Positions 1-32,000 of a DNA stretch of 32,000 bases are shown one piece after another. Location of the stretch: contig JBGQBN010000009.1 in the NCBI GenBank assembly GCA_041494805.1, forward strand, positions 1 through 32,000, written 5' to 3'. The notes beneath the pieces were generated by a model that saw only the letters and a list, made by a program, of their open reading frames with translations, was not told the origin of the DNA and did not search any database. Within the stretch, counting starts at the first letter, position 1; every line of letters begins with the position of its first letter. Position numbers and translations under genes: made by a program. This DNA is from Terriglobia bacterium. Its GTDB lineage: Bacteria; Acidobacteriota; Terriglobia; Terriglobales; Acidobacteriaceae.

Positions 1-1
1 C

Positions 2-1129
2 CTCATGCTCGGTGATGGCGCAGGTGGACTCGGCTCGCCGACTCTCGTACCTGCCGGAAGATTGACTACGGGTGTGACCGCCGGTGACTTCAACCACGAT
101 GGCAAGCTGGACCTGGCGGTGACCAACCAGGCCGACAACAACGTAACTGTGCTGCTGGGCAACGGCGACGGCAGCTTCACCTTTTCCGCCAACTACCCCA
201 TTATCCCACCGGGTGTCGGCGGCCAAGCTACGCCGATCTACGTGGCAGCGGCCGACTTCACCGGCGACGGCAATCTCGACCTGGTCGTGGCCAATGCGAA
301 TAATCGGGTCGGTGGCTTCGGCGTCCCTAACTTGAATCTCGGCATGCGGTTCCTGCAGGGGAACAGCGACGGCACTTTCCAGGCGGCGCAGGGCTTCATT
401 GCGGGCCTGGCCTCGAATACCTTGGCCATAGCGGACCTCAACCGAGACGGAGCTTCCGACGTAGTGGTGAGCGAGAACAACGGAATCGAGGCCTTGCTGA
501 CCGTGCTGCTGAACACCGGCGGGACCTTCGTGAAACTCACCAGTTCGGTCAATCCCTCCGACTTCGGCCAGCCCGTAAAATTCACCGCGACTGTGAATGC
601 CAGTGTCGGCGGCTCTCCTTCCCCTACGGGCAGCGTCATCTTTAAGGACGGCACAACTGTGCTGGGTACGGTCCCGCTCACTTCCGGGAGCGCTGCTCTT
701 ACTACCTCTACATTGGCTGCCGGCACCCACAGCATCACCGCCAGCTACTCTGGCGACAGCAACTTCAACCGTCACACTGCTGGTCCGCTTAGCCAGGTGG
801 TGTCTGCGGTCAGCCTGAAGCCCCTGAAGCTGAACTTCGGCAACCAGAAAGTAGGCACCACGAGCCGACCGAAGAAGACGACCTTGACCAACAACGGAAG
901 CGCCGCCATCACCATCAGCAGTATCGCCCTCGGTGGTCCCAACCCTGGCGACTTCACCGAGGTCAGCAACTGTCCCATCAGTCCCAACACGCTGGGGGCG
1001 GGGATAAGTTGTTCGATTAAGGTGACCTTCAAACCCGCCGCCACGGGCAGCCGCAAAGCAATGGTAGAGGTCACCGACGATGCCGGCGGCAGTCCACAAA
1101 AGGTCGCGCTGACCGGCAACGGAACCTGA
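2..1129 (+). CDS. Secreted FG-GAP/VCBS-repeat protein with Ig-like and choice-of-anchor-D-like C-terminal modules (5' end cut by window edge)
   Basis: The frame is open to the window edge. It has repeated FG-GAP-type motifs (DFNHDGKLDLAV, DFTGDGNLDLVV, DLNRDGASDVVV). An Ig-like segment follows (FTATV..GSVIFKDG..HSITASYSGDSNF). The C-terminal module (LNFGNQKVGTTS..TLTNNG..ITISSI..GDF..C..C.IKVTFKP) resembles choice-of-anchor D domains. The stop is at 1127-1129. Confidence 0.8.
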   Translation, partial: LMLGDGAGGLGSPTLVPAGRLTTGVTAGDFNHDGKLDLAVTNQADNNVTVLLGNGDGSFTFSANYPIIPPGVGGQATPIYVAAADFTGDGNLDLVVANANNRVGGFGVPNLNLGMRFLQGNSDGTFQAAQGFIAGLASNTLAIADLNRDGASDVVVSENNGIEALLTVLLNTGGTFVKLTSSVNPSDFGQPVKFTATVNASVGGSPSPTGSVIFKDGTTVLGTVPLTSGSAALTTSTLAAGTHSITASYSGDSNFNRHTAGPLSQVVSAVSLKPLKLNFGNQKVGTTSRPKKTTLTNNGSAAITISSIALGGPNPGDFTEVSNCPISPNTLGAGISCSIKVTFKPAATGSRKAMVEVTDDAGGSPQKVALTGNGT

Positions 1130-1162
1130 AATCAACCTGGCCGAAGCAAGTAGCGTCACTCC

Positions 1163-1199
1163 GGGGAAGCCACAGCAGCGGGCTTCCCCCTGCGTTTTG
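1163..1199 (+). terminator. Candidate intrinsic terminator after the FG-GAP gene
   Basis: GGGGAAGCC (1163-1171) pairs with GGCTTCCCC (1181-1189) around a 9-nt loop. The stem is followed by CTGCGTTTTGC, a partial U-tract. Confidence 0.5.
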
Positions 1200-1261
1200 C
1201 GGTCTCGCCAAGCCGCCTTGTGGGCAATCGGATAAAATTCCAAGGCGGTCGGTGGAGCAGC

Positions 1262-1948
1262 ATGGCCAATGACCAGGAAAAGCAAGCAGCGGCGCGAGCC
1301 AGCCTGCGCTTCGTCCGCGAAGGATGCATCGTAGGACTGGGGACTGGATCGACCGCTGCTTATGCCGTTCGCTTTCTTGCCGAGCGGGTGCAAGCCGGGC
1401 TGAAGATTCGCGGCATTCCAACTTCAGTCCCCACCAAAGAATTGGCCGGGGGTCTGGGAATTCCGCTGGCTACACTCGATGAATTTCCGCAGATTGACGT
1501 GACCATCGACGGTGCCGACGAAATCGATCCTGAACTGCGGCTCATCAAAGGAGGCGGCGGCGCGCTGTTACGGGAAAAGATCGTCGCTTCAGCCTCGCGG
1601 CAGCTGGTGATCATCGCCGATTCCACGAAACAGGTCTCCATGCTGGGGAAATTTCCGCTGCCAGTCGAGGTGATTCCGTTCGCACTGAGACTCGCAGAGA
1701 AAAAGATCTCAGCGTTGGGAGCCTCGGTTAGCCTGCGCACGGATTCAGCCGGCAAGCCGTTCATCACCGACGAAGGCCATCACATCCTGGATTGCAACTT
1801 TGGGCAAATTCCAGATCCGCCGGAACTGGCCCGCGAACTGAAAGCCGTGCCCGGGGTGGTCGAGCACGGATTGTTTATTGGCATGGCGGATGTAGTGCTT
1901 GTCGGAAGGGGCGACAAAGTCCTGGAGTTGCGGCGCCGGGTGGTCTAG
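1262..1948 (+). CDS. rpiA: Ribose-5-phosphate isomerase A
   Basis: RpiA signatures are present: GLGTGSTA, DGADEID, IKGGGGALLREK, and a length of about 228 aa. I prefer the ATG at 1262, preceded by GGTGGAG, over the upstream alternative start at 1220. Confidence 0.93.
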   Translation: MANDQEKQAAARASLRFVREGCIVGLGTGSTAAYAVRFLAERVQAGLKIRGIPTSVPTKELAGGLGIPLATLDEFPQIDVTIDGADEIDPELRLIKGGGGALLREKIVASASRQLVIIADSTKQVSMLGKFPLPVEVIPFALRLAEKKISALGASVSLRTDSAGKPFITDEGHHILDCNFGQIPDPPELARELKAVPGVVEHGLFIGMADVVLVGRGDKVLELRRRVV

Positions 1949-3209
1949 GCAGCAATCTCCCGCAACGCAGACAATAGCCGGTCCACCTCTTCCGCCGTGT
2001 TGTAGTGGGCCAGGCCGATCCGCAAAAAGCCGCCATCTTTCTCCACATCAAGGCGCTCAGTGAGGTTCAGTGCATAATAGTTGCCGTCCCAGGTGAAGAA
2101 GCCGCGCTCACCCAGCTTGGTCGCAAGCTCGAGCGGCGTCTGTCGCGCAATGCGCACCGCGACAGTCGGGCAGCGCTGGTCGAATCGCTTCGGATCGCTG
2201 ATGCCATAGAGCTTCAGCCCACGAACCGCCAACAATCCGCGAATCAAGCGCTCCGCCAGTGCGCGCTCGTGTTGCTGAATGGCGCCATAGGCCGCGAGCA
2301 AGGCCGCTCGTCGAGTAGATACCGTCCCATCCACCCTGCGCCCAAGATCGGCCAAGTAGTCCACGCAGGCGGTGATCCCGGCAATGCACTCGTGGTTGAG
2401 CGTGCCCCACTCCCAGCGGTTGGGAATGGCGTCAGTATTGGCGCGCACCTTGTAAGGATGTAGGAGCTTCAAGTGTTTGCGCTTGCCATAGAGCACGCCA
2501 TGTGCGGCCCAAAAAACTTGTAGGTCGAGCAAACCAGGAAATCGCAATCGAGAGCGCGAACGTCAATCGGGCCGTGGGGCGCGTAGTGAACGGCGTCAAT
2601 ATACGCCATCGCGCCACTCGCATGAGCGAGGCGTACAACTTCTTTCACATCGTTGATCGTGCCCACCGCGTTCGAGGCATAACCAACCGCGACCAGGCTG
2701 GTGTGGCCTGTGATTTTGCGCGCCAGATCGTTCATGTCGAGAGTGCAGTCCTCTTCATTGATCTCCACAAAGCGAACGCTGGCGCCGGTCTCCTCTAGCG
2801 CACGCCACGGTGAAATGTTGGCGTCATGATCGAGGTGCGTGACCACGATTTCGTTGCCTGGACCGAATTCGCGGCCGATGGCGCGGCTGATAGCAAAGGT
2901 CAGCGAGGTCATGTTGGGGCCGAACACGACTTCGTCGGGATCGCAGCCGAGAAAGTCCGCCATAGCGGCACGCGCCGCATCAATCGTGGCATTGGTTTGG
3001 TAGCTGGTGGCGTAAGCTCCATTGGTGTTAGCGTTGGAATTCTTCAGATAATCGCTAACCGCATCAATCACCCTCTGCGGCACTTGAGTCCCGCCTGGAC
3101 CATCGAGGAACACCGCAGGCTGCCGGTTGACAGTCTGCGTGAGGGAGGGGAATTGGGAGCGAACCCAGGCAAGGTCGAGTGTAGTCATTTCCTTTTGCGT
3201 GGTAAGCAT
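1945..3209 (-). pseudogene. Class-V aminotransferase / cysteine desulfurase-like protein, split by a -1 frameshift
   Basis: ORFs 2469..3209 and 1945..2547 are the N- and C-terminal parts of one PLP enzyme. The first ends ..DFLVCSTYKFFGPHMACSMASANT*. The second frame continues ..HGVLYGKRKHLKLLHPYKVRA.., which is the expected continuation FFGPH-x-GVLYGK. One base appears to be missing near 2497-2503, five residues after the putative PLP lysine (YKF). Start is 3209 or 3188. Confidence 0.8.
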
Positions 3210-3230
3210 GAATTGCTAATTACCGTTGCT

Positions 3231-3257
3231 GTAGAGACGTAGCTTGCTACGTCTCTC
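3231..3257. repeat. Palindromic intergenic element GTAGAGACGTAGCTTGCTACGTCTCT, copy 1
   Basis: AGAGACGTAGC (3233-3243) and GCTACGTCTCT (3246-3256) form an 11-bp inverted repeat. A near-identical copy lies at 21967-21992. It overlaps the last codons and stop (gag acg tag) of the homoserine dehydrogenase gene. Confidence 0.7.
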
Positions 3258-4266
3258 CCGCCACCGCCCGAATGAAATCCGCCAACATGCCGTACGCCGT
3301 GGCCTGCGGCCCAGGATCGTTTTCTACGATCCCCAAACCAGGAAACATATCCGTTTCAAAATACACGACTGAGGACGTTCCCGCGACCCAGGCCAGAGGA
3401 TCGCTCAACGGCACCTGCGCGGGCCGCACGCTGGCAGTAACGCCTCGTTCAGTGCGCCGTGCGCGGCACACCAGCTTGTAAGGCGTGCCGGCAGCGCGAG
3501 CAGCACGCGCCATTTCACCAGTAATGCTGGCAATACCTTCGCGCTCGACGGCATCCAAAGGGATACGCACGCCCATCAATACCGTGACCAAAGCAGCGAC
3601 TTTCACGGCCGCATCCCAGCCTTCGATATCGTGGCTGGGATCGGTTTCAGCGACGCCTATCTGCTGGGCCTGCCGGAGCGAATCATCGAAGCTGAGGCCC
3701 GCCTCCATGCCGCCGAGGATGACATTGGTCGTCGAGTTCAGGATGCCGCGAAACCCGTGCAGTTCGATAGCCGGAAGGTTGTCGCGGAACAAGCAGAAAA
3801 TAGGGACACCGTCCATCACCGTGGATTCGAACAAAAAGCGCCGGCCTTTCGCGGCTGCCAGCGAGTGCAGTTCATCATAAGCGTGGACGATCGGCCCCTT
3901 GTTGGCGGTAATAGCGTGCGCCCCCATTTCAAGCGCCGCGCGGATGTGATCGATCGCCGGCTGTCCGGTCTGAGGAGTAAGCGATGTAGCTTCGAAGAGC
4001 ACGTCCGCGCGCGCTGCGTTTAACCATTCCCGCACTGAGTGTGGCGCGGGCTCCCCCGCCCGCGTCTTGCAATTGTTCCCAGAGACCAAGGCGGCAGAAT
4101 CCAGCCCCTCAGCATCTGCTATCCATCCCAGCCGCCGTGCGGCAACACCGGTAATTCGCCACGCGATACCGCGTTCCTGCAGCTGCCGCTCCTTCTCCTG
4201 TAACAAGCGGACGAGCATCCGATTAACGTTGCCGAAGCCGAGCAGGCAGAGATTATGAGTGCGAAT
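3247..4266 (-). CDS. hom: Homoserine dehydrogenase (no ACT domain); start proposed at ATT 4266
   Basis: The catalytic-domain motifs GILNSTTNVILGGM and AETDPSHDIEGWDAAVKVAALV are present. The Rossmann motif LLGFGNVNR is encoded in frame upstream of the first ATG (4218). See the start-codon finding. The gene call is firm; the start is uncertain. Confidence 0.85.
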   Translation of the reverse strand: MRTHNLCLLGFGNVNRMLVRLLQEKERQLQERGIAWRITGVAARRLGWIADAEGLDSAALVSGNNCKTRAGEPAPHSVREWLNAARADVLFEATSLTPQTGQPAIDHIRAALEMGAHAITANKGPIVHAYDELHSLAAAKGRRFLFESTVMDGVPIFCLFRDNLPAIELHGFRGILNSTTNVILGGMEAGLSFDDSLRQAQQIGVAETDPSHDIEGWDAAVKVAALVTVLMGVRIPLDAVEREGIASITGEMARAARAAGTPYKLVCRARRTERGVTASVRPAQVPLSDPLAWVAGTSSVVYFETDMFPGLGIVENDPGPQATAYGMLADFIRAVAGET

Positions 4267-4348
4267 GTAGGTCTCCTCGAAGTGGGTTCCACAGTAGGTC
4301 TCTGAGCAGGATGCCGAGCACCATGCGGCGGAACGCCGGCGCTCCCGG

Positions 4349-4747
4349 TCATCCCATCATGGTTGTATGTTCGGGCTGGATTTTGTACATGACCCGAACC
4401 TCGCTCGCCTGCCGGTAGGGATACTTATCCACACCCAGGTACTTCTTCGCCATTTTGTCGATGTGGGCATCCGCGCCCTGCTCGGTGATTTCGACGACTC
4501 GGCCGCGGATTTCGAGATAGCGGTAAGGATTCTCCGGGTCCATGATCGCCAGGGCCACGCGTGGATCGCGACGCAGGTTGCGGTCTTTCTGCCGGCCTTT
4601 GGCAGAATTGATGATCACGTAGTCGCCCTCGAGGTCGCACCACACAGGTGTCACCTGCGGACGCCCGTCGGGCATGACCGTGCCAAGGCTGGCAAAAGCA
4701 CGCTTGCTGAACAGATCGCGATACTTGTCGGGGATAGCCTGGGACAT
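4349..4747 (-). CDS. Pyridoxamine 5'-phosphate oxidase family protein (PPOX-class, possibly F420/FMN-dependent)
   Basis: It is 132 aa with a PPOX-fold pattern (FASLGTVMPDGRPQVTPVW, RNLRRDPRVALAI, YLEIRGRV). The SD AGGAGG lies 5 nt upstream of the ATG at 4747. Confidence 0.85.
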   Translation of the reverse strand: MSQAIPDKYRDLFSKRAFASLGTVMPDGRPQVTPVWCDLEGDYVIINSAKGRQKDRNLRRDPRVALAIMDPENPYRYLEIRGRVVEITEQGADAHIDKMAKKYLGVDKYPYRQASEVRVMYKIQPEHTTMMG

Positions 4748-4863
4748 GGATTCCTCCTAAATGCCGAAATGAATGACCAACGGGAAGCAAACCCACATTA
4801 TAGACGTGCGCCACCAGCAGGCGGCAGGCCGATCTGGAATCGCAGCTTCTGTTGCGGCATCCG

Positions 4864-4878
4864 AACATTTAGAATGTT
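4864..4878 (+). promoter_or_regulatory. Palindrome AACATT-TAG-AATGTT overlapping a TAGAAT -10-like hexamer, upstream of the DUF62 gene
   Basis: A perfect 6+6 inverted repeat spans 4864-4878, and TAGAAT sits at 4870-4875. It lies in the 160-nt divergent region between the PPOX (-) and DUF62 (+) genes. No good -35 was seen. Confidence 0.3.
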
Positions 4879-4908
4879 GTACCTTACTGAAGTTCAATAG
4901 ACTTGGTT

Positions 4909-5838
4909 ATGCCTCACACCGGTTCAGGCAGGTGGCACGTGCTGTGGTTCGTCGTGGCCGAGATGTTGCTAGCCCTCCTCGCTGGCATGCCGGCCGCGTC
5001 GCAAGCGCAGGATCCACAACCCAAAGCTCCGCCCACCATCGTCTTCATGACGGACTTCGGCACGGTGGACGACTCGGTCGCCCTTTGCAAGGGTGTAATG
5101 TATTCGGTCGCTCCCGATCTTCGCATCGTGGATCTCACCCATCAGGTCACGCCGTTTTCCATTCTCGACGGCGCACGCTTTCTCTATGGAGCCACTCCCT
5201 ACTATCCCGCTGGAACGGTGTTTGTGGTGGTCGTGGACCCGGGCGTAGGCAGCACGCGCAAGGCGGTGGTGGTGAAGTCCAAGCGGGGACAGTATTTCGT
5301 GCTCCCGGACAATGGGCTTATGACGTTGGTGGAGGATCGCGATGGAATCGAGGGTGTCCACGAGGTTACGAATCGCGACTGGATGATCGGCGCGGCGCTC
5401 TCTTCCACCTTTCACGGGCGTGACATTTTTTCGCCGGTGGGCGCGCATCTGGCGCGCGGCGAAGACTGGACGCAAGTCGGTCCGGAACTCAAGCAACTGG
5501 TACGATTGAAGCTGGCGGCGTCCAAGCTGGACGAGCGCGGGTTGGGCGGCGAAGTGATCGCGACCGATGGTCCCTTTGGCAATCTGGTCACGAATATCAG
5601 CGGGGATGACTTCTTGAAGCTGGGCTACGGTCATGGGCAACACGTGCATGTCGCCATCGGCAAGACGGAAATGAATATTCCATTTGTCCGCACCTTCAGT
5701 GACGTGCAGCTGAAGAAGCCGCTGCTCTACATCGATTCTCGCGGGCACCTGGGATTGGCCGTGAATCAGGGAAGCTTTGCCGCCATCTACGGGATCAAGC
5801 CGCCAGTGGCGATTTTCATTACGCGGGCAGGAAACTAA
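4909..5838 (+). CDS. SAM hydroxide adenosyltransferase / SAM-dependent halogenase family protein (DUF62) with a predicted N-terminal signal peptide
   Basis: Family motifs are IVFMTDFGTVDDSVALCKGVMYSV, VVVDPGVGS, LPDNGL, TFHGRDIFSPVGAHLA, FGNLVTNI and YIDSRGHLGLAVNQGS. The N-terminus MPHTGSGRWHVLWFVVAEMLLALLAGMPAASQA-QD looks Sec-type. The ATG at 4909 is preferred; alternatives are TTG 4903, ATG 4963 and ATG 4987. Confidence 0.85.
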   Translation: MPHTGSGRWHVLWFVVAEMLLALLAGMPAASQAQDPQPKAPPTIVFMTDFGTVDDSVALCKGVMYSVAPDLRIVDLTHQVTPFSILDGARFLYGATPYYPAGTVFVVVVDPGVGSTRKAVVVKSKRGQYFVLPDNGLMTLVEDRDGIEGVHEVTNRDWMIGAALSSTFHGRDIFSPVGAHLARGEDWTQVGPELKQLVRLKLAASKLDERGLGGEVIATDGPFGNLVTNISGDDFLKLGYGHGQHVHVAIGKTEMNIPFVRTFSDVQLKKPLLYIDSRGHLGLAVNQGSFAAIYGIKPPVAIFITRAGN

Positions 5839-5914
5839 AAGGAATCTCGCGCTGAAGCTGGGACATCTGTACTGCATCCCACCCGCGTCAAAGCTTTCAA
5901 CGAGGAGGACCAAC

Positions 5915-8900
5915 ATGAGCAGCCTGCAGCAACTTTCAGCCCGCAGTACCAACGGCCTCAGACGTCTGATTATCGCCGCCATGCTCCTGCTCCTGCCCTG
6001 TCTTGTTGTAGGGCAAAGCTTCCGCGGCTCGATTCGGGGAAAGGTGGTCGACCCGGCCGGCAGCCTGATTGCCCGCGCGAAGGTCACGGCGAAGAGCAGC
6101 GAGACCGGGCTCGTCCGCACAACCGTCACTGGTAGCGACGGCGCTTACGTTCTGGCCGAATTGCCCGCAGGCCTGTACACCGTAATTGCCGAAGCACCCA
6201 GCCTGTCACCAACCGCACAAAATGTTGTCGTCAATGTGGGCCTGGACACCACAGCGGACTTCGACCTGACCAAAGTGGAAAAAAGGCTGGAGCAGATCAC
6301 CGTGACTGGCGCCGCTCCGCTCGTGGAGGCCACGCGTGACGTGCTGGGCGAGGTCGTCGACCAGAGACTGGTAAGCCAACTGCCGCTGAATGGCCGCGAT
6401 TTTGGCAAACTGGTCGCCCTCGTGCCCGGCGCCACGGTTGAGCCTTCGGGAGTGGCCGGAACCCAGTTCGGCTTCGGACAGTTCAATATCAACGGGAACC
6501 GCGACCGCTCCAACAACTACAGCGTGGACGGCACCGACAACAACGATCCGTACTTCAACAACTCCGCGCTCAACCAGGTGGGCATCACCGGCGCGCCCGC
6601 GTCACTGCTGCCCATTGACGCCATCCAGGAATTCAATCTGCAGTCGCAGTTCGGCGCCGAATATGGCCGCAACACCGGCTCGGTGGTAAACATCCTGACC
6701 CGCTCCGGCACCAACCAGTTGCACGGTTCAGCCTTCGGGTTCTTCCGCAACTCCGCTCTGGACGCCCGCAACTTCTTCAATACGGAGGCGCGCAAGACCT
6801 CTTTCCAGAATAGCCAGTTCGGAGGTTCACTCGGCGGACCGATTGTGAAGGACAAGACGTTCTTCTTCGGCGCCTATGAAGGCCAGCGCGAGCGCGTGGG
6901 TTCGGACTTCATCCTGGGCGTGCCAACCCCGGCACAGCGCGCCGCGGCCCGGCAAGTGGCCTTGGCCAATGGCCTGACCGCCATCAACCCGGCATTGGAC
7001 GCAATCCTCGACTTCTACCCGGTCAGCAACACGGGTACGTTTGCCGGCGTCGTGCGGGACAAGAACGACATGGACAGCTTCATCGTCAAGGTGGACCACA
7101 ACTTCACCAATACCGAGCAACTTTCCGGCAGGTATGCTTTTGCCCGCAGTGAGCAGGTATTTCCACTAGGCTCGGCCGGCGGTTTCGGCGATGGCTCGCG
7201 CTTGCCCCAGTTCGCGCAGACTTCACCCGCCCGCGTGCAGGTAGTTTCCTTGAGCCTCCTTTCCAGCCTGAGCTCCACTCGCATCAACGAAGTGCGCTTT
7301 GGATACAGCCGGTATCGCACATCATTCAGTTCGCTGGACGCCAACTTCGATCCCTCGACTCTGGGCATTGATTTTGGCAACGGGAAGCTGGGCCTCCCGG
7401 AGATTGACTTCTCAGTCCCCGAACTGGAGAACCTGGGTGCGCAAGGATTCAGTATTCCACGTGGCCGCACCAGCCAGACCTACCAGATTTTGGATAACTT
7501 CACCTGGCTGCATGGCCGGCACACCATCAAGTTCGGCGGTGAGTATCGCCGTGCCGCCATCGAAAACTTCAATGACAACCTGGAGCGTGGCATTTTTTCC
7601 TTCAGCCCTTCCGGGCTTGATCCGGACCCTGTCGTGGACACTCTCGCCAATTTCTATCTAGGCGGACCAAATTTTGATGCTTTCATCCTCGCCCTCACCG
7701 GCGACACCAACCGCACGACCTACAACAATGGTCTGAGCTTTTTTGTTCAGGATGACATTCGCCTGCGCCCGAACTTCACCCTGAATCTTGGCCTACGCTG
7801 GGAATACTTCGGTCCTGTGAGCGAGAAGAACAATCTGCTTTCGAACCTCGCTTCCGACGGCACCCTCGCTATGGTGGGCACGCATGGTCTGGACGGCATC
7901 TACGAACGCGACCTGAACAACTTCGGCCCACGTGTGGGATTTGCCTGGAACGTGCACCCGAAGACCGTAGTGCGAGGCGCCTACGGCTTGTACTACGACT
8001 ATGTTCCGCAGCATCTGATGCTGGCGAATTTCACACCGTCGGCGGGCGTGGCCACCAACCCGATTGGTCCCCAGCCCGTGTTGCCGCTGTTTTATGACGA
8101 GAACGCGTTCAACGGCTCGGTACCGGGACCTGTTCTCTCGCCCGGCGGACCTCCATTCAACATCTTCGTAACGCCCCGCGATTTCCCCGCGCCCTACGTG
8201 CAGAACTGGAACTTCAACGTACAGCAGGAACTGACACCCGCTGCAGCGTTTGAAGTCGGTTACGTCGGCAGCAAGGGCACCCGCTTGGTGCGTCTATACG
8301 ACCAGAACCAGCCGGACGCCAACTTCAATTTCCCCAATCCCAACTTCGGCAACGTGCACACGCTCGCGCCCATCTCCTCTTCCACATACCACGCTCTGCA
8401 GACCACGTTTAAGCTACAAGGCTGGGGCGGATTCTCCGGTTTCACTTCCTACACCTGGTCGAAGTCGCTGGACGATGCTTCCGATGGCATAGATTTCACT
8501 GCCGGCGCGGCTTTCCCGCAGGACTCAACCAACTTGCAGGCCGAACACGGCGCCTCCACCTTCGACACCCGGCACCGTTTCACGGCTGCAATTAACTATC
8601 GGGTACCCACGTGGGGCGGCGTGCCCAAGCGGCTGGGGGATGGCTGGCAACTCAACTGGATTGTGACTGCGCAGAGCGGACGGCCCATCCCCATTATCAC
8701 GTCTGATGACACCACTGGACGCTTCTATTTCAATCAGCGGCCTAACGTAGTGCCAGGTGTGAATCCCGTGCTGCCAAACTGGAATCCATTCACCGGCTAT
8801 CTGAACCCGGCCGCATTCTCGCAGCCGGCGTTCGGCACATTCGGCGATTTGGGACGCAACTCGATCTACGGCCCCAACTACTGGAATTTTGACTTCTCCG

Positions 8901-9124
8901 TCAGCAAAAGCACGCAGTTGGTGGAGCGGCTGAACTTGCAGTTGCGCGCCGAATTCTTCAATCTCTTCAACCACCCGAATTTCGCTCTGCCCAACGGTAC
9001 GGTTACACCGGGCGTTGGTCCGATTGGCACGATCACCCAGACGCCCGACGTTGCTCAAGGTAATCCCGGTCTCGGCGGCGGCGGTCCACGGGTAATCCAG
9101 GTGGGTGCAAAGTTCACCTTCTGA
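5915..9124 (+). CDS. TonB-dependent outer-membrane receptor with N-terminal carboxypeptidase-regulatory-like domain
   Basis: The signal peptide is MSSLQQ..LLLLPCLVVGQS. The CarbopepD_reg-like segment is GSIRGKVVDPAGSLIARAKVT..TGSDGAYVLAELPAGLYTV. The plug motif is LPLNGRDF..L. The barrel is long and aromatic-rich and ends ..VGAKFTF. The SD GAGGAGG precedes the ATG at 5915; the upstream extension to 5777 overlaps the DUF62 gene. Confidence 0.9.
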   Translation: MSSLQQLSARSTNGLRRLIIAAMLLLLPCLVVGQSFRGSIRGKVVDPAGSLIARAKVTAKSSETGLVRTTVTGSDGAYVLAELPAGLYTVIAEAPSLSPTAQNVVVNVGLDTTADFDLTKVEKRLEQITVTGAAPLVEATRDVLGEVVDQRLVSQLPLNGRDFGKLVALVPGATVEPSGVAGTQFGFGQFNINGNRDRSNNYSVDGTDNNDPYFNNSALNQVGITGAPASLLPIDAIQEFNLQSQFGAEYGRNTGSVVNILTRSGTNQLHGSAFGFFRNSALDARNFFNTEARKTSFQNSQFGGSLGGPIVKDKTFFFGAYEGQRERVGSDFILGVPTPAQRAAARQVALANGLTAINPALDAILDFYPVSNTGTFAGVVRDKNDMDSFIVKVDHNFTNTEQLSGRYAFARSEQVFPLGSAGGFGDGSRLPQFAQTSPARVQVVSLSLLSSLSSTRINEVRFGYSRYRTSFSSLDANFDPSTLGIDFGNGKLGLPEIDFSVPELENLGAQGFSIPRGRTSQTYQILDNFTWLHGRHTIKFGGEYRRAAIENFNDNLERGIFSFSPSGLDPDPVVDTLANFYLGGPNFDAFILALTGDTNRTTYNNGLSFFVQDDIRLRPNFTLNLGLRWEYFGPVSEKNNLLSNLASDGTLAMVGTHGLDGIYERDLNNFGPRVGFAWNVHPKTVVRGAYGLYYDYVPQHLMLANFTPSAGVATNPIGPQPVLPLFYDENAFNGSVPGPVLSPGGPPFNIFVTPRDFPAPYVQNWNFNVQQELTPAAAFEVGYVGSKGTRLVRLYDQNQPDANFNFPNPNFGNVHTLAPISSSTYHALQTTFKLQGWGGFSGFTSYTWSKSLDDASDGIDFTAGAAFPQDSTNLQAEHGASTFDTRHRFTAAINYRVPTWGGVPKRLGDGWQLNWIVTAQSGRPIPIITSDDTTGRFYFNQRPNVVPGVNPVLPNWNPFTGYLNPAAFSQPAFGTFGDLGRNSIYGPNYWNFDFSVSKSTQLVERLNLQLRAEFFNLFNHPNFALPNGTVTPGVGPIGTITQTPDVAQGNPGLGGGGPRVIQVGAKFTF

Positions 9125-9128
9125 TCAG

Positions 9129-9156
9129 ACCGTGTGGAAGCGGGCGACTCGCCCGC
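9129..9156. repeat. ACCGTGTGG box plus GC hairpin between convergent gene ends (possible bidirectional terminator)
   Basis: ACCGTGTGG is at 9129-9137. GCGGGCGA (9140-9147) pairs with TCGCCCGC (9149-9156). It lies between the receptor stop (9124) and the PNP stop (9182). Related copies are at 18635-18664 and 24050-24058. Confidence 0.5.
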
Positions 9157-9181
9157 CCCATCCGAGCGAAGCTCAGCGGCG

Positions 9182-10021
9182 CTAAGTCCCAACATCCGCT
9201 GCAATCCGCGGCAGCACCGCGCCCAGCAGCGCCACAAAATCACCCTTCACTCTCGCGGCGGTCTCCAGCACCTCTTCGTGATTGATGACCTGATCCAGAA
9301 TCCCCGCCGCCATGTTAGTCACGCAGGAAATCGCCAGAACCTTCATTCCCATGTGACGCGCGGCAATCACCTCCGCGACCGTGGACATACCCACCAGATC
9401 AGCCCCAATCGTCCGCAGATACCGGATCTCCGCCGGAGTTTCATAATTCGGCCCCAAGAGCCCCGCATAGACGCCCTGATAAACCGTCTTGCCCAGGCGG
9501 CGTGCTTCCGCAACCGCGATCTCGCGATACGGCTTCCAGTACGCCTGCGTCATATCCGGAAAGCGCGCACCCAAGCGATCATCGTTCGCTCCGACCAAAG
9601 GATTTTGTCCCTGCAAATTGATGTGGTCGGTGAGGACGACCAGCGCCCCTTGCTTGTATTCAAGGTTGATCCCGCCGGCTGCATTGGTATGCACCACAGC
9701 CCGGACGCCCATGCGCCCAAACACGCGCATCGGGAAAGCAACTTCCTGCGCCGAGTACCCTTCATAAAGATGCACCCGTCCCTGCATAGCGGCGATGGGA
9801 ACGCCGTCTGATTTGCCAATCACCATCTGCCCGGCGTGCCCAATCGCTGTGGAGTGTGGGAAGGATGGAATGTCCGCGTAGGGAATCCGCGTAGTTTCAG
9901 CAAGTTCGTCTGCAAAGGCCCCGAGTCCCGAGCCCAGGACAAGTCCAATCCGCGGGCGCAGCGCGGTGCGTGACAGCAGGAACTTCGCCGCAGATTCTGC
10001 AAGAGTGAAATCGTCGATCAT
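9182..10021 (-). CDS. punA: Purine nucleoside phosphorylase (trimeric inosine/guanosine type)
   Basis: Motifs GLVLGSGLG, HSTAIGHAG, GRVHLYEGY, VHTNAAGGIN, GPNYETPAEIR, GADLVGMSTV and SCVTNMAAG are present. The protein is 279 aa. Confidence 0.92.
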   Translation of the reverse strand: MIDDFTLAESAAKFLLSRTALRPRIGLVLGSGLGAFADELAETTRIPYADIPSFPHSTAIGHAGQMVIGKSDGVPIAAMQGRVHLYEGYSAQEVAFPMRVFGRMGVRAVVHTNAAGGINLEYKQGALVVLTDHINLQGQNPLVGANDDRLGARFPDMTQAYWKPYREIAVAEARRLGKTVYQGVYAGLLGPNYETPAEIRYLRTIGADLVGMSTVAEVIAARHMGMKVLAISCVTNMAAGILDQVINHEEVLETAARVKGDFVALLGAVLPRIAADVGT

Positions 10022-10023
10022 TT

Positions 10024-10104
10024 AAGCTCTTAGCTCTTGGCCTTTAGCTCTTAGCTCTCCGGCCAGGGATGAGCTAAGAGCTAAAAGCTAATGGCTAAAA
10101 GCTT
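10024..10104 (-). repeat. Heptamer-array inverted repeat (about 36-bp imperfect hairpin) filling the nupC-punA intercistronic gap
   Basis: The left arm is AGCTCTT-type heptamers and the right arm is GAGCTAA-type heptamers. The core is a perfect 15-bp stem, TTTAGCTCTTAGCTC (10043-10057) with GAGCTAAGAGCTAAA (10071-10085), around a 13-nt loop. Imperfect pairing extends to 10024/10104. Confidence 0.7.
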
Positions 10105-11342
10105 CACAAAAGCATTCCCGCAATCGATGCCGACATCAAATTCGCCATCGTCCCCGCCAGCATCGCACGCACCCCCAACTTGGCCAGTTCGCCCCTCTTG
10201 TTCGGAGCCAGCGAGCCGATACCGCCGATTTCGATACCGATATTTCCCAGGTTGGCGAAACCGCACAGGGCGTAAGTGGCGATGGTGTAGGAACGCGGGT
10301 CCAGTGCCGCCTTCTGTCCTGTAAGCATGGAGAACGCCACGAACTCATTCAACACCATGCGCGTACCCAGCAGGTTGCCGATGGCCGAACAGTCCTTCCA
10401 CGGCACCCCGATCACCCAGGCCACGGGCGAGAACAAAACACCAAAGATTTTCTCAAAGCTGCTGGGAAACCAGTTCCATCCGAAGTGGGCCAGACCGTTA
10501 TGTATCCCGCCCAATAAGCCGTTGGCCAGCGCAATCAACGCCAGAAACGAGATCAGCATAGCCGCGACATTAAGAGTCAAATAGAGTCCGTCGGTCGTGC
10601 CTTTCGCCACCGCCCCCAGCAGGTTCTCGCTCTTATCTTCGCCCATCTCCTCATCGCTCATCTCCACTCGCCCCGCCGTCACCGCGTGCTCCGTCTCCGG
10701 CACGAGCATCTTGGCCACCAGAATCGTCCCCGGCGCGGTCATGATCACCGCCGTCAAAAGATGCTTGGCGTCGATGCCGAAGGCAATGTAGGCAGCCATC
10801 ACCGCACCACTGATGTGTGCCATGCCACTGGTCATGATGGTCATCAGTTCCGAACGCGTCAGTTTGGGCAGAAACGGACGAATGGTCAGCGGTGCCTCGG
10901 TGCATCCCAGGAAAATGCTGGCGGCCACGTTCATGGACTCGGCCCCGCTGGTGCCCATGAACTTCATCATCACCCGCGCCATCTGCCGGATGACCCACTG
11001 CATTACCCCATAGTGATACAGGACGGCGAAAAAGGCAGCCACAAATATGATGGTAGGCAAGACCTGGAAAGCGAGGTAGAACGGTGGGCCTTTTTTTCCT
11101 AGATCCCCAAAAAGAAACGACGAACCCGCGTAGGAGTAGCCGAGAAAGCGAGTGACCACATCACCCAGCCAGGCAAACAGCCGCCGCCCAGCCTCCACCC
11201 GCAAGACCAGAAACGCAAAGACGATCTGTAACCCCAGGCCCCAGGCAACGGTGCGCAACCGAATAGCCCGCCGGTTGGTGGAAAACAGGTAAGCCAGCGC
11301 GACCATGGTCATCAGCCCGAGAATGCCAGTAAGTCGGCTCAA
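10104..11342 (-). CDS. nupC: NupC-family concentrative nucleoside transporter
   Basis: It is a 412-aa polytopic membrane protein with an N-terminal pattern like E. coli NupC (..STNRRAIRLRTV..GLGLQ..FAFLVL). CNT C-terminal motifs are FANLGNIGI..GGIGSLAP. The start is TTG 11342, with GGAGGAG immediately upstream; the spacing is short, so the start is uncertain. Confidence 0.9.
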   Translation of the reverse strand: MSRLTGILGLMTMVALAYLFSTNRRAIRLRTVAWGLGLQIVFAFLVLRVEAGRRLFAWLGDVVTRFLGYSYAGSSFLFGDLGKKGPPFYLAFQVLPTIIFVAAFFAVLYHYGVMQWVIRQMARVMMKFMGTSGAESMNVAASIFLGCTEAPLTIRPFLPKLTRSELMTIMTSGMAHISGAVMAAYIAFGIDAKHLLTAVIMTAPGTILVAKMLVPETEHAVTAGRVEMSDEEMGEDKSENLLGAVAKGTTDGLYLTLNVAAMLISFLALIALANGLLGGIHNGLAHFGWNWFPSSFEKIFGVLFSPVAWVIGVPWKDCSAIGNLLGTRMVLNEFVAFSMLTGQKAALDPRSYTIATYALCGFANLGNIGIEIGGIGSLAPNKRGELAKLGVRAMLAGTMANLMSASIAGMLL

Positions 11343-11408
11343 GCTCCTCCGCAGGTGATTCGCAGGCGCATTCTAGCACCTCGGCCGCAGGCCCACCGGA
11401 ACCACGCT

Positions 11409-11436
11409 GAGAACTGAGAACAGGGAACTAAGAACT
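11409..11436. repeat. Tandem heptamer array GAGAACT-GAGAACA-GGGAACT-AAGAACT
   Basis: Four contiguous 7-nt units lie immediately after the adenosine deaminase stop (11442-11444), in the gap before nupC. A related array is at 14591-14618. Confidence 0.55.
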
Positions 11437-11441
11437 GCGTT

Positions 11442-12974
11442 TCAGAACTTCCGCTCGAAATTCGCAAACGAGCTTTCGAGCTTCCACTGCCCGCGGGCGC
11501 GCTCGTTTGCCTCCAGAAACTTCTCACACCCGGATGAAACCTTGGCCGCGTCGGCACGGTCGCCAGCACACGCCGCCACTGGACGAAATTGCTGCGTCTC
11601 CACCCAAAGGCTGGCGCCAGGCAAGAAACTGTGCTCCAGGCTCTGTCGCGCCATGCGCTTGACCTCGGCATAAGTCAGGCCATAGCTCTCTACGGCTCGC
11701 ACGTACTCATGGGTCATATCGGAACGCGCGACTCCCTCATCGTCCGTCGCCAGCGCCACTGGCACGCCATGAAGCTGGTAAACCGGCAGAGGATGGTCTT
11801 GCCCGCGCACGCCCAGAATCACATCGTTTGAGGTCAGGCAAATCTCCACCAGCACGTTGCGCTGCGCCATCTCCCGCAACAAGCCGAGGGGATCACGCTC
11901 GTCCATTACGGACACGCCATGCCCGATGCGCTCGGCATGCCCTCGCTCAATGGACTCGCGGATATGAAAGCGCAGTCCCTCCGGCGGTACCAATCCCATT
12001 GCCAGTTCGCCCGCATGCAGGCTGATGTGCACTCCCGGATAGACGCCGTGCAGGAAGTCAAGCATCCTCATATGCAGCTCGAAATCATGCATCGGCACGT
12101 ACCAGTCTTCGGGCATGACCAGGTTGAGCCCAACAAACCGCGGATCGGACTTTGCCAGTTCGAAGCCGGCCAGGATCTGTGCAAACACCTGCTCTCGTGG
12201 CAACCCGCGCAGCACCTGGTACAGAAAGCGGACCGTGACGCCGCAGCCGGGATCAGCTTCCGCCGAACCGCACTTGAGCGCGGAACGCATCTTCGCTTCG
12301 TCGTCATCGAGCTGCTTGCCAGTCGCCGCGATCACATCCTTCAAACCGCCCGAGAGAAGCTTGTCGCGCATCCGGCCAAAATCGTCGTCCCAACCTAGCT
12401 TTGCCCCTAGTCGTGCGGACTGCATGCCATCCGCCGTGTGCATGAGTTCAAGGTATTGCACATGATCGGCAGCCGCCCGCGCCGCGGCCTCCGCCATGGA
12501 CTCGCCCATATGGTTCAGCATCGCGGCTAGAAACTTGTCGAAGGTGGCAAAGAAGTGGTCGTGGCCAGATTCCTCCCCGCGGTTCCAGTTGCGCATGGAC
12601 CAGGCGTCGATCATGGAGTTGTAGAGAACCTGATCCTGATACGCGCAAGCCACCCACGGCTTGCTGGTATACCTTTCACAGGAAACATCGCATGGCGGAG
12701 TCAGCAGGAAAGAGGTCGTCCGGTCAACACACAAACCGCTGCCGGCGGCGAAGTCGATGAGGCTCTCCGCATAAATCGCGCCCTCCAGGTGGTTGTGCAG
12801 GTCGCCGCCCTTGGGCATGTCCCGCAAGAATGCCAGCAGAAGCAGAGGCTGCCGCCGAATCGAGTCGAAATAACGGGCCGTGCGCTGCTGTGGATCGGTA
12901 GCGGCTTGCGCTGCGGCAACCGACCCACTTACCGCTACGACAACAACAATAAGCAGACCAGCCGCTCGGCTCAC
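11442..12974 (-). CDS. Secreted adenosine deaminase, ADGF/ADA2-like long form
   Basis: It is about 510 aa. The signal peptide is ..LLIVVVVAVSGSVAAAQA-AT. Metal and catalytic motifs are GGDLHNHLEGA, HISLHAGE, GHG, and LATDDEGVARSD. The GTG at 12974 lies 5 nt after the SD AAGGAGG; the TTG at 12977 is an alternative. Confidence 0.88.
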   Translation of the reverse strand: MSRAAGLLIVVVVAVSGSVAAAQAATDPQQRTARYFDSIRRQPLLLLAFLRDMPKGGDLHNHLEGAIYAESLIDFAAGSGLCVDRTTSFLLTPPCDVSCERYTSKPWVACAYQDQVLYNSMIDAWSMRNWNRGEESGHDHFFATFDKFLAAMLNHMGESMAEAAARAAADHVQYLELMHTADGMQSARLGAKLGWDDDFGRMRDKLLSGGLKDVIAATGKQLDDDEAKMRSALKCGSAEADPGCGVTVRFLYQVLRGLPREQVFAQILAGFELAKSDPRFVGLNLVMPEDWYVPMHDFELHMRMLDFLHGVYPGVHISLHAGELAMGLVPPEGLRFHIRESIERGHAERIGHGVSVMDERDPLGLLREMAQRNVLVEICLTSNDVILGVRGQDHPLPVYQLHGVPVALATDDEGVARSDMTHEYVRAVESYGLTYAEVKRMARQSLEHSFLPGASLWVETQQFRPVAACAGDRADAAKVSSGCEKFLEANERARGQWKLESSFANFERKF

Positions 12975-13058
12975 CAAACCCTCCTTGAATTCCTGAAGAC
13001 CGGCATTTTACCTGTTCGGCAGAAATAAAGTAGCAGAACCCAGCTTGCTGATCGCGAA

Positions 13059-13082
13059 AGATCGACCGCGAGAGATCGACCG
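13059..13082. promoter_or_regulatory. Direct repeat AGATCGACCG-N4-AGATCGACCG upstream of the deaminase operon
   Basis: Identical 10-mers sit at 13059-13068 and 13073-13082, with a third GATCG at 13050-13054. They lie about 85-105 nt upstream of the deaminase start. Function is unknown. Confidence 0.25.
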
Positions 13083-13349
13083 TGGCCAGCGTGGAGAACC
13101 GCCGAGGCCCAGCTCTAGAAAGACCACAAAAGTCCCTCCCCACGCGGTTTTCGCGAGATTTTCACAGTTTGAGGGTGGGAGATTTTTCTAGCGACTGCCG
13201 CAGGGGCGCTAACGGAATCCGCAAAAAACGCCATCCGCTGCCGATCAATCGGCAACCCTTTTCGGCAAATTGCACCACTTTCAGTTCACCTGGCTGTGGA
13301 CCGGCTGCACTTGATTGATTTTACGACGGATAGAGTTCTGTGTTTCGTA

Positions 13350-13383
13350 TTGACTCTAAAAATGGAAGGAGTAAGAAAATAAT
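13350..13383 (+). promoter_or_regulatory. Candidate sigma70-like promoter for the ncRNA candidate
   Basis: TTGACT is at 13350-13355. After 16 nt comes TAAGAA (13372-13377), or after 19 nt GAAAAT (13375-13380). This sits in the only strongly AT-rich patch of the region. Confidence 0.3.
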
Positions 13384-13384
13384 C

Positions 13385-13705
13385 GTTCTTTGACAGCTTC
13401 TGAAGTTTTCCCGGTTGGTGCGGCGTCCGGGGCTCAAGCGAAGTCACCTGCAGACCGCAAGGTCATGCAGGGAAGGCGAGCAAGGGTCTATAGCAAAGCG
13501 CTGGTCGAGGCGAACAAGAAGATATGTTGAAGGCAACATAGGATCCCGAGGCGTTAAGCTGGTTTATCCGGTTGGCGGTAAGCCCGGAGCCCGAGCAACG
13601 ATCGCGCGTTGCGACCCGCAAGGGAAGCGACGAAGGCAGGTCGGCAAGGGTCTAAAGCGAGCTACTGGCCGAGACGAATGAGCTTAACACCACCTCGGGA
13701 TTCTT
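13385..13705 (+). ncRNA. Candidate structured ncRNA with two homologous modules of about 110 nt (family not recognised)
   Basis: Module 1 is about 13410-13520 and module 2 about 13567-13680. They share CCGGTTGG..CCGG(G/A)GC.C.AGC..[GCAA-capped hairpin]..GAAGGC..GCAAGGGTCTA(T/A)AGC..CTGG.CGAG.CGAA. Stems differ by compensatory changes. A 19-bp outer helix (13541-13560 with 13681-13703) encloses module 2. G.U pairs and the GNRA loops fit the + strand only. Boundaries are approximate. Confidence 0.45.
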
Positions 13706-13832
13706 ATTTGTGACGCGCGCAATCCAACCCCGCTGAGCGGCCAGGCCTCAGCGCTCCCCTGCCTCCGAGTAATTCGGGCTCTATCGGGGATGGGATGCGC
13801 GCTTCCCCATCCGCTACGTCTGGGCCTAACCC

Positions 13833-14528
13833 TCACGGTCCTTGCTGCACCCGCAGTTTCTCTCCCGTCACCAGCCGTGCTCGATAGATGGTGTTGGTCG
13901 CGGCTACCTCGGCCACAACGTCAACATTCACTTCGTAAGCGCCCCGCGGCAGGTTCTCTCCGAACGGAATCTCGAGATCAATAGTGTTCTTCTTCAGAGC
14001 AAAGTGCTGATACCCAACCGCCGTAGCTCGTCCCTTCTCGCTCACCGCCAGCACGATCACCGTCAGGTCGAAATCCTGTCCCGTCTGGTTGGAAACTTTG
14101 ACCGCACCCTCCACCCTTTTTCCCGCTACCTTGGGATCTCGGCTCCACGCAACCAGCAGTGGCGCCACCACCTGCAGATCGAGTTCCTGGTTCTGCTGCT
14201 GGGCAGGCTTGCCGCTATCGGTCACCGTCACCACAAAGTGAAACGATCCAGCTTCGCTGGGAATCCCAGCCAGCAAGCCGTCTTCACTCAGTGCGATACC
14301 CCGCGGTAACGAACCTCCAGTGAATTGCCATTTCAAAGGACTGATTCCGCCCTGAGCCTCCAATTGGAAGCGATACTCTTGCCGCAGATACCCCTTGGGC
14401 AAGGACGTCGTCCGCACTGAGAGTGGCCCGCCCATCGCGGCGCCCTGCTGCGCCGGGGAGCTGAGGGAAGCCGCCAGCACGCACCACATAATGGCAAGGG
14501 TTGCGCGGCCGGCCACGTGCTTTGACAT
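13833..14528 (-). CDS. Exported protein with putative cadherin-like Ig domain
   Basis: The signal peptide is MSKHVAGRATLAIMWCVLAASLSSPAQQ. The 'putative Ig domain' pattern is YRFQLEAQGGISPLKWQFTGGSLPRGIALSEDGLLAGIPSEAGSFHFVVTVTD. The ATG at 14528 is preferred over the extension to 14570. Confidence 0.7.
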   Translation of the reverse strand: MSKHVAGRATLAIMWCVLAASLSSPAQQGAAMGGPLSVRTTSLPKGYLRQEYRFQLEAQGGISPLKWQFTGGSLPRGIALSEDGLLAGIPSEAGSFHFVVTVTDSGKPAQQQNQELDLQVVAPLLVAWSRDPKVAGKRVEGAVKVSNQTGQDFDLTVIVLAVSEKGRATAVGYQHFALKKNTIDLEIPFGENLPRGAYEVNVDVVAEVAATNTIYRARLVTGEKLRVQQGP

Positions 14529-14590
14529 GATCCCCATCGCGTGCGCTCTAGAGCCAAAGCTACAGCACAAGGTTGCCTACTCCAAAAACT

Positions 14591-14618
14591 GAGAACCGGG
14601 AACTGACCACCGGAAACT
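14591..14618. repeat. Heptamer array GAGAACC-GGGAACT-GACCACC-GGAAACT
   Basis: It shows 7-nt periodicity related to the array at 11409-11436. It lies in the gap between the iminopeptidase stop (14680) and the Ig-protein start (14528). Confidence 0.4.
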
Positions 14619-14679
14619 GGTTTTCTCCCGATCCCGCCTCTCACGTTCAGTGCACGTGCATTGCGACCAAACTCTGTAC

Positions 14680-15666
14680 TTATCTTCCCAAAAAGTCATC
14701 GACCGCTTTAACGAACATGTCAGGCTGATCCACAAACGTCATGTGCCCCGCCTTGGGGAAGATCACCAGCCTCGATCCCGCAATCTTCTCGTGCATCACC
14801 TGCGACATCGCCGGATCGGACTCGTCGTGATCGCCCACCAGCACAAGGGTTGGCACCTTAATCGTCGCCAACTGGTCCGTGTACTCCACCGATTTCAGGT
14901 TCCCGTCAATGATGAACTCGCCATGGGATCCCCACATTTCCCGGTAGAGGTCCCATGCCGTGTTGCCATTGGCGACGGGGTCATAATTAGGATCGGGACG
15001 ATTTTGGTACAGATACGGAAAATAACCTTCACCCCAGGCCGCAATCATGTATTCGTTCGTGTAACGATGCTGCTCGTATTCCTTGCCGTGGCCATAGAGG
15101 CCTGCTGCTTCCATCTTGCTGATTCGGTCGCGGAGCTCAGCTGGCATCTTCTCTTTCATGTGCACGAAGACTTCATTGATCGCCTTGGTGCTGGAAAACG
15201 TGCTGCCTAGAATCAGGTGTGAAAGATTGCGCTGATACTTGAACGCATACGCCTGTGCCAAGCAGCCTCCGTAGGAATGCCCCAGCAGGCTGATCTTGCC
15301 CAGCCCCAGCGCCTGCCGCACCGCCTCAACGTCTTCCACCATATTCTCGACGGTGTAGCCGGAGGCATCCTCCAGCTTCTGTGAGCGTCCCGAGCCACGC
15401 TCATCAATGAAGATCAATTCATTGTGCCGCGCCAAAGGCAGCAGGTAGGGCAGGAAGTAGTCATGCGACGCCCCCGGCCCACCATGCACAATCATGAGGG
15501 GTTCGCCGCGCCCAAGAATCTTGTAGTAGATCATCACACCATGGGCGTCCACGAATCCCTCTTGCATGGGATAGAGGTTTGGAGAATTTGCGGATGGTCC
15601 CGCGCCCTGGGCCAACGTGATTGCAGACATCAGGAAGAGAAGAAAGAGGGTTAGTGGAGTCTTCAT
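14680..15666 (-). CDS. Exported alpha/beta hydrolase, proline iminopeptidase (prolyl aminopeptidase) family
   Basis: Motifs are HGGPGASHDYF, IFIDERGSGRS and the nucleophile elbow LLGHSYGG, with a C-terminal ..GHMTFVDQP. The signal peptide is MKTPLTLFLLFLMSAITLAQG. The start could be 15666, 15675 or TTG 15702. Confidence 0.85.
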   Translation of the reverse strand: MKTPLTLFLLFLMSAITLAQGAGPSANSPNLYPMQEGFVDAHGVMIYYKILGRGEPLMIVHGGPGASHDYFLPYLLPLARHNELIFIDERGSGRSQKLEDASGYTVENMVEDVEAVRQALGLGKISLLGHSYGGCLAQAYAFKYQRNLSHLILGSTFSSTKAINEVFVHMKEKMPAELRDRISKMEAAGLYGHGKEYEQHRYTNEYMIAAWGEGYFPYLYQNRPDPNYDPVANGNTAWDLYREMWGSHGEFIIDGNLKSVEYTDQLATIKVPTLVLVGDHDESDPAMSQVMHEKIAGSRLVIFPKAGHMTFVDQPDMFVKAVDDFLGR

Positions 15667-15733
15667 GGCCCCCATGCTAACCGCTTTGAAGGACGAAGAC
15701 AAAACTCTGATGAAAAGTGATCCGCGGGCTGCC

Positions 15734-17296
15734 TTAGCCTACCTGCCAAACCGTATCCAGCACTGTCCCGTCCACCCACTTCACCACCGCGACCGGCCGG
15801 TCCCCAAGCTTCGGCCGCGCCGGCTTCCCGCCGCAAATCCGCTCCACTTCGGACTTGATGTCCTGGAGCGGCCGGATGGGCAGCTTCGAACCCTTCACCG
15901 CATCCAGCAAATCCTGACGCCGCGGATTGACCGCAATCCCACGCTCCGTCACCACCACATCAATCAGCTCGCCCGGCCCGGTCAACGTCGTCACTTCATC
16001 CACGATCACCGGAATGCGGTCGCGGAACGACGGCACCGCCAGAATCGTGCATCCCGCCGCCAGACAGTTCTGCCACCCGCCAATCCCGTGCAACAGCCGC
16101 CCATCGGAATGCGTCACCACATTGCCATTGAAGTTCACATCCACTTCAGTCGCGCCCAATACCACCGCATCCACCATCGAAGCGAACGAACCTTTGCCGT
16201 GAAAGTTGTACGAAGTGAACGGAGACGTGGGCACGTGTCGCGGATCGCTGGCAATGGATTTCACGGCGTCGAGATCGAACGTCTGTCCGTCGAGAATGTA
16301 ATCGGTCAATCCTTCCTGCAGCATCTCCACCAGATACCGCGTGGATCCGCCGCGCACGAAACGCGCTTTCACGCCATCTTCTTTCATCATGCGTCGCAAA
16401 TAATCGACGAACGCCAGCGCAATCCCGCCTGCCCCTGCCTGGAAGGAAAATCCGTTGCGCATGATCCCCGCCTCGCGCAGGAACCGCGCCACAAACTCCG
16501 CAATCCGCAATCGATCGGGCGAGCGTGTGATCTGGGTTGTCCCCGAAACAATCTTCGTCGGATCGCCGATCGACTCCACCTCAACCACAAAGTCCACATT
16601 GTTGCCCTGGATTTGCCAGGGAAGACAAGGGAACGGCACCAGGCTGTCGGTGACCACGATTACCTGGTCGGCGTACATGGAATCCGCCAGCGCAAACCCC
16701 AGCGATCCGCAAGCCGACTTGCCATGCGACCCATCGGCGTTGCCGAAAGAGTCGGCTGTCGGCGCAGCGATCACCGCGATGTCAACGTGCACCTCGCCAT
16801 CCTGTATGGCCTGCCAACGCCCTCCGTGCGAGCGCAGCACGCCCATGCCCCGCATCTTGCCCTGGGTGCAGTAGTCGCCCAGCGGCCCATTCATCGAGCC
16901 TTCAATGTGATGAATGACCCCCGACTGCATCAGCTCAATCGCACTTTTCTGCGAGGGAAATGAAGCGCTGGGAAACCACAGCAAATCTTTGACGCCGATT
17001 TTTGCCGCCGCCTCAAGCGCCATCAAAGCAACGCGGTCGCCGTCCCGCAGGTGATGATGATTAGAGATCACCATGCCATCGCGCAGCCCACACCTGCTCA
17101 AGGCAGTTTCGAGATCCGTCACGCGCTTGTCGCCGTTCTCCGGATAATCCTTATTCGAGCGAACCGGCGGCGCAGTCTTGCGCGCCCGCGGCTGGTACTT
17201 GGCCACACCCAGATAAGGAATCTGCGGCTTGCCATTGACCATGGCCGGCACCATCCGCCCCGCCGCATTCTGTGCCACTTCCACTCTCTCGCTCAT
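15734..17296 (-). CDS. citF: Citrate lyase alpha subunit (citrate CoA-transferase)
   Basis: It is 520 aa, with the CitF pattern ISNHHHLRDGD, HHIEGSMNGP, LRSHGGR, DIAVIAAPTADSFGNA, GSLGFA and FSFQAGAGGIALA. The SD GGGAG precedes the ATG at 17296. Confidence 0.92.
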   Translation of the reverse strand: MSERVEVAQNAAGRMVPAMVNGKPQIPYLGVAKYQPRARKTAPPVRSNKDYPENGDKRVTDLETALSRCGLRDGMVISNHHHLRDGDRVALMALEAAAKIGVKDLLWFPSASFPSQKSAIELMQSGVIHHIEGSMNGPLGDYCTQGKMRGMGVLRSHGGRWQAIQDGEVHVDIAVIAAPTADSFGNADGSHGKSACGSLGFALADSMYADQVIVVTDSLVPFPCLPWQIQGNNVDFVVEVESIGDPTKIVSGTTQITRSPDRLRIAEFVARFLREAGIMRNGFSFQAGAGGIALAFVDYLRRMMKEDGVKARFVRGGSTRYLVEMLQEGLTDYILDGQTFDLDAVKSIASDPRHVPTSPFTSYNFHGKGSFASMVDAVVLGATEVDVNFNGNVVTHSDGRLLHGIGGWQNCLAAGCTILAVPSFRDRIPVIVDEVTTLTGPGELIDVVVTERGIAVNPRRQDLLDAVKGSKLPIRPLQDIKSEVERICGGKPARPKLGDRPVAVVKWVDGTVLDTVWQVG

Positions 17297-17323
17297 TCCA
17301 CTCCCTTTGGCTCAAGTTCCATT

Positions 17324-17358
17324 GTCATCCTGAGCGGGCTTCCAGCCCGCGAAGGACC
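17324..17358. repeat. GC hairpin element GTCATCCTGAGCGGGCTTCCAGCCCGCGAAGGACC in the citDE-citF gap
   Basis: GCGGGCT (17334-17340) pairs with AGCCCGC (17344-17350) around the loop TCC. The flanks GTCATCCTGAGC/GAAGGACC resemble a repeat class I recall seeing in soil-bacterial intergenic regions (memory only). A second CTTCCAG-centred hairpin is at 27989-28009. Confidence 0.45.
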
Positions 17359-17406
17359 TATGCACCTGTCTGGCCCACCGAGGCGACGCATCCTTCTTAT
17401 CGGCAG

Positions 17407-18618
17407 CTACGCTTTCCCCATCTGCTTCGCTCGCGCCATCAGCTTCTGCGCCCGTTCCACCACCGGCGCATCAATCATTTTCGACCCGAGGCTCACCACA
17501 CCCAGCCCCTTCTGCTGCGCGTCTTCAAACGCCGCCACAATCTTCATCGCTTTCTCAATCTCGGCTGCTGAAGGCGCAAACCCTTCATGGATAACCGGGA
17601 TCTGCGAAGGATGAACGCATCCCATCCCTTCGAACCCCAGCCCGCGGGAGTTCTCTGCCCAGCGCCGCAAGCCATCCAGATCGCCCACTTCCCCGAACAC
17701 GGAATCAATCGCCTGAATCCCCGCCGCCTTGGCCGCATTCACCAGGCGCGTGCGCGCGTAGAGCGACTCGCGTCCTTCCGCGGTCTTCACCACGCCCATG
17801 TCGGCGGTGTAGTCCTCCAGCCCAATGGTTAGTGCGGCCACATTCGCACTCGCCATAGCGATCGCGGCAGCGTTCTCGATCCCGAATGCAGACTCCAGAA
17901 TCGGCATCAGCCAGATCGGACGAGTGATGCCGTAGCGGACCTTCAGTTCGCCAATCATCCGGTCCACTTCCGCCACCTGCTCAGCCTGCTCCACTTTGGG
18001 GATCAGCACCAGATCCAGCGCTTCCGGAATAATTTCCGCAAGGTCTTCGAGCCCCATAGGAAGCTGATTGATCCTCACCATGCGCTCGCATGCGCCAAAA
18101 TCCACCGCGCGCAGAGTGTTGCGCACCAGAACGCGGGCAGCATCCTTTTCCGCGTGATGAACCGAATCTTCAAGATCGAGAATGATGGCATCCGGCCCAT
18201 GCAGCCCGGCATTGATAAAGTATTTCGGTTCCGTGCCCGGCAGATACAGCCGCGACCTGCGCAAGCGATCCCGCCGCGACGGCTCGCCCAGTGCAATCTT
18301 TTCAGGAGAGGCTTTCCTCCCGACGCCCAGGCCCGCGCGTTTGGCGGCCGTCTCGATCCGCGCAGCAATCACATAGGGAAGCGCGCCTTCATCGTGAATG
18401 GCGACCTGCGCGTGCTTTACGCCAAGCGTCCCGAGCACTTGTCGCGCCTGTGCCATGATCGAGGCGCCGTAGTACGGCGCGACGCGGGACTCCAGAGTAA
18501 TCTCCAGACCCCCGCCCTCCCGCGGCTCGATGGCCACGTGCAAATCCGAGCGCACATCCTTGCCCCAATGACCGGCTTCCGCCGGATGCGCTTTCGTTGT
18601 CTGTTGTGAAGCACTCAT
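17407..18618 (-). CDS. citDE: Fused citrate lyase acyl-carrier (gamma, CitD) and citryl-CoA lyase (beta, CitE) protein
   Basis: The N-terminal ~100 aa look CitD-like: RSDLHVAIEP aligns with E. coli/Klebsiella ESSDVMVRIGP, which carries the prosthetic-group serine, and ..VAIHDEGALPYVIAARIE aligns with ..DDKGALDCVLRARLE. After a basic linker, a full CitE/HpcH-type domain follows (SRLYLPG, DAIILDLEDSV, ILESA.GIENA, GLEDYTADMG, GFEGMGCVHPSQI). Confidence 0.88.
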   Translation of the reverse strand: MSASQQTTKAHPAEAGHWGKDVRSDLHVAIEPREGGGLEITLESRVAPYYGASIMAQARQVLGTLGVKHAQVAIHDEGALPYVIAARIETAAKRAGLGVGRKASPEKIALGEPSRRDRLRRSRLYLPGTEPKYFINAGLHGPDAIILDLEDSVHHAEKDAARVLVRNTLRAVDFGACERMVRINQLPMGLEDLAEIIPEALDLVLIPKVEQAEQVAEVDRMIGELKVRYGITRPIWLMPILESAFGIENAAAIAMASANVAALTIGLEDYTADMGVVKTAEGRESLYARTRLVNAAKAAGIQAIDSVFGEVGDLDGLRRWAENSRGLGFEGMGCVHPSQIPVIHEGFAPSAAEIEKAMKIVAAFEDAQQKGLGVVSLGSKMIDAPVVERAQKLMARAKQMGKA

Positions 18619-18634
18619 AGTGGACCGTGTTGAG

Positions 18635-18681
18635 ACCGTGTGGGGACGGGCGACTCGCCCGTCCGCGGAGTGCAGCTCCGC
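18635..18681. repeat. ACCGTGTGG box plus two GC hairpins in the dehydrogenase-citDE gap
   Basis: ACCGTGTGG is at 18635-18643, with a partial duplicate GACCGTGT at 18623-18630. GGACGGGCGA (18644-18653) pairs with TCGCCCGTCC (18655-18664). GCGGAG (18665-18670) pairs with CTCCGC (18676-18681). There is no U-tract. Confidence 0.5.
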
Positions 18682-18684
18682 AGC

Positions 18685-19872
18685 CTACTTCAACTTCTCC
18701 AAAATCGCATCCCCCATCTGGACCGAGCTCGCCGCCCCCTGACTGAGTGACTTGCTCCCGCCAGAAATCCGCATCATGTCGTAGGTCCGCACCTTGCCCT
18801 CTTTCACCACGTCCGCGATCGCTTTGCGGATGCGGTCGGCTTTGGCCCCCTCTCCCACATGGTCCAGCATCATCGCCGAGGAAAGAATCATCGCGATCGG
18901 ATTCACAATGGGCGGATTCAGTTCCGCATACTTGGGCGCCGACCCATGCGTTGGCTCAAACACCGCAATCTCGTCGCCGATATTTCCCGAAGCCGCGAAG
19001 CCCAGCCCACCCACCAACCCCGCGAATGCGTCCGACAGAATATCGCCGAACAGGTTCGAGGCAATAATCACGTTGTAGTCTTCCGGATTCTTGTTCAGCC
19101 ACATCAGCTGCGCGTCAATGTTCGTCGACCACAGCGCAATGCCCGGATAGTTCTTGGCCACATCCTTGGCGGCGTCTTCCATCAATCCGGAAGTCTCGCG
19201 CAGCACATTGGGCTTTTCGCAGATGGTCACGCCCTTGAAGCCGCGTTTCTTGGCGTACTCAAATGCGGCGGTAGCAATGCGACGCGCTGCTGGCCGCGTA
19301 ATGATGCGCACACTGACCGCCATGTCCGCACTGGGCACGTTCGCGAAAGCCTTGAACCTGGGATGGGAGTTCAGGGTAGCGCGCACATTCTCCGGCGGAT
19401 TTGTCCACTCCACGCCGGTGTACATGCCCTCGGTGTTCTGCCGGAAAACGGTGGTGTCAATCCGCGGCTCGTCAAACCCGCTATCCGCACGTTTACGAAT
19501 ATAGTTCAGCGGATTCCCCGGAAACCCGATGCAAGGCCGCATGCAGACATCCAAATTGAATTTCTGCCGCATGGTCACGATCGGGCTGTAGTACACGTAG
19601 CCCTTGCCGCGCAATTCCGGCTTCAGCTCACCCTGGGCTTCTTTGTTCGGCTTCGACGTGATCGCGCCAAACAGTCCCAGCTGGTGTTTCGCCAGCAGGT
19701 CAAGCGTGCGCTGGGGCAGCGCGTTGCCCTCATTGACCCAGCACTCCCAACCAATGTCCGCAGGAACATACTCCGCATCAAACCCGACTGCCTTCAAAAT
19801 CCGCAATGCCTCCGGCAGGACTTGGTTACCGATCCCGTCGCCCGGCATCGTGACTACGGTGTACTTCGCCAT
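18685..19872 (-). CDS. Isocitrate/isopropylmalate dehydrogenase-family beta-decarboxylating dehydrogenase (substrate unresolved)
   Basis: Motifs are MPGDGIGNQV, YYSPIVTMRQKFNLDVCMRP, VFRQNTEGMYTGVEW, NLFGDILSD and EPTHGSAPK. The protein is 395 aa. The SD GGGGAGAG precedes the ATG at 19872. Confidence 0.88.
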   Translation of the reverse strand: MAKYTVVTMPGDGIGNQVLPEALRILKAVGFDAEYVPADIGWECWVNEGNALPQRTLDLLAKHQLGLFGAITSKPNKEAQGELKPELRGKGYVYYSPIVTMRQKFNLDVCMRPCIGFPGNPLNYIRKRADSGFDEPRIDTTVFRQNTEGMYTGVEWTNPPENVRATLNSHPRFKAFANVPSADMAVSVRIITRPAARRIATAAFEYAKKRGFKGVTICEKPNVLRETSGLMEDAAKDVAKNYPGIALWSTNIDAQLMWLNKNPEDYNVIIASNLFGDILSDAFAGLVGGLGFAASGNIGDEIAVFEPTHGSAPKYAELNPPIVNPIAMILSSAMMLDHVGEGAKADRIRKAIADVVKEGKVRTYDMMRISGGSKSLSQGAASSVQMGDAILEKLK

Positions 19873-19994
19873 TCACTCTCCCCGAAAACCAAAATCTTGA
19901 ACCGCAGAGGACGCCGAGAGCGCGAAGAGAGGATTAACGCGAACCTAGGTAATTCTTCCTCCACGTCCGCAGCGTACTCGGCGGTGTTCATTCT

Positions 19995-21929
19995 TTAAGC
20001 CAGTCCCAACCGCTTCGCCACCAGATTCTCCGCCCCCCCGGCAATCACCAACGACTGCGGCACGCTGCCCAGCGGCGGAAACCCAAACTCCTCCCCACGC
20101 CAGTGAATCACTCCCGCGGTGAAATCCACTTCAATCTCATCCCCCGGAATGATCGTCTTCTCCTTTGATCCTGCAAATTGCTCGCGCAACCGCTTCACCA
20201 GTTCCGGCACTTCCACGCAAAGAAAACCATTGTTATAAGCGTTTCGCAGATAGGTCTGCGAGAAACTCGCCGCAATCACCAGTGGAATCCCCTTGGCCTT
20301 GAGACAAGTGACTGCCTGCTCACGGCTCGACCCAGTGCCAAAATTAAAGCTGCTCACGATCACATCGCCGGCGCGCGTGCGCCCGGCAAACTGCGGATCA
20401 TAATTCTCCATGACCACGTTGGCCATCATCTCGGGAGTCATGTCGTCGCGGTAAGTGTAGTCTTTTCCATAAATGGCATCGGTGTTGACGTTATCCTGCG
20501 GCATGAACACCAGCCGCCCCCGCACCCGCTCCGGAAACCCGGGGAGGATATCAACTTTCTCTGCGGCTGCACCCGTGGCAAACTCGGTGTAGACGCGCGC
20601 CGGCGTACGCTCCCCCAGTTCATGAGGTCCGCGGATGTAGCCCGCCACGGCGGAAGCCGCCACCACTTCCGGACTTGCCAGATAACATTTCGCGTCGCGC
20701 GAGCCCATGCGGCCCTTGAAGTTCCGGTTGGTGGCCGAAATTCCAACCTCACCCGGCTCGAGCAAGCCGATGCCGAGCCCAATACAAGGCCCGCATCCAG
20801 CCGGCAGCGGGTTCGCTCCCGCGTCCAGCAACGTCTGCCAGATGCCGCGCCTCTCGGCTTCTTCCTGGACCCACTTGCTCGCTGCGCCCAGGTAAAACTT
20901 CACGCCCGCCGCGACTTTCTTTCCCTTCATCACCGTCGCGGCAGCTTCCAGATCCTCCACTCGCGAGTTCACGCAGGAAAGCAGATACGCCTTCTGGATA
21001 GGAACCCTCTTCCTCTCCATCTCCGCCAGCGAACTCATCACTTGCACTGTATCGGGGCCCGACACATGAGGCGTGACCTGGCCCAAATCGAGCACAATCC
21101 GCGCCGCATACGTGGCCCCCGCATCCGGGCGGGGTGGATTCTTGGCCCAGTTCTCCATGTCTTTTTCCGAAAACCGCTCGATGCCGGTTGCCTTAAGGCG
21201 CTGATGTACGCCGCGAAGGTACTTGATCGTGACCTCATCCACCGGGAACCAGCCTACCAGCGGCCCCCACTCGGTGCTCATGTTCGAGATCGAAAACCGT
21301 GCGTCCATGGATAGGCTGGCCACGCCCGGGCCGGAGAATTCCACCGCCGCGTTCAACACTTCATCGTGGTTGTAAAGGCCGCACAGCGTGATGATGATGT
21401 CCTTGCCGGTAGCGCCCCCCGGCAACTTGCCTTCCAGCACCACTTCGATCGAGCGCGGAATCTGCCACCAGAATTCTCCCGTAGCCCAAACCGCAGCCGC
21501 GTCGGTGCGCACGATGGGCGTGCCGGTCGCCCCCAACGCGCCATACATATTGGAGTGTGAATCCGAAGCCACCACGAAAGATCCGGGCACGACGTATCCA
21601 CGTTCCACCATGATCTGGTGCCCGATACCCGAGCCTGCGGGGTAAAAATCCACTCCCTGCTGCTTGGCGAAGGCTTCGATGGCCCGGTACTTGGAGAGAT
21701 TCGCATCCTCTTTGTTCTGAATGTCGTGGTCGAGCGCAAACACCAGCTGCTTCGGATCGTAAATCTTCTTCGCCCCAATCGCCTTGAACTTGCTCATCAC
21801 CGCCGAAGTGTTGTCGTGGGTCATGACATGATGAGGGCGGATGGAAACGAAATCCCCAGTCCGCAGTGGCCGCTTCGGCCCTTCCGCCAGGTGGGATTGC
21901 GCAATGTTTTCAACCACGGTTTGAGCCAT
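19995..21929 (-). CDS. Aconitase-family hydro-lyase, fused large+small (LeuC/LeuD-like) domains, homoaconitase-like
   Basis: Motifs are GIGHQIMVE, ASDSHSNMYGALG and TPIVRTDAAAVWATGEFWWQIP. Putative Fe-S ligands are in SCVNSR and GCGPCIG. The swivel-domain motif is NFGTGSSREQA. The ATG at 21929 has CAGGAG 8 nt upstream; the ORF extension to 22112 overlaps the PrpD gene and is rejected. Confidence 0.88.
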   Translation of the reverse strand: MAQTVVENIAQSHLAEGPKRPLRTGDFVSIRPHHVMTHDNTSAVMSKFKAIGAKKIYDPKQLVFALDHDIQNKEDANLSKYRAIEAFAKQQGVDFYPAGSGIGHQIMVERGYVVPGSFVVASDSHSNMYGALGATGTPIVRTDAAAVWATGEFWWQIPRSIEVVLEGKLPGGATGKDIIITLCGLYNHDEVLNAAVEFSGPGVASLSMDARFSISNMSTEWGPLVGWFPVDEVTIKYLRGVHQRLKATGIERFSEKDMENWAKNPPRPDAGATYAARIVLDLGQVTPHVSGPDTVQVMSSLAEMERKRVPIQKAYLLSCVNSRVEDLEAAATVMKGKKVAAGVKFYLGAASKWVQEEAERRGIWQTLLDAGANPLPAGCGPCIGLGIGLLEPGEVGISATNRNFKGRMGSRDAKCYLASPEVVAASAVAGYIRGPHELGERTPARVYTEFATGAAAEKVDILPGFPERVRGRLVFMPQDNVNTDAIYGKDYTYRDDMTPEMMANVVMENYDPQFAGRTRAGDVIVSSFNFGTGSSREQAVTCLKAKGIPLVIAASFSQTYLRNAYNNGFLCVEVPELVKRLREQFAGSKEKTIIPGDEIEVDFTAGVIHWRGEEFGFPPLGSVPQSLVIAGGAENLVAKRLGLA

Positions 21930-21966
21930 ACAAGAAACTCCTGACAGCCGCGAAACCCCATGATCC

Positions 21967-21992
21967 GTAGAGACGTAGCTTGCTACGTCTCC
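21967..21992. repeat. Palindromic intergenic element GTAGAGACGTAGCTTGCTACGTCTCC, copy 2
   Basis: It matches copy 1 (3231-3256) at 25 of 26 positions. It lies between the PrpD-family stop (22013) and the aconitase-like start (21929). Confidence 0.7.
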
Positions 21993-22012
21993 TCCGTGTC
22001 CTCGTTCCGTCC

Positions 22013-23449
22013 TCAGCGCCGTTTTCGCCGCGCTGATCTCTTCGGCCCCCTGACGTCCGCCTTCATCAACCCCATCAGCTTCGAAACCGAACCCGCCTTC
22101 TCCAAGCCCCAAATGGCGTCCTTCAATTTCTTCTGCGCCACCTTCGACAGCACACCTTCCGCCAGCGCCGCGAACTTTTCCTCCACTTCCTGGTCCGTAA
22201 GCGGGTTCCGCGGGTCGCCTTTGGGAAAATCCAACTGCTTGGTAAACGTGCGGCCGTCCGTGGTGGTCAGGTTTACGATCACCCGCTGCAGCGCCGGGAA
22301 AACCTTCTCAATCTCGGGATCGGCGACGACCTCGACCTTCTTCAACTGCGCCCGAATGGTCGGGTCCATGATCTTCTTCATCTCGAACTGCACCGGGGTG
22401 ACTTGCCGGTCGGCCACTGCCGCCGCGATCACGTAAGGCAGCGAGTGGTCGGCGGTCTCTTTCGTCCGCGGATCATACTTGCTCGGATCAGAAAGAATAT
22501 CCGCCGCGCGCGCCAAAGACCGAATCTGCACCTTCTGCACCTGTTCCGGCCTCAGATTGTTCGATTTCACAATGTCGAGCACCGCGGAAATCGGCGTGTG
22601 GGTCAGCGCCTCGGTAGGGAACGCTTTCATGCCGCATTGCGTGATGCGCCACGATTCGCCCAGCCCATCGGTGAGAATGTTTAGTTTCCACTCCGGACCA
22701 AAGCAGTGAGTCAGCCCTTCCTTTCCGTCCACTACGTGTTCCGGGCCCGTGTAACCCTTCTCAGCCATCAACGCCGCCAACACTCCACTCTGCGTCGCCA
22801 TCGGGTCAACCGTGTTCTTCATCATGGTCAACTTGCCGGCGGTGACTGCACCCAAAGTGGCGTGACGGCTGGCAGAGATGCCGACCGCATGTTGAATCTG
22901 CTCCCATCCAAGACGTAACGCCCGTCCCGCAACGAAGGGCGAAACAAATGCGGTCAACGTCGCATGATGCCATCCCCGCTCCCGAATGCCTGGAAACGCG
23001 GCCTCGCAAAAGCGCATTTCAAATTCGTGTCCCAGCACGAGTCCGACGATCAGCTCTTTGCCATTGCTCTTCGCGCGTTCGCAGCAGGCCAGGGCAGCGG
23101 GAAAAATATCGGACGGATGCGACGGATCCTGCTTCCAGTAGATGTCGTTGTAATCCATGCAGCGGATCATCAACGCATTAGCCAGCGAAGCCGAGACCGC
23201 ATCGATCTTCTGACCTGTGCCGATGACGGTCGCGGGCCAGCGCCCAGCGATCTCATCAAGCACTTCGAGCGCGATCTTCACATCATGCTGCTGGTAGCCC
23301 CCCAGGGCGCAGCCGACGGAATCGAGCAGAAAACGTTTCGCATGGTAAGCCGCGTCCTGGGACAGGTGCTGGTACTCCAGACCAGCGGCCCACCGCGCCA
23401 TCCCGGCGGTGATTGTTTCTTTCGTAGCGCTCTCTTTCCCGGCAGACAA
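22013..23449 (-). CDS. MmgE/PrpD-family protein (2-methylcitrate dehydratase-like; specificity unknown)
   Basis: It is 478 aa with PrpD-family N- and C-terminal domain patterns (FLLDSVGCALGG, MIRCMDYNDIY, HPSD, GWHHAT, CGMKAFPTEALTH). The TTG start at 23449 has AGGAGAG upstream and lies 8 nt after the HD-gene stop. Confidence 0.9.
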   Translation of the reverse strand: MSAGKESATKETITAGMARWAAGLEYQHLSQDAAYHAKRFLLDSVGCALGGYQQHDVKIALEVLDEIAGRWPATVIGTGQKIDAVSASLANALMIRCMDYNDIYWKQDPSHPSDIFPAALACCERAKSNGKELIVGLVLGHEFEMRFCEAAFPGIRERGWHHATLTAFVSPFVAGRALRLGWEQIQHAVGISASRHATLGAVTAGKLTMMKNTVDPMATQSGVLAALMAEKGYTGPEHVVDGKEGLTHCFGPEWKLNILTDGLGESWRITQCGMKAFPTEALTHTPISAVLDIVKSNNLRPEQVQKVQIRSLARAADILSDPSKYDPRTKETADHSLPYVIAAAVADRQVTPVQFEMKKIMDPTIRAQLKKVEVVADPEIEKVFPALQRVIVNLTTTDGRTFTKQLDFPKGDPRNPLTDQEVEEKFAALAEGVLSKVAQKKLKDAIWGLEKAGSVSKLMGLMKADVRGPKRSARRKRR

Positions 23450-23457
23450 TATCTCTC

Positions 23458-24042
23458 CTATTTCACCTTAATGTTCTTTGGATTCTTGAACGGCAGGAAC
23501 GCCATGAAGTCGGCATGGTGCACGATATAAGCCTCGGTGGTGCGCTTCACCAGGTCACCCTCGGCGGCGTGCGCAGCAATGATGTGGCAGACTTCATCGG
23601 GTACGCCGCACTCCAGCGCCAGCGCGACTCCGGTAAAGGGATGGCGCAGGGCCTCGCCACGCTCACTTTGGCGGCTCTTGCCGTCCGGGCCGAGTTCGTA
23701 CTCCAGCAACTTGCCCACATCGGCGAGAATGGCGCCCGCGATGACCGTGTCCAGGTCGATGGGCAGCGCGCGTCCCATGAATTCCTGCATGGACTCGGCA
23801 CTCTGGCGCGCAATGTGTACCACGCAGCGCTTGTGTTCCATGAAAGTAATGGGACAGTTGGGCACGAGCAAGGTGAACGGGATGCGGTTCAGGTCGTCAG
23901 GCTTCAGCGGACTGCGCTCCAACGCTTTGATCCATGTGTTAGTGACCTGCTCGCGCAGTCTCTTGTTTTCGATCCACTGAATCTCCGGCCACAGCTTGGC
24001 GACCGCCTCACGCATGCGCTCCGACCTCCATTCCGAAAACAT
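23458..24042 (-). CDS. HD-superfamily-like protein with variant metal motif
   Basis: It is 194 aa. The pattern is F.EHKRCVVHIA ... AILADVGK ... RHPFTG ... IIAAHAAEG ... HHADF, which matches the HD-domain layout, but the canonical HD doublet reads AD. Confidence 0.65.
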   Translation of the reverse strand: MFSEWRSERMREAVAKLWPEIQWIENKRLREQVTNTWIKALERSPLKPDDLNRIPFTLLVPNCPITFMEHKRCVVHIARQSAESMQEFMGRALPIDLDTVIAGAILADVGKLLEYELGPDGKSRQSERGEALRHPFTGVALALECGVPDEVCHIIAAHAAEGDLVKRTTEAYIVHHADFMAFLPFKNPKNIKVK

Positions 24043-24194
24043 CTAGCTTACCGTGTGGGACGAGGGGACGTCGAGGGGGCGCTGCCGTGGCTAAAGCCCG
24101 TGATCGGAGATACCGACGTGACGCGGCGCTCAAAGCGTCGCTCTCCCACGGTGACGTTCGAACCTCTAGTTGGCCGTTCTCCGGGTCTGTTTCC

Positions 24195-27100
24195 CTAGAA
24201 CGACAACTTCAGCGCGAACTGGATCTGCCTTGGATCACGCGCCGCAGTCAGGAAGCCGAATTCCGGCGTCCCGAAGGTGGTCGTATCAATCGAGTTCTGC
24301 GGTCCCGACTTGGCAAACTGCAGGTTGGGGTGATTGAAGAGATTGAAGAACTCTGCCCGGAACTCCAGCTTGGTGCGTTCGGTGATGGGGAAAGTCTTGA
24401 ACACGGAAAAATCCCAAATCTGGTAGCCCGGACCCTCGACGGTGTTGCGGCCCACGTTGCCAAACGAGCCGAAGTTCGGATCGGTGAAAGCGCAAGCGTT
24501 AAACCACGAGCCCTGCGTCCGCGTACGGTCGGCCGCCAGTCCGCCCTGCGAAATGGTGGTCGCGCAGCCCGGATCAGGATTAGCCCCAACCGGCCCAGCC
24601 TTGAACGGATCACTGATGAGGTCGGGACGCGATTGACCGTCGGAGTTGGAGAAACTGTTGTCGTCGAGAATGGTGAACCAGTTTCCTCGCGACATGCTGG
24701 TGATGCCGCCAATCTGCCATCCCCCGGCGATGTAGTTGAGTACGCCAGTCGCATCGCCCAGAAAACGTTTGCCGTGGCCGACGGGAAGTTCATACAGATA
24801 ACTGAGGACCAAACGGTGGCGGACGTCGAAGTCGGCGTTGCCATATTCTCGCCCGGGTTGCTGATAGAAGCGGAAATCACCGCCGTTCTGGGCGCCGAGA
24901 TCGGCGTTGGAAGCGATGTCGAGCGCGTGCGCCCAGGTGTAAGCCGCCAGGAACGTAAGCCCATGGGAGAAGCGCTTCTCGGCGCGCAACTGCAGAGAGT
25001 TGTAGTTCGACCAGCCCGCCGAGCGGAACCATCCGATGAAACCATCCACCGCAGGGAAGGGCCGCCGCGTATCGATTGGCGGAGGATTGGGACTGGGATC
25101 GGGCAGCGCCTGGTTGCCGTTGAGATAAATGTACTGCTTCAGGCCACGAGATCCAGCGTAGGTAACCTCGAACACCGTATTCGAAGGCAGTTCGTACTGG
25201 GTGGAGAGGTGCCACTGCTGCATGTACGGCGTCACCAGGTGAGGGTCAAGAGAAAACAGCAGCGGGGTGTTGGGATCGACCAGGGCGTTGGCTGGGAAGC
25301 CCGTAGCTAGTGTGGAAATTCCGGGCAGGCTGCAATCCTGCACCGCGGGATTCGCGGCCGGCTCACCGCAGGGATTATTAAAGTTTTCAATGGTAAAGAA
25401 CGGCGGGTTAAATCCCATGCTGGGGTTGGAATAGGGACCGGCCTCGCTGCCGCCGTAGAAGAGTCCGTACCCGGCGCGGACTACCAGCTTGTCAGTTGCC
25501 CGATACGCCAGGCCGATGCGTGGCGCGAAATTGTTGGTGTCCGGGGGAATCAGCCCGGGGGTGGCCGTGGCTTGAATCGGAATGATGCTGGCCAGCGTCG
25601 GAGTCAACTGTGCATTCACGCCCTTGGGGACGATCAAGCTGTGCGTGGCAAGGTCGAACGTGGCTTGCTGGTTGGTCCTCTCTTTTATCGTGGTGAAGAG
25701 TTCGTAGCGCAGGCCGAGGTTCAGAGTAAGCTTCGGAGTGATCTTCCAATCATCCTGGGCATAGAACGCATACACCGGGCGGTGATAGTCAATGTTGTGC
25801 AGGTTATTGATGCTGCCGCCATCGCTCAGGCCGATCAGAAATGAAGCGTAGCCCGAGCCGCCCGTGCCTGCAGCGGCCGGGTTGTCGGTGAAGACCGGCC
25901 CGAAGTCCAGAGTGCCACGCGGCGCGGCGGGCTGGAAGATGGTGAATTCTTCGAGCCGAATCTCGCTGCCGAACTTCAACGAGTGATTGCCCCGGACCCA
26001 GGTCAGGTTTTCCAGCAGGCTGTAGCTGTTCTGAATTTCGTGGGAGGGCAGGAACGTCGGACTGCCAATCTGCGAAACGTCGCTGTAGGTCAACTGCGGC
26101 AAGCCGCCATTTCCCGCCACGTCAGGGATGCCGGGAAATCCGCCAGAGAAATTCAACAGCTGCTCGCTGGTCTTATCGGAATTGATCTGCTGGCGTTGTG
26201 AGTTGATCCGGTTATAGCCCAGGCGGAATTCATTGACCAGTTGCGGGCGGAAAAGATGCGTCCAACTGGTGGCAAAGCTACGATAGGAGTTGGCCTCCAC
26301 GCCGCCAAAGAAGCCGCCACCGTCACCGCCGGTGCTGTCGAAGGGGCCGGGAATCACGCTGGGCTGGTTTTCGTAGCTGAAGCGGAAAAATCCGTAGTCC
26401 TTCTCGGAGTATTTTTGGTCGATCCGCACGTCGAAATTATTGCGACTCTCCGTACGAACTGGATTGGAGAGAAAGTTGAAGCCCTGGTTGCCGCTGACAT
26501 TGGCATGGGGATACAGCTGGGTGATCGCCAGAGCGAGCGGATCCATGGCGCCGCCAGGAATGATGTTGATGGGCTGACCGGTCGGACCATACCCAAAGGG
26601 CACGCCACAGAGCGCGCTCAGATAGGCCCCATTGGCCTGCGTCTGCCGGGTATTGAACAGCTCGCCGGCATAAGTGGGCTGCCCGTTGCAGTCGAGCGCG
26701 GGGATCATGGTCACCCCGTCACTAGCCAAAGCCATCTGCGGCTGCGTGTAATCAATCTGGTCAGAGAAATCCCCCGCGCGCTGGGCGTCGGTCGGTACGA
26801 AAGAAGTCAGCGTCTGCGCCTGGCGGACGCGCAGGCCTTCATAATCCACGAAGAAAAACGTATGGTTGCGCACGATCGGACCGCCGAAGGTGAAACCAAA
26901 CTGGTTCTGCTTGTAAGGAGCGATGGCACTGTTGGGATCGTCAAAAAAGTTCTTGGCGTCGAACATTTCGTTGCGCAGAAACTCGTAGGCGCTGCCATGA
27001 AACTGGTTGGTCCCCGACTTGATGGTCGCATTTATGATGGCCCCGTTGCCCCGGCCGAACTCTGCGCTGTAAGCGTTGGTCTGGACCTTGAATTCCTCCA

Positions 27101-27764
27101 GCGCCTCGACCGAAGGCTGGATCACGTAGTTGGTTTCATTCAGCAGGTCGGGAAGATTCGAATTATTGTCTACGCCATCCAGCAGGAAATTGTTCTGCAA
27201 CGACCGGGCGCCGCCGGCGGAGAAGCCATAGCCCCCTTCGTCACGGGCTCCGGGCTCGCTGGGCGCCGTCCCCGCAGTCAGCAAGGCCAGTTGAGCGAAA
27301 TTGCGTCCGTTGAGCGGCAGGTTCGCGACGCGTTTGTTGTCCACGACCTGGCCAAGTTCGGAAGTCTCGGTTTCCAGCAGCGGCGCGGCACCCGTGACCT
27401 CAATGGCTTCTGTCAGCCTTCCGATTTGCAGCGTAACATTGACAGCAATGCGCTGCTGCACATCAAGGTTGACCGGCACCGAAACTGCTTTCTTGAATCC
27501 CGGGTGCTCCACGGTAACGGTGTAACTGCCCACCCGCAGAGGACTGGCCACATACTCCCCTGAATCGTTGGTGGTAGCGTTAAAAATGATGCCCCGCTCA
27601 GTATCGGCCACGGTCACTTTGGCGTTAGCAACCACCGCCCCGGTTTGGTCCTTCACCGTGCCCACAATGCTGCCCGTATCTTTTTGGGCTGAGGCGCTGA
27701 TGGAGAGAGTCAGGCAGAGAGTAAGAATGAAAGCAGAAAAACGGGAAGTGCCGGCGTTTGGCAT
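24195..27764 (-). CDS. TonB-dependent outer-membrane receptor with N-terminal carboxypeptidase-regulatory-like domain
   Basis: The signal peptide is MPNAGTSRFSAFILTLCLTLSISASAQ. The CarbopepD_reg-like segment is GSIVGTVKDQTGAVVANAKVT..NDSGEYVASPLRVGSYTV. The plug motif is LPLNGRNFAQL. The barrel is long and ends ..FALKLSF. The SD AAGGAG lies 7 nt before the ATG at 27764, which is preferred over 27782. Confidence 0.9.
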   Translation of the reverse strand: MPNAGTSRFSAFILTLCLTLSISASAQKDTGSIVGTVKDQTGAVVANAKVTVADTERGIIFNATTNDSGEYVASPLRVGSYTVTVEHPGFKKAVSVPVNLDVQQRIAVNVTLQIGRLTEAIEVTGAAPLLETETSELGQVVDNKRVANLPLNGRNFAQLALLTAGTAPSEPGARDEGGYGFSAGGARSLQNNFLLDGVDNNSNLPDLLNETNYVIQPSVEALEEFKVQTNAYSAEFGRGNGAIINATIKSGTNQFHGSAYEFLRNEMFDAKNFFDDPNSAIAPYKQNQFGFTFGGPIVRNHTFFFVDYEGLRVRQAQTLTSFVPTDAQRAGDFSDQIDYTQPQMALASDGVTMIPALDCNGQPTYAGELFNTRQTQANGAYLSALCGVPFGYGPTGQPINIIPGGAMDPLALAITQLYPHANVSGNQGFNFLSNPVRTESRNNFDVRIDQKYSEKDYGFFRFSYENQPSVIPGPFDSTGGDGGGFFGGVEANSYRSFATSWTHLFRPQLVNEFRLGYNRINSQRQQINSDKTSEQLLNFSGGFPGIPDVAGNGGLPQLTYSDVSQIGSPTFLPSHEIQNSYSLLENLTWVRGNHSLKFGSEIRLEEFTIFQPAAPRGTLDFGPVFTDNPAAAGTGGSGYASFLIGLSDGGSINNLHNIDYHRPVYAFYAQDDWKITPKLTLNLGLRYELFTTIKERTNQQATFDLATHSLIVPKGVNAQLTPTLASIIPIQATATPGLIPPDTNNFAPRIGLAYRATDKLVVRAGYGLFYGGSEAGPYSNPSMGFNPPFFTIENFNNPCGEPAANPAVQDCSLPGISTLATGFPANALVDPNTPLLFSLDPHLVTPYMQQWHLSTQYELPSNTVFEVTYAGSRGLKQYIYLNGNQALPDPSPNPPPIDTRRPFPAVDGFIGWFRSAGWSNYNSLQLRAEKRFSHGLTFLAAYTWAHALDIASNADLGAQNGGDFRFYQQPGREYGNADFDVRHRLVLSYLYELPVGHGKRFLGDATGVLNYIAGGWQIGGITSMSRGNWFTILDDNSFSNSDGQSRPDLISDPFKAGPVGANPDPGCATTISQGGLAADRTRTQGSWFNACAFTDPNFGSFGNVGRNTVEGPGYQIWDFSVFKTFPITERTKLEFRAEFFNLFNHPNLQFAKSGPQNSIDTTTFGTPEFGFLTAARDPRQIQFALKLSF

Positions 27765-27961
27765 GACGAGGCTCCTTCGCATGGACTCCCCAATACCACG
27801 GCGGACAGGAGTCGCATGGCATTATGCTTTTCCGGTCGGACGAACCTGATTTGTTGTATAGTTACGAACACTTACTTTTACTTTCGTTCTAGTGCGTTGT
27901 CAAGGGAAGAGTTGGCTCTGTTGACATCCTCAGGAGTGTGATTTTTCGGGTGTCGGTTCGA

Positions 27962-28009
27962 AGGTCCCGGAGGGACCTCTGACAGTAGCCCGCCACTTCC
28001 AGTGGCGGG
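27962..28009. repeat. Pair of GC hairpins in the divergent intergenic region
   Basis: AGGTCCC (27962-27968) pairs with GGGACCT (27972-27978). CCCGCCACT (27989-27997) pairs with AGTGGCGGG (28001-28009) around the loop TCC. Further imperfect hairpins lie at 28022-28045 and 28085-28103. Confidence 0.4.
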
Positions 28010-28152
28010 TAGCTTGGGGGGACGAGGCGCGTGCTGTAGGCACGCCTGAAACGGACTCCTGACGCCGGCAACGGGCACCTCAGCCGTCCCTACGGCACGG
28101 GGACAATAGCTGGCGGCTCTTCCGGCGTTGAAAAACTTATTCCGAGGTCCTC

Positions 28153-29334
28153 ATGTCGAAATACGCGGCGTCCGCTCTGATCATCCTTTTGGCGCTCATT
28201 GCGTCCCTGGCGGCAGCCCAGAACGCGAGCCCGGCACAAAGCCAGATTGGCTACAAGTCCGCCCAGGACGCAGAACAGAAAAAGACTCTGCTCCTGAGAG
28301 ACTTCAAGCCCGATTCCATGTTGCACCGGCCGGCGCACAACCTGGATCGCGCAAAGTTCTACGTGCTTGACGTGCACAACCACGTGAATGACGCCCAGGG
28401 AATCGATGAGCCCATGCCGCCCCAGCGGGTGCTCGAAATCATGGACGCGACCAACGTGAAGACGGTTGTGATCCTGACCGGCATGTGGGGCGCCAAGCTG
28501 CAGAAGGTCATCGACACCATGGTGAAGCCCTACCCCGGGCGCTTCATCGTGTTCACCCAGATCGACTGGTCGAAAATTGACGATCCCAACTTCAGCCAGC
28601 AGATGGTGGCACAGCTCGATGATGCCGTAGCGCGCGGCGCCCGTGGACTAAAGCTGCTGAAGGATCTGGGTCTGGCCGTGCGTGATAAAAGCGGGAAGCT
28701 GATTCCCGTGGACGATCCCAGGCTGGACCCAGTCTGGGAGGAGTGCGGGCGGCTGGGCATTCCAGTTTCCATCCATACCGGCGATCCTGAAGCCTTCTTC
28801 CATCCTACCGACGCCGGCAACGAGCGTTACGAGGAACTGATCGAGCATCCGGACTGGAGTTTTTATGGTTCACAGTTTCCATCCCTGGAGCAGTTGCTGG
28901 AGGCCCGCAATCGGGTCTTCGCCAAACACCCAAAAACTACCTTCGTTTCCCTGCACATGGGCTGGCCGGAGAATCTACCCTGGGTGGCTCAAATGCTCGA
29001 CCGCTATCCTAACGTGATGGTCGAATTCGGTGCGCGCGAAGCGGAGTTAGGACGGCAGCCGCGGCAGGCGCGGGAGTTCTTCCTTAAGTATCAGGATCGG
29101 ATCATGTTCGGCACCGACAATGGTATGGAAAAAGAAATGTACCGCAACCATTTCCGTTGGCTGGAAACGGCAGACGAGTATTTTGATTACTGGGGCTCTC
29201 CGGCGCAGGGGCGATGGGAGATTTACGGAATAGAACTGCCGGACCCGGTGCTGGCGAAGGTCTATCATTTGAATGCAGAATGGGTCTTCGCACAATTCAA
29301 AGGGACAGCGGAATTACGAAAGGGGGCAAAATGA
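28153..29334 (+). CDS. Exported metal-dependent amidohydrolase (Amidohydro_2-like TIM-barrel hydrolase)
   Basis: The signal peptide is MSKYAASALIILLALIASLAAAQN. Motifs are LDVHNHV, GARGLKLLK, PVSIHTGDP, FVSLHMGWP and IMFGTDNG. The SD GAGG precedes the ATG. Confidence 0.82.
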   Translation: MSKYAASALIILLALIASLAAAQNASPAQSQIGYKSAQDAEQKKTLLLRDFKPDSMLHRPAHNLDRAKFYVLDVHNHVNDAQGIDEPMPPQRVLEIMDATNVKTVVILTGMWGAKLQKVIDTMVKPYPGRFIVFTQIDWSKIDDPNFSQQMVAQLDDAVARGARGLKLLKDLGLAVRDKSGKLIPVDDPRLDPVWEECGRLGIPVSIHTGDPEAFFHPTDAGNERYEELIEHPDWSFYGSQFPSLEQLLEARNRVFAKHPKTTFVSLHMGWPENLPWVAQMLDRYPNVMVEFGAREAELGRQPRQAREFFLKYQDRIMFGTDNGMEKEMYRNHFRWLETADEYFDYWGSPAQGRWEIYGIELPDPVLAKVYHLNAEWVFAQFKGTAELRKGAK

Positions 29335-31601
29335 GGCAGTCACGGACTCGCCATTATTTCTTCGTCGTAGCCGCAATTCTTCTGCTGGTCATGGCCGGCG
29401 GCATGCTGCTTTTCAGCGTCGGATGCGCGCGGACGCCAAAAAAGACGGCGGAACCGCCATCCCAGCCTTCCACCATCCAGGTCACTGTGAATGACGGCGG
29501 GCCCGTCGTCCTCACTACCAGCACCGCGGAATTCCAGGTCCTGCCTTCCGGATACGTCCAAGCTTCCTTGTTGAAGGACGGCAAGAAACTCAGCCTCGAC
29601 GAGCCCCGCCTGGGCTCACCCACCGACAGCGACTATCTTGTCATCGGCGGAAACGAAATTCATTTCGTACTCGAATTCGCGCAAGCCAAAGTCCTGGAGG
29701 CGGCCGGGAAAATGGGGCGGGGAAAGCGCATCCAGATTCCCGCGCATCCCCTGGGTCCGTCAGGGACAAATCTCCAGAGGACGCTGACCGTCGAAGTCTA
29801 CGACGACTTCCCAAATATCCTGCTGACTTCTCTCGATTATAAGAACGAGGGAGCCAGCCAACTCAAGATTGACCAGACCGTGATGCAGAGCCACCGCTTC
29901 AGCGCAGCTTTAGCTGCACCCAAAGCGGCGCCCAGGGTTGCGCCTGGGGTTGCGCCTTACGACATGTGGTCTTATCACGGCTCAAGCTACGACTGGGGCA
30001 AAGACGATGTGCTCAAAGTCACCCGCAGCTTTACCCAGCCCAACGTCATGGGCGAAATGGTCAAAGGCGGCTACGGCGGAGGTATTCCGGTGGTCGCGTT
30101 CTGGACAGGTCAAGTGGGCGAAGCCATCGGCCATGTCGAGACTCTGCCTCTGTCCGTGTCGCTTCCGGTGAAGGTGGAAAGCGACGGGCGAGTGAGCACC
30201 TCCCTGGTCATCCCCGGCGACGTGACCCTGAAAACCGGAGAAACCTACTCCACGCCGCGAAGCTTCCTGGCAGTTTACTCCGGCGATTTCTACGAACCCC
30301 TGCATCTGTGGTCGAGTGTGCTGGCCAAAGAGGGCTGGGACCTCCCCAAACCTTCCAGCGAAGCCTACAACGTCAGTTGGTGCGGCTGGGGATACGAGTT
30401 CAACGTCACCCCGGCGCAAATGCTGGGCACCGTCCCCAAGCTAAAGGAGATGGGCATCAAGTGGGCAACACTCGACGACCGCTGGTTCGATACCTACGGC
30501 GACTGGAACCCGCGGGCCGACACGTTTCCCGGCGGTTCCATCAAGAAAATGGTGGATGACTTCCACAAGCAGGGCATCCTGGTGCAACTATGGTGGCTGC
30601 CCCTGGGCGTGGAGGATGGCCAGGGCAAGTGGGAATCCCACAAGTACATTGTGTCCAAGATAGCGCAGGAACATCCCGACTGGTTCATTCTCGACAAGAA
30701 CGGCAAGCACGCCCGCATGACCCGTGACCTGGCCGCACTGTGCCCTGCGGTTCCCGAGGTGCAGGCTTACTACAAGCAGCTGACCGAGAAGTTCATTCGC
30801 GACTGGGGATTCGATGGCTCGAAACTCGACAACATCTACAGTGTGCCCATGTGCTACAACCCGGCGCATCATCACAAGTCACCGCAGGATTCAGTCAATG
30901 CCATGGCCGATGTCTACAAAACGATTTTCCAGACCACGCGGGCAATCAAGCCAGAGAGCGTGACCCAGGCGTGTCCCTGCGGCACGCCCCCGTCGCTCGC
31001 CTGGCTCCCTTATATAGACCAGGCAGTGACGGCCGATCCCGTGGGCGCAGTGCAGGTGCGTCGGCGAATCAAGATGTACAAAGCGCTGCTTGGCCCGGAA
31101 GCCGCGGTCTATGGCGACCACGTCGAGCTTTCCGCCATGACGCGCGTTGGCAATAACTGGCGTGAGCAAGGCGACGATTTCGCGTCCACCATCGGCACCG
31201 GAGGCGTGGTGGGAACGAAATTTGTCTGGCCTGATCCCGGCGCGAAGTACAAGCCGGTGCTCCTGACCGAGGAAAAGGAAGCCCACTGGAAGAAGTGGAT
31301 CGGAATCTATAACCAGAAAATGCTTTCGAAAGGCACGTTCCGCAACCTGTATGTCCTTGGCTACGATGTGCCAGAAGGCTACGCCATCGAAAAGGACGGC
31401 AAGATGTATTACGCGTTCTTCGCGCCGTCGTCAGCTCCGTGGAAAGGCGCGGTCGAGTTGCGCGGCCTGCAGCCGGGGACGTATCACGTAGTCGACTACA
31501 CCGATGGCAAGAACCTGGGGACGGTCGAAGCCACGGCGGACAAGGCGCCGAAGCTGACGACGGAATTCAAGGAGCATCTGCTGCTGGAAGTCGGGAAGTA
31601 G
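29331..31601 (+). CDS. Membrane-anchored or lipoprotein-type glycoside hydrolase, clan GH-D (alpha-galactosidase/melibiase-like)
   Basis: The ATG at 29331 overlaps the upstream stop (ATGA). The N-terminal hydrophobic anchor ends ..LLFSVGC. The catalytic-region pattern is WCGWGYEF, WATLDDRWFD, DGSKLDN and CPCGTP, reminiscent of the DDGWF / K.D.N motifs of GH27/36 enzymes. Family assignment is tentative. Confidence 0.72.
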   Translation: MRQSRTRHYFFVVAAILLLVMAGGMLLFSVGCARTPKKTAEPPSQPSTIQVTVNDGGPVVLTTSTAEFQVLPSGYVQASLLKDGKKLSLDEPRLGSPTDSDYLVIGGNEIHFVLEFAQAKVLEAAGKMGRGKRIQIPAHPLGPSGTNLQRTLTVEVYDDFPNILLTSLDYKNEGASQLKIDQTVMQSHRFSAALAAPKAAPRVAPGVAPYDMWSYHGSSYDWGKDDVLKVTRSFTQPNVMGEMVKGGYGGGIPVVAFWTGQVGEAIGHVETLPLSVSLPVKVESDGRVSTSLVIPGDVTLKTGETYSTPRSFLAVYSGDFYEPLHLWSSVLAKEGWDLPKPSSEAYNVSWCGWGYEFNVTPAQMLGTVPKLKEMGIKWATLDDRWFDTYGDWNPRADTFPGGSIKKMVDDFHKQGILVQLWWLPLGVEDGQGKWESHKYIVSKIAQEHPDWFILDKNGKHARMTRDLAALCPAVPEVQAYYKQLTEKFIRDWGFDGSKLDNIYSVPMCYNPAHHHKSPQDSVNAMADVYKTIFQTTRAIKPESVTQACPCGTPPSLAWLPYIDQAVTADPVGAVQVRRRIKMYKALLGPEAAVYGDHVELSAMTRVGNNWREQGDDFASTIGTGGVVGTKFVWPDPGAKYKPVLLTEEKEAHWKKWIGIYNQKMLSKGTFRNLYVLGYDVPEGYAIEKDGKMYYAFFAPSSAPWKGAVELRGLQPGTYHVVDYTDGKNLGTVEATADKAPKLTTEFKEHLLLEVGK

Positions 31602-31630
31602 GCCCTAGTAACCTTAGAGGGGTAGGGAAG

Positions 31631-31679
31631 GGCACGGCTTCAGCCGTGCCACTAAAGCCTTATAGAGACTGGGCTTTAG
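31631..31679. terminator. Two hairpins between convergent gene ends
   Basis: GGCACGGC (31631-31638) pairs with GCCGTGCC (31643-31650) around the loop TTCA. CTAAAGCC (31652-31659) pairs with GGCTTTAG (31672-31679). They lie between the stops at 31601 (+) and 31751 (-). There are no clear U-tracts. Confidence 0.4.
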
Positions 31680-31750
31680 CCCCTGCGGGCGATGCGCCTG
31701 CGAGGATTCCTGGCTACCTGCGCTGGCGCTGGCCACGAAACTTCCATCTA

Positions 31751-31999
31751 CTACTGCTTACTCATCGTTCCATCGATCTGCGTGCCTGCGTCATTCTGCA
31801 GGACATAGGCGTCATTTCCGGAAACCAGATAGAAGACCAGGTTGCTCGATAGGCTGTTGATGATCCCGGTGGTACGTCCGTTGCTCGATACCGAATACGT
31901 CCCAGGAAGCAGTCCCGGGATCGAAACCGTCCCCCCGCGATTCAGGAATTCATTCAGTTGCAGGTTTCCCGCGCCATCCCACTGCAATGTGCCCACTCT
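31751..31999 (-). CDS. Hypothetical protein, C-terminal fragment (5' end beyond window)
   Basis: The frame is open to the window end and the third-codon positions look GC-biased. The sequence is beta-rich (..TYSVSSNGRTTGIINSLSSNLVFYLVSGNDAYVLQND..). No family was recognised. Confidence 0.45.
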   Translation of the reverse strand, partial: RVGTLQWDGAGNLQLNEFLNRGGTVSIPGLLPGTYSVSSNGRTTGIINSLSSNLVFYLVSGNDAYVLQNDAGTQIDGTMSKQ

Positions 32000-32000
32000 G

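Follow-up and report, generated by a model that had tools for sequence, protein, structure and literature searches.

Gene content of the locus

The window, by which we mean the whole stretch of 32,000 nucleotides that was analysed, comes from a soil acidobacterium of the Terriglobales (Acidobacteriota) and contains a locus of five genes. As listed in Table 1, genes for a DUF62 enzyme and a TonB-dependent-receptor-like protein converge on genes for a purine nucleoside phosphorylase (PNP), a NupC nucleoside importer and an amidohydrolase of the adenosine deaminase (ADA) family. Pfam and NCBIfam profiles recovered all five genes with the positions and identities given in the initial annotation. 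The receptor gene starts, as claimed there, 76 nt past the DUF62 stop codon on the same strand, and rpiA, which had been placed near the locus, lies at 1220-1948; the ends of the two convergent units are separated by 57 nt rather than 58 nt. The DUF62 and salvage genes are convergent and are not transcribed together. Signal-peptide-like N-termini are found on three of the window proteins, namely DUF62, the receptor and the deaminase.

Table 1 Features of the five-gene locus, in window coordinates
Feature	Position	Strand	Basis or remark
DUF62 / SAM hydroxide adenosyltransferase-type enzyme, predicted exported, 309 aa	4909..5838	+	SAM_HAT_N, SAM_HAT_C
Predicted Sec signal peptide, DUF62 residues 1-33, MPHTGSGRWHVLWFVVAEMLLALLAGMPAASQA, cleavage before QD	4909..5007	+	
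TonB-dependent-receptor-like outer-membrane protein	5915..9124	+	CarboxypepD_reg, OMP_b-brl_4
Small GC hairpin between convergent units	9140..9156	.	Candidate bidirectional terminator, weak
Cytoplasmic purine nucleoside phosphorylase (PNP), inosine/guanosine type	9182..10021	-	NF006054, TIGR01700
Strong heptad-repeat hairpin, nupC-PNP spacer	10022..10103	-	RNA folding
NupC/CNT-family nucleoside importer	10104..11342	-	Nucleos_tra2_N, Gate, Nucleos_tra2_C
Predicted exported adenosine-deaminase-family amidohydrolase, about 510 aa	11442..12977	-	PF00962

The deaminase, NupC and PNP share one strand, and their assignments support a coherent adenosine-salvage unit. PNP exceeds the NCBIfam cut-offs of NF006054 (362.5 against 218) and of the inosine/guanosine-specific TIGR01700 (325.3 against 293.35), and inspection of its N-terminus gave no signal peptide, in line with its earlier description as a cytoplasmic enzyme of the inosine/guanosine type. 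The NupC identity is likely as well, with three CNT Pfam domains well above threshold and a TIGR00804 score of 435.6, slightly below the cut-off of 442.

The deaminase matches PF00962 (E 8.6e-31), and its DLHNH, HAGE and TDDEG motifs can be aligned with those of ADA (6n9m) and do not vary across 42 homologues. Its export, proposed earlier, is upheld by signal-peptide-like N-termini in 115 of 120 homologues and by eight cysteines that are invariant in the homologue alignment. The accompanying label of 'ADA2/ADGF-type' was not sustained. Like the secreted ADA2/ADGF enzymes, the window protein appears to be an exported member of the ADA superfamily of about 510 residues, with conserved cysteines and an insertion after HxH, but it scores only 34 bits with the ADGF model TIGR01431, whose cut-off is 315, and has no match to PF08451 (A_deaminase_N). 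No ADA2 chain was present among its 29 PDB sequence matches, and a fold search with its structure model (pLDDT only 60.6) gave no separation of ADA1-like from ADGF-like targets. We regard it as a putative exported ADA-family enzyme that is not demonstrably of the ADA2/ADGF type. The ADGF-type relatives include AMP deaminases, which we count against the salvage reading.

In the receptor, Pfam reports CarboxypepD_reg and OMP_b-brl_4 (E 1e-202) and no Plug domain, and a Shine-Dalgarno sequence (GAGGAGGA) lies 5 nt ahead of its start. The hairpin said to be shared by the two convergent units does exist (GCGGGCG-ACT-CGCCCGC); it has no T-run, was missed by a consensus terminator scan and is not unusual, since the 66-nt intergenic stretch that holds it (9120-9185) folds at -27 kcal/mol with a z of -1.6 against shuffles. 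Scans for promoters and terminators did not rise above the level expected from shuffled sequence. The hairpin in the nupC-PNP spacer reaches -50.9 kcal/mol (z -7.8); comparable hairpins occur at loci L030 and L040, and the spacer motif is also found upstream of PNP at L019 and L091. Rfam searches for SAM or purine riboswitches, which would have linked the genes to a ligand, returned none in window positions 4200-13900 at E <= 1 and, at gathering score, none in eight related loci.

The DUF62 enzyme and its predicted export

DUF62 enzymes are SAM hydrolases biochemically, and their physiological role is disputed. The window protein has the complete two-domain architecture of the family (PF01887 and PF20257), with both SAM_HAT_N (E 3.3e-52) and SAM_HAT_C (E 1.2e-21) above gathering scores. 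Its AF2 model (pLDDT 90.9) superposes in Foldseek on 2zbu with a target-normalised TM of 0.95 and an rmsd of 1.5 A, and on PH0463 with a TM of 0.88-0.89. The catalytic triad of PH0463 is D68-R75-H127 (PMC4859513), and the window triad D110-R117-H169 has an identical spacing of 7 and 52 residues. These three residues, together with TDFG, PDNG and FGN, are invariant among 36 aligned exported homologues, and the window protein itself contains both PDNGL and FGN. It shares with its near relatives all motifs of the SAM-bound structures (TDFG, the DD pair, the triad, PDNG, FGN and DSRG), and a more distant exported group carries QSSG or ESLG in place of the conserved DSRG. As judged from these residues, the catalytic machinery is intact, and a SAM-hydrolase-type enzyme is expected, with the predicted chemistry SAM + water -> adenosine + L-methionine.

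Two more specific identities were considered. The window protein shares its fold with the fluorinase FlA and the chlorinase SalL (target-normalised TM 0.84-0.94), along with the expected nucleophilic attack at C5' of SAM, but it has the hydrolase triad, lacks the halide-binding residues (T80/S158 in FDAS and Y70/G131 in SalL; PMC4859513) and scores 151 on the fluorinase model TIGR04507 against a cut-off of 400, on which grounds we rejected a SAM-dependent halogenase. It also misses the (R)-SAM hydrolase equivalog cut-offs of NF058624 (190 against 350 bits) and NF053629 (145 against 470 bits).

To our knowledge, the DUF62 family members studied so far are all cytoplasmic and have no N-terminal extension. 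The window protein has one of 43 residues, which has no counterpart in the fold of the 16 solved homologues, every one of which aligns only from query residue 41-44 onward; in the AF2 model, residues 7-26 form a lone helix and the domain begins at residue 43, and we place the start of the catalytic domain at residue 44. An n/h/c signal-peptide architecture is present in 120 of the 120 closest homologues, with a variable sequence followed by a highly conserved mature start. In 79 species loci the upstream frame stays open over 32 codons or more, with a peak hydrophobicity that averages 2.99; for the other two frames, which are not open and hydrophobic in this way, the averages are 0.95 and 1.05. 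The earlier claim of export is thus borne out by homologue conservation, by the structure model and by the solved structures to which the protein was compared, and the best-supported conclusion of this study is that the protein is probably synthesised as a precursor whose Sec signal peptide is cleaved off, and would work in the periplasm, not the cytoplasm. A twin-arginine motif is absent from the window protein, and Tat export was rejected for it; an RRxxLS sequence is seen in a few proteobacterial-type homologues.

Export appears to extend well beyond this locus. A signal peptide or lipoprotein signal was called, by a heuristic, in 54 of 106 near-full-length DUF62 representatives, suggesting that exported DUF62 proteins form a deep and widespread group. 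Some are fused to extracytoplasmic domains, including Emfourin and Peptidase_M15, architectures that would confirm that the family operates outside the cytoplasm. Gene callers and family models give exported DUF62 proteins the same label as their cytoplasmic relatives, and so hide the difference. Searches of the literature for a DUF62 protein or SAM hydrolase located in the periplasm or otherwise exported, and for SAM uptake that depends on TonB, found nothing relevant, and absence there is not proof of absence.

Compared with the cytoplasmic enzymes (PH0463, MJ1651, Salinispora StDUF62 and the archaeal (R)-SAM hydrolases), the window protein has the same two-domain fold (target-normalised TM 0.88-0.95), the same D-R-H triad and spacing, the same PDNG and FGN motifs and the same expected chemistry. 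It differs in its conserved predicted cleavable signal peptide, in having relatives with lipoprotein signals, and in adjoining a TonB receptor and purine salvage genes. The role proposed for it below is scavenging, as opposed to the clearing of intracellular (R)-SAM.

A proposed scavenging pathway

We hold tentatively, at a little under an even chance, that the periplasmic DUF62 enzyme releases adenosine from an external SAM-like compound and that ADA, NupC and PNP salvage it. The pathway would begin with the arrival in the periplasm of an adenosyl-sulfonium compound from outside, in the simplest case SAM or its inactive (R)-epimer set free by dead cells; in the window genome, the TonB-dependent receptor whose gene starts 76 nt past DUF62 may be its way in. 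There the exported DUF62 enzyme would direct the attack of water at C5', giving adenosine and methionine. The exported ADA-family enzyme would convert adenosine to inosine, NupC would import the nucleoside, and cytoplasmic PNP would yield hypoxanthine and ribose-1-phosphate. Characterised DUF62 enzymes are slow, a poor fit to nutrient harvesting, and the window protein's score below the (R)-SAM hydrolase equivalog cut-off and the negative riboswitch searches likewise count against this pathway.

The logic resembles that of known periplasmic scavenging of nucleotides and nucleosides in Gram-negative bacteria (UshA/CpdB-type enzymes, NupC/NupG and DeoD/PNP), in which extracytoplasmic release is followed by CNT import and cytoplasmic phosphorolysis. 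Here, however, release would be the work of a SAM hydrolase with a sulfonium nucleoside as its substrate, where the known systems use a phosphoesterase, and a periplasmic deaminase would be added before uptake.

Gene neighbourhoods and alternative readings

The chief alternative is that the gene order is inherited and has no functional coupling. The DUF62 enzyme would then have another periplasmic role, for example as one of several general scavenging hydrolases, ADA-(NupC)-PNP would be an ordinary adenosine-salvage operon independent of it, and the receptor would be one among many generic TonB-type proteins of acidobacteria; we consider this a genuine possibility, clearly below an even chance. 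For the neighbouring genes, coordinates were anchored by tblastn, and 140 neighbour ORFs were scanned with Pfam.

Among 63 relatives, PNP is convergent with DUF62 in 57 and the deaminase follows PNP in 41. Receptor orthologues occupy the equivalent position in 23, scattered patchily over the tree (missing in 40), and NupC does so in only 3 (missing in 60), so that both are dispensable among relatives; the complete five-gene set is confined to the window and one of the 63. An unrelated gene, PPOX, lies upstream of DUF62 in 66 of 73 loci, and the upstream PPOX, homoserine dehydrogenase, class V aminotransferase and rpiA genes keep their synteny as well as PNP and ADA do. Because PPOX is equally conserved, synteny within Terriglobales proves little by itself, and adjacency may only reflect relatedness. 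That the units are convergent, not a single operon, also favours inherited order. Against it, the adjacency of DUF62 and PNP persists at four loci where upstream synteny has been lost (L033, L050, L052 and L075). The arrangement of DUF62 with PNP(-ADA) is retained in two more distant relatives (L084 and L167).

The co-localisation anticipated by the initial annotation is therefore conserved for DUF62 beside PNP(-ADA) across Terriglobales and not for the receptor or NupC, within a synteny that is itself generic. The conserved core appears to be an exported DUF62 next to PNP-ADA, with the receptor and NupC as optional additions. The initial annotation's view of the five genes as one pathway is borne out only in part: DUF62 and deaminase export, the salvage unit, the DUF62-PNP(-ADA) adjacency and the pairing of exported DUF62 with TonB receptors or purine genes in unrelated lineages speak for it, and the rarity of the five-gene set speaks against it.

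Outside Terriglobales, only 6 of 34 exported DUF62 loci are purine-linked, and 28 of the 34 have no purine genes nearby, which favours inherited order. Other neighbours include TPR proteins, thiolases and peptidases, the last of which (M42, S9 and beta-aspartyl peptidase) often directly adjoin the exported DUF62 and again favour that reading. Exported DUF62 genes do adjoin classical TonB receptors (2 loci), PF06516 genes (4) and purine-catabolism clusters (2). The PF06516 gene, of the NUP nucleoside-permease family, lies beside DUF62 at L085, L116, L122 and L124. At L168, DUF62 is followed by Xan_ur_permease, allantoinase, xanthine dehydrogenase and OHCU decarboxylase, and at L129 a TonB receptor and a Xan_ur_permease are near DUF62. 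An SDR gene on the opposite strand intervenes at L129, so we rejected a single receptor-DUF62 operon there, and a nucleoside-hydrolase-like fragment at the same locus is below threshold (E 0.057). The recurrence across lineages of purine partners that are not homologous to one another (PNP/ADA; NUP; Xan_ur_permease with xanthine dehydrogenase and allantoinase) counts against inherited order. Purine- or receptor-type neighbours occur in 0 of 18 cytoplasmic-type DUF62 loci, which points the same way as a weak and partly circular control.

A receptor is adjacent in 3 of the 34 exported loci outside Terriglobales. In two Proteobacteria MAGs, a classical TonB receptor with Plug and barrel is encoded ahead of DUF62 in the same orientation, and the two genes are separated by 5 and 33 nt. 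The DUF62-receptor pairing thus seems to have arisen at least twice, with differing receptor types and gene orders, which also counts against inherited order. As in TonB-linked nutrient loci such as polysaccharide utilisation loci, the receptor gene adjoins the gene of a predicted exported enzyme, and the pairing recurs in Proteobacteria; unlike them, the window locus has no SusD-like partner and no regulator, and the receptor is missing from most relatives.

A second alternative, which we consider improbable, is that the DUF62 substrate is not SAM or that the purpose is not nutrition, the adenosine simply being mopped up by the neighbouring salvage genes. Examples would be removal of 5'-halo-deoxyadenosine, processing of a TonB-imported C5'-adenosylated compound, or the disabling of a nucleoside-type metabolite made by a competitor. 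In favour of this alternative, the usual ligands of TonB receptors are scarce or bulky, the QSSG or ESLG of the distant exported group hints at altered leaving-group recognition, and the Emfourin and Peptidase_M15 fusions are unlike purine metabolism. However, the window enzyme and its near relatives keep every motif of the SAM-bound structures, the triad is of the hydrolase and not the halide-binding type, with TIGR04507 far below cut-off, and no biosynthetic or resistance genes lie near the locus.

It is very improbable that the signal peptide is an annotation artefact and the protein an ordinary cytoplasmic (R)-SAM hydrolase starting at Met 4987 or later, for although ATG 4909 has no Shine-Dalgarno sequence upstream and the in-frame ATG at 4987 falls inside the predicted signal peptide, the hydrophobic, AXA-terminated extension stays in frame in the 79 loci despite a freely varying sequence, a Met at the position equivalent to 4987 is missing in most homologues, the wider family has lipobox variants and fusions to periplasmic domains, and cytoplasmic relatives begin only 2-8 residues ahead of the TDFG strand.

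The scavenging reading can be extended to the family. Exported DUF62 proteins would then be a widespread, unrecognised extracytoplasmic branch with which bacteria obtain adenosine and methionine from SAM or its inactive epimer in their surroundings; in some lineages, TonB-dependent uptake would come first. We judge this generalisation rather unlikely as it stands. If true, it would be the first case of SAM cleavage by a periplasmic enzyme and of a TonB-linked route for sulfonium nucleosides, and it would give part of a family whose function remains debated a clear physiological role. A large branch of DUF62 is apparently exported and recurs beside outer-membrane receptors and purine genes, which shifts the functional question to another compartment. 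With DUF62 beside a receptor and an adenosine-salvage operon, the gene content of this locus suggests that bacteria may obtain adenosine from SAM-like compounds outside the cell; if so, the SAM left by dead cells would have to be recognised as a soil nutrient, and TonB-dependent receptors would gain a new class of ligand.

Probable export and catalytic residues of the DUF62 enzyme

In every solved homologue of the window's DUF62 enzyme (Thermotoga 2zbu, the chlorinase SalL, fluorinases and the SAM hydrolases PH0463 and MJ1651), the alignment starts at one of its own residues 2-15, opposite query residue 39-44, so that the first ~43 residues of the query are extra. The AF2 model (mean pLDDT 90.9) folds residues 7-26 into an isolated helix; a linker leads on to the domain, which starts at residue 43 and superposes on 2zbu with a target-normalised TM of 0.95 and an rmsd of 1.5 Å. 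The extension, MPHTGSGRW / HVLWFVVAEMLLALLAGMPA / ASQA and then QD, is made up of a basic n-region, a hydrophobic core and a site of the AXA type. This architecture, freely variable in sequence, is present in all 120 of the closest database homologues (75-90% identical), and the mature start behind it is nearly invariant (...KAPPT(V/I)VFMTDFG). Upstream of FMTDFG, 79 species-level loci keep the reading frame open over 32 codons or more. Its peak 10-residue hydrophobicity averages 2.99, compared with 0.95 and 1.05 for the two remaining frames, which are mostly interrupted by stops; 74 of the 79 have an AXA-like site. Set beside this pattern, a mis-called start, with the alternative Met 4987 falling within the hydrophobic core, is highly improbable. 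Judging from the structure model and from the conservation pattern and hydrophobicity heuristic on which the signal-peptide call is based, the enzyme is very probably exported, as the initial annotation had placed it.

Residues D110, R117 and H169 are spaced just as D68-R75-H127 of PH0463, the water-activating triad of that hydrolase (PMC4859513). An alignment of 36 exported homologues, drawn from several lineages, shows no variation at these positions, at the TDFG aspartate, in PDNG or at the FGN asparagine. The sequence is closer to the hydrolase 2zbu (VVDYGVG..R, FHGRD) than to SalL, whose YPETG and WYGKD motifs differ, and falls well short of the equivalog cut-offs for fluorinases and for (R)-SAM hydrolases, which makes it a divergent family member of the hydrolase type. 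On comparative and structural grounds, this is an exported hydrolase-type enzyme with its predicted catalytic machinery intact.

Gene layout and the proposed salvage route

Domain and NCBIfam matches recovered all five genes of the previously proposed module, in a locus whose nearest relatives are Terriglobales MAGs. The receptor gene starts 76 nt past the DUF62 stop, the distance first reported, and is preceded by the ribosome-binding site GAGGAGGA. ADA, NupC and PNP form a same-strand unit, with gaps of 99 and 82 nt, and PNP lacks a signal peptide. Between the ends of the convergent units lie 57 nt rather than 58; the hairpin described there exists but lacks a T-run and does not stand out against shuffles (z -1.6).

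Features of the window and of homologous DUF62 loci in other genomes (L numbers)
Feature	Locus	Coordinates	Strand	Remarks
rpiA	window	1220-1948
Class V aminotransferase, split	window	1945-2547, 2469-3209	-	overlapping ORFs in different frames
DUF62	window	4909-5838	+	SAM_HAT_N, SAM_HAT_C
TonB-type outer-membrane protein	window	5915-9124	+	CarboxypepD_reg, OMP_b-brl_4
Small GC hairpin	window	9140-9156
PNP	window	9182-10021	-	passes NCBIfam cut-offs: purine-nucleoside phosphorylase, inosine/guanosine-specific type
nupC-PNP spacer hairpin	window	10022-10103		heptad repeats GCTAAGA / TTAGCTN
NupC/CNT transporter	window	10104-11342	-
ADA-family protein	window	11442-12977	-	ADA-superfamily motifs HxH, HAGE and TDD
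Ig-like He_PIG protein; alpha/beta hydrolase	window	13833-15702	-	hydrolase S33 aminopeptidase-like
Five-gene run	window	15734-23449	-	citrate lyase alpha subunit (CitF); ACP-CitE-like fusion (HpcH_HpaI with N-terminal MdcD-type ACP); isocitrate/isopropylmalate dehydrogenase; aconitase-family; PrpD/MmgE
Similar spacer hairpins	L030; L040	7936-8030; 11792-11886		z -4.5; z -5.5
Heptad motif upstream of PNP	L019; L091	11697-11722; 6004-6015		no nupC
NUP, DUF62, beta-aspartyl peptidase	L116; L122; L124	5137-8812; about 6866-10021; 6865-10020
ORF upstream of DUF62	L129	7221-7832	+
M42 peptidase	L169	8868-10031
DUF62 homologue P0380	L170	8001-8924
Prolyl-oligopeptidase S9	L170	8921-11074

The deaminase, an ADA-family enzyme, is likewise predicted to be exported: of 120 homologues, 115 begin with a signal-peptide-like stretch, and eight cysteines are invariant, as would suit disulfides in an oxidising compartment. 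The narrower ADA2/ADGF assignment is not supported, as the protein scores 34 bits against the ADGF/ADA2 model (cut-off 315) and its structure model (pLDDT 60.6) is too poor for subtype assignment. ADGF-type structures include AMP deaminases; adenosine is the presumed substrate.

In the proposed route, an adenosyl-sulfonium compound from outside the cell, with SAM or its (R)-epimer as the simplest candidates, would be carried in by the adjacent receptor and split in the periplasm into adenosine and methionine, and the adenosine would then be deaminated, imported and phosphorolysed. We put forward this full scavenging pathway tentatively, as possible rather than probable.

Elsewhere in the window, both parts of the split aminotransferase gene share one frame in the relative L001, so that the window copy is frameshifted, being either a pseudogene or the product of an assembly error. 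Beyond the deaminase, the He_PIG protein and the alpha/beta hydrolase both have signal-peptide-like N-termini and are syntenic in many relatives. The five-gene run that includes CitF looks like an organic-acid pathway, separate from the DUF62 finding.

Conservation of the neighbourhood in Terriglobales

Among the 63 Terriglobales loci in which 8.5 kb or more lie downstream of DUF62, the co-localisation held for a convergent PNP (57/63; the gap usually 40-120 nt where no receptor intervenes) and for ADA (41/63), but much less for the orthologous TonB-type receptor (23/63) and hardly for NupC (3/63), the complete five-gene set being confined to the window and L034. The receptor is scattered over the DUF62 tree, a pattern that would fit an ancient linkage lost repeatedly. 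The main alternative to the scavenging pathway, that adjacency was inherited without coupling and DUF62 serves some other periplasmic role, is a serious possibility, albeit on the doubtful side. An unrelated PPOX gene on the upstream side is equally conserved (66/73), and rpiA, the class V aminotransferase and homoserine dehydrogenase also belong to the kept neighbourhood; synteny at this depth therefore tells little about function. Somewhat more telling is the DUF62/PNP(/ADA) block, which is kept despite broken upstream synteny in L033, L050, L052 and L075 and recurs in the more distant L084 and L167.

The nupC-PNP spacer of the window forms a very stable hairpin (RNA folding energy -50.9 kcal/mol, z -7.8). 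Similar hairpins occur in two further nupC-bearing relatives, and the heptad motif also lies directly upstream of PNP in two nupC-less loci; a search of Rfam returned sub-threshold miRNA-precursor look-alikes and no other match for the spacer.

The exported family beyond Terriglobales

Exported DUF62 proteins appear to constitute a wide family. Among the best 150 representatives at 50% identity, 106 are near full-length, and a heuristic assigns these to 34 with a signal peptide, 20 lipoprotein-like, 7 with another extension and 45 of cytoplasmic type; exported forms group together in a neighbour-joining tree. Of the 120 proteins retrieved by a profile of remote exported homologues, 118 have extensions; Hydrogenedentota and Proteobacteria MAGs are among the sources. 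Several signal-peptide homologues (P0162, P0170, P0165, P0173, P0224 and P0190) have C-terminal fusions to Emfourin (protease-inhibitor), Ig-like N_BRCA1_IG, Peptidase_M15 (D-Ala-D-Ala dipeptidase) or SecDF_P1_head, all extracytoplasmic domains. The exported homologues P0345, P0350 and P0380, akin to proteobacterial ones, carry RRxxLS in the n-region, which may indicate Tat instead of Sec export.

Gene contexts outside Terriglobales are mixed. In two Proteobacteria MAGs, DUF62 is directly preceded by a same-strand TonB receptor of the classical Plug and barrel kind, 5 nt away in one and 33 nt in the other. In L085, DUF62 and a PF06516 'purine nucleoside permease' family (NUP) gene stand back to back, and the latter adjoins genes for urate oxidase, Xan_ur_permease, OHCU decarboxylase and M20 amidohydrolase. 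A recurring trio in L116, L122 and L124, with signal peptides on all three proteins, places NUP divergent from DUF62 and a beta-aspartyl peptidase (Asparaginase_2) next after it; a weak match of this NUP protein to futalosine hydrolase hints at a nucleosidase-like fold and not a permease. In L168, Xan_ur_permease follows DUF62 after 67 nt, and beyond it lie a CDA-fold deaminase, allantoinase (above cut-off), xanthine dehydrogenase and OHCU decarboxylase. In L129, a DUF62 with just 39% identity sits between a TonB receptor and Xan_ur_permease, with an opposite-strand SDR gene in between. Just upstream of this DUF62 gene, an ORF with PVILDTDICDDIDDTWALL has as its sole Pfam match the first 29 positions of the inosine-uridine nucleoside hydrolase profile (sub-threshold, E 0.057) and may be a gene remnant. 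Peptidase genes that start a few bases from the exported DUF62 stop, in L169 and L170, are a second recurring theme besides purine genes; the remaining loci have peptidases (M42, S9), TPR proteins, thiolases or nothing telling.

By a crude count, purine links occur at 6 of 34 exported loci and a nearby receptor at 3 of the 34, but neither at any of 18 cytoplasmic-type loci, a difference that is suggestive, not significant, and partly circular because some search exemplars were taken from exported loci. The second alternative, another substrate or purpose for DUF62, is unlikely. The literature searched contained no account of a DUF62 enzyme that is exported or periplasmic, or of SAM uptake linked to TonB. 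That every DUF62 enzyme has (R)-SAM removal as its physiological role is explicitly doubted in a recent paper. Enzyme family, salvage genes and receptor type are each known already; what is new is the compartment of the DUF62 enzyme and its recurrent gene neighbours.

Follow-up and report, generated by a model that had tools for sequence, protein, structure and literature searches.

The 6S RNAs (RF00013 and RF01685) and Ms1 are stand-alone, abundant and stable transcripts that fold into mostly double-stranded rods with a conserved internal loop, have processed ends and act by sequestering RNA polymerase. Two homologous domains on a single transcript are known from the glycine (RF00504) and nadA/NAD+-I (RF03013) riboswitches, the latter also present in Acidobacteria, in which invariant loop nucleotides lie between covarying stems of variable length. 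The CsrB and RsmY/Z sponges carry repeated binding modules, in the form of many short GGA hairpin loops, on one abundant trans-acting RNA. Finally, comparative genomics has uncovered raiA, OLE, ROOL, GOLLD, Acido-1 (RF01686) and Acido-Lenti-1 (RF01687), lineage-restricted, strongly covarying and stand-alone RNAs whose function is unknown or partly known and some of which are very abundant. Few soil bacteria are as abundant, or as little tractable, as Terriglobia; to our knowledge, next to nothing is known of the regulatory RNAs in this class.

We analyzed a stretch of 32,000 nucleotides from a member of this class (hereafter the window) and found that positions 13383-13711 of its + strand are a stand-alone gene for a structured non-coding RNA of about 300-330 nt, an identification that is well supported. 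It is likewise well supported that this RNA, which we call twin-arm RNA, is independently transcribed, stable, vertically inherited in the class Terriglobia (Acidobacteriota) and, as judged from chimeric assemblies, abundant. Twin-arm RNA resembles 6S RNA and Ms1 in being stand-alone, apparently abundant and stable, largely double-stranded with a conserved internal loop and seemingly trimmed at its ends, but it is built of two tandem homologous rods instead of one, has a smaller central loop and gives no model match. The domain duplication and the invariant loops between variable stems recall the glycine and nadA riboswitches; in contrast to these, twin-arm RNA matches neither model, has no co-oriented downstream gene or expression platform, sits in variable gene context and has larger domains (about 150 nt each). 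Its proposed mode of action is that of the Csr-type sponges, but with two large modules and, reading the consensus by eye, no repeated GGA loops. It is as lineage-restricted, covarying and independent as raiA and the other RNAs of that kind, yet it matches none of their Rfam models and differs from them in the tandem duplication of one rod-like module. Twin-arm RNA is a new family among the lineage-restricted stand-alone structured RNAs of bacteria, with an unusual tandem-duplicated architecture and with good support for strong expression.

Results

Locus and genomic context

The gene lies in a gap (12978-13832) flanked by two minus-strand genes (Table 1), in which the earlier note had seen no credible open reading frame. 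Homologs agree with this: the lengths of insertions and deletions in both variable hairpins of the RNA are not divisible by three, which leaves no reading frame intact across the gap. A small protein was rejected on the same grounds, the indels of both hairpins being spread across all three length classes modulo 3.

Table 1. Coordinates of twin-arm RNA, its parts and its surroundings in the window.
Feature	Position	Strand	Basis
Operon: adenosine deaminase-like gene, CNT nucleoside transporter, purine nucleoside phosphorylase	9182-12977	-	gap neighbor
Distal conserved DNA box GATTTTCACA, ~220 nt upstream of RNA start	13157-13166		>=80% identity in 105 upstream regions, any neighbor gene
Proximal conserved DNA boxes TGCACC..GTCAC..CTGTGGAC..CTGCACTYGATTGAWWW	13270-13322		conserved in 105 loci
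Putative promoter: TTGACT 13350-13355, 16-nt spacer, TAAGAA 13372-13377, T-run before	13350-13377	+	conserved in 106 homologs
Predicted primary transcript, ~330 nt	13383-13711	+	conservation starts TCGTTCTTTGAC and stops past CTCTTAWTTTT; flanks diverge
Suggested mature RNA, ~300 nt	13399-13698	+	junctions in RNA-derived chimeric contigs, suggestive only
Arm 1, long irregular hairpin, helices 1-8	13387-13533	+	RNAalifold, pair counts
UCCGGG, invariant internal-loop sequence of arm 1	13426-13431	+	invariant in A3; 186/192 unique sequences
Variable apical hairpin of arm 1, GCAA cap 13457-13460	13447-13472	+	stem sequence and length vary, pairing kept (helices 7, 8)
Linker between arms, 6 nt	13534-13539	+	unpaired in consensus structure
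Arm 2, long irregular hairpin, helices 9-13, homologous to arm 1	13540-13704	+	pair counts, arm alignment
CCCGGA, invariant internal-loop sequence of arm 2	13583-13588	+	invariant in A3; 3 exceptions in 192 unique sequences
Variable apical hairpin of arm 2, GCAA cap 13618-13621	13607-13632	+	helices 12, 13 covary
U-rich tail TTATTTG (family consensus TAATTTTT), directly after arm 2 basal helix	13705-13711	+	conserved in 106 homologs
He_PIG-domain gene	13833-14570	-	gap neighbor

The surroundings of the gene vary among loci. The deaminase operon was nearby in 23 of 128 loci, the largest family of neighbors (He_PIG) was represented in 19, and the downstream gene was convergent in 79 of 102. No neighboring gene was common to all loci examined and none pointed to a partner. 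The variable neighbors and the mostly convergent downstream gene show that the RNA is neither a riboswitch nor a leader. Regulation of a neighbor in cis, for example by a minus-strand element in the 5' region of the adenosine deaminase, nucleoside transporter and PNP operon, draws on the position of the element 400-700 nt upstream of the deaminase operon in the window and in the 23 loci. This purine-nucleoside version was refuted by the strand test and by the variable context: the structure works on the + strand only (see below), about 80% of the loci have no deaminase operon nearby, and where one is near it lies on the other strand. As the RNA moreover has its own putative promoter and U-tail, we consider any cis-acting role very improbable.

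Homologs and their distribution

Relatives of the flanking deaminase with 70-78% identity were found in Terriglobales metagenome assemblies, and in four of the five lineages fetched the same element lay in the gap upstream of the deaminase, on the opposite strand and far better conserved than its flanks. A genome collection was then scanned with an exact 32-nt pattern common to both modules and all orthologs, which returned at least 120 stretches. Among the matches listed, essentially all were labelled Terriglobia, Terriglobales, Acidobacteriaceae, Ca. Sulfotelmatobacter or Korobacteraceae; one match, at a contig end, was labelled Verrucomicrobiia. By nhmmer, the genome loci contained at least 111 full-length copies of 327-404 nt scoring 157-389 bits, most of them 283-389, with four insertion-bearing copies lower. 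An independent pattern based on the 5' arm halves yielded at least 120 loci in a metagenome collection; all 120 of those listed were confirmed by nhmmer, 78 at full length. Altogether, more than 190 unique copies were available. Both patterns need exact conserved motifs in at least one arm, so that the sample is biased to close relatives and part of the invariance reported below is ascertainment; the reach of these scans is that of close relatives, not of distant homologs outside Terriglobia. In the loci examined the gene is usually single-copy and its conservation looks vertical. A few genomes carry extra partial copies.

Covariation and strand

The 106 unique full-length sequences among the matches listed were aligned (alignment A3, mean column identity 79%) and folded by RNAalifold into two long irregular hairpins with 102 pairs. 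Standard pairs occupied 98.1% of the cells, against 37-45% when the 3' partner was slid by 1-3 columns. Changes on both sides were found in 39 of the 102 pairs (12-21 in the slid controls) and in 557 cells (64-120 in the controls), and none of 500 shuffles reached any of the observed measures. The earlier note, which had proposed a novel structured RNA with two homologous modules on the + strand, had asked for homologs with covariation, and these were thus found. Mutual information, calculated from 184 unique sequences, placed all top pairs inside the predicted helices and identified isosteric exchanges of G.A to C-G/U-A that extend helices through nominal internal loops; it gave no tertiary pairs outside helices.

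Twenty pairs are predominantly G.U, and for this reason only 77.4% of the cells are canonical when the other strand is read. The MFE z-score of positions 13385-13715 points the same way, being -5.42 on the + strand and -1.48 on the minus strand. Both measures bear out the + strand reading of the earlier note.

Anatomy of the two arms

The modules seen initially as two similar segments are homologous. They contain a 44-nt direct repeat with 73% identity, and the consensus arms (148 and 165 nt, about 60% identical) share 95 identical positions, with an alignment score of 95 compared with 33 +/- 8 for shuffles; the motifs described as shared by both modules were confirmed. The repeat search in the window also recovered both halves of the helix proposed to enclose module 2. 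This helix pairs 13540-13551 with 13693-13704 and 13553-13559 with 13682-13688, and it has many compensatory changes among homologs.

Four elements make up each arm: the basal helix; the helix CCGGUUGG/CUGGYCGAG, in which four tandem G.U pairs are invariant and never G-C or A-U; a core, likewise invariant, made up of short helices and internal loops; and a GNRA-capped tip that varies. The most constrained parts are this G.U-rich helix and the internal loops UCCGG(G)/UAUA and CCGGA/CUAAA, the same loop and helix nucleotides being invariant in arm 1 and arm 2, whereas the tips vary freely. Helices 1 and 2 of arm 1 pair the 5' leader with the inter-arm linker region; helix 2 covaries strongly, as illustrated by pair 19/161 (CG 51, GC 34, UA 15). 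Further along this arm, compensation is seen at pair 35/145, and covariation runs through the whole of helices 7 and 8. Similarly, in arm 2, pair 189/358 occurs as CG (61) and UA (44), compensatory changes are found in pairs 201-204/341-344 and 215/329 (GC 95, AU 10), and there is covariation in helices 12 and 13. The strong covariation of helices 7, 8, 12 and 13 establishes both GCAA-capped hairpins of the original proposal as real.

Insertions of 20-90 nt were present at the tips in several MAGs and one of about 580 nt in a Korobacteraceae MAG; the tip of arm 1 tolerates 20 to 580 nt, and arm 2 tip insertions were seen in four loci (L041, L112, L058 and L072). In the base pairs adjoining both GNRA loops, pyrimidines are kept on the 5' side. 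One locus (L113, in MAG JAIQFC01) has the same upstream boxes, the putative promoter and a complete arm 1, followed directly by CGGAACUCUUUAUUUUUU, with arm 2 absent; the arms can therefore exist alone.

Some local pairings suggested by the earlier note did not survive comparison. The first hairpin of each module, CCCGG..CCGGG and TCCGG..CCGGA, showed no compensatory change: where its G is changed to A (3 and 10 sequences, respectively) the local pair is lost, whereas pairing at long range with CUGGYCGAG is regained (35/145 and 215/329). The 7-bp hairpin at 13523-13540, thought to separate the modules, is specific to this window, with 47.8% of the cells paired across homologs, and its 5' half GUUGAAGG pairs instead with the 5' leader UCUUUGAC to form helix 1. 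The alternative GACC/GGGUC pairing is pairable in 77% of cases, without covariation and not above shuffles.

The two invariant loop sequences, UCCGGG in arm 1 and CCCGGA in arm 2, are perfectly complementary over 6 nt. Together with the aptamer-like conservation of invariant loops between covarying, length-variable stems, the tandem homologous domains as in glycine and nadA riboswitches, and the pyrimidines retained beside both GNRA loops, this complementarity would suit an RNA that works without a protein, either as a trans-acting tandem ligand sensor or as a self-assembling ornate RNA docking through UCCGGG/CCCGGA loop-loop or GNRA contacts. Such a sensor would have no expression platform and no co-oriented downstream gene; docking between the arms is not obligatory, given the single-arm gene, and the putative loop-loop pairing shows no covariation, both loops being invariant. 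We regard an RNA-only architecture as doubtful.

Promoter, upstream boxes and 3' tail

The TTGACT patch noticed upstream of the modules is conserved in homologs and forms part of a putative promoter (Table 1). Across 106 homologs, conservation extends to the two hexamers and a large part of the spacer, with a family consensus of TAAAAC at -10, which would place the transcription start at about 13383. A simple sigma-70 consensus scan called no promoter here, position 6 of the -10 element not being T. At the other end, the U-rich tail and the conserved 12-bp basal helix of arm 2 may act as a terminator; a simple terminator scan called none, the 'loop' in this case being a whole arm of about 140 nt.

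Conserved upstream DNA reaches about 250 nt from the RNA. The upstream block has no consensus RNA structure on either strand (alifold -0.6 and -0.9 kcal/mol), so that the proximal boxes represent conservation at the DNA level. A longer RNA including this block was rejected for the same reason, and because no RNA-derived fragment extends upstream of model position 17. The distal box GATTTTCACA is a putative binding site for a regulator. On inspection, the spacing and key dinucleotides of the upstream boxes do not appear to fit sigma-54 or CRP-type sites. The putative promoter and the upstream boxes travel with the gene.

RNA-derived chimeras and transcript ends

Five IMG/VR contigs (L138-L142) matched the first pattern, in every case with a partial copy at the contig end fused to unrelated sequence. 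Three of them (L138, L139 and L140) encode RdRPs together with picorna-, dicistro-, tombus- or sobemo-like capsids, and another (L141) has one large ORF with no Pfam match. RNA-virus contigs derive from metatranscriptomes; the fusions on them are therefore metatranscriptome chimeras. Around 15 short contigs of the metagenome collection similarly join parts of twin-arm RNA to other RNAs, recognized by Rfam as tmRNA (L162), eukaryotic SRP RNA and MISL RNA (L144) and eukaryotic LSU rRNA (L147). In all six contigs with a readable partner strand (L138-L140, L144, L147 and L162), twin-arm RNA runs in the sense of its partner. Transcription from the + strand, as first proposed, is thus supported by RNA-derived chimeras in which the RNA has the same sense as tmRNA, SRP RNA, LSU rRNA and (+)RNA-virus genomes. 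Chimeras of this kind typically involve RNAs of very high abundance, which suggests that twin-arm RNA is abundant.

The partial copies at the ends of these five 'viral' contigs, and the extra partial copies in a few genomes, could also be taken for a feature of a mobile element, namely a phage attachment site, a repeat or a transposon end. L138-L140, however, proved to be RNA viruses by their RdRP and capsid genes, which makes the fusions chimeras, and an attachment site of a phage or integrative element was rejected on this basis. No integrase was found in the ORFs examined, and the usually single-copy gene with its vertical-looking conservation also argues against mobility, leaving this the least probable of all the explanations considered.

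The junctions give some indication of transcript ends. A common 3' boundary ...CACCACCUCGG (13698 in the window) was shared by six junctions and one contig end; the junction reads ...CACCACCTCGG in L236, L226, L162, L215, L149 and L188, and the contig end is that of L142. In 13 of the 41 partial copies the 5' boundary falls within a cluster at model positions 22-34 (about 13399-13411), and several fragments stop where arm 1 does, at positions 148-160. These boundaries are assembly junctions, not mapped ends, and suggest that the paired 5' leader and the 3' tail are trimmed and that cleavage possibly occurs between the arms.

If such cleavage takes place, the transcript could be a precursor cut into two hairpin sRNAs, one per arm, that act singly, for example by base pairing with mRNAs. 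RNA-derived contigs with arm 1 alone (L225 and L229, model positions about 22-160), others ending at 153-160 (L139 and L141), the existence of a single-arm gene, and leader-linker helices 1 and 2 that covary as a processing stem would are in line with this scheme. It sits poorly with the arms being mostly base-paired, with little conserved single strand to offer to targets, and fragments of arm 2 alone, starting near position 160, did not form a clear class; the junctions themselves may be artefacts of reverse transcription or assembly. We therefore judge two separate sRNAs to be unlikely.

Comparison with known RNA families

Comparison with Rfam covariance models, as the earlier note had recommended, matched no family. 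With Rfam 15 (4227 models) and the gathering threshold as criterion, the 32-kb window gave no match, and no match overlapped twin-arm RNA in 18 homologous loci. When the 1-kb gap and each arm alone were searched at E<=10, short chance hairpin matches of at most 17 bits were the only ones returned; weak matches to group II intron D1-D4 (11.9 and 13.6 bits; E = 0.86 and 0.4) were treated as chance. ARAGORN detected no tRNA or tmRNA in the window, and in L041 and L162 tmRNA occurs separately, as a gene or RNA of its own. The models of Acido-1, Acido-Lenti-1 and nadA, from the same phylum, do not match twin-arm RNA. We found no description of such an RNA in the literature searched on RNAs of Acidobacteria and Terriglobia and on 6S RNA in Acidobacteria.

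A 6S-like mimic of open promoter DNA, in which each arm binds RNA polymerase holoenzyme and the whole is a duplicated analogue of 6S or Ms1, deserves separate mention. In its favor are the abundance and stability of the RNA, the apparent trimming of both ends, which 6S precursors also undergo, and the shape of the arms, rods of about 150 nt whose central loop measures 6x4 nt, or about 9x9 nt without the 2-bp helix 4; in our reading, the 3' strand of this loop, UAUAGC/UAAAGC, resembles the gene's own -10 element TAAAAC. Yet RF00013 and RF01685 (6S-Flavo) were absent even at E<=10 in searches of single arms (158-177 nt), the loop is smaller than the canonical 6S bubble, and we know of no 6S RNA that is a tandem duplicate. 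Holoenzyme binding by each arm is accordingly improbable, although it is the most concrete version of the decoy idea discussed below.

Discussion

We tentatively favor, at well under even confidence, the view that twin-arm RNA is an abundant trans-acting RNA whose two arms bind the same partner, probably a protein, each independently of the other, so that the molecule serves as a scaffold or decoy. On this model, the arms would be two copies of one binding module, and their invariant core, that is, the loops UCCGG(G)/UAUA and CCGGA/CUAAA with the G.U-rich helix, would be the site recognized by a conserved partner in the cell. Like 6S, Ms1 or Csr-type RNAs, twin-arm RNA would thereby sequester or hold this partner, as two copies or as a dimer. 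The 5' leader would pair with the inter-arm linker through helices 1 and 2, and leader and 3' tail would be trimmed to give the mature RNA of about 300 nt. Two autonomous modules are suggested because the arms are homologous with the same nucleotides invariant in both, because the four G.U pairs are never replaced, and because a gene with arm 1 only exists and tips accept insertions of up to 580 nt. On the other hand, the invariant loops would fit a small-molecule pocket or RNA-RNA tertiary contacts equally well, and the complementarity of UCCGGG and CCCGGA would favor a folded architecture made of RNA only.

Somewhat less probable in our estimation, and on the whole unlikely, is that twin-arm RNA represents an undescribed, housekeeping-type class specific to abundant soil bacteria, with a function that has no counterpart among known bacterial RNAs. 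It could then be a duplicated sensor or scaffold with a recognition module of a new type, formed by the CCGG loops together with the tandem G.U helices, or else an RNA-only assembly. If this were true, it would be expressed highly enough to contaminate assemblies of rRNA, tmRNA and RNA viruses.

Mis-assembly has attached fragments of twin-arm RNA to RNA-virus contigs in IMG/VR and, in public metagenome collections, to contigs of rRNA, tmRNA and SRP RNA, a point of relevance to the curators of these resources. A covariance model of the family would improve the annotation of thousands of soil MAGs and metatranscriptomes. As a class-wide, strongly structured and evidently abundant RNA absent from Rfam, twin-arm RNA joins orphan RNAs such as OLE, raiA and ROOL, the study of which has repeatedly led to new biochemistry, and it offers a concrete target for pull-downs, structural work and genetics in Terriglobia.

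Variant forms and additional copies of the RNA

Among the matches listed in pattern scans of genomes, metagenomes and the IMG/VR viral collection are homologous loci (L-numbers) in which the predicted structured RNA departs from the two-arm form of the window. A natural single-arm gene is carried by the MAG Terriglobia SRVP_7 (L113), where arm 2 is precisely missing. This gene has kept its promoter, a complete arm 1, the 3' tail and the U-run, and has the same He_PIG/deaminase surroundings as in the window. In a Ca. Korobacteraceae MAG (L072), the RNA occurs in a divergent form about 1 kb long. Its arm 1 tip holds an insertion of about 580 nt that is GC-rich and highly structured (MFE -319 kcal/mol), and its arm 2 tip has about 90 nt extra. 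The insertion gave no significant match in Rfam: the top hit, Rhodo-rpoB, scores 25.9 bits and falls short of that family's threshold. Extra partial 3' copies were detected in three loci, two of which (L063 and L066) also harbor a full copy, and two MAGs carry copies on two contigs each (L018 with L084, and L040 with L076).

Features identified in the window and in homologous loci (L-numbers)
Feature	Location	Strand	Details
Proximal conserved DNA blocks	window 13270-13322		upstream of RNA promoter; read TGCACCAAATTCCGGTCAC..CCTGTGGAC..CTGCACTCGATTGAAAA
Distal conserved DNA block	window 13157-13166		GATTTTCACA; ~130 nt upstream of proximal blocks
Upstream DNA blocks	L113:7330-7400	minus	
Single-arm RNA gene	L113:7105-7310	minus	JAIQFC010000014.1
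Divergent RNA version	L072:3044-4040	minus	JBEKQR010000114.1
Partial 3' copy	L063:7658-7856		model positions 136-336
Partial 3' copy	L066:2819-2877		model positions 278-335
Partial 3' copy	L234:10874-10928		model positions 281-335
21-nt inverted repeat	window 13712-13732 with 13785-13805		81% complementary
Tandem 14-nt repeat	window 13050-13077		GATCGCGAAAGATC GACCGCGAGAGATC; 5' region of adenosine deaminase-like gene
"Adenosine deaminase"	window 11442-12977	minus	510 aa
JGI contig	L144		Ga0247541_100192; RNA + eukaryotic SRP RNA + MISL RNA
JGI contig	L147		Ga0222734_1008719; RNA + eukaryotic LSU rRNA
JGI contig	L162		Ga0316037_102721; RNA + bacterial tmRNA
IMG/VR UViG	L138		3300037849_000016
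IMG/VR UViG	L139		3300022716_000048
IMG/VR UViG	L140		3300022716_000406
IMG/VR UViG	L141		3300016698_000069
IMG/VR UViG	L142		3300016700_000503

Chimeric contigs

Three JGI contigs joining the RNA to unrelated RNAs are chimeras. Fragments of the RNA were also observed fused to one end of five contigs of the IMG/VR collection, three of which (L138, L139 and L140) code for viral proteins of picorna/dicistro-, tombus- or sobemo-like type; no Pfam match was found for the ORF of L141. The bacterial RNA on these contig ends reflects assembly or template-switch chimeras, and these viral genomes are therefore recorded in IMG/VR with non-viral termini.

Genomic surroundings of the RNA

Conserved DNA blocks upstream of the RNA promoter are kept in about 105 loci irrespective of the adjoining gene, and are also present next to the single-arm gene. 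No RNA structure was found in them on either strand. They probably act as sites bound by a regulator of the RNA. On the opposite side, an inverted repeat sits in the spacer separating the RNA 3' end from the He_PIG stop codon. The He_PIG gene is convergent, and the repeat may serve as its terminator; the repeat is not conserved among aligned orthologous loci. The other flank, which contains a tandem repeat, leads to the adenosine deaminase-like gene, whose product is widespread in Terriglobales (8000 matches, E<=1e-30) and begins with a hydrophobic N-terminal segment that looks like a signal sequence. The gene lies in an operon with those for a CNT nucleoside transporter and PNP. Together, these features suggest extracytoplasmic nucleoside salvage.

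Follow-up and report, generated by a model that had tools for sequence, protein, structure and literature searches.

What sequence of reactions could be served by a gene string in which a PrpD-family protein, an aconitase-family hydratase and a decarboxylating dehydrogenase stand beside the parts of an ACP-dependent citrate lyase? Six such co-directional genes, described in the initial annotation and all on the minus strand, occupy positions 15734–24015 of the window analysed (the first 32,000 nt of contig JBGQBN010000009.1 of a Terriglobia bacterium). With confidence a little short of even, we read them as one operon for a short pathway, free of CoA and ATP, that would act on homocitrate-type tricarboxylic acids. 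A dedicated route for a citrate analogue, distinct from the TCA and methylcitrate routes, had been suggested before; the conserved linkage, a Lys4-type equivalog and a homoisocitrate dehydrogenase (HICDH) substrate loop support that suggestion, and from them we infer the function. The gene set is made of known enzyme families, and no description of it was found in the searchable literature, in agreement with the earlier claim that it is undescribed.

Gene order and conservation of the unit

Along the operon the genes encode a variant HD-superfamily protein, a PrpD-like protein, an aconitase-family hydratase, a dehydrogenase, a CitD::CitE fusion and CitF, separated in the window by gaps of 8, 83, 122, 66 and 110 nt. 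None of these five gaps contained a terminator-like site. A stem-loop, GGAGACGTAGCAAGCTACGTCTCT, was read straight off the sequence in the gap between the PrpD-like and aconitase genes (21969–21992, minus strand). PrpC and PrpB had been noted as absent, and no citrate-synthase-like or PrpB-like gene was present among the large open reading frames (ORFs) of the window.

The unit is kept in hundreds of species of soil Acidobacteria and in some Gemmatimonadota. More than 590 stretches from Acidobacteriota genomes, each representative of a species, encode the PrpD-like marker (a relative in 591 of the 599 matches listed), and all the named stretches among them were from Terriglobia or Terriglobales. 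The Gemmatimonadota were added by the names on close homologues; in one locus (L168) all six genes are present, and the name on its PrpD-like protein is that of a Gemmatimonas MAG. Whether the gene order is conserved in relatives, a question raised by the initial annotation, was answered with 160 loci (80 from species-level genomes and 80 more divergent ones from metagenomes). The six-gene order was identical in almost all complete loci, a recurrence that places the arrangement far beyond chance. Median intergenic gaps were 3–86 nt, the shortest lying between CitD::CitE and CitF (3 nt), two genes that overlap by 4 nt in L168. No further conserved gene family was found within ±10 kb in the 160 loci; citC/citG/citX, a transporter, a regulator, PrpC/PrpB and homocitrate synthase were all absent as conserved neighbours.

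In some lineages the locus contains only the HD, PrpD-like and aconitase genes, the dehydrogenase and lyase genes being absent. The HD gene, described earlier as preceding the set, does lie at that position, but it is part of the conserved unit: it is always directly upstream of the PrpD-like gene, the reduced loci included. Since loci that lack the other three genes still have it beside those for the PrpD-like protein and the aconitase, the HD protein probably belongs to an isomerisation module. It is about 90% identical across hundreds of clusters. The protein had no Pfam match and scored 32.5 bits with the HDIG model, and its variant character was borne out by an A-D dyad (ILADVGK) in 135 of 140 orthologues. 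Its AF2 model (pLDDT 77) gave weak Foldseek matches to HD phosphohydrolases (YhaM, E 4e-3; YfbR and OxsA).

The HD ORF spans 23458–24042 (minus strand), and the true start is probably the ATG at 24015, which has GGAGG upstream and gives a gene at 23458–24015; this choice rests on the 185 aa length of the protein in its orthologues and on a conserved promoter-like motif upstream. The motif, at 24044–24078 on the minus strand, consists of the k-mers CCCCTCGACG and GGTAAGCTA, both recurrent 5′ of that gene: of 137 loci, 25 have the first and 16 the second, with GATAAT at the position of the second k-mer in other loci. Read as a putative promoter, it would set the start of the transcript after the ATG at 24042, thus favouring that at 24015.

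Family assignment of the encoded proteins

Proteins were assigned to families with Pfam and NCBIfam models. The PrpD-like protein (22013–23449, minus strand) matched MmgE_PrpD_N (PF03972, E 2e-69) and MmgE_PrpD_C (PF19305, E 1e-45). Its annotation as a PrpD-family member was therefore right as to family, but not as to nearness to PrpD: all PrpD equivalog models failed (54–85 bits against cut-offs of 458–950), and among solved structures B. subtilis IRG1 and IDS epimerase came closest, at 1e-36 (1e-36 to 1e-27 for the IRG1/CAD and IDS epimerase branch, 1e-12 for PrpD). No Icd or AcnA model was passed either; none of the proteins is a housekeeping orthologue, in line with the earlier view. Of the eight CAD active-site positions, which we take to be those given by Chen et al. 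2019, five are retained (D, H, H, K, K) and three differ (T97 to I, L278 to A, Y318 to D). The protein belongs to a narrow subfamily, and relatives with identities of 51% and 47% stand alone. We propose that the protein is a homocitrate dehydratase (homocitrate ↔ cis-homoaconitate); since cis-aconitate decarboxylase and IDS epimerase are closer to it than PrpD is, however, it may not be a dehydratase.

The aconitase-family protein, in which the large and small domains are fused (Aconitase and Aconitase_C; ORF 19995–22112, minus strand), likely starts at the ATG at 21929, giving 644 aa compared with 647 aa in orthologues and a gene at 19995–21929. The homoaconitase signature reported for it is present, and the protein passed the homoaconitase equivalog TIGR00139 widely (758 bits, cut-off 529.9), as did all five divergent orthologues tested (700–733 bits). 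Aconitase models gave 348 bits (cut-off 612) and 182 bits (cut-off 825), and LeuC/LeuD models scored below the homoaconitase ones. The protein has cysteines for the cluster as well as catalytic motifs (DSH, CVNSR, CGPCIG, NRNF.GR, GSSRE). In the swivel-domain loop NTD.IY..(Y/F)TYR(D/E), presumably a specificity site as in archaeal HACN/IPMI, the Arg is conserved, and would be a better match for a distal carboxylate than for an alkyl group. The proposed reaction is cis-homoaconitate ↔ homoisocitrate. In fungi and Thermus, homoaconitase is confined to the reaction homoaconitate ↔ homoisocitrate, which leaves the homocitrate step to some other enzyme; with (2S,3S)-methylcitrate, the corresponding reaction is carried out by PrpD (PMC3556520).

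For the NADP-type beta-decarboxylating dehydrogenase (Pfam Iso_dh; 18685–19872, minus strand) the best NCBIfam models were those of the methanogen HICDHs AksF2 (274 bits) and AksF (261 bits), which outscored the IDH and IPMDH models, although both fell below cut-off and no HICDH equivalog was passed (274 bits against 540). Its segment YYSPIVTMRQ aligned to the IDH pattern ..S-x-N-V..R with Ser113 kept and Ile at the position of Asn115, as noted before. In IDH, Asn115 binds the gamma-carboxylate of isocitrate. The loop (Y/F)SPIV, retained in the orthologues matched, is that of S. pombe HICDH (3ty3, 'YSSPIVALR'), and the position of Arg85 in T. thermophilus HICDH is Val. In architecture and cofactor site the enzyme is like the E. 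coli-type NADP-IDH: it has the size of prokaryotic NADP-IDHs, is similar to them around FR.NTE..Y.G.EW, and its NADP motif HGSAPKY is invariant (101 of 101 orthologues), in contrast to the GSAPDI of NAD enzymes. We propose that it is a homoisocitrate dehydrogenase/2-oxoadipate reductive carboxylase.

The CitD::CitE fusion (17407–18618, minus strand) joins an ACP (gamma; aa 23–95; PF06857, 70.9 bits) to a CitE-type acyl-ACP lyase (beta; aa 118–401; PF03328 (HpcH_HpaI/CitE), 177 bits). Across 68 sequences from Terriglobales, the serine in 'RSD', which aligns with the prosthetic-group residue Ser14 of CitD, was conserved to at least 97%, making a functional ACP domain likely, and the motifs DLED, PILES and GLEDYTAD are retained. 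CitF (15734–17296, minus strand), an acyl-ACP:carboxylate transferase (alpha subunit), matched PF04223 (428 bits) and the structures 2hj0 (1e-113) and 1xr4 (2e-105). The system thus resembles citrate lyase CitDEF (EC 4.1.3.6) and citramalate lyase in its transferase, lyase and ACP serine, and in a presumed acetyl-ACP exchange followed by C–C cleavage. It differs in the fusion of ACP and CitE and in equivalog scores that are all under cut-off (citD 59.6 against 63.5; citE 268 against 443, with RipC/Ccl as second-best CitE model at 168 bits; TIGR01584 for CitF 473.6 against 501.45). Further, none of the 160 loci had citC, citG or citX, which serve to build and acetylate the prosthetic group of the ACP, within the cluster or close to it, and the partners are a homoaconitase, a dehydrogenase and a PrpD-like protein instead of a citrate carrier or oxaloacetate decarboxylase.

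A possible route and its alternatives

Taken together, the six genes could encode, in a reading we hold slightly below even odds, a four-step reversible route linking 2-oxoadipate with 2-oxoglutarate and acetate: 2-oxoadipate + CO2 + NADPH ↔ homoisocitrate ↔ cis-homoaconitate ↔ homocitrate ↔ acetate + 2-oxoglutarate. The dehydrogenase would catalyse the first step and the Lys4-type homoaconitase the second; the PrpD-like protein would act as dehydratase/hydratase for the tertiary alcohol, the half-reaction beyond Lys4-type homoaconitases. CitF and CitD::CitE would then exchange the ACP-bound acetyl-thioester for homocitrate and cleave homocitryl-ACP, the lyase standing in for homocitrate synthase. 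A PrpD-type enzyme would be needed because an 'S/si' C–C enzyme (CitE family) gives, or needs, the enantiomer that aconitase-family enzymes cannot dehydrate. We infer substrates, stereochemistry and direction, the first by homology to fungal enzymes; among the earlier candidates, homocitrate now ranks above an alkyl-citrate or citramalate. Reductive carboxylation is unusual in mostly aerobic heterotrophs, which counts against the route.

Parallels exist with two known pathways. In the 2-methylcitrate cycle (PrpC, PrpD, AcnB/AcnA, PrpB) a PrpD-type enzyme performs one half and an aconitase-family enzyme the other half of the isomerisation of a substituted citrate beyond the reach of aconitase by itself; here, however, the member of the PrpD family is no orthologue of PrpD, and a decarboxylating dehydrogenase and an ACP-dependent lyase form the ends of the route in place of PrpC and PrpB. 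The upper alpha-aminoadipate pathway of fungi and Thermus (homocitrate synthase, aconitase with Lys4, Lys12) shares the Lys4-type fused homoaconitase, the fungal HICDH loop and the requirement for a second enzyme in the homocitrate half-reaction. In contrast to it, the operon lacks homocitrate synthase and downstream lysine genes, has a PrpD-family protein where fungi use aconitase, carries GSAPKY (NADP-type) instead of the GSAPDI of aligned HICDH structures, and contains a lyase that implies cleavage, not synthesis.

Other substrates would fit part of this evidence. The same four-step logic might, although this is unlikely, apply to another 2-substituted malate ((S)-citramalate, citraconate, 3-methylmalate, 2-oxobutyrate) or to a citrate analogue that is longer or bears an alkyl group. 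In that case the lyase would be similar to ACP-dependent citramalate lyase, which is known as a sibling of citrate lyase; RipC/Ccl ranks second among the CitE models, the IDH 115/116 equivalents are hydrophobic (Ile, Val) as in what we take to be the IPMDH motif, and the dehydrogenase, CitE and PrpD-like protein pass no equivalog. ACP-dependent citramalate lyase is also mentioned in PMC4682846. Yet the homoaconitase equivalog is passed widely by all orthologues tested, SPIV is exactly the fungal HICDH loop, the conserved Arg in the specificity loop of the aconitase points to a distal carboxylate, and IPMDH and LeuC/LeuD models fall below the HICDH and HACN ones. Citrate itself is a distinctly unlikely substrate. 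A genuine citrate lyase, a 'split aconitase' (PrpD-like citrate half, Lys4-like isocitrate half) and an NADP-IDH variant would connect oxaloacetate + acetate ↔ citrate ↔ cis-aconitate ↔ isocitrate ↔ 2-oxoglutarate + CO2, possibly reducing glutamate/2-oxoglutarate to oxaloacetate and acetate at low oxygen. CitF, less than 28 bits short of its cut-off, is an almost canonical citrate-lyase alpha subunit, CitD misses by less than 4 bits, the dehydrogenase shares size, the FR.NTE..Y.G.EW region and GSAPKY with NADP-IDH, and E. coli PrpD dehydrates citrate weakly. However, citrate is prochiral and gives no reason for a PrpD-type enzyme, CitE lies well under its cut-off, the aconitase-family protein far prefers the homoaconitase model over the aconitase ones, and the Asn115-to-Ile change and fungal HICDH loop recur in the orthologues matched.

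A branched operon is the least probable reading, and we regard it as very doubtful: the PrpD-like protein would be a CAD/IDS-epimerase-type decarboxylase or isomerase that might convert cis-(homo)aconitate to itaconate or 2-methyleneglutarate. Its nearest structures, the five shared CAD positions and the loci lacking dehydrogenase and lyase genes agree with this, but the three CAD substitutions do not, the retained residues are general to the PrpD family, and the genomic context is unlike that of itaconate synthesis; moreover, the lyase and dehydrogenase would be left without a common intermediate, and Lys4-type enzymes depend on another protein for the first half-reaction.

As to direction, synthesis of 2-oxoadipate/alpha-aminoadipate from 2-oxoglutarate and free acetate, for lysine or another compound, seems improbable. 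A reversed lyase would replace homocitrate synthase, absent from the cluster, and the decarboxylating dehydrogenase would pull the flux, its NADP+-linked oxidation giving NADPH; the outline is that of the upper alpha-aminoadipate pathway (synthase, isomerase, dehydrogenase), and high conservation without a regulator or transporter looks biosynthetic or constitutive. The reversed citrate-lyase-type reaction is, however, unfavourable at physiological acetate, and we know of no such use. Downstream lysine genes (LysW/X/Z/Y/J/K or fungal type) are unlinked in the 160 loci, one variant locus has a DAP epimerase gene nearby, and another acidobacterium is reported to carry genes of the DAP pathway. 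For the homocitrate route we lean towards cleavage, in which 2-oxoadipate from lysine or aminoadipate breakdown would be drained to 2-oxoglutarate and acetate, since citrate-lyase-type enzymes are, to our knowledge, physiologically active in cleavage only and the dehydrogenase is of the NADP(H) type. Counting against this catabolic lean, no transporter, regulator or lysine-catabolic gene is linked to the cluster, and the operon proteins are about 80–90% identical across many species, a level of conservation more in keeping with a constitutive core function than with a niche catabolic one.

Gene organization of the operon and its surroundings

Profile searches of the window ORFs with Pfam and NCBIfam models identified an operon of six genes, all of them on the minus strand. 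The first codes for a small HD-superfamily protein (23458-24042; HDIG model, 32.5 bits against a cut-off of 27.6, with no Pfam match, Pfam HD included). It is followed by an MmgE/PrpD family gene (22013-23449; N and C domains, E-values of 2e-69 and 1e-45), a gene for an aconitase-family protein (Aconitase plus Aconitase_C; ORF 19995-22112), a dehydrogenase gene (Iso_dh; 18685-19872), a gene fusing a citrate-lyase ACP (PF06857, 70.9 bits) to a CitE-type HpcH_HpaI domain (17407-18618; 177 bits for the latter), and citF (15734-17296; Pfam CitF, 428 bits). The initial annotation had described these co-directional genes, their families and the absence of the PrpC synthase and PrpB lyase, and was correct in every particular checked. 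No PrpC or PrpB was found among the scanned window ORFs, nor as a conserved neighbour in 160 related loci (80 from species-representative genomes and 80 more divergent ones from metagenomes). Among the other large window ORFs scanned, there was no synthase for citrate or methylcitrate, no lyase of the PrpB type and no citC, citG or citX.

The HD gene is likely to start at the ATG at 24015, which is preceded by GGAGG, since its orthologues are 185 aa long and a promoter-like conserved motif lies just 5′ of the gene. The start of the aconitase-family gene is most likely the ATG at 21929, predicting a protein of 644 aa (647 aa in relatives). The intergenic gaps in the window range from 8 to 122 nt and contain no terminator-like sites or sigma-70 promoters. 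Rfam searches for riboswitches or other known RNA regulators gave nothing at gathering level over the whole window, and only chance-level matches in 15500-24400. The gap between the PrpD-like and aconitase-family genes contains a perfect 8-9 bp stem-loop (21969-21992, minus strand; GGAGACGTA GCAAGC TACGTCTCT), with no T run after it. Long ORFs run antisense over the operon (15617-16963, 18859-19998, 20178-21314 and 24087-25310, plus strand; up to 448 aa). Their translations are of low complexity and rich in Arg, His and Pro, and similar ones recur at related loci; they look like by-products of high G+C (about 59% in the window), not genes.

The same strand carries, downstream of citF, genes for a purine nucleoside phosphorylase, a Na+-nucleoside transporter, an adenosine-deaminase-family protein with a signal peptide and a secreted He_PIG Ig-domain protein (9182-14570). 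This four-gene neighbourhood is conserved (compared with loci L001, L002 and L016), and in several relatives it is divergent from, and upstream of, the HD gene; the window operon is therefore inverted as a block relative to this flank. Two very large outer-membrane proteins are encoded at 5777-9124 (plus strand; 1115 aa) and 24195-27782 (minus strand; 1195 aa). The former contains CarboxypepD_reg and OMP_b-brl_4 domains (Pfam), and inspection by eye put the latter in the same class. A few other loci have a relative of the latter beside the operon, an inconsistent link; neither this TonB-type gene nor the alpha/beta-hydrolase gene at 14680-15702 is a conserved partner, and both were rejected as members of the unit. 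A class-V aminotransferase gene (1945-3209, minus strand) is split into overlapping ORFs in different frames (N-terminal part, 2469-3209; C-terminal part, 1945-2547), while the syntenic gene in L002 is one ORF of 426 aa. The split is, on this comparison, a frameshift reflecting either a pseudogene or a sequencing error.

Conservation, distribution and variants of the operon

When GTDB species were scanned with one genome each, at least 599 stretches matched, at least 591 of them encoding a relative of the PrpD-like protein. The best 80 of these 599 or more stretches all come from Acidobacteriota MAGs (Terriglobia, Terriglobales, Acidobacteriaceae, Sulfotelmatobacter, Terracidiphilus). Almost every one of these 80 loci that is long enough shows the order HD, PrpD-like, aconitase, dehydrogenase, CitD::CitE, CitF. 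All six genes, again in this order, were also found in almost all complete loci of the metagenome set, whose 80 loci were seeded from a 61%-identical relative and whose proteins are 56-94% identical to those of the window. Across all loci, median gaps range from 3 to 86 nt, and citF often almost abuts the CitD::CitE gene, with a 4-nt overlap in locus L168. Chance co-location of housekeeping genes, the alternative to the dedicated gene string for citrate-analogue interconversion and cleavage put forward in the initial annotation, is ruled out by the order kept across the 160 loci and by the fact that no housekeeping equivalog model was passed.

Thousands of proteins are related to the PrpD-like protein at about 90% identity; the one named source listed is a Terriglobales MAG. 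In the metagenome set, the names of close relatives include Gemmatimonadota besides Acidobacteria. L168 carries a complete six-gene operon (9407-17418) whose PrpD-like protein is named from Gemmatimonas sp. SG8_28, and other close homologues of this protein bear the Gemmatimonadota MAG names Gemmatimonas sp. SG8_17 and Gemmatimonadales. The operon is therefore common to two phyla. Clustering of all ORFs within 10 kb on either side in the 160 loci revealed no further conserved neighbour, and thus no transporter, regulator, citC, citG, citX, homocitrate synthase or lysine gene among such neighbours.

Some loci depart from this arrangement. In L009, the HD and PrpD-like genes are set apart from the remaining ones. 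Two others (L169:9406-14857 and L135:1000-6500) contain only the HD, PrpD-like and homoaconitase genes, followed by a convergent gene for an SDF-family Na+:dicarboxylate symporter; since no dehydrogenase or lyase genes lie near them, the first three operon genes would seem to form a separable module. In 23 of the 80 Terriglobales species loci, a co-directional gene of the DinB_2 superfamily (PF12867, 54.7 bits; 155 aa), absent from the window, lies between the PrpD-like and aconitase genes (L021:11547-12014, plus strand, and 22 others, e.g. L017, L019, L024 and L025). Its product has weak similarity to MST and MDMPI_N. The DinB superfamily includes some thiol-dependent isomerases and transferases, so the product may assist the isomerization step, or be a mere passenger. 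Where identity to the PrpD-like protein drops to 51% and 47%, its relatives are encoded by stand-alone genes in unrelated contexts; the operon-linked subfamily is therefore narrow, and these relatives were of no help as guides to function.

Proteins encoded by the operon

The aconitase-family protein is of the homoaconitase type, as the initial annotation had suggested from a signature. It scored 758 bits with TIGR00139 (fungal Lys4 homoaconitase; cut-off 529.9), five divergent orthologues scored 700-733 bits, and models for aconitase and isopropylmalate isomerase were not passed. As in Lys4, its large and small domains are fused; the Fe-S cysteines and the catalytic motifs CVNSR, CGPCIG, DSH and GSSRE are conserved, as is an arginine in the loop after NTD.IY.

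The dehydrogenase has retained the Arg, Tyr, Lys and Asp that are catalytic in its family, as read against alignments. Its best models are those of methanogen homoisocitrate dehydrogenases (HICDHs), all under cut-off (AksF2, 273.9 against 540 bits; AksF, 260.6 against 500; iso_homocit_dh, 148 against 680), and its orthologues show the same pattern; with all Icd models it scored far under cut-off. Although it fails these HICDH equivalogs, its substrate loop, YYSPIVTMR, shares an identical S-P-I-V with that of Schizosaccharomyces pombe HICDH (GYSSPIVALR; 3ty3), and [YF]SPIV is retained in the orthologues matched. Isocitrate dehydrogenase binds the gamma-carboxylate of isocitrate through Ser113 and Asn115 (S-x-N). 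Alignments bore out the by-eye reading that the operon enzyme retains the Ser and has Ile at the Asn115 position, also in the orthologues matched. At the position of Arg85 in Thermus HICDH it has Val. The cofactor motif HGSAPKY is present in 101 of 101 orthologues, whereas the aligned NAD-dependent enzymes have GSAPDI; its KY matches the Lys344/Tyr345 pair of the NADP 2′-phosphate site in Escherichia coli NADP-dependent isocitrate dehydrogenase (Icd). The operon enzyme thus shares this site with Icd but differs from it at Asn115. Its RTYDMMR segment presumably corresponds to Y391 and R395 of E. coli Icd, apparently conserved. A Lys4 equivalog match and a Lys12 substrate loop thus occur together in bacterial proteins (18685-21929, minus strand, and orthologues), and such close relatives may shed light on how the fungal lysine pathway arose.

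The PrpD-like protein did not reach any PrpD equivalog (NF042438, 85 against 950 bits; NF006943, 80.5 against 575; TIGR02330, 54.5 against 458), which, together with the lack of PrpC and PrpB, sets the operon apart from the 2-methylcitrate cycle. PrpD structures in the PDB matched it at only 1e-12, and in sequence it is nearer to Bacillus subtilis IRG1, IDS epimerase and cis-aconitate decarboxylase (CAD) than to PrpD. We take the CAD active site to comprise eight positions (D93, T97, H103, H159, K207, K272, L278 and Y318, human numbering); in the alignment five of the eight are kept (D, H, H, K, K), and the others are changed (T97 to I, L278 to A, Y318 to D).

The lyase is close to canonical citrate lyase (CitDEF, EC 4.1.3.6), which splits citrate into acetate and oxaloacetate, yet lies below the equivalog cut-offs of that enzyme: CitF scored 473.6 bits with TIGR01584 (cut-off 501.45), the CitE-type domain 267.9 with TIGR01588 (cut-off 443.4), and the ACP domain, just under, 59.6 with the citD model (cut-off 63.5). 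The Ser of the ACP 'RSD' motif aligns with the prosthetic-group site; among 68 Terriglobales orthologues, its conservation is 97% or higher. In citrate lyase, the ACP serine carries 2′-(5″-phosphoribosyl)-3′-dephospho-CoA. Neither the ligase gene citC nor citG and citX, for prosthetic-group synthesis, were linked to the operon within 10 kb on either side in the 160 loci, and the genome may carry them at another site.

The HD protein is about 90% identical over hundreds of clusters. Its HD dyad reads A-D in 135 of 140 orthologues, compared with H-D in the family, whose metal-dependent phosphohydrolases bind metal through an H...HD...D motif. A PDB sequence search gave nothing; the AF2 model (pLDDT 77) has an HD-like fold with weak Foldseek matches to HD phosphohydrolases in the PDB (best E-value 4e-3, TM-score 0.52). 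A role as a substitute for CitG/CitX or as an ACP phosphodiesterase was considered and is weakened, because the HD gene still accompanies those for the PrpD-like and aconitase-family proteins where the lyase is missing.

A proposed route and its alternatives

Throughout, we infer the functional assignment of the operon from sequence. The lyase and the aconitase-family enzyme could share only a 2-substituted malate, and the aconitase-family enzyme and the dehydrogenase a 3-substituted malate; a linear four-step route would therefore be the simplest reading. The homoaconitase equivalog match and the fungal HICDH-type loop point to the homocitrate series, in which 2-oxoadipate, CO2 and NADPH would be interconverted, via homoisocitrate, cis-homoaconitate and homocitrate, with 2-oxoglutarate, acetate and NADP+. 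By analogy with the citrate series, the overall reaction would be near equilibrium. This is the best reading overall, held tentatively at a little under an even chance.

Fungal and Thermus homoaconitases interconvert only homoaconitate and homoisocitrate, the homocitrate half requiring aconitase, and (2S,3S)-methylcitrate requires PrpD because aconitases perform only anti-eliminations (PMC3556520). The limit of Lys4-type enzymes to one half-reaction would therefore leave an obvious job, the homocitrate half, for the adjacent PrpD-family protein. The thioesters on which CitE-family lyases act are (3S)-citryl, (S)-citramalyl and (S)-malyl derivatives. From this stereochemistry, a homocitrate lyase belonging to the family would work on (S)-homocitrate, the enantiomer opposite to the (R) form that homocitrate synthase produces. 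The acetate-derived arm of (S)-homocitrate would be placed where aconitase-type enzymes cannot act, creating a second need for a PrpD-type enzyme by the same logic as in the methylcitrate cycle with its PrpC, PrpD and aconitase.

A pathway for citrate itself would also suit the near-canonical CitF and the dehydrogenase, with its IDH-like architecture, although the change of Asn115 to Ile and the homoaconitase assignment make this quite improbable. Another substituted malate, e.g. citramalate, is unlikely too, if slightly less so: the hydrophobic loop residues and the equivalog models not passed agree with it, and the HICDH-type loop signature, the homoaconitase assignment and the conserved loop arginine speak against it. 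That the PrpD-like protein is a decarboxylase or isomerase, as its nearest structures and the three-gene variant loci might indicate, is very hard to sustain, given that the lyase and dehydrogenase would then stay unconnected.

For the homocitrate route, we lean towards cleavage. To our knowledge, citrate-lyase-type enzymes are physiologically known to act in cleavage alone, and the dehydrogenase belongs to the NADP(H) type while the aligned HICDHs have the NAD-type GSAPDI; both considerations favour this direction. A biosynthetic direction is improbable, as the lyase step would be thermodynamically awkward and lysine genes are not linked in the 160 loci. Running towards cleavage, the operon would be a drain for 2-oxoadipate from lysine/aminoadipate breakdown. 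Against a drain, the 160 loci show no linkage to a catabolic gene, a carrier or a regulator, and the very strong conservation looks more like that of a constitutive function.

The more specific proposal is that dominant soil bacteria, namely Terriglobales and further Acidobacteriota together with some Gemmatimonadota, run a CoA- and ATP-free 'reverse upper alpha-aminoadipate pathway'. It would consist of NADPH-dependent carboxylation of 2-oxoadipate, isomerization by a homoaconitase of the Lys4 type and a new homocitrate dehydratase of the PrpD type, with the ultra-conserved variant HD protein as a new, required component of this step, and cleavage to acetate and 2-oxoglutarate by a new ACP-dependent (S)-homocitrate lyase. 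Taken with all its parts, this proposal is possible but rather doubtful.

The operon can be described as a functional hybrid of the citrate lyase system, the isomerization pair of the methylcitrate cycle and the upper alpha-aminoadipate pathway, and is a member of none. It is rated as new as a combination, built from known enzyme families. In line with the initial annotation's remark that the gene set was undescribed, the full-text literature searched, which covers some but not all journals, yielded no account of it, and none of a homocitrate lyase or a PrpD-type homocitrate dehydratase. Current annotations of the proteins are generic ('2-methylcitrate dehydratase', 'HDIG domain'). The intact six-gene operon, with about 80-90% identity across hundreds of species, is likely to be important to the dominant soil bacteria that carry it. 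If the homocitrate reading is true, ACP-dependent lyases would gain a third substrate class, the PrpD family would gain a homocitrate dehydratase for a half-reaction that aconitase performs in fungi, and there would be a new link between C6 and C5 2-oxoacids; the reverse pathway, if true, would amount to three novel enzyme activities and give lysine-derived carbon a new fate.
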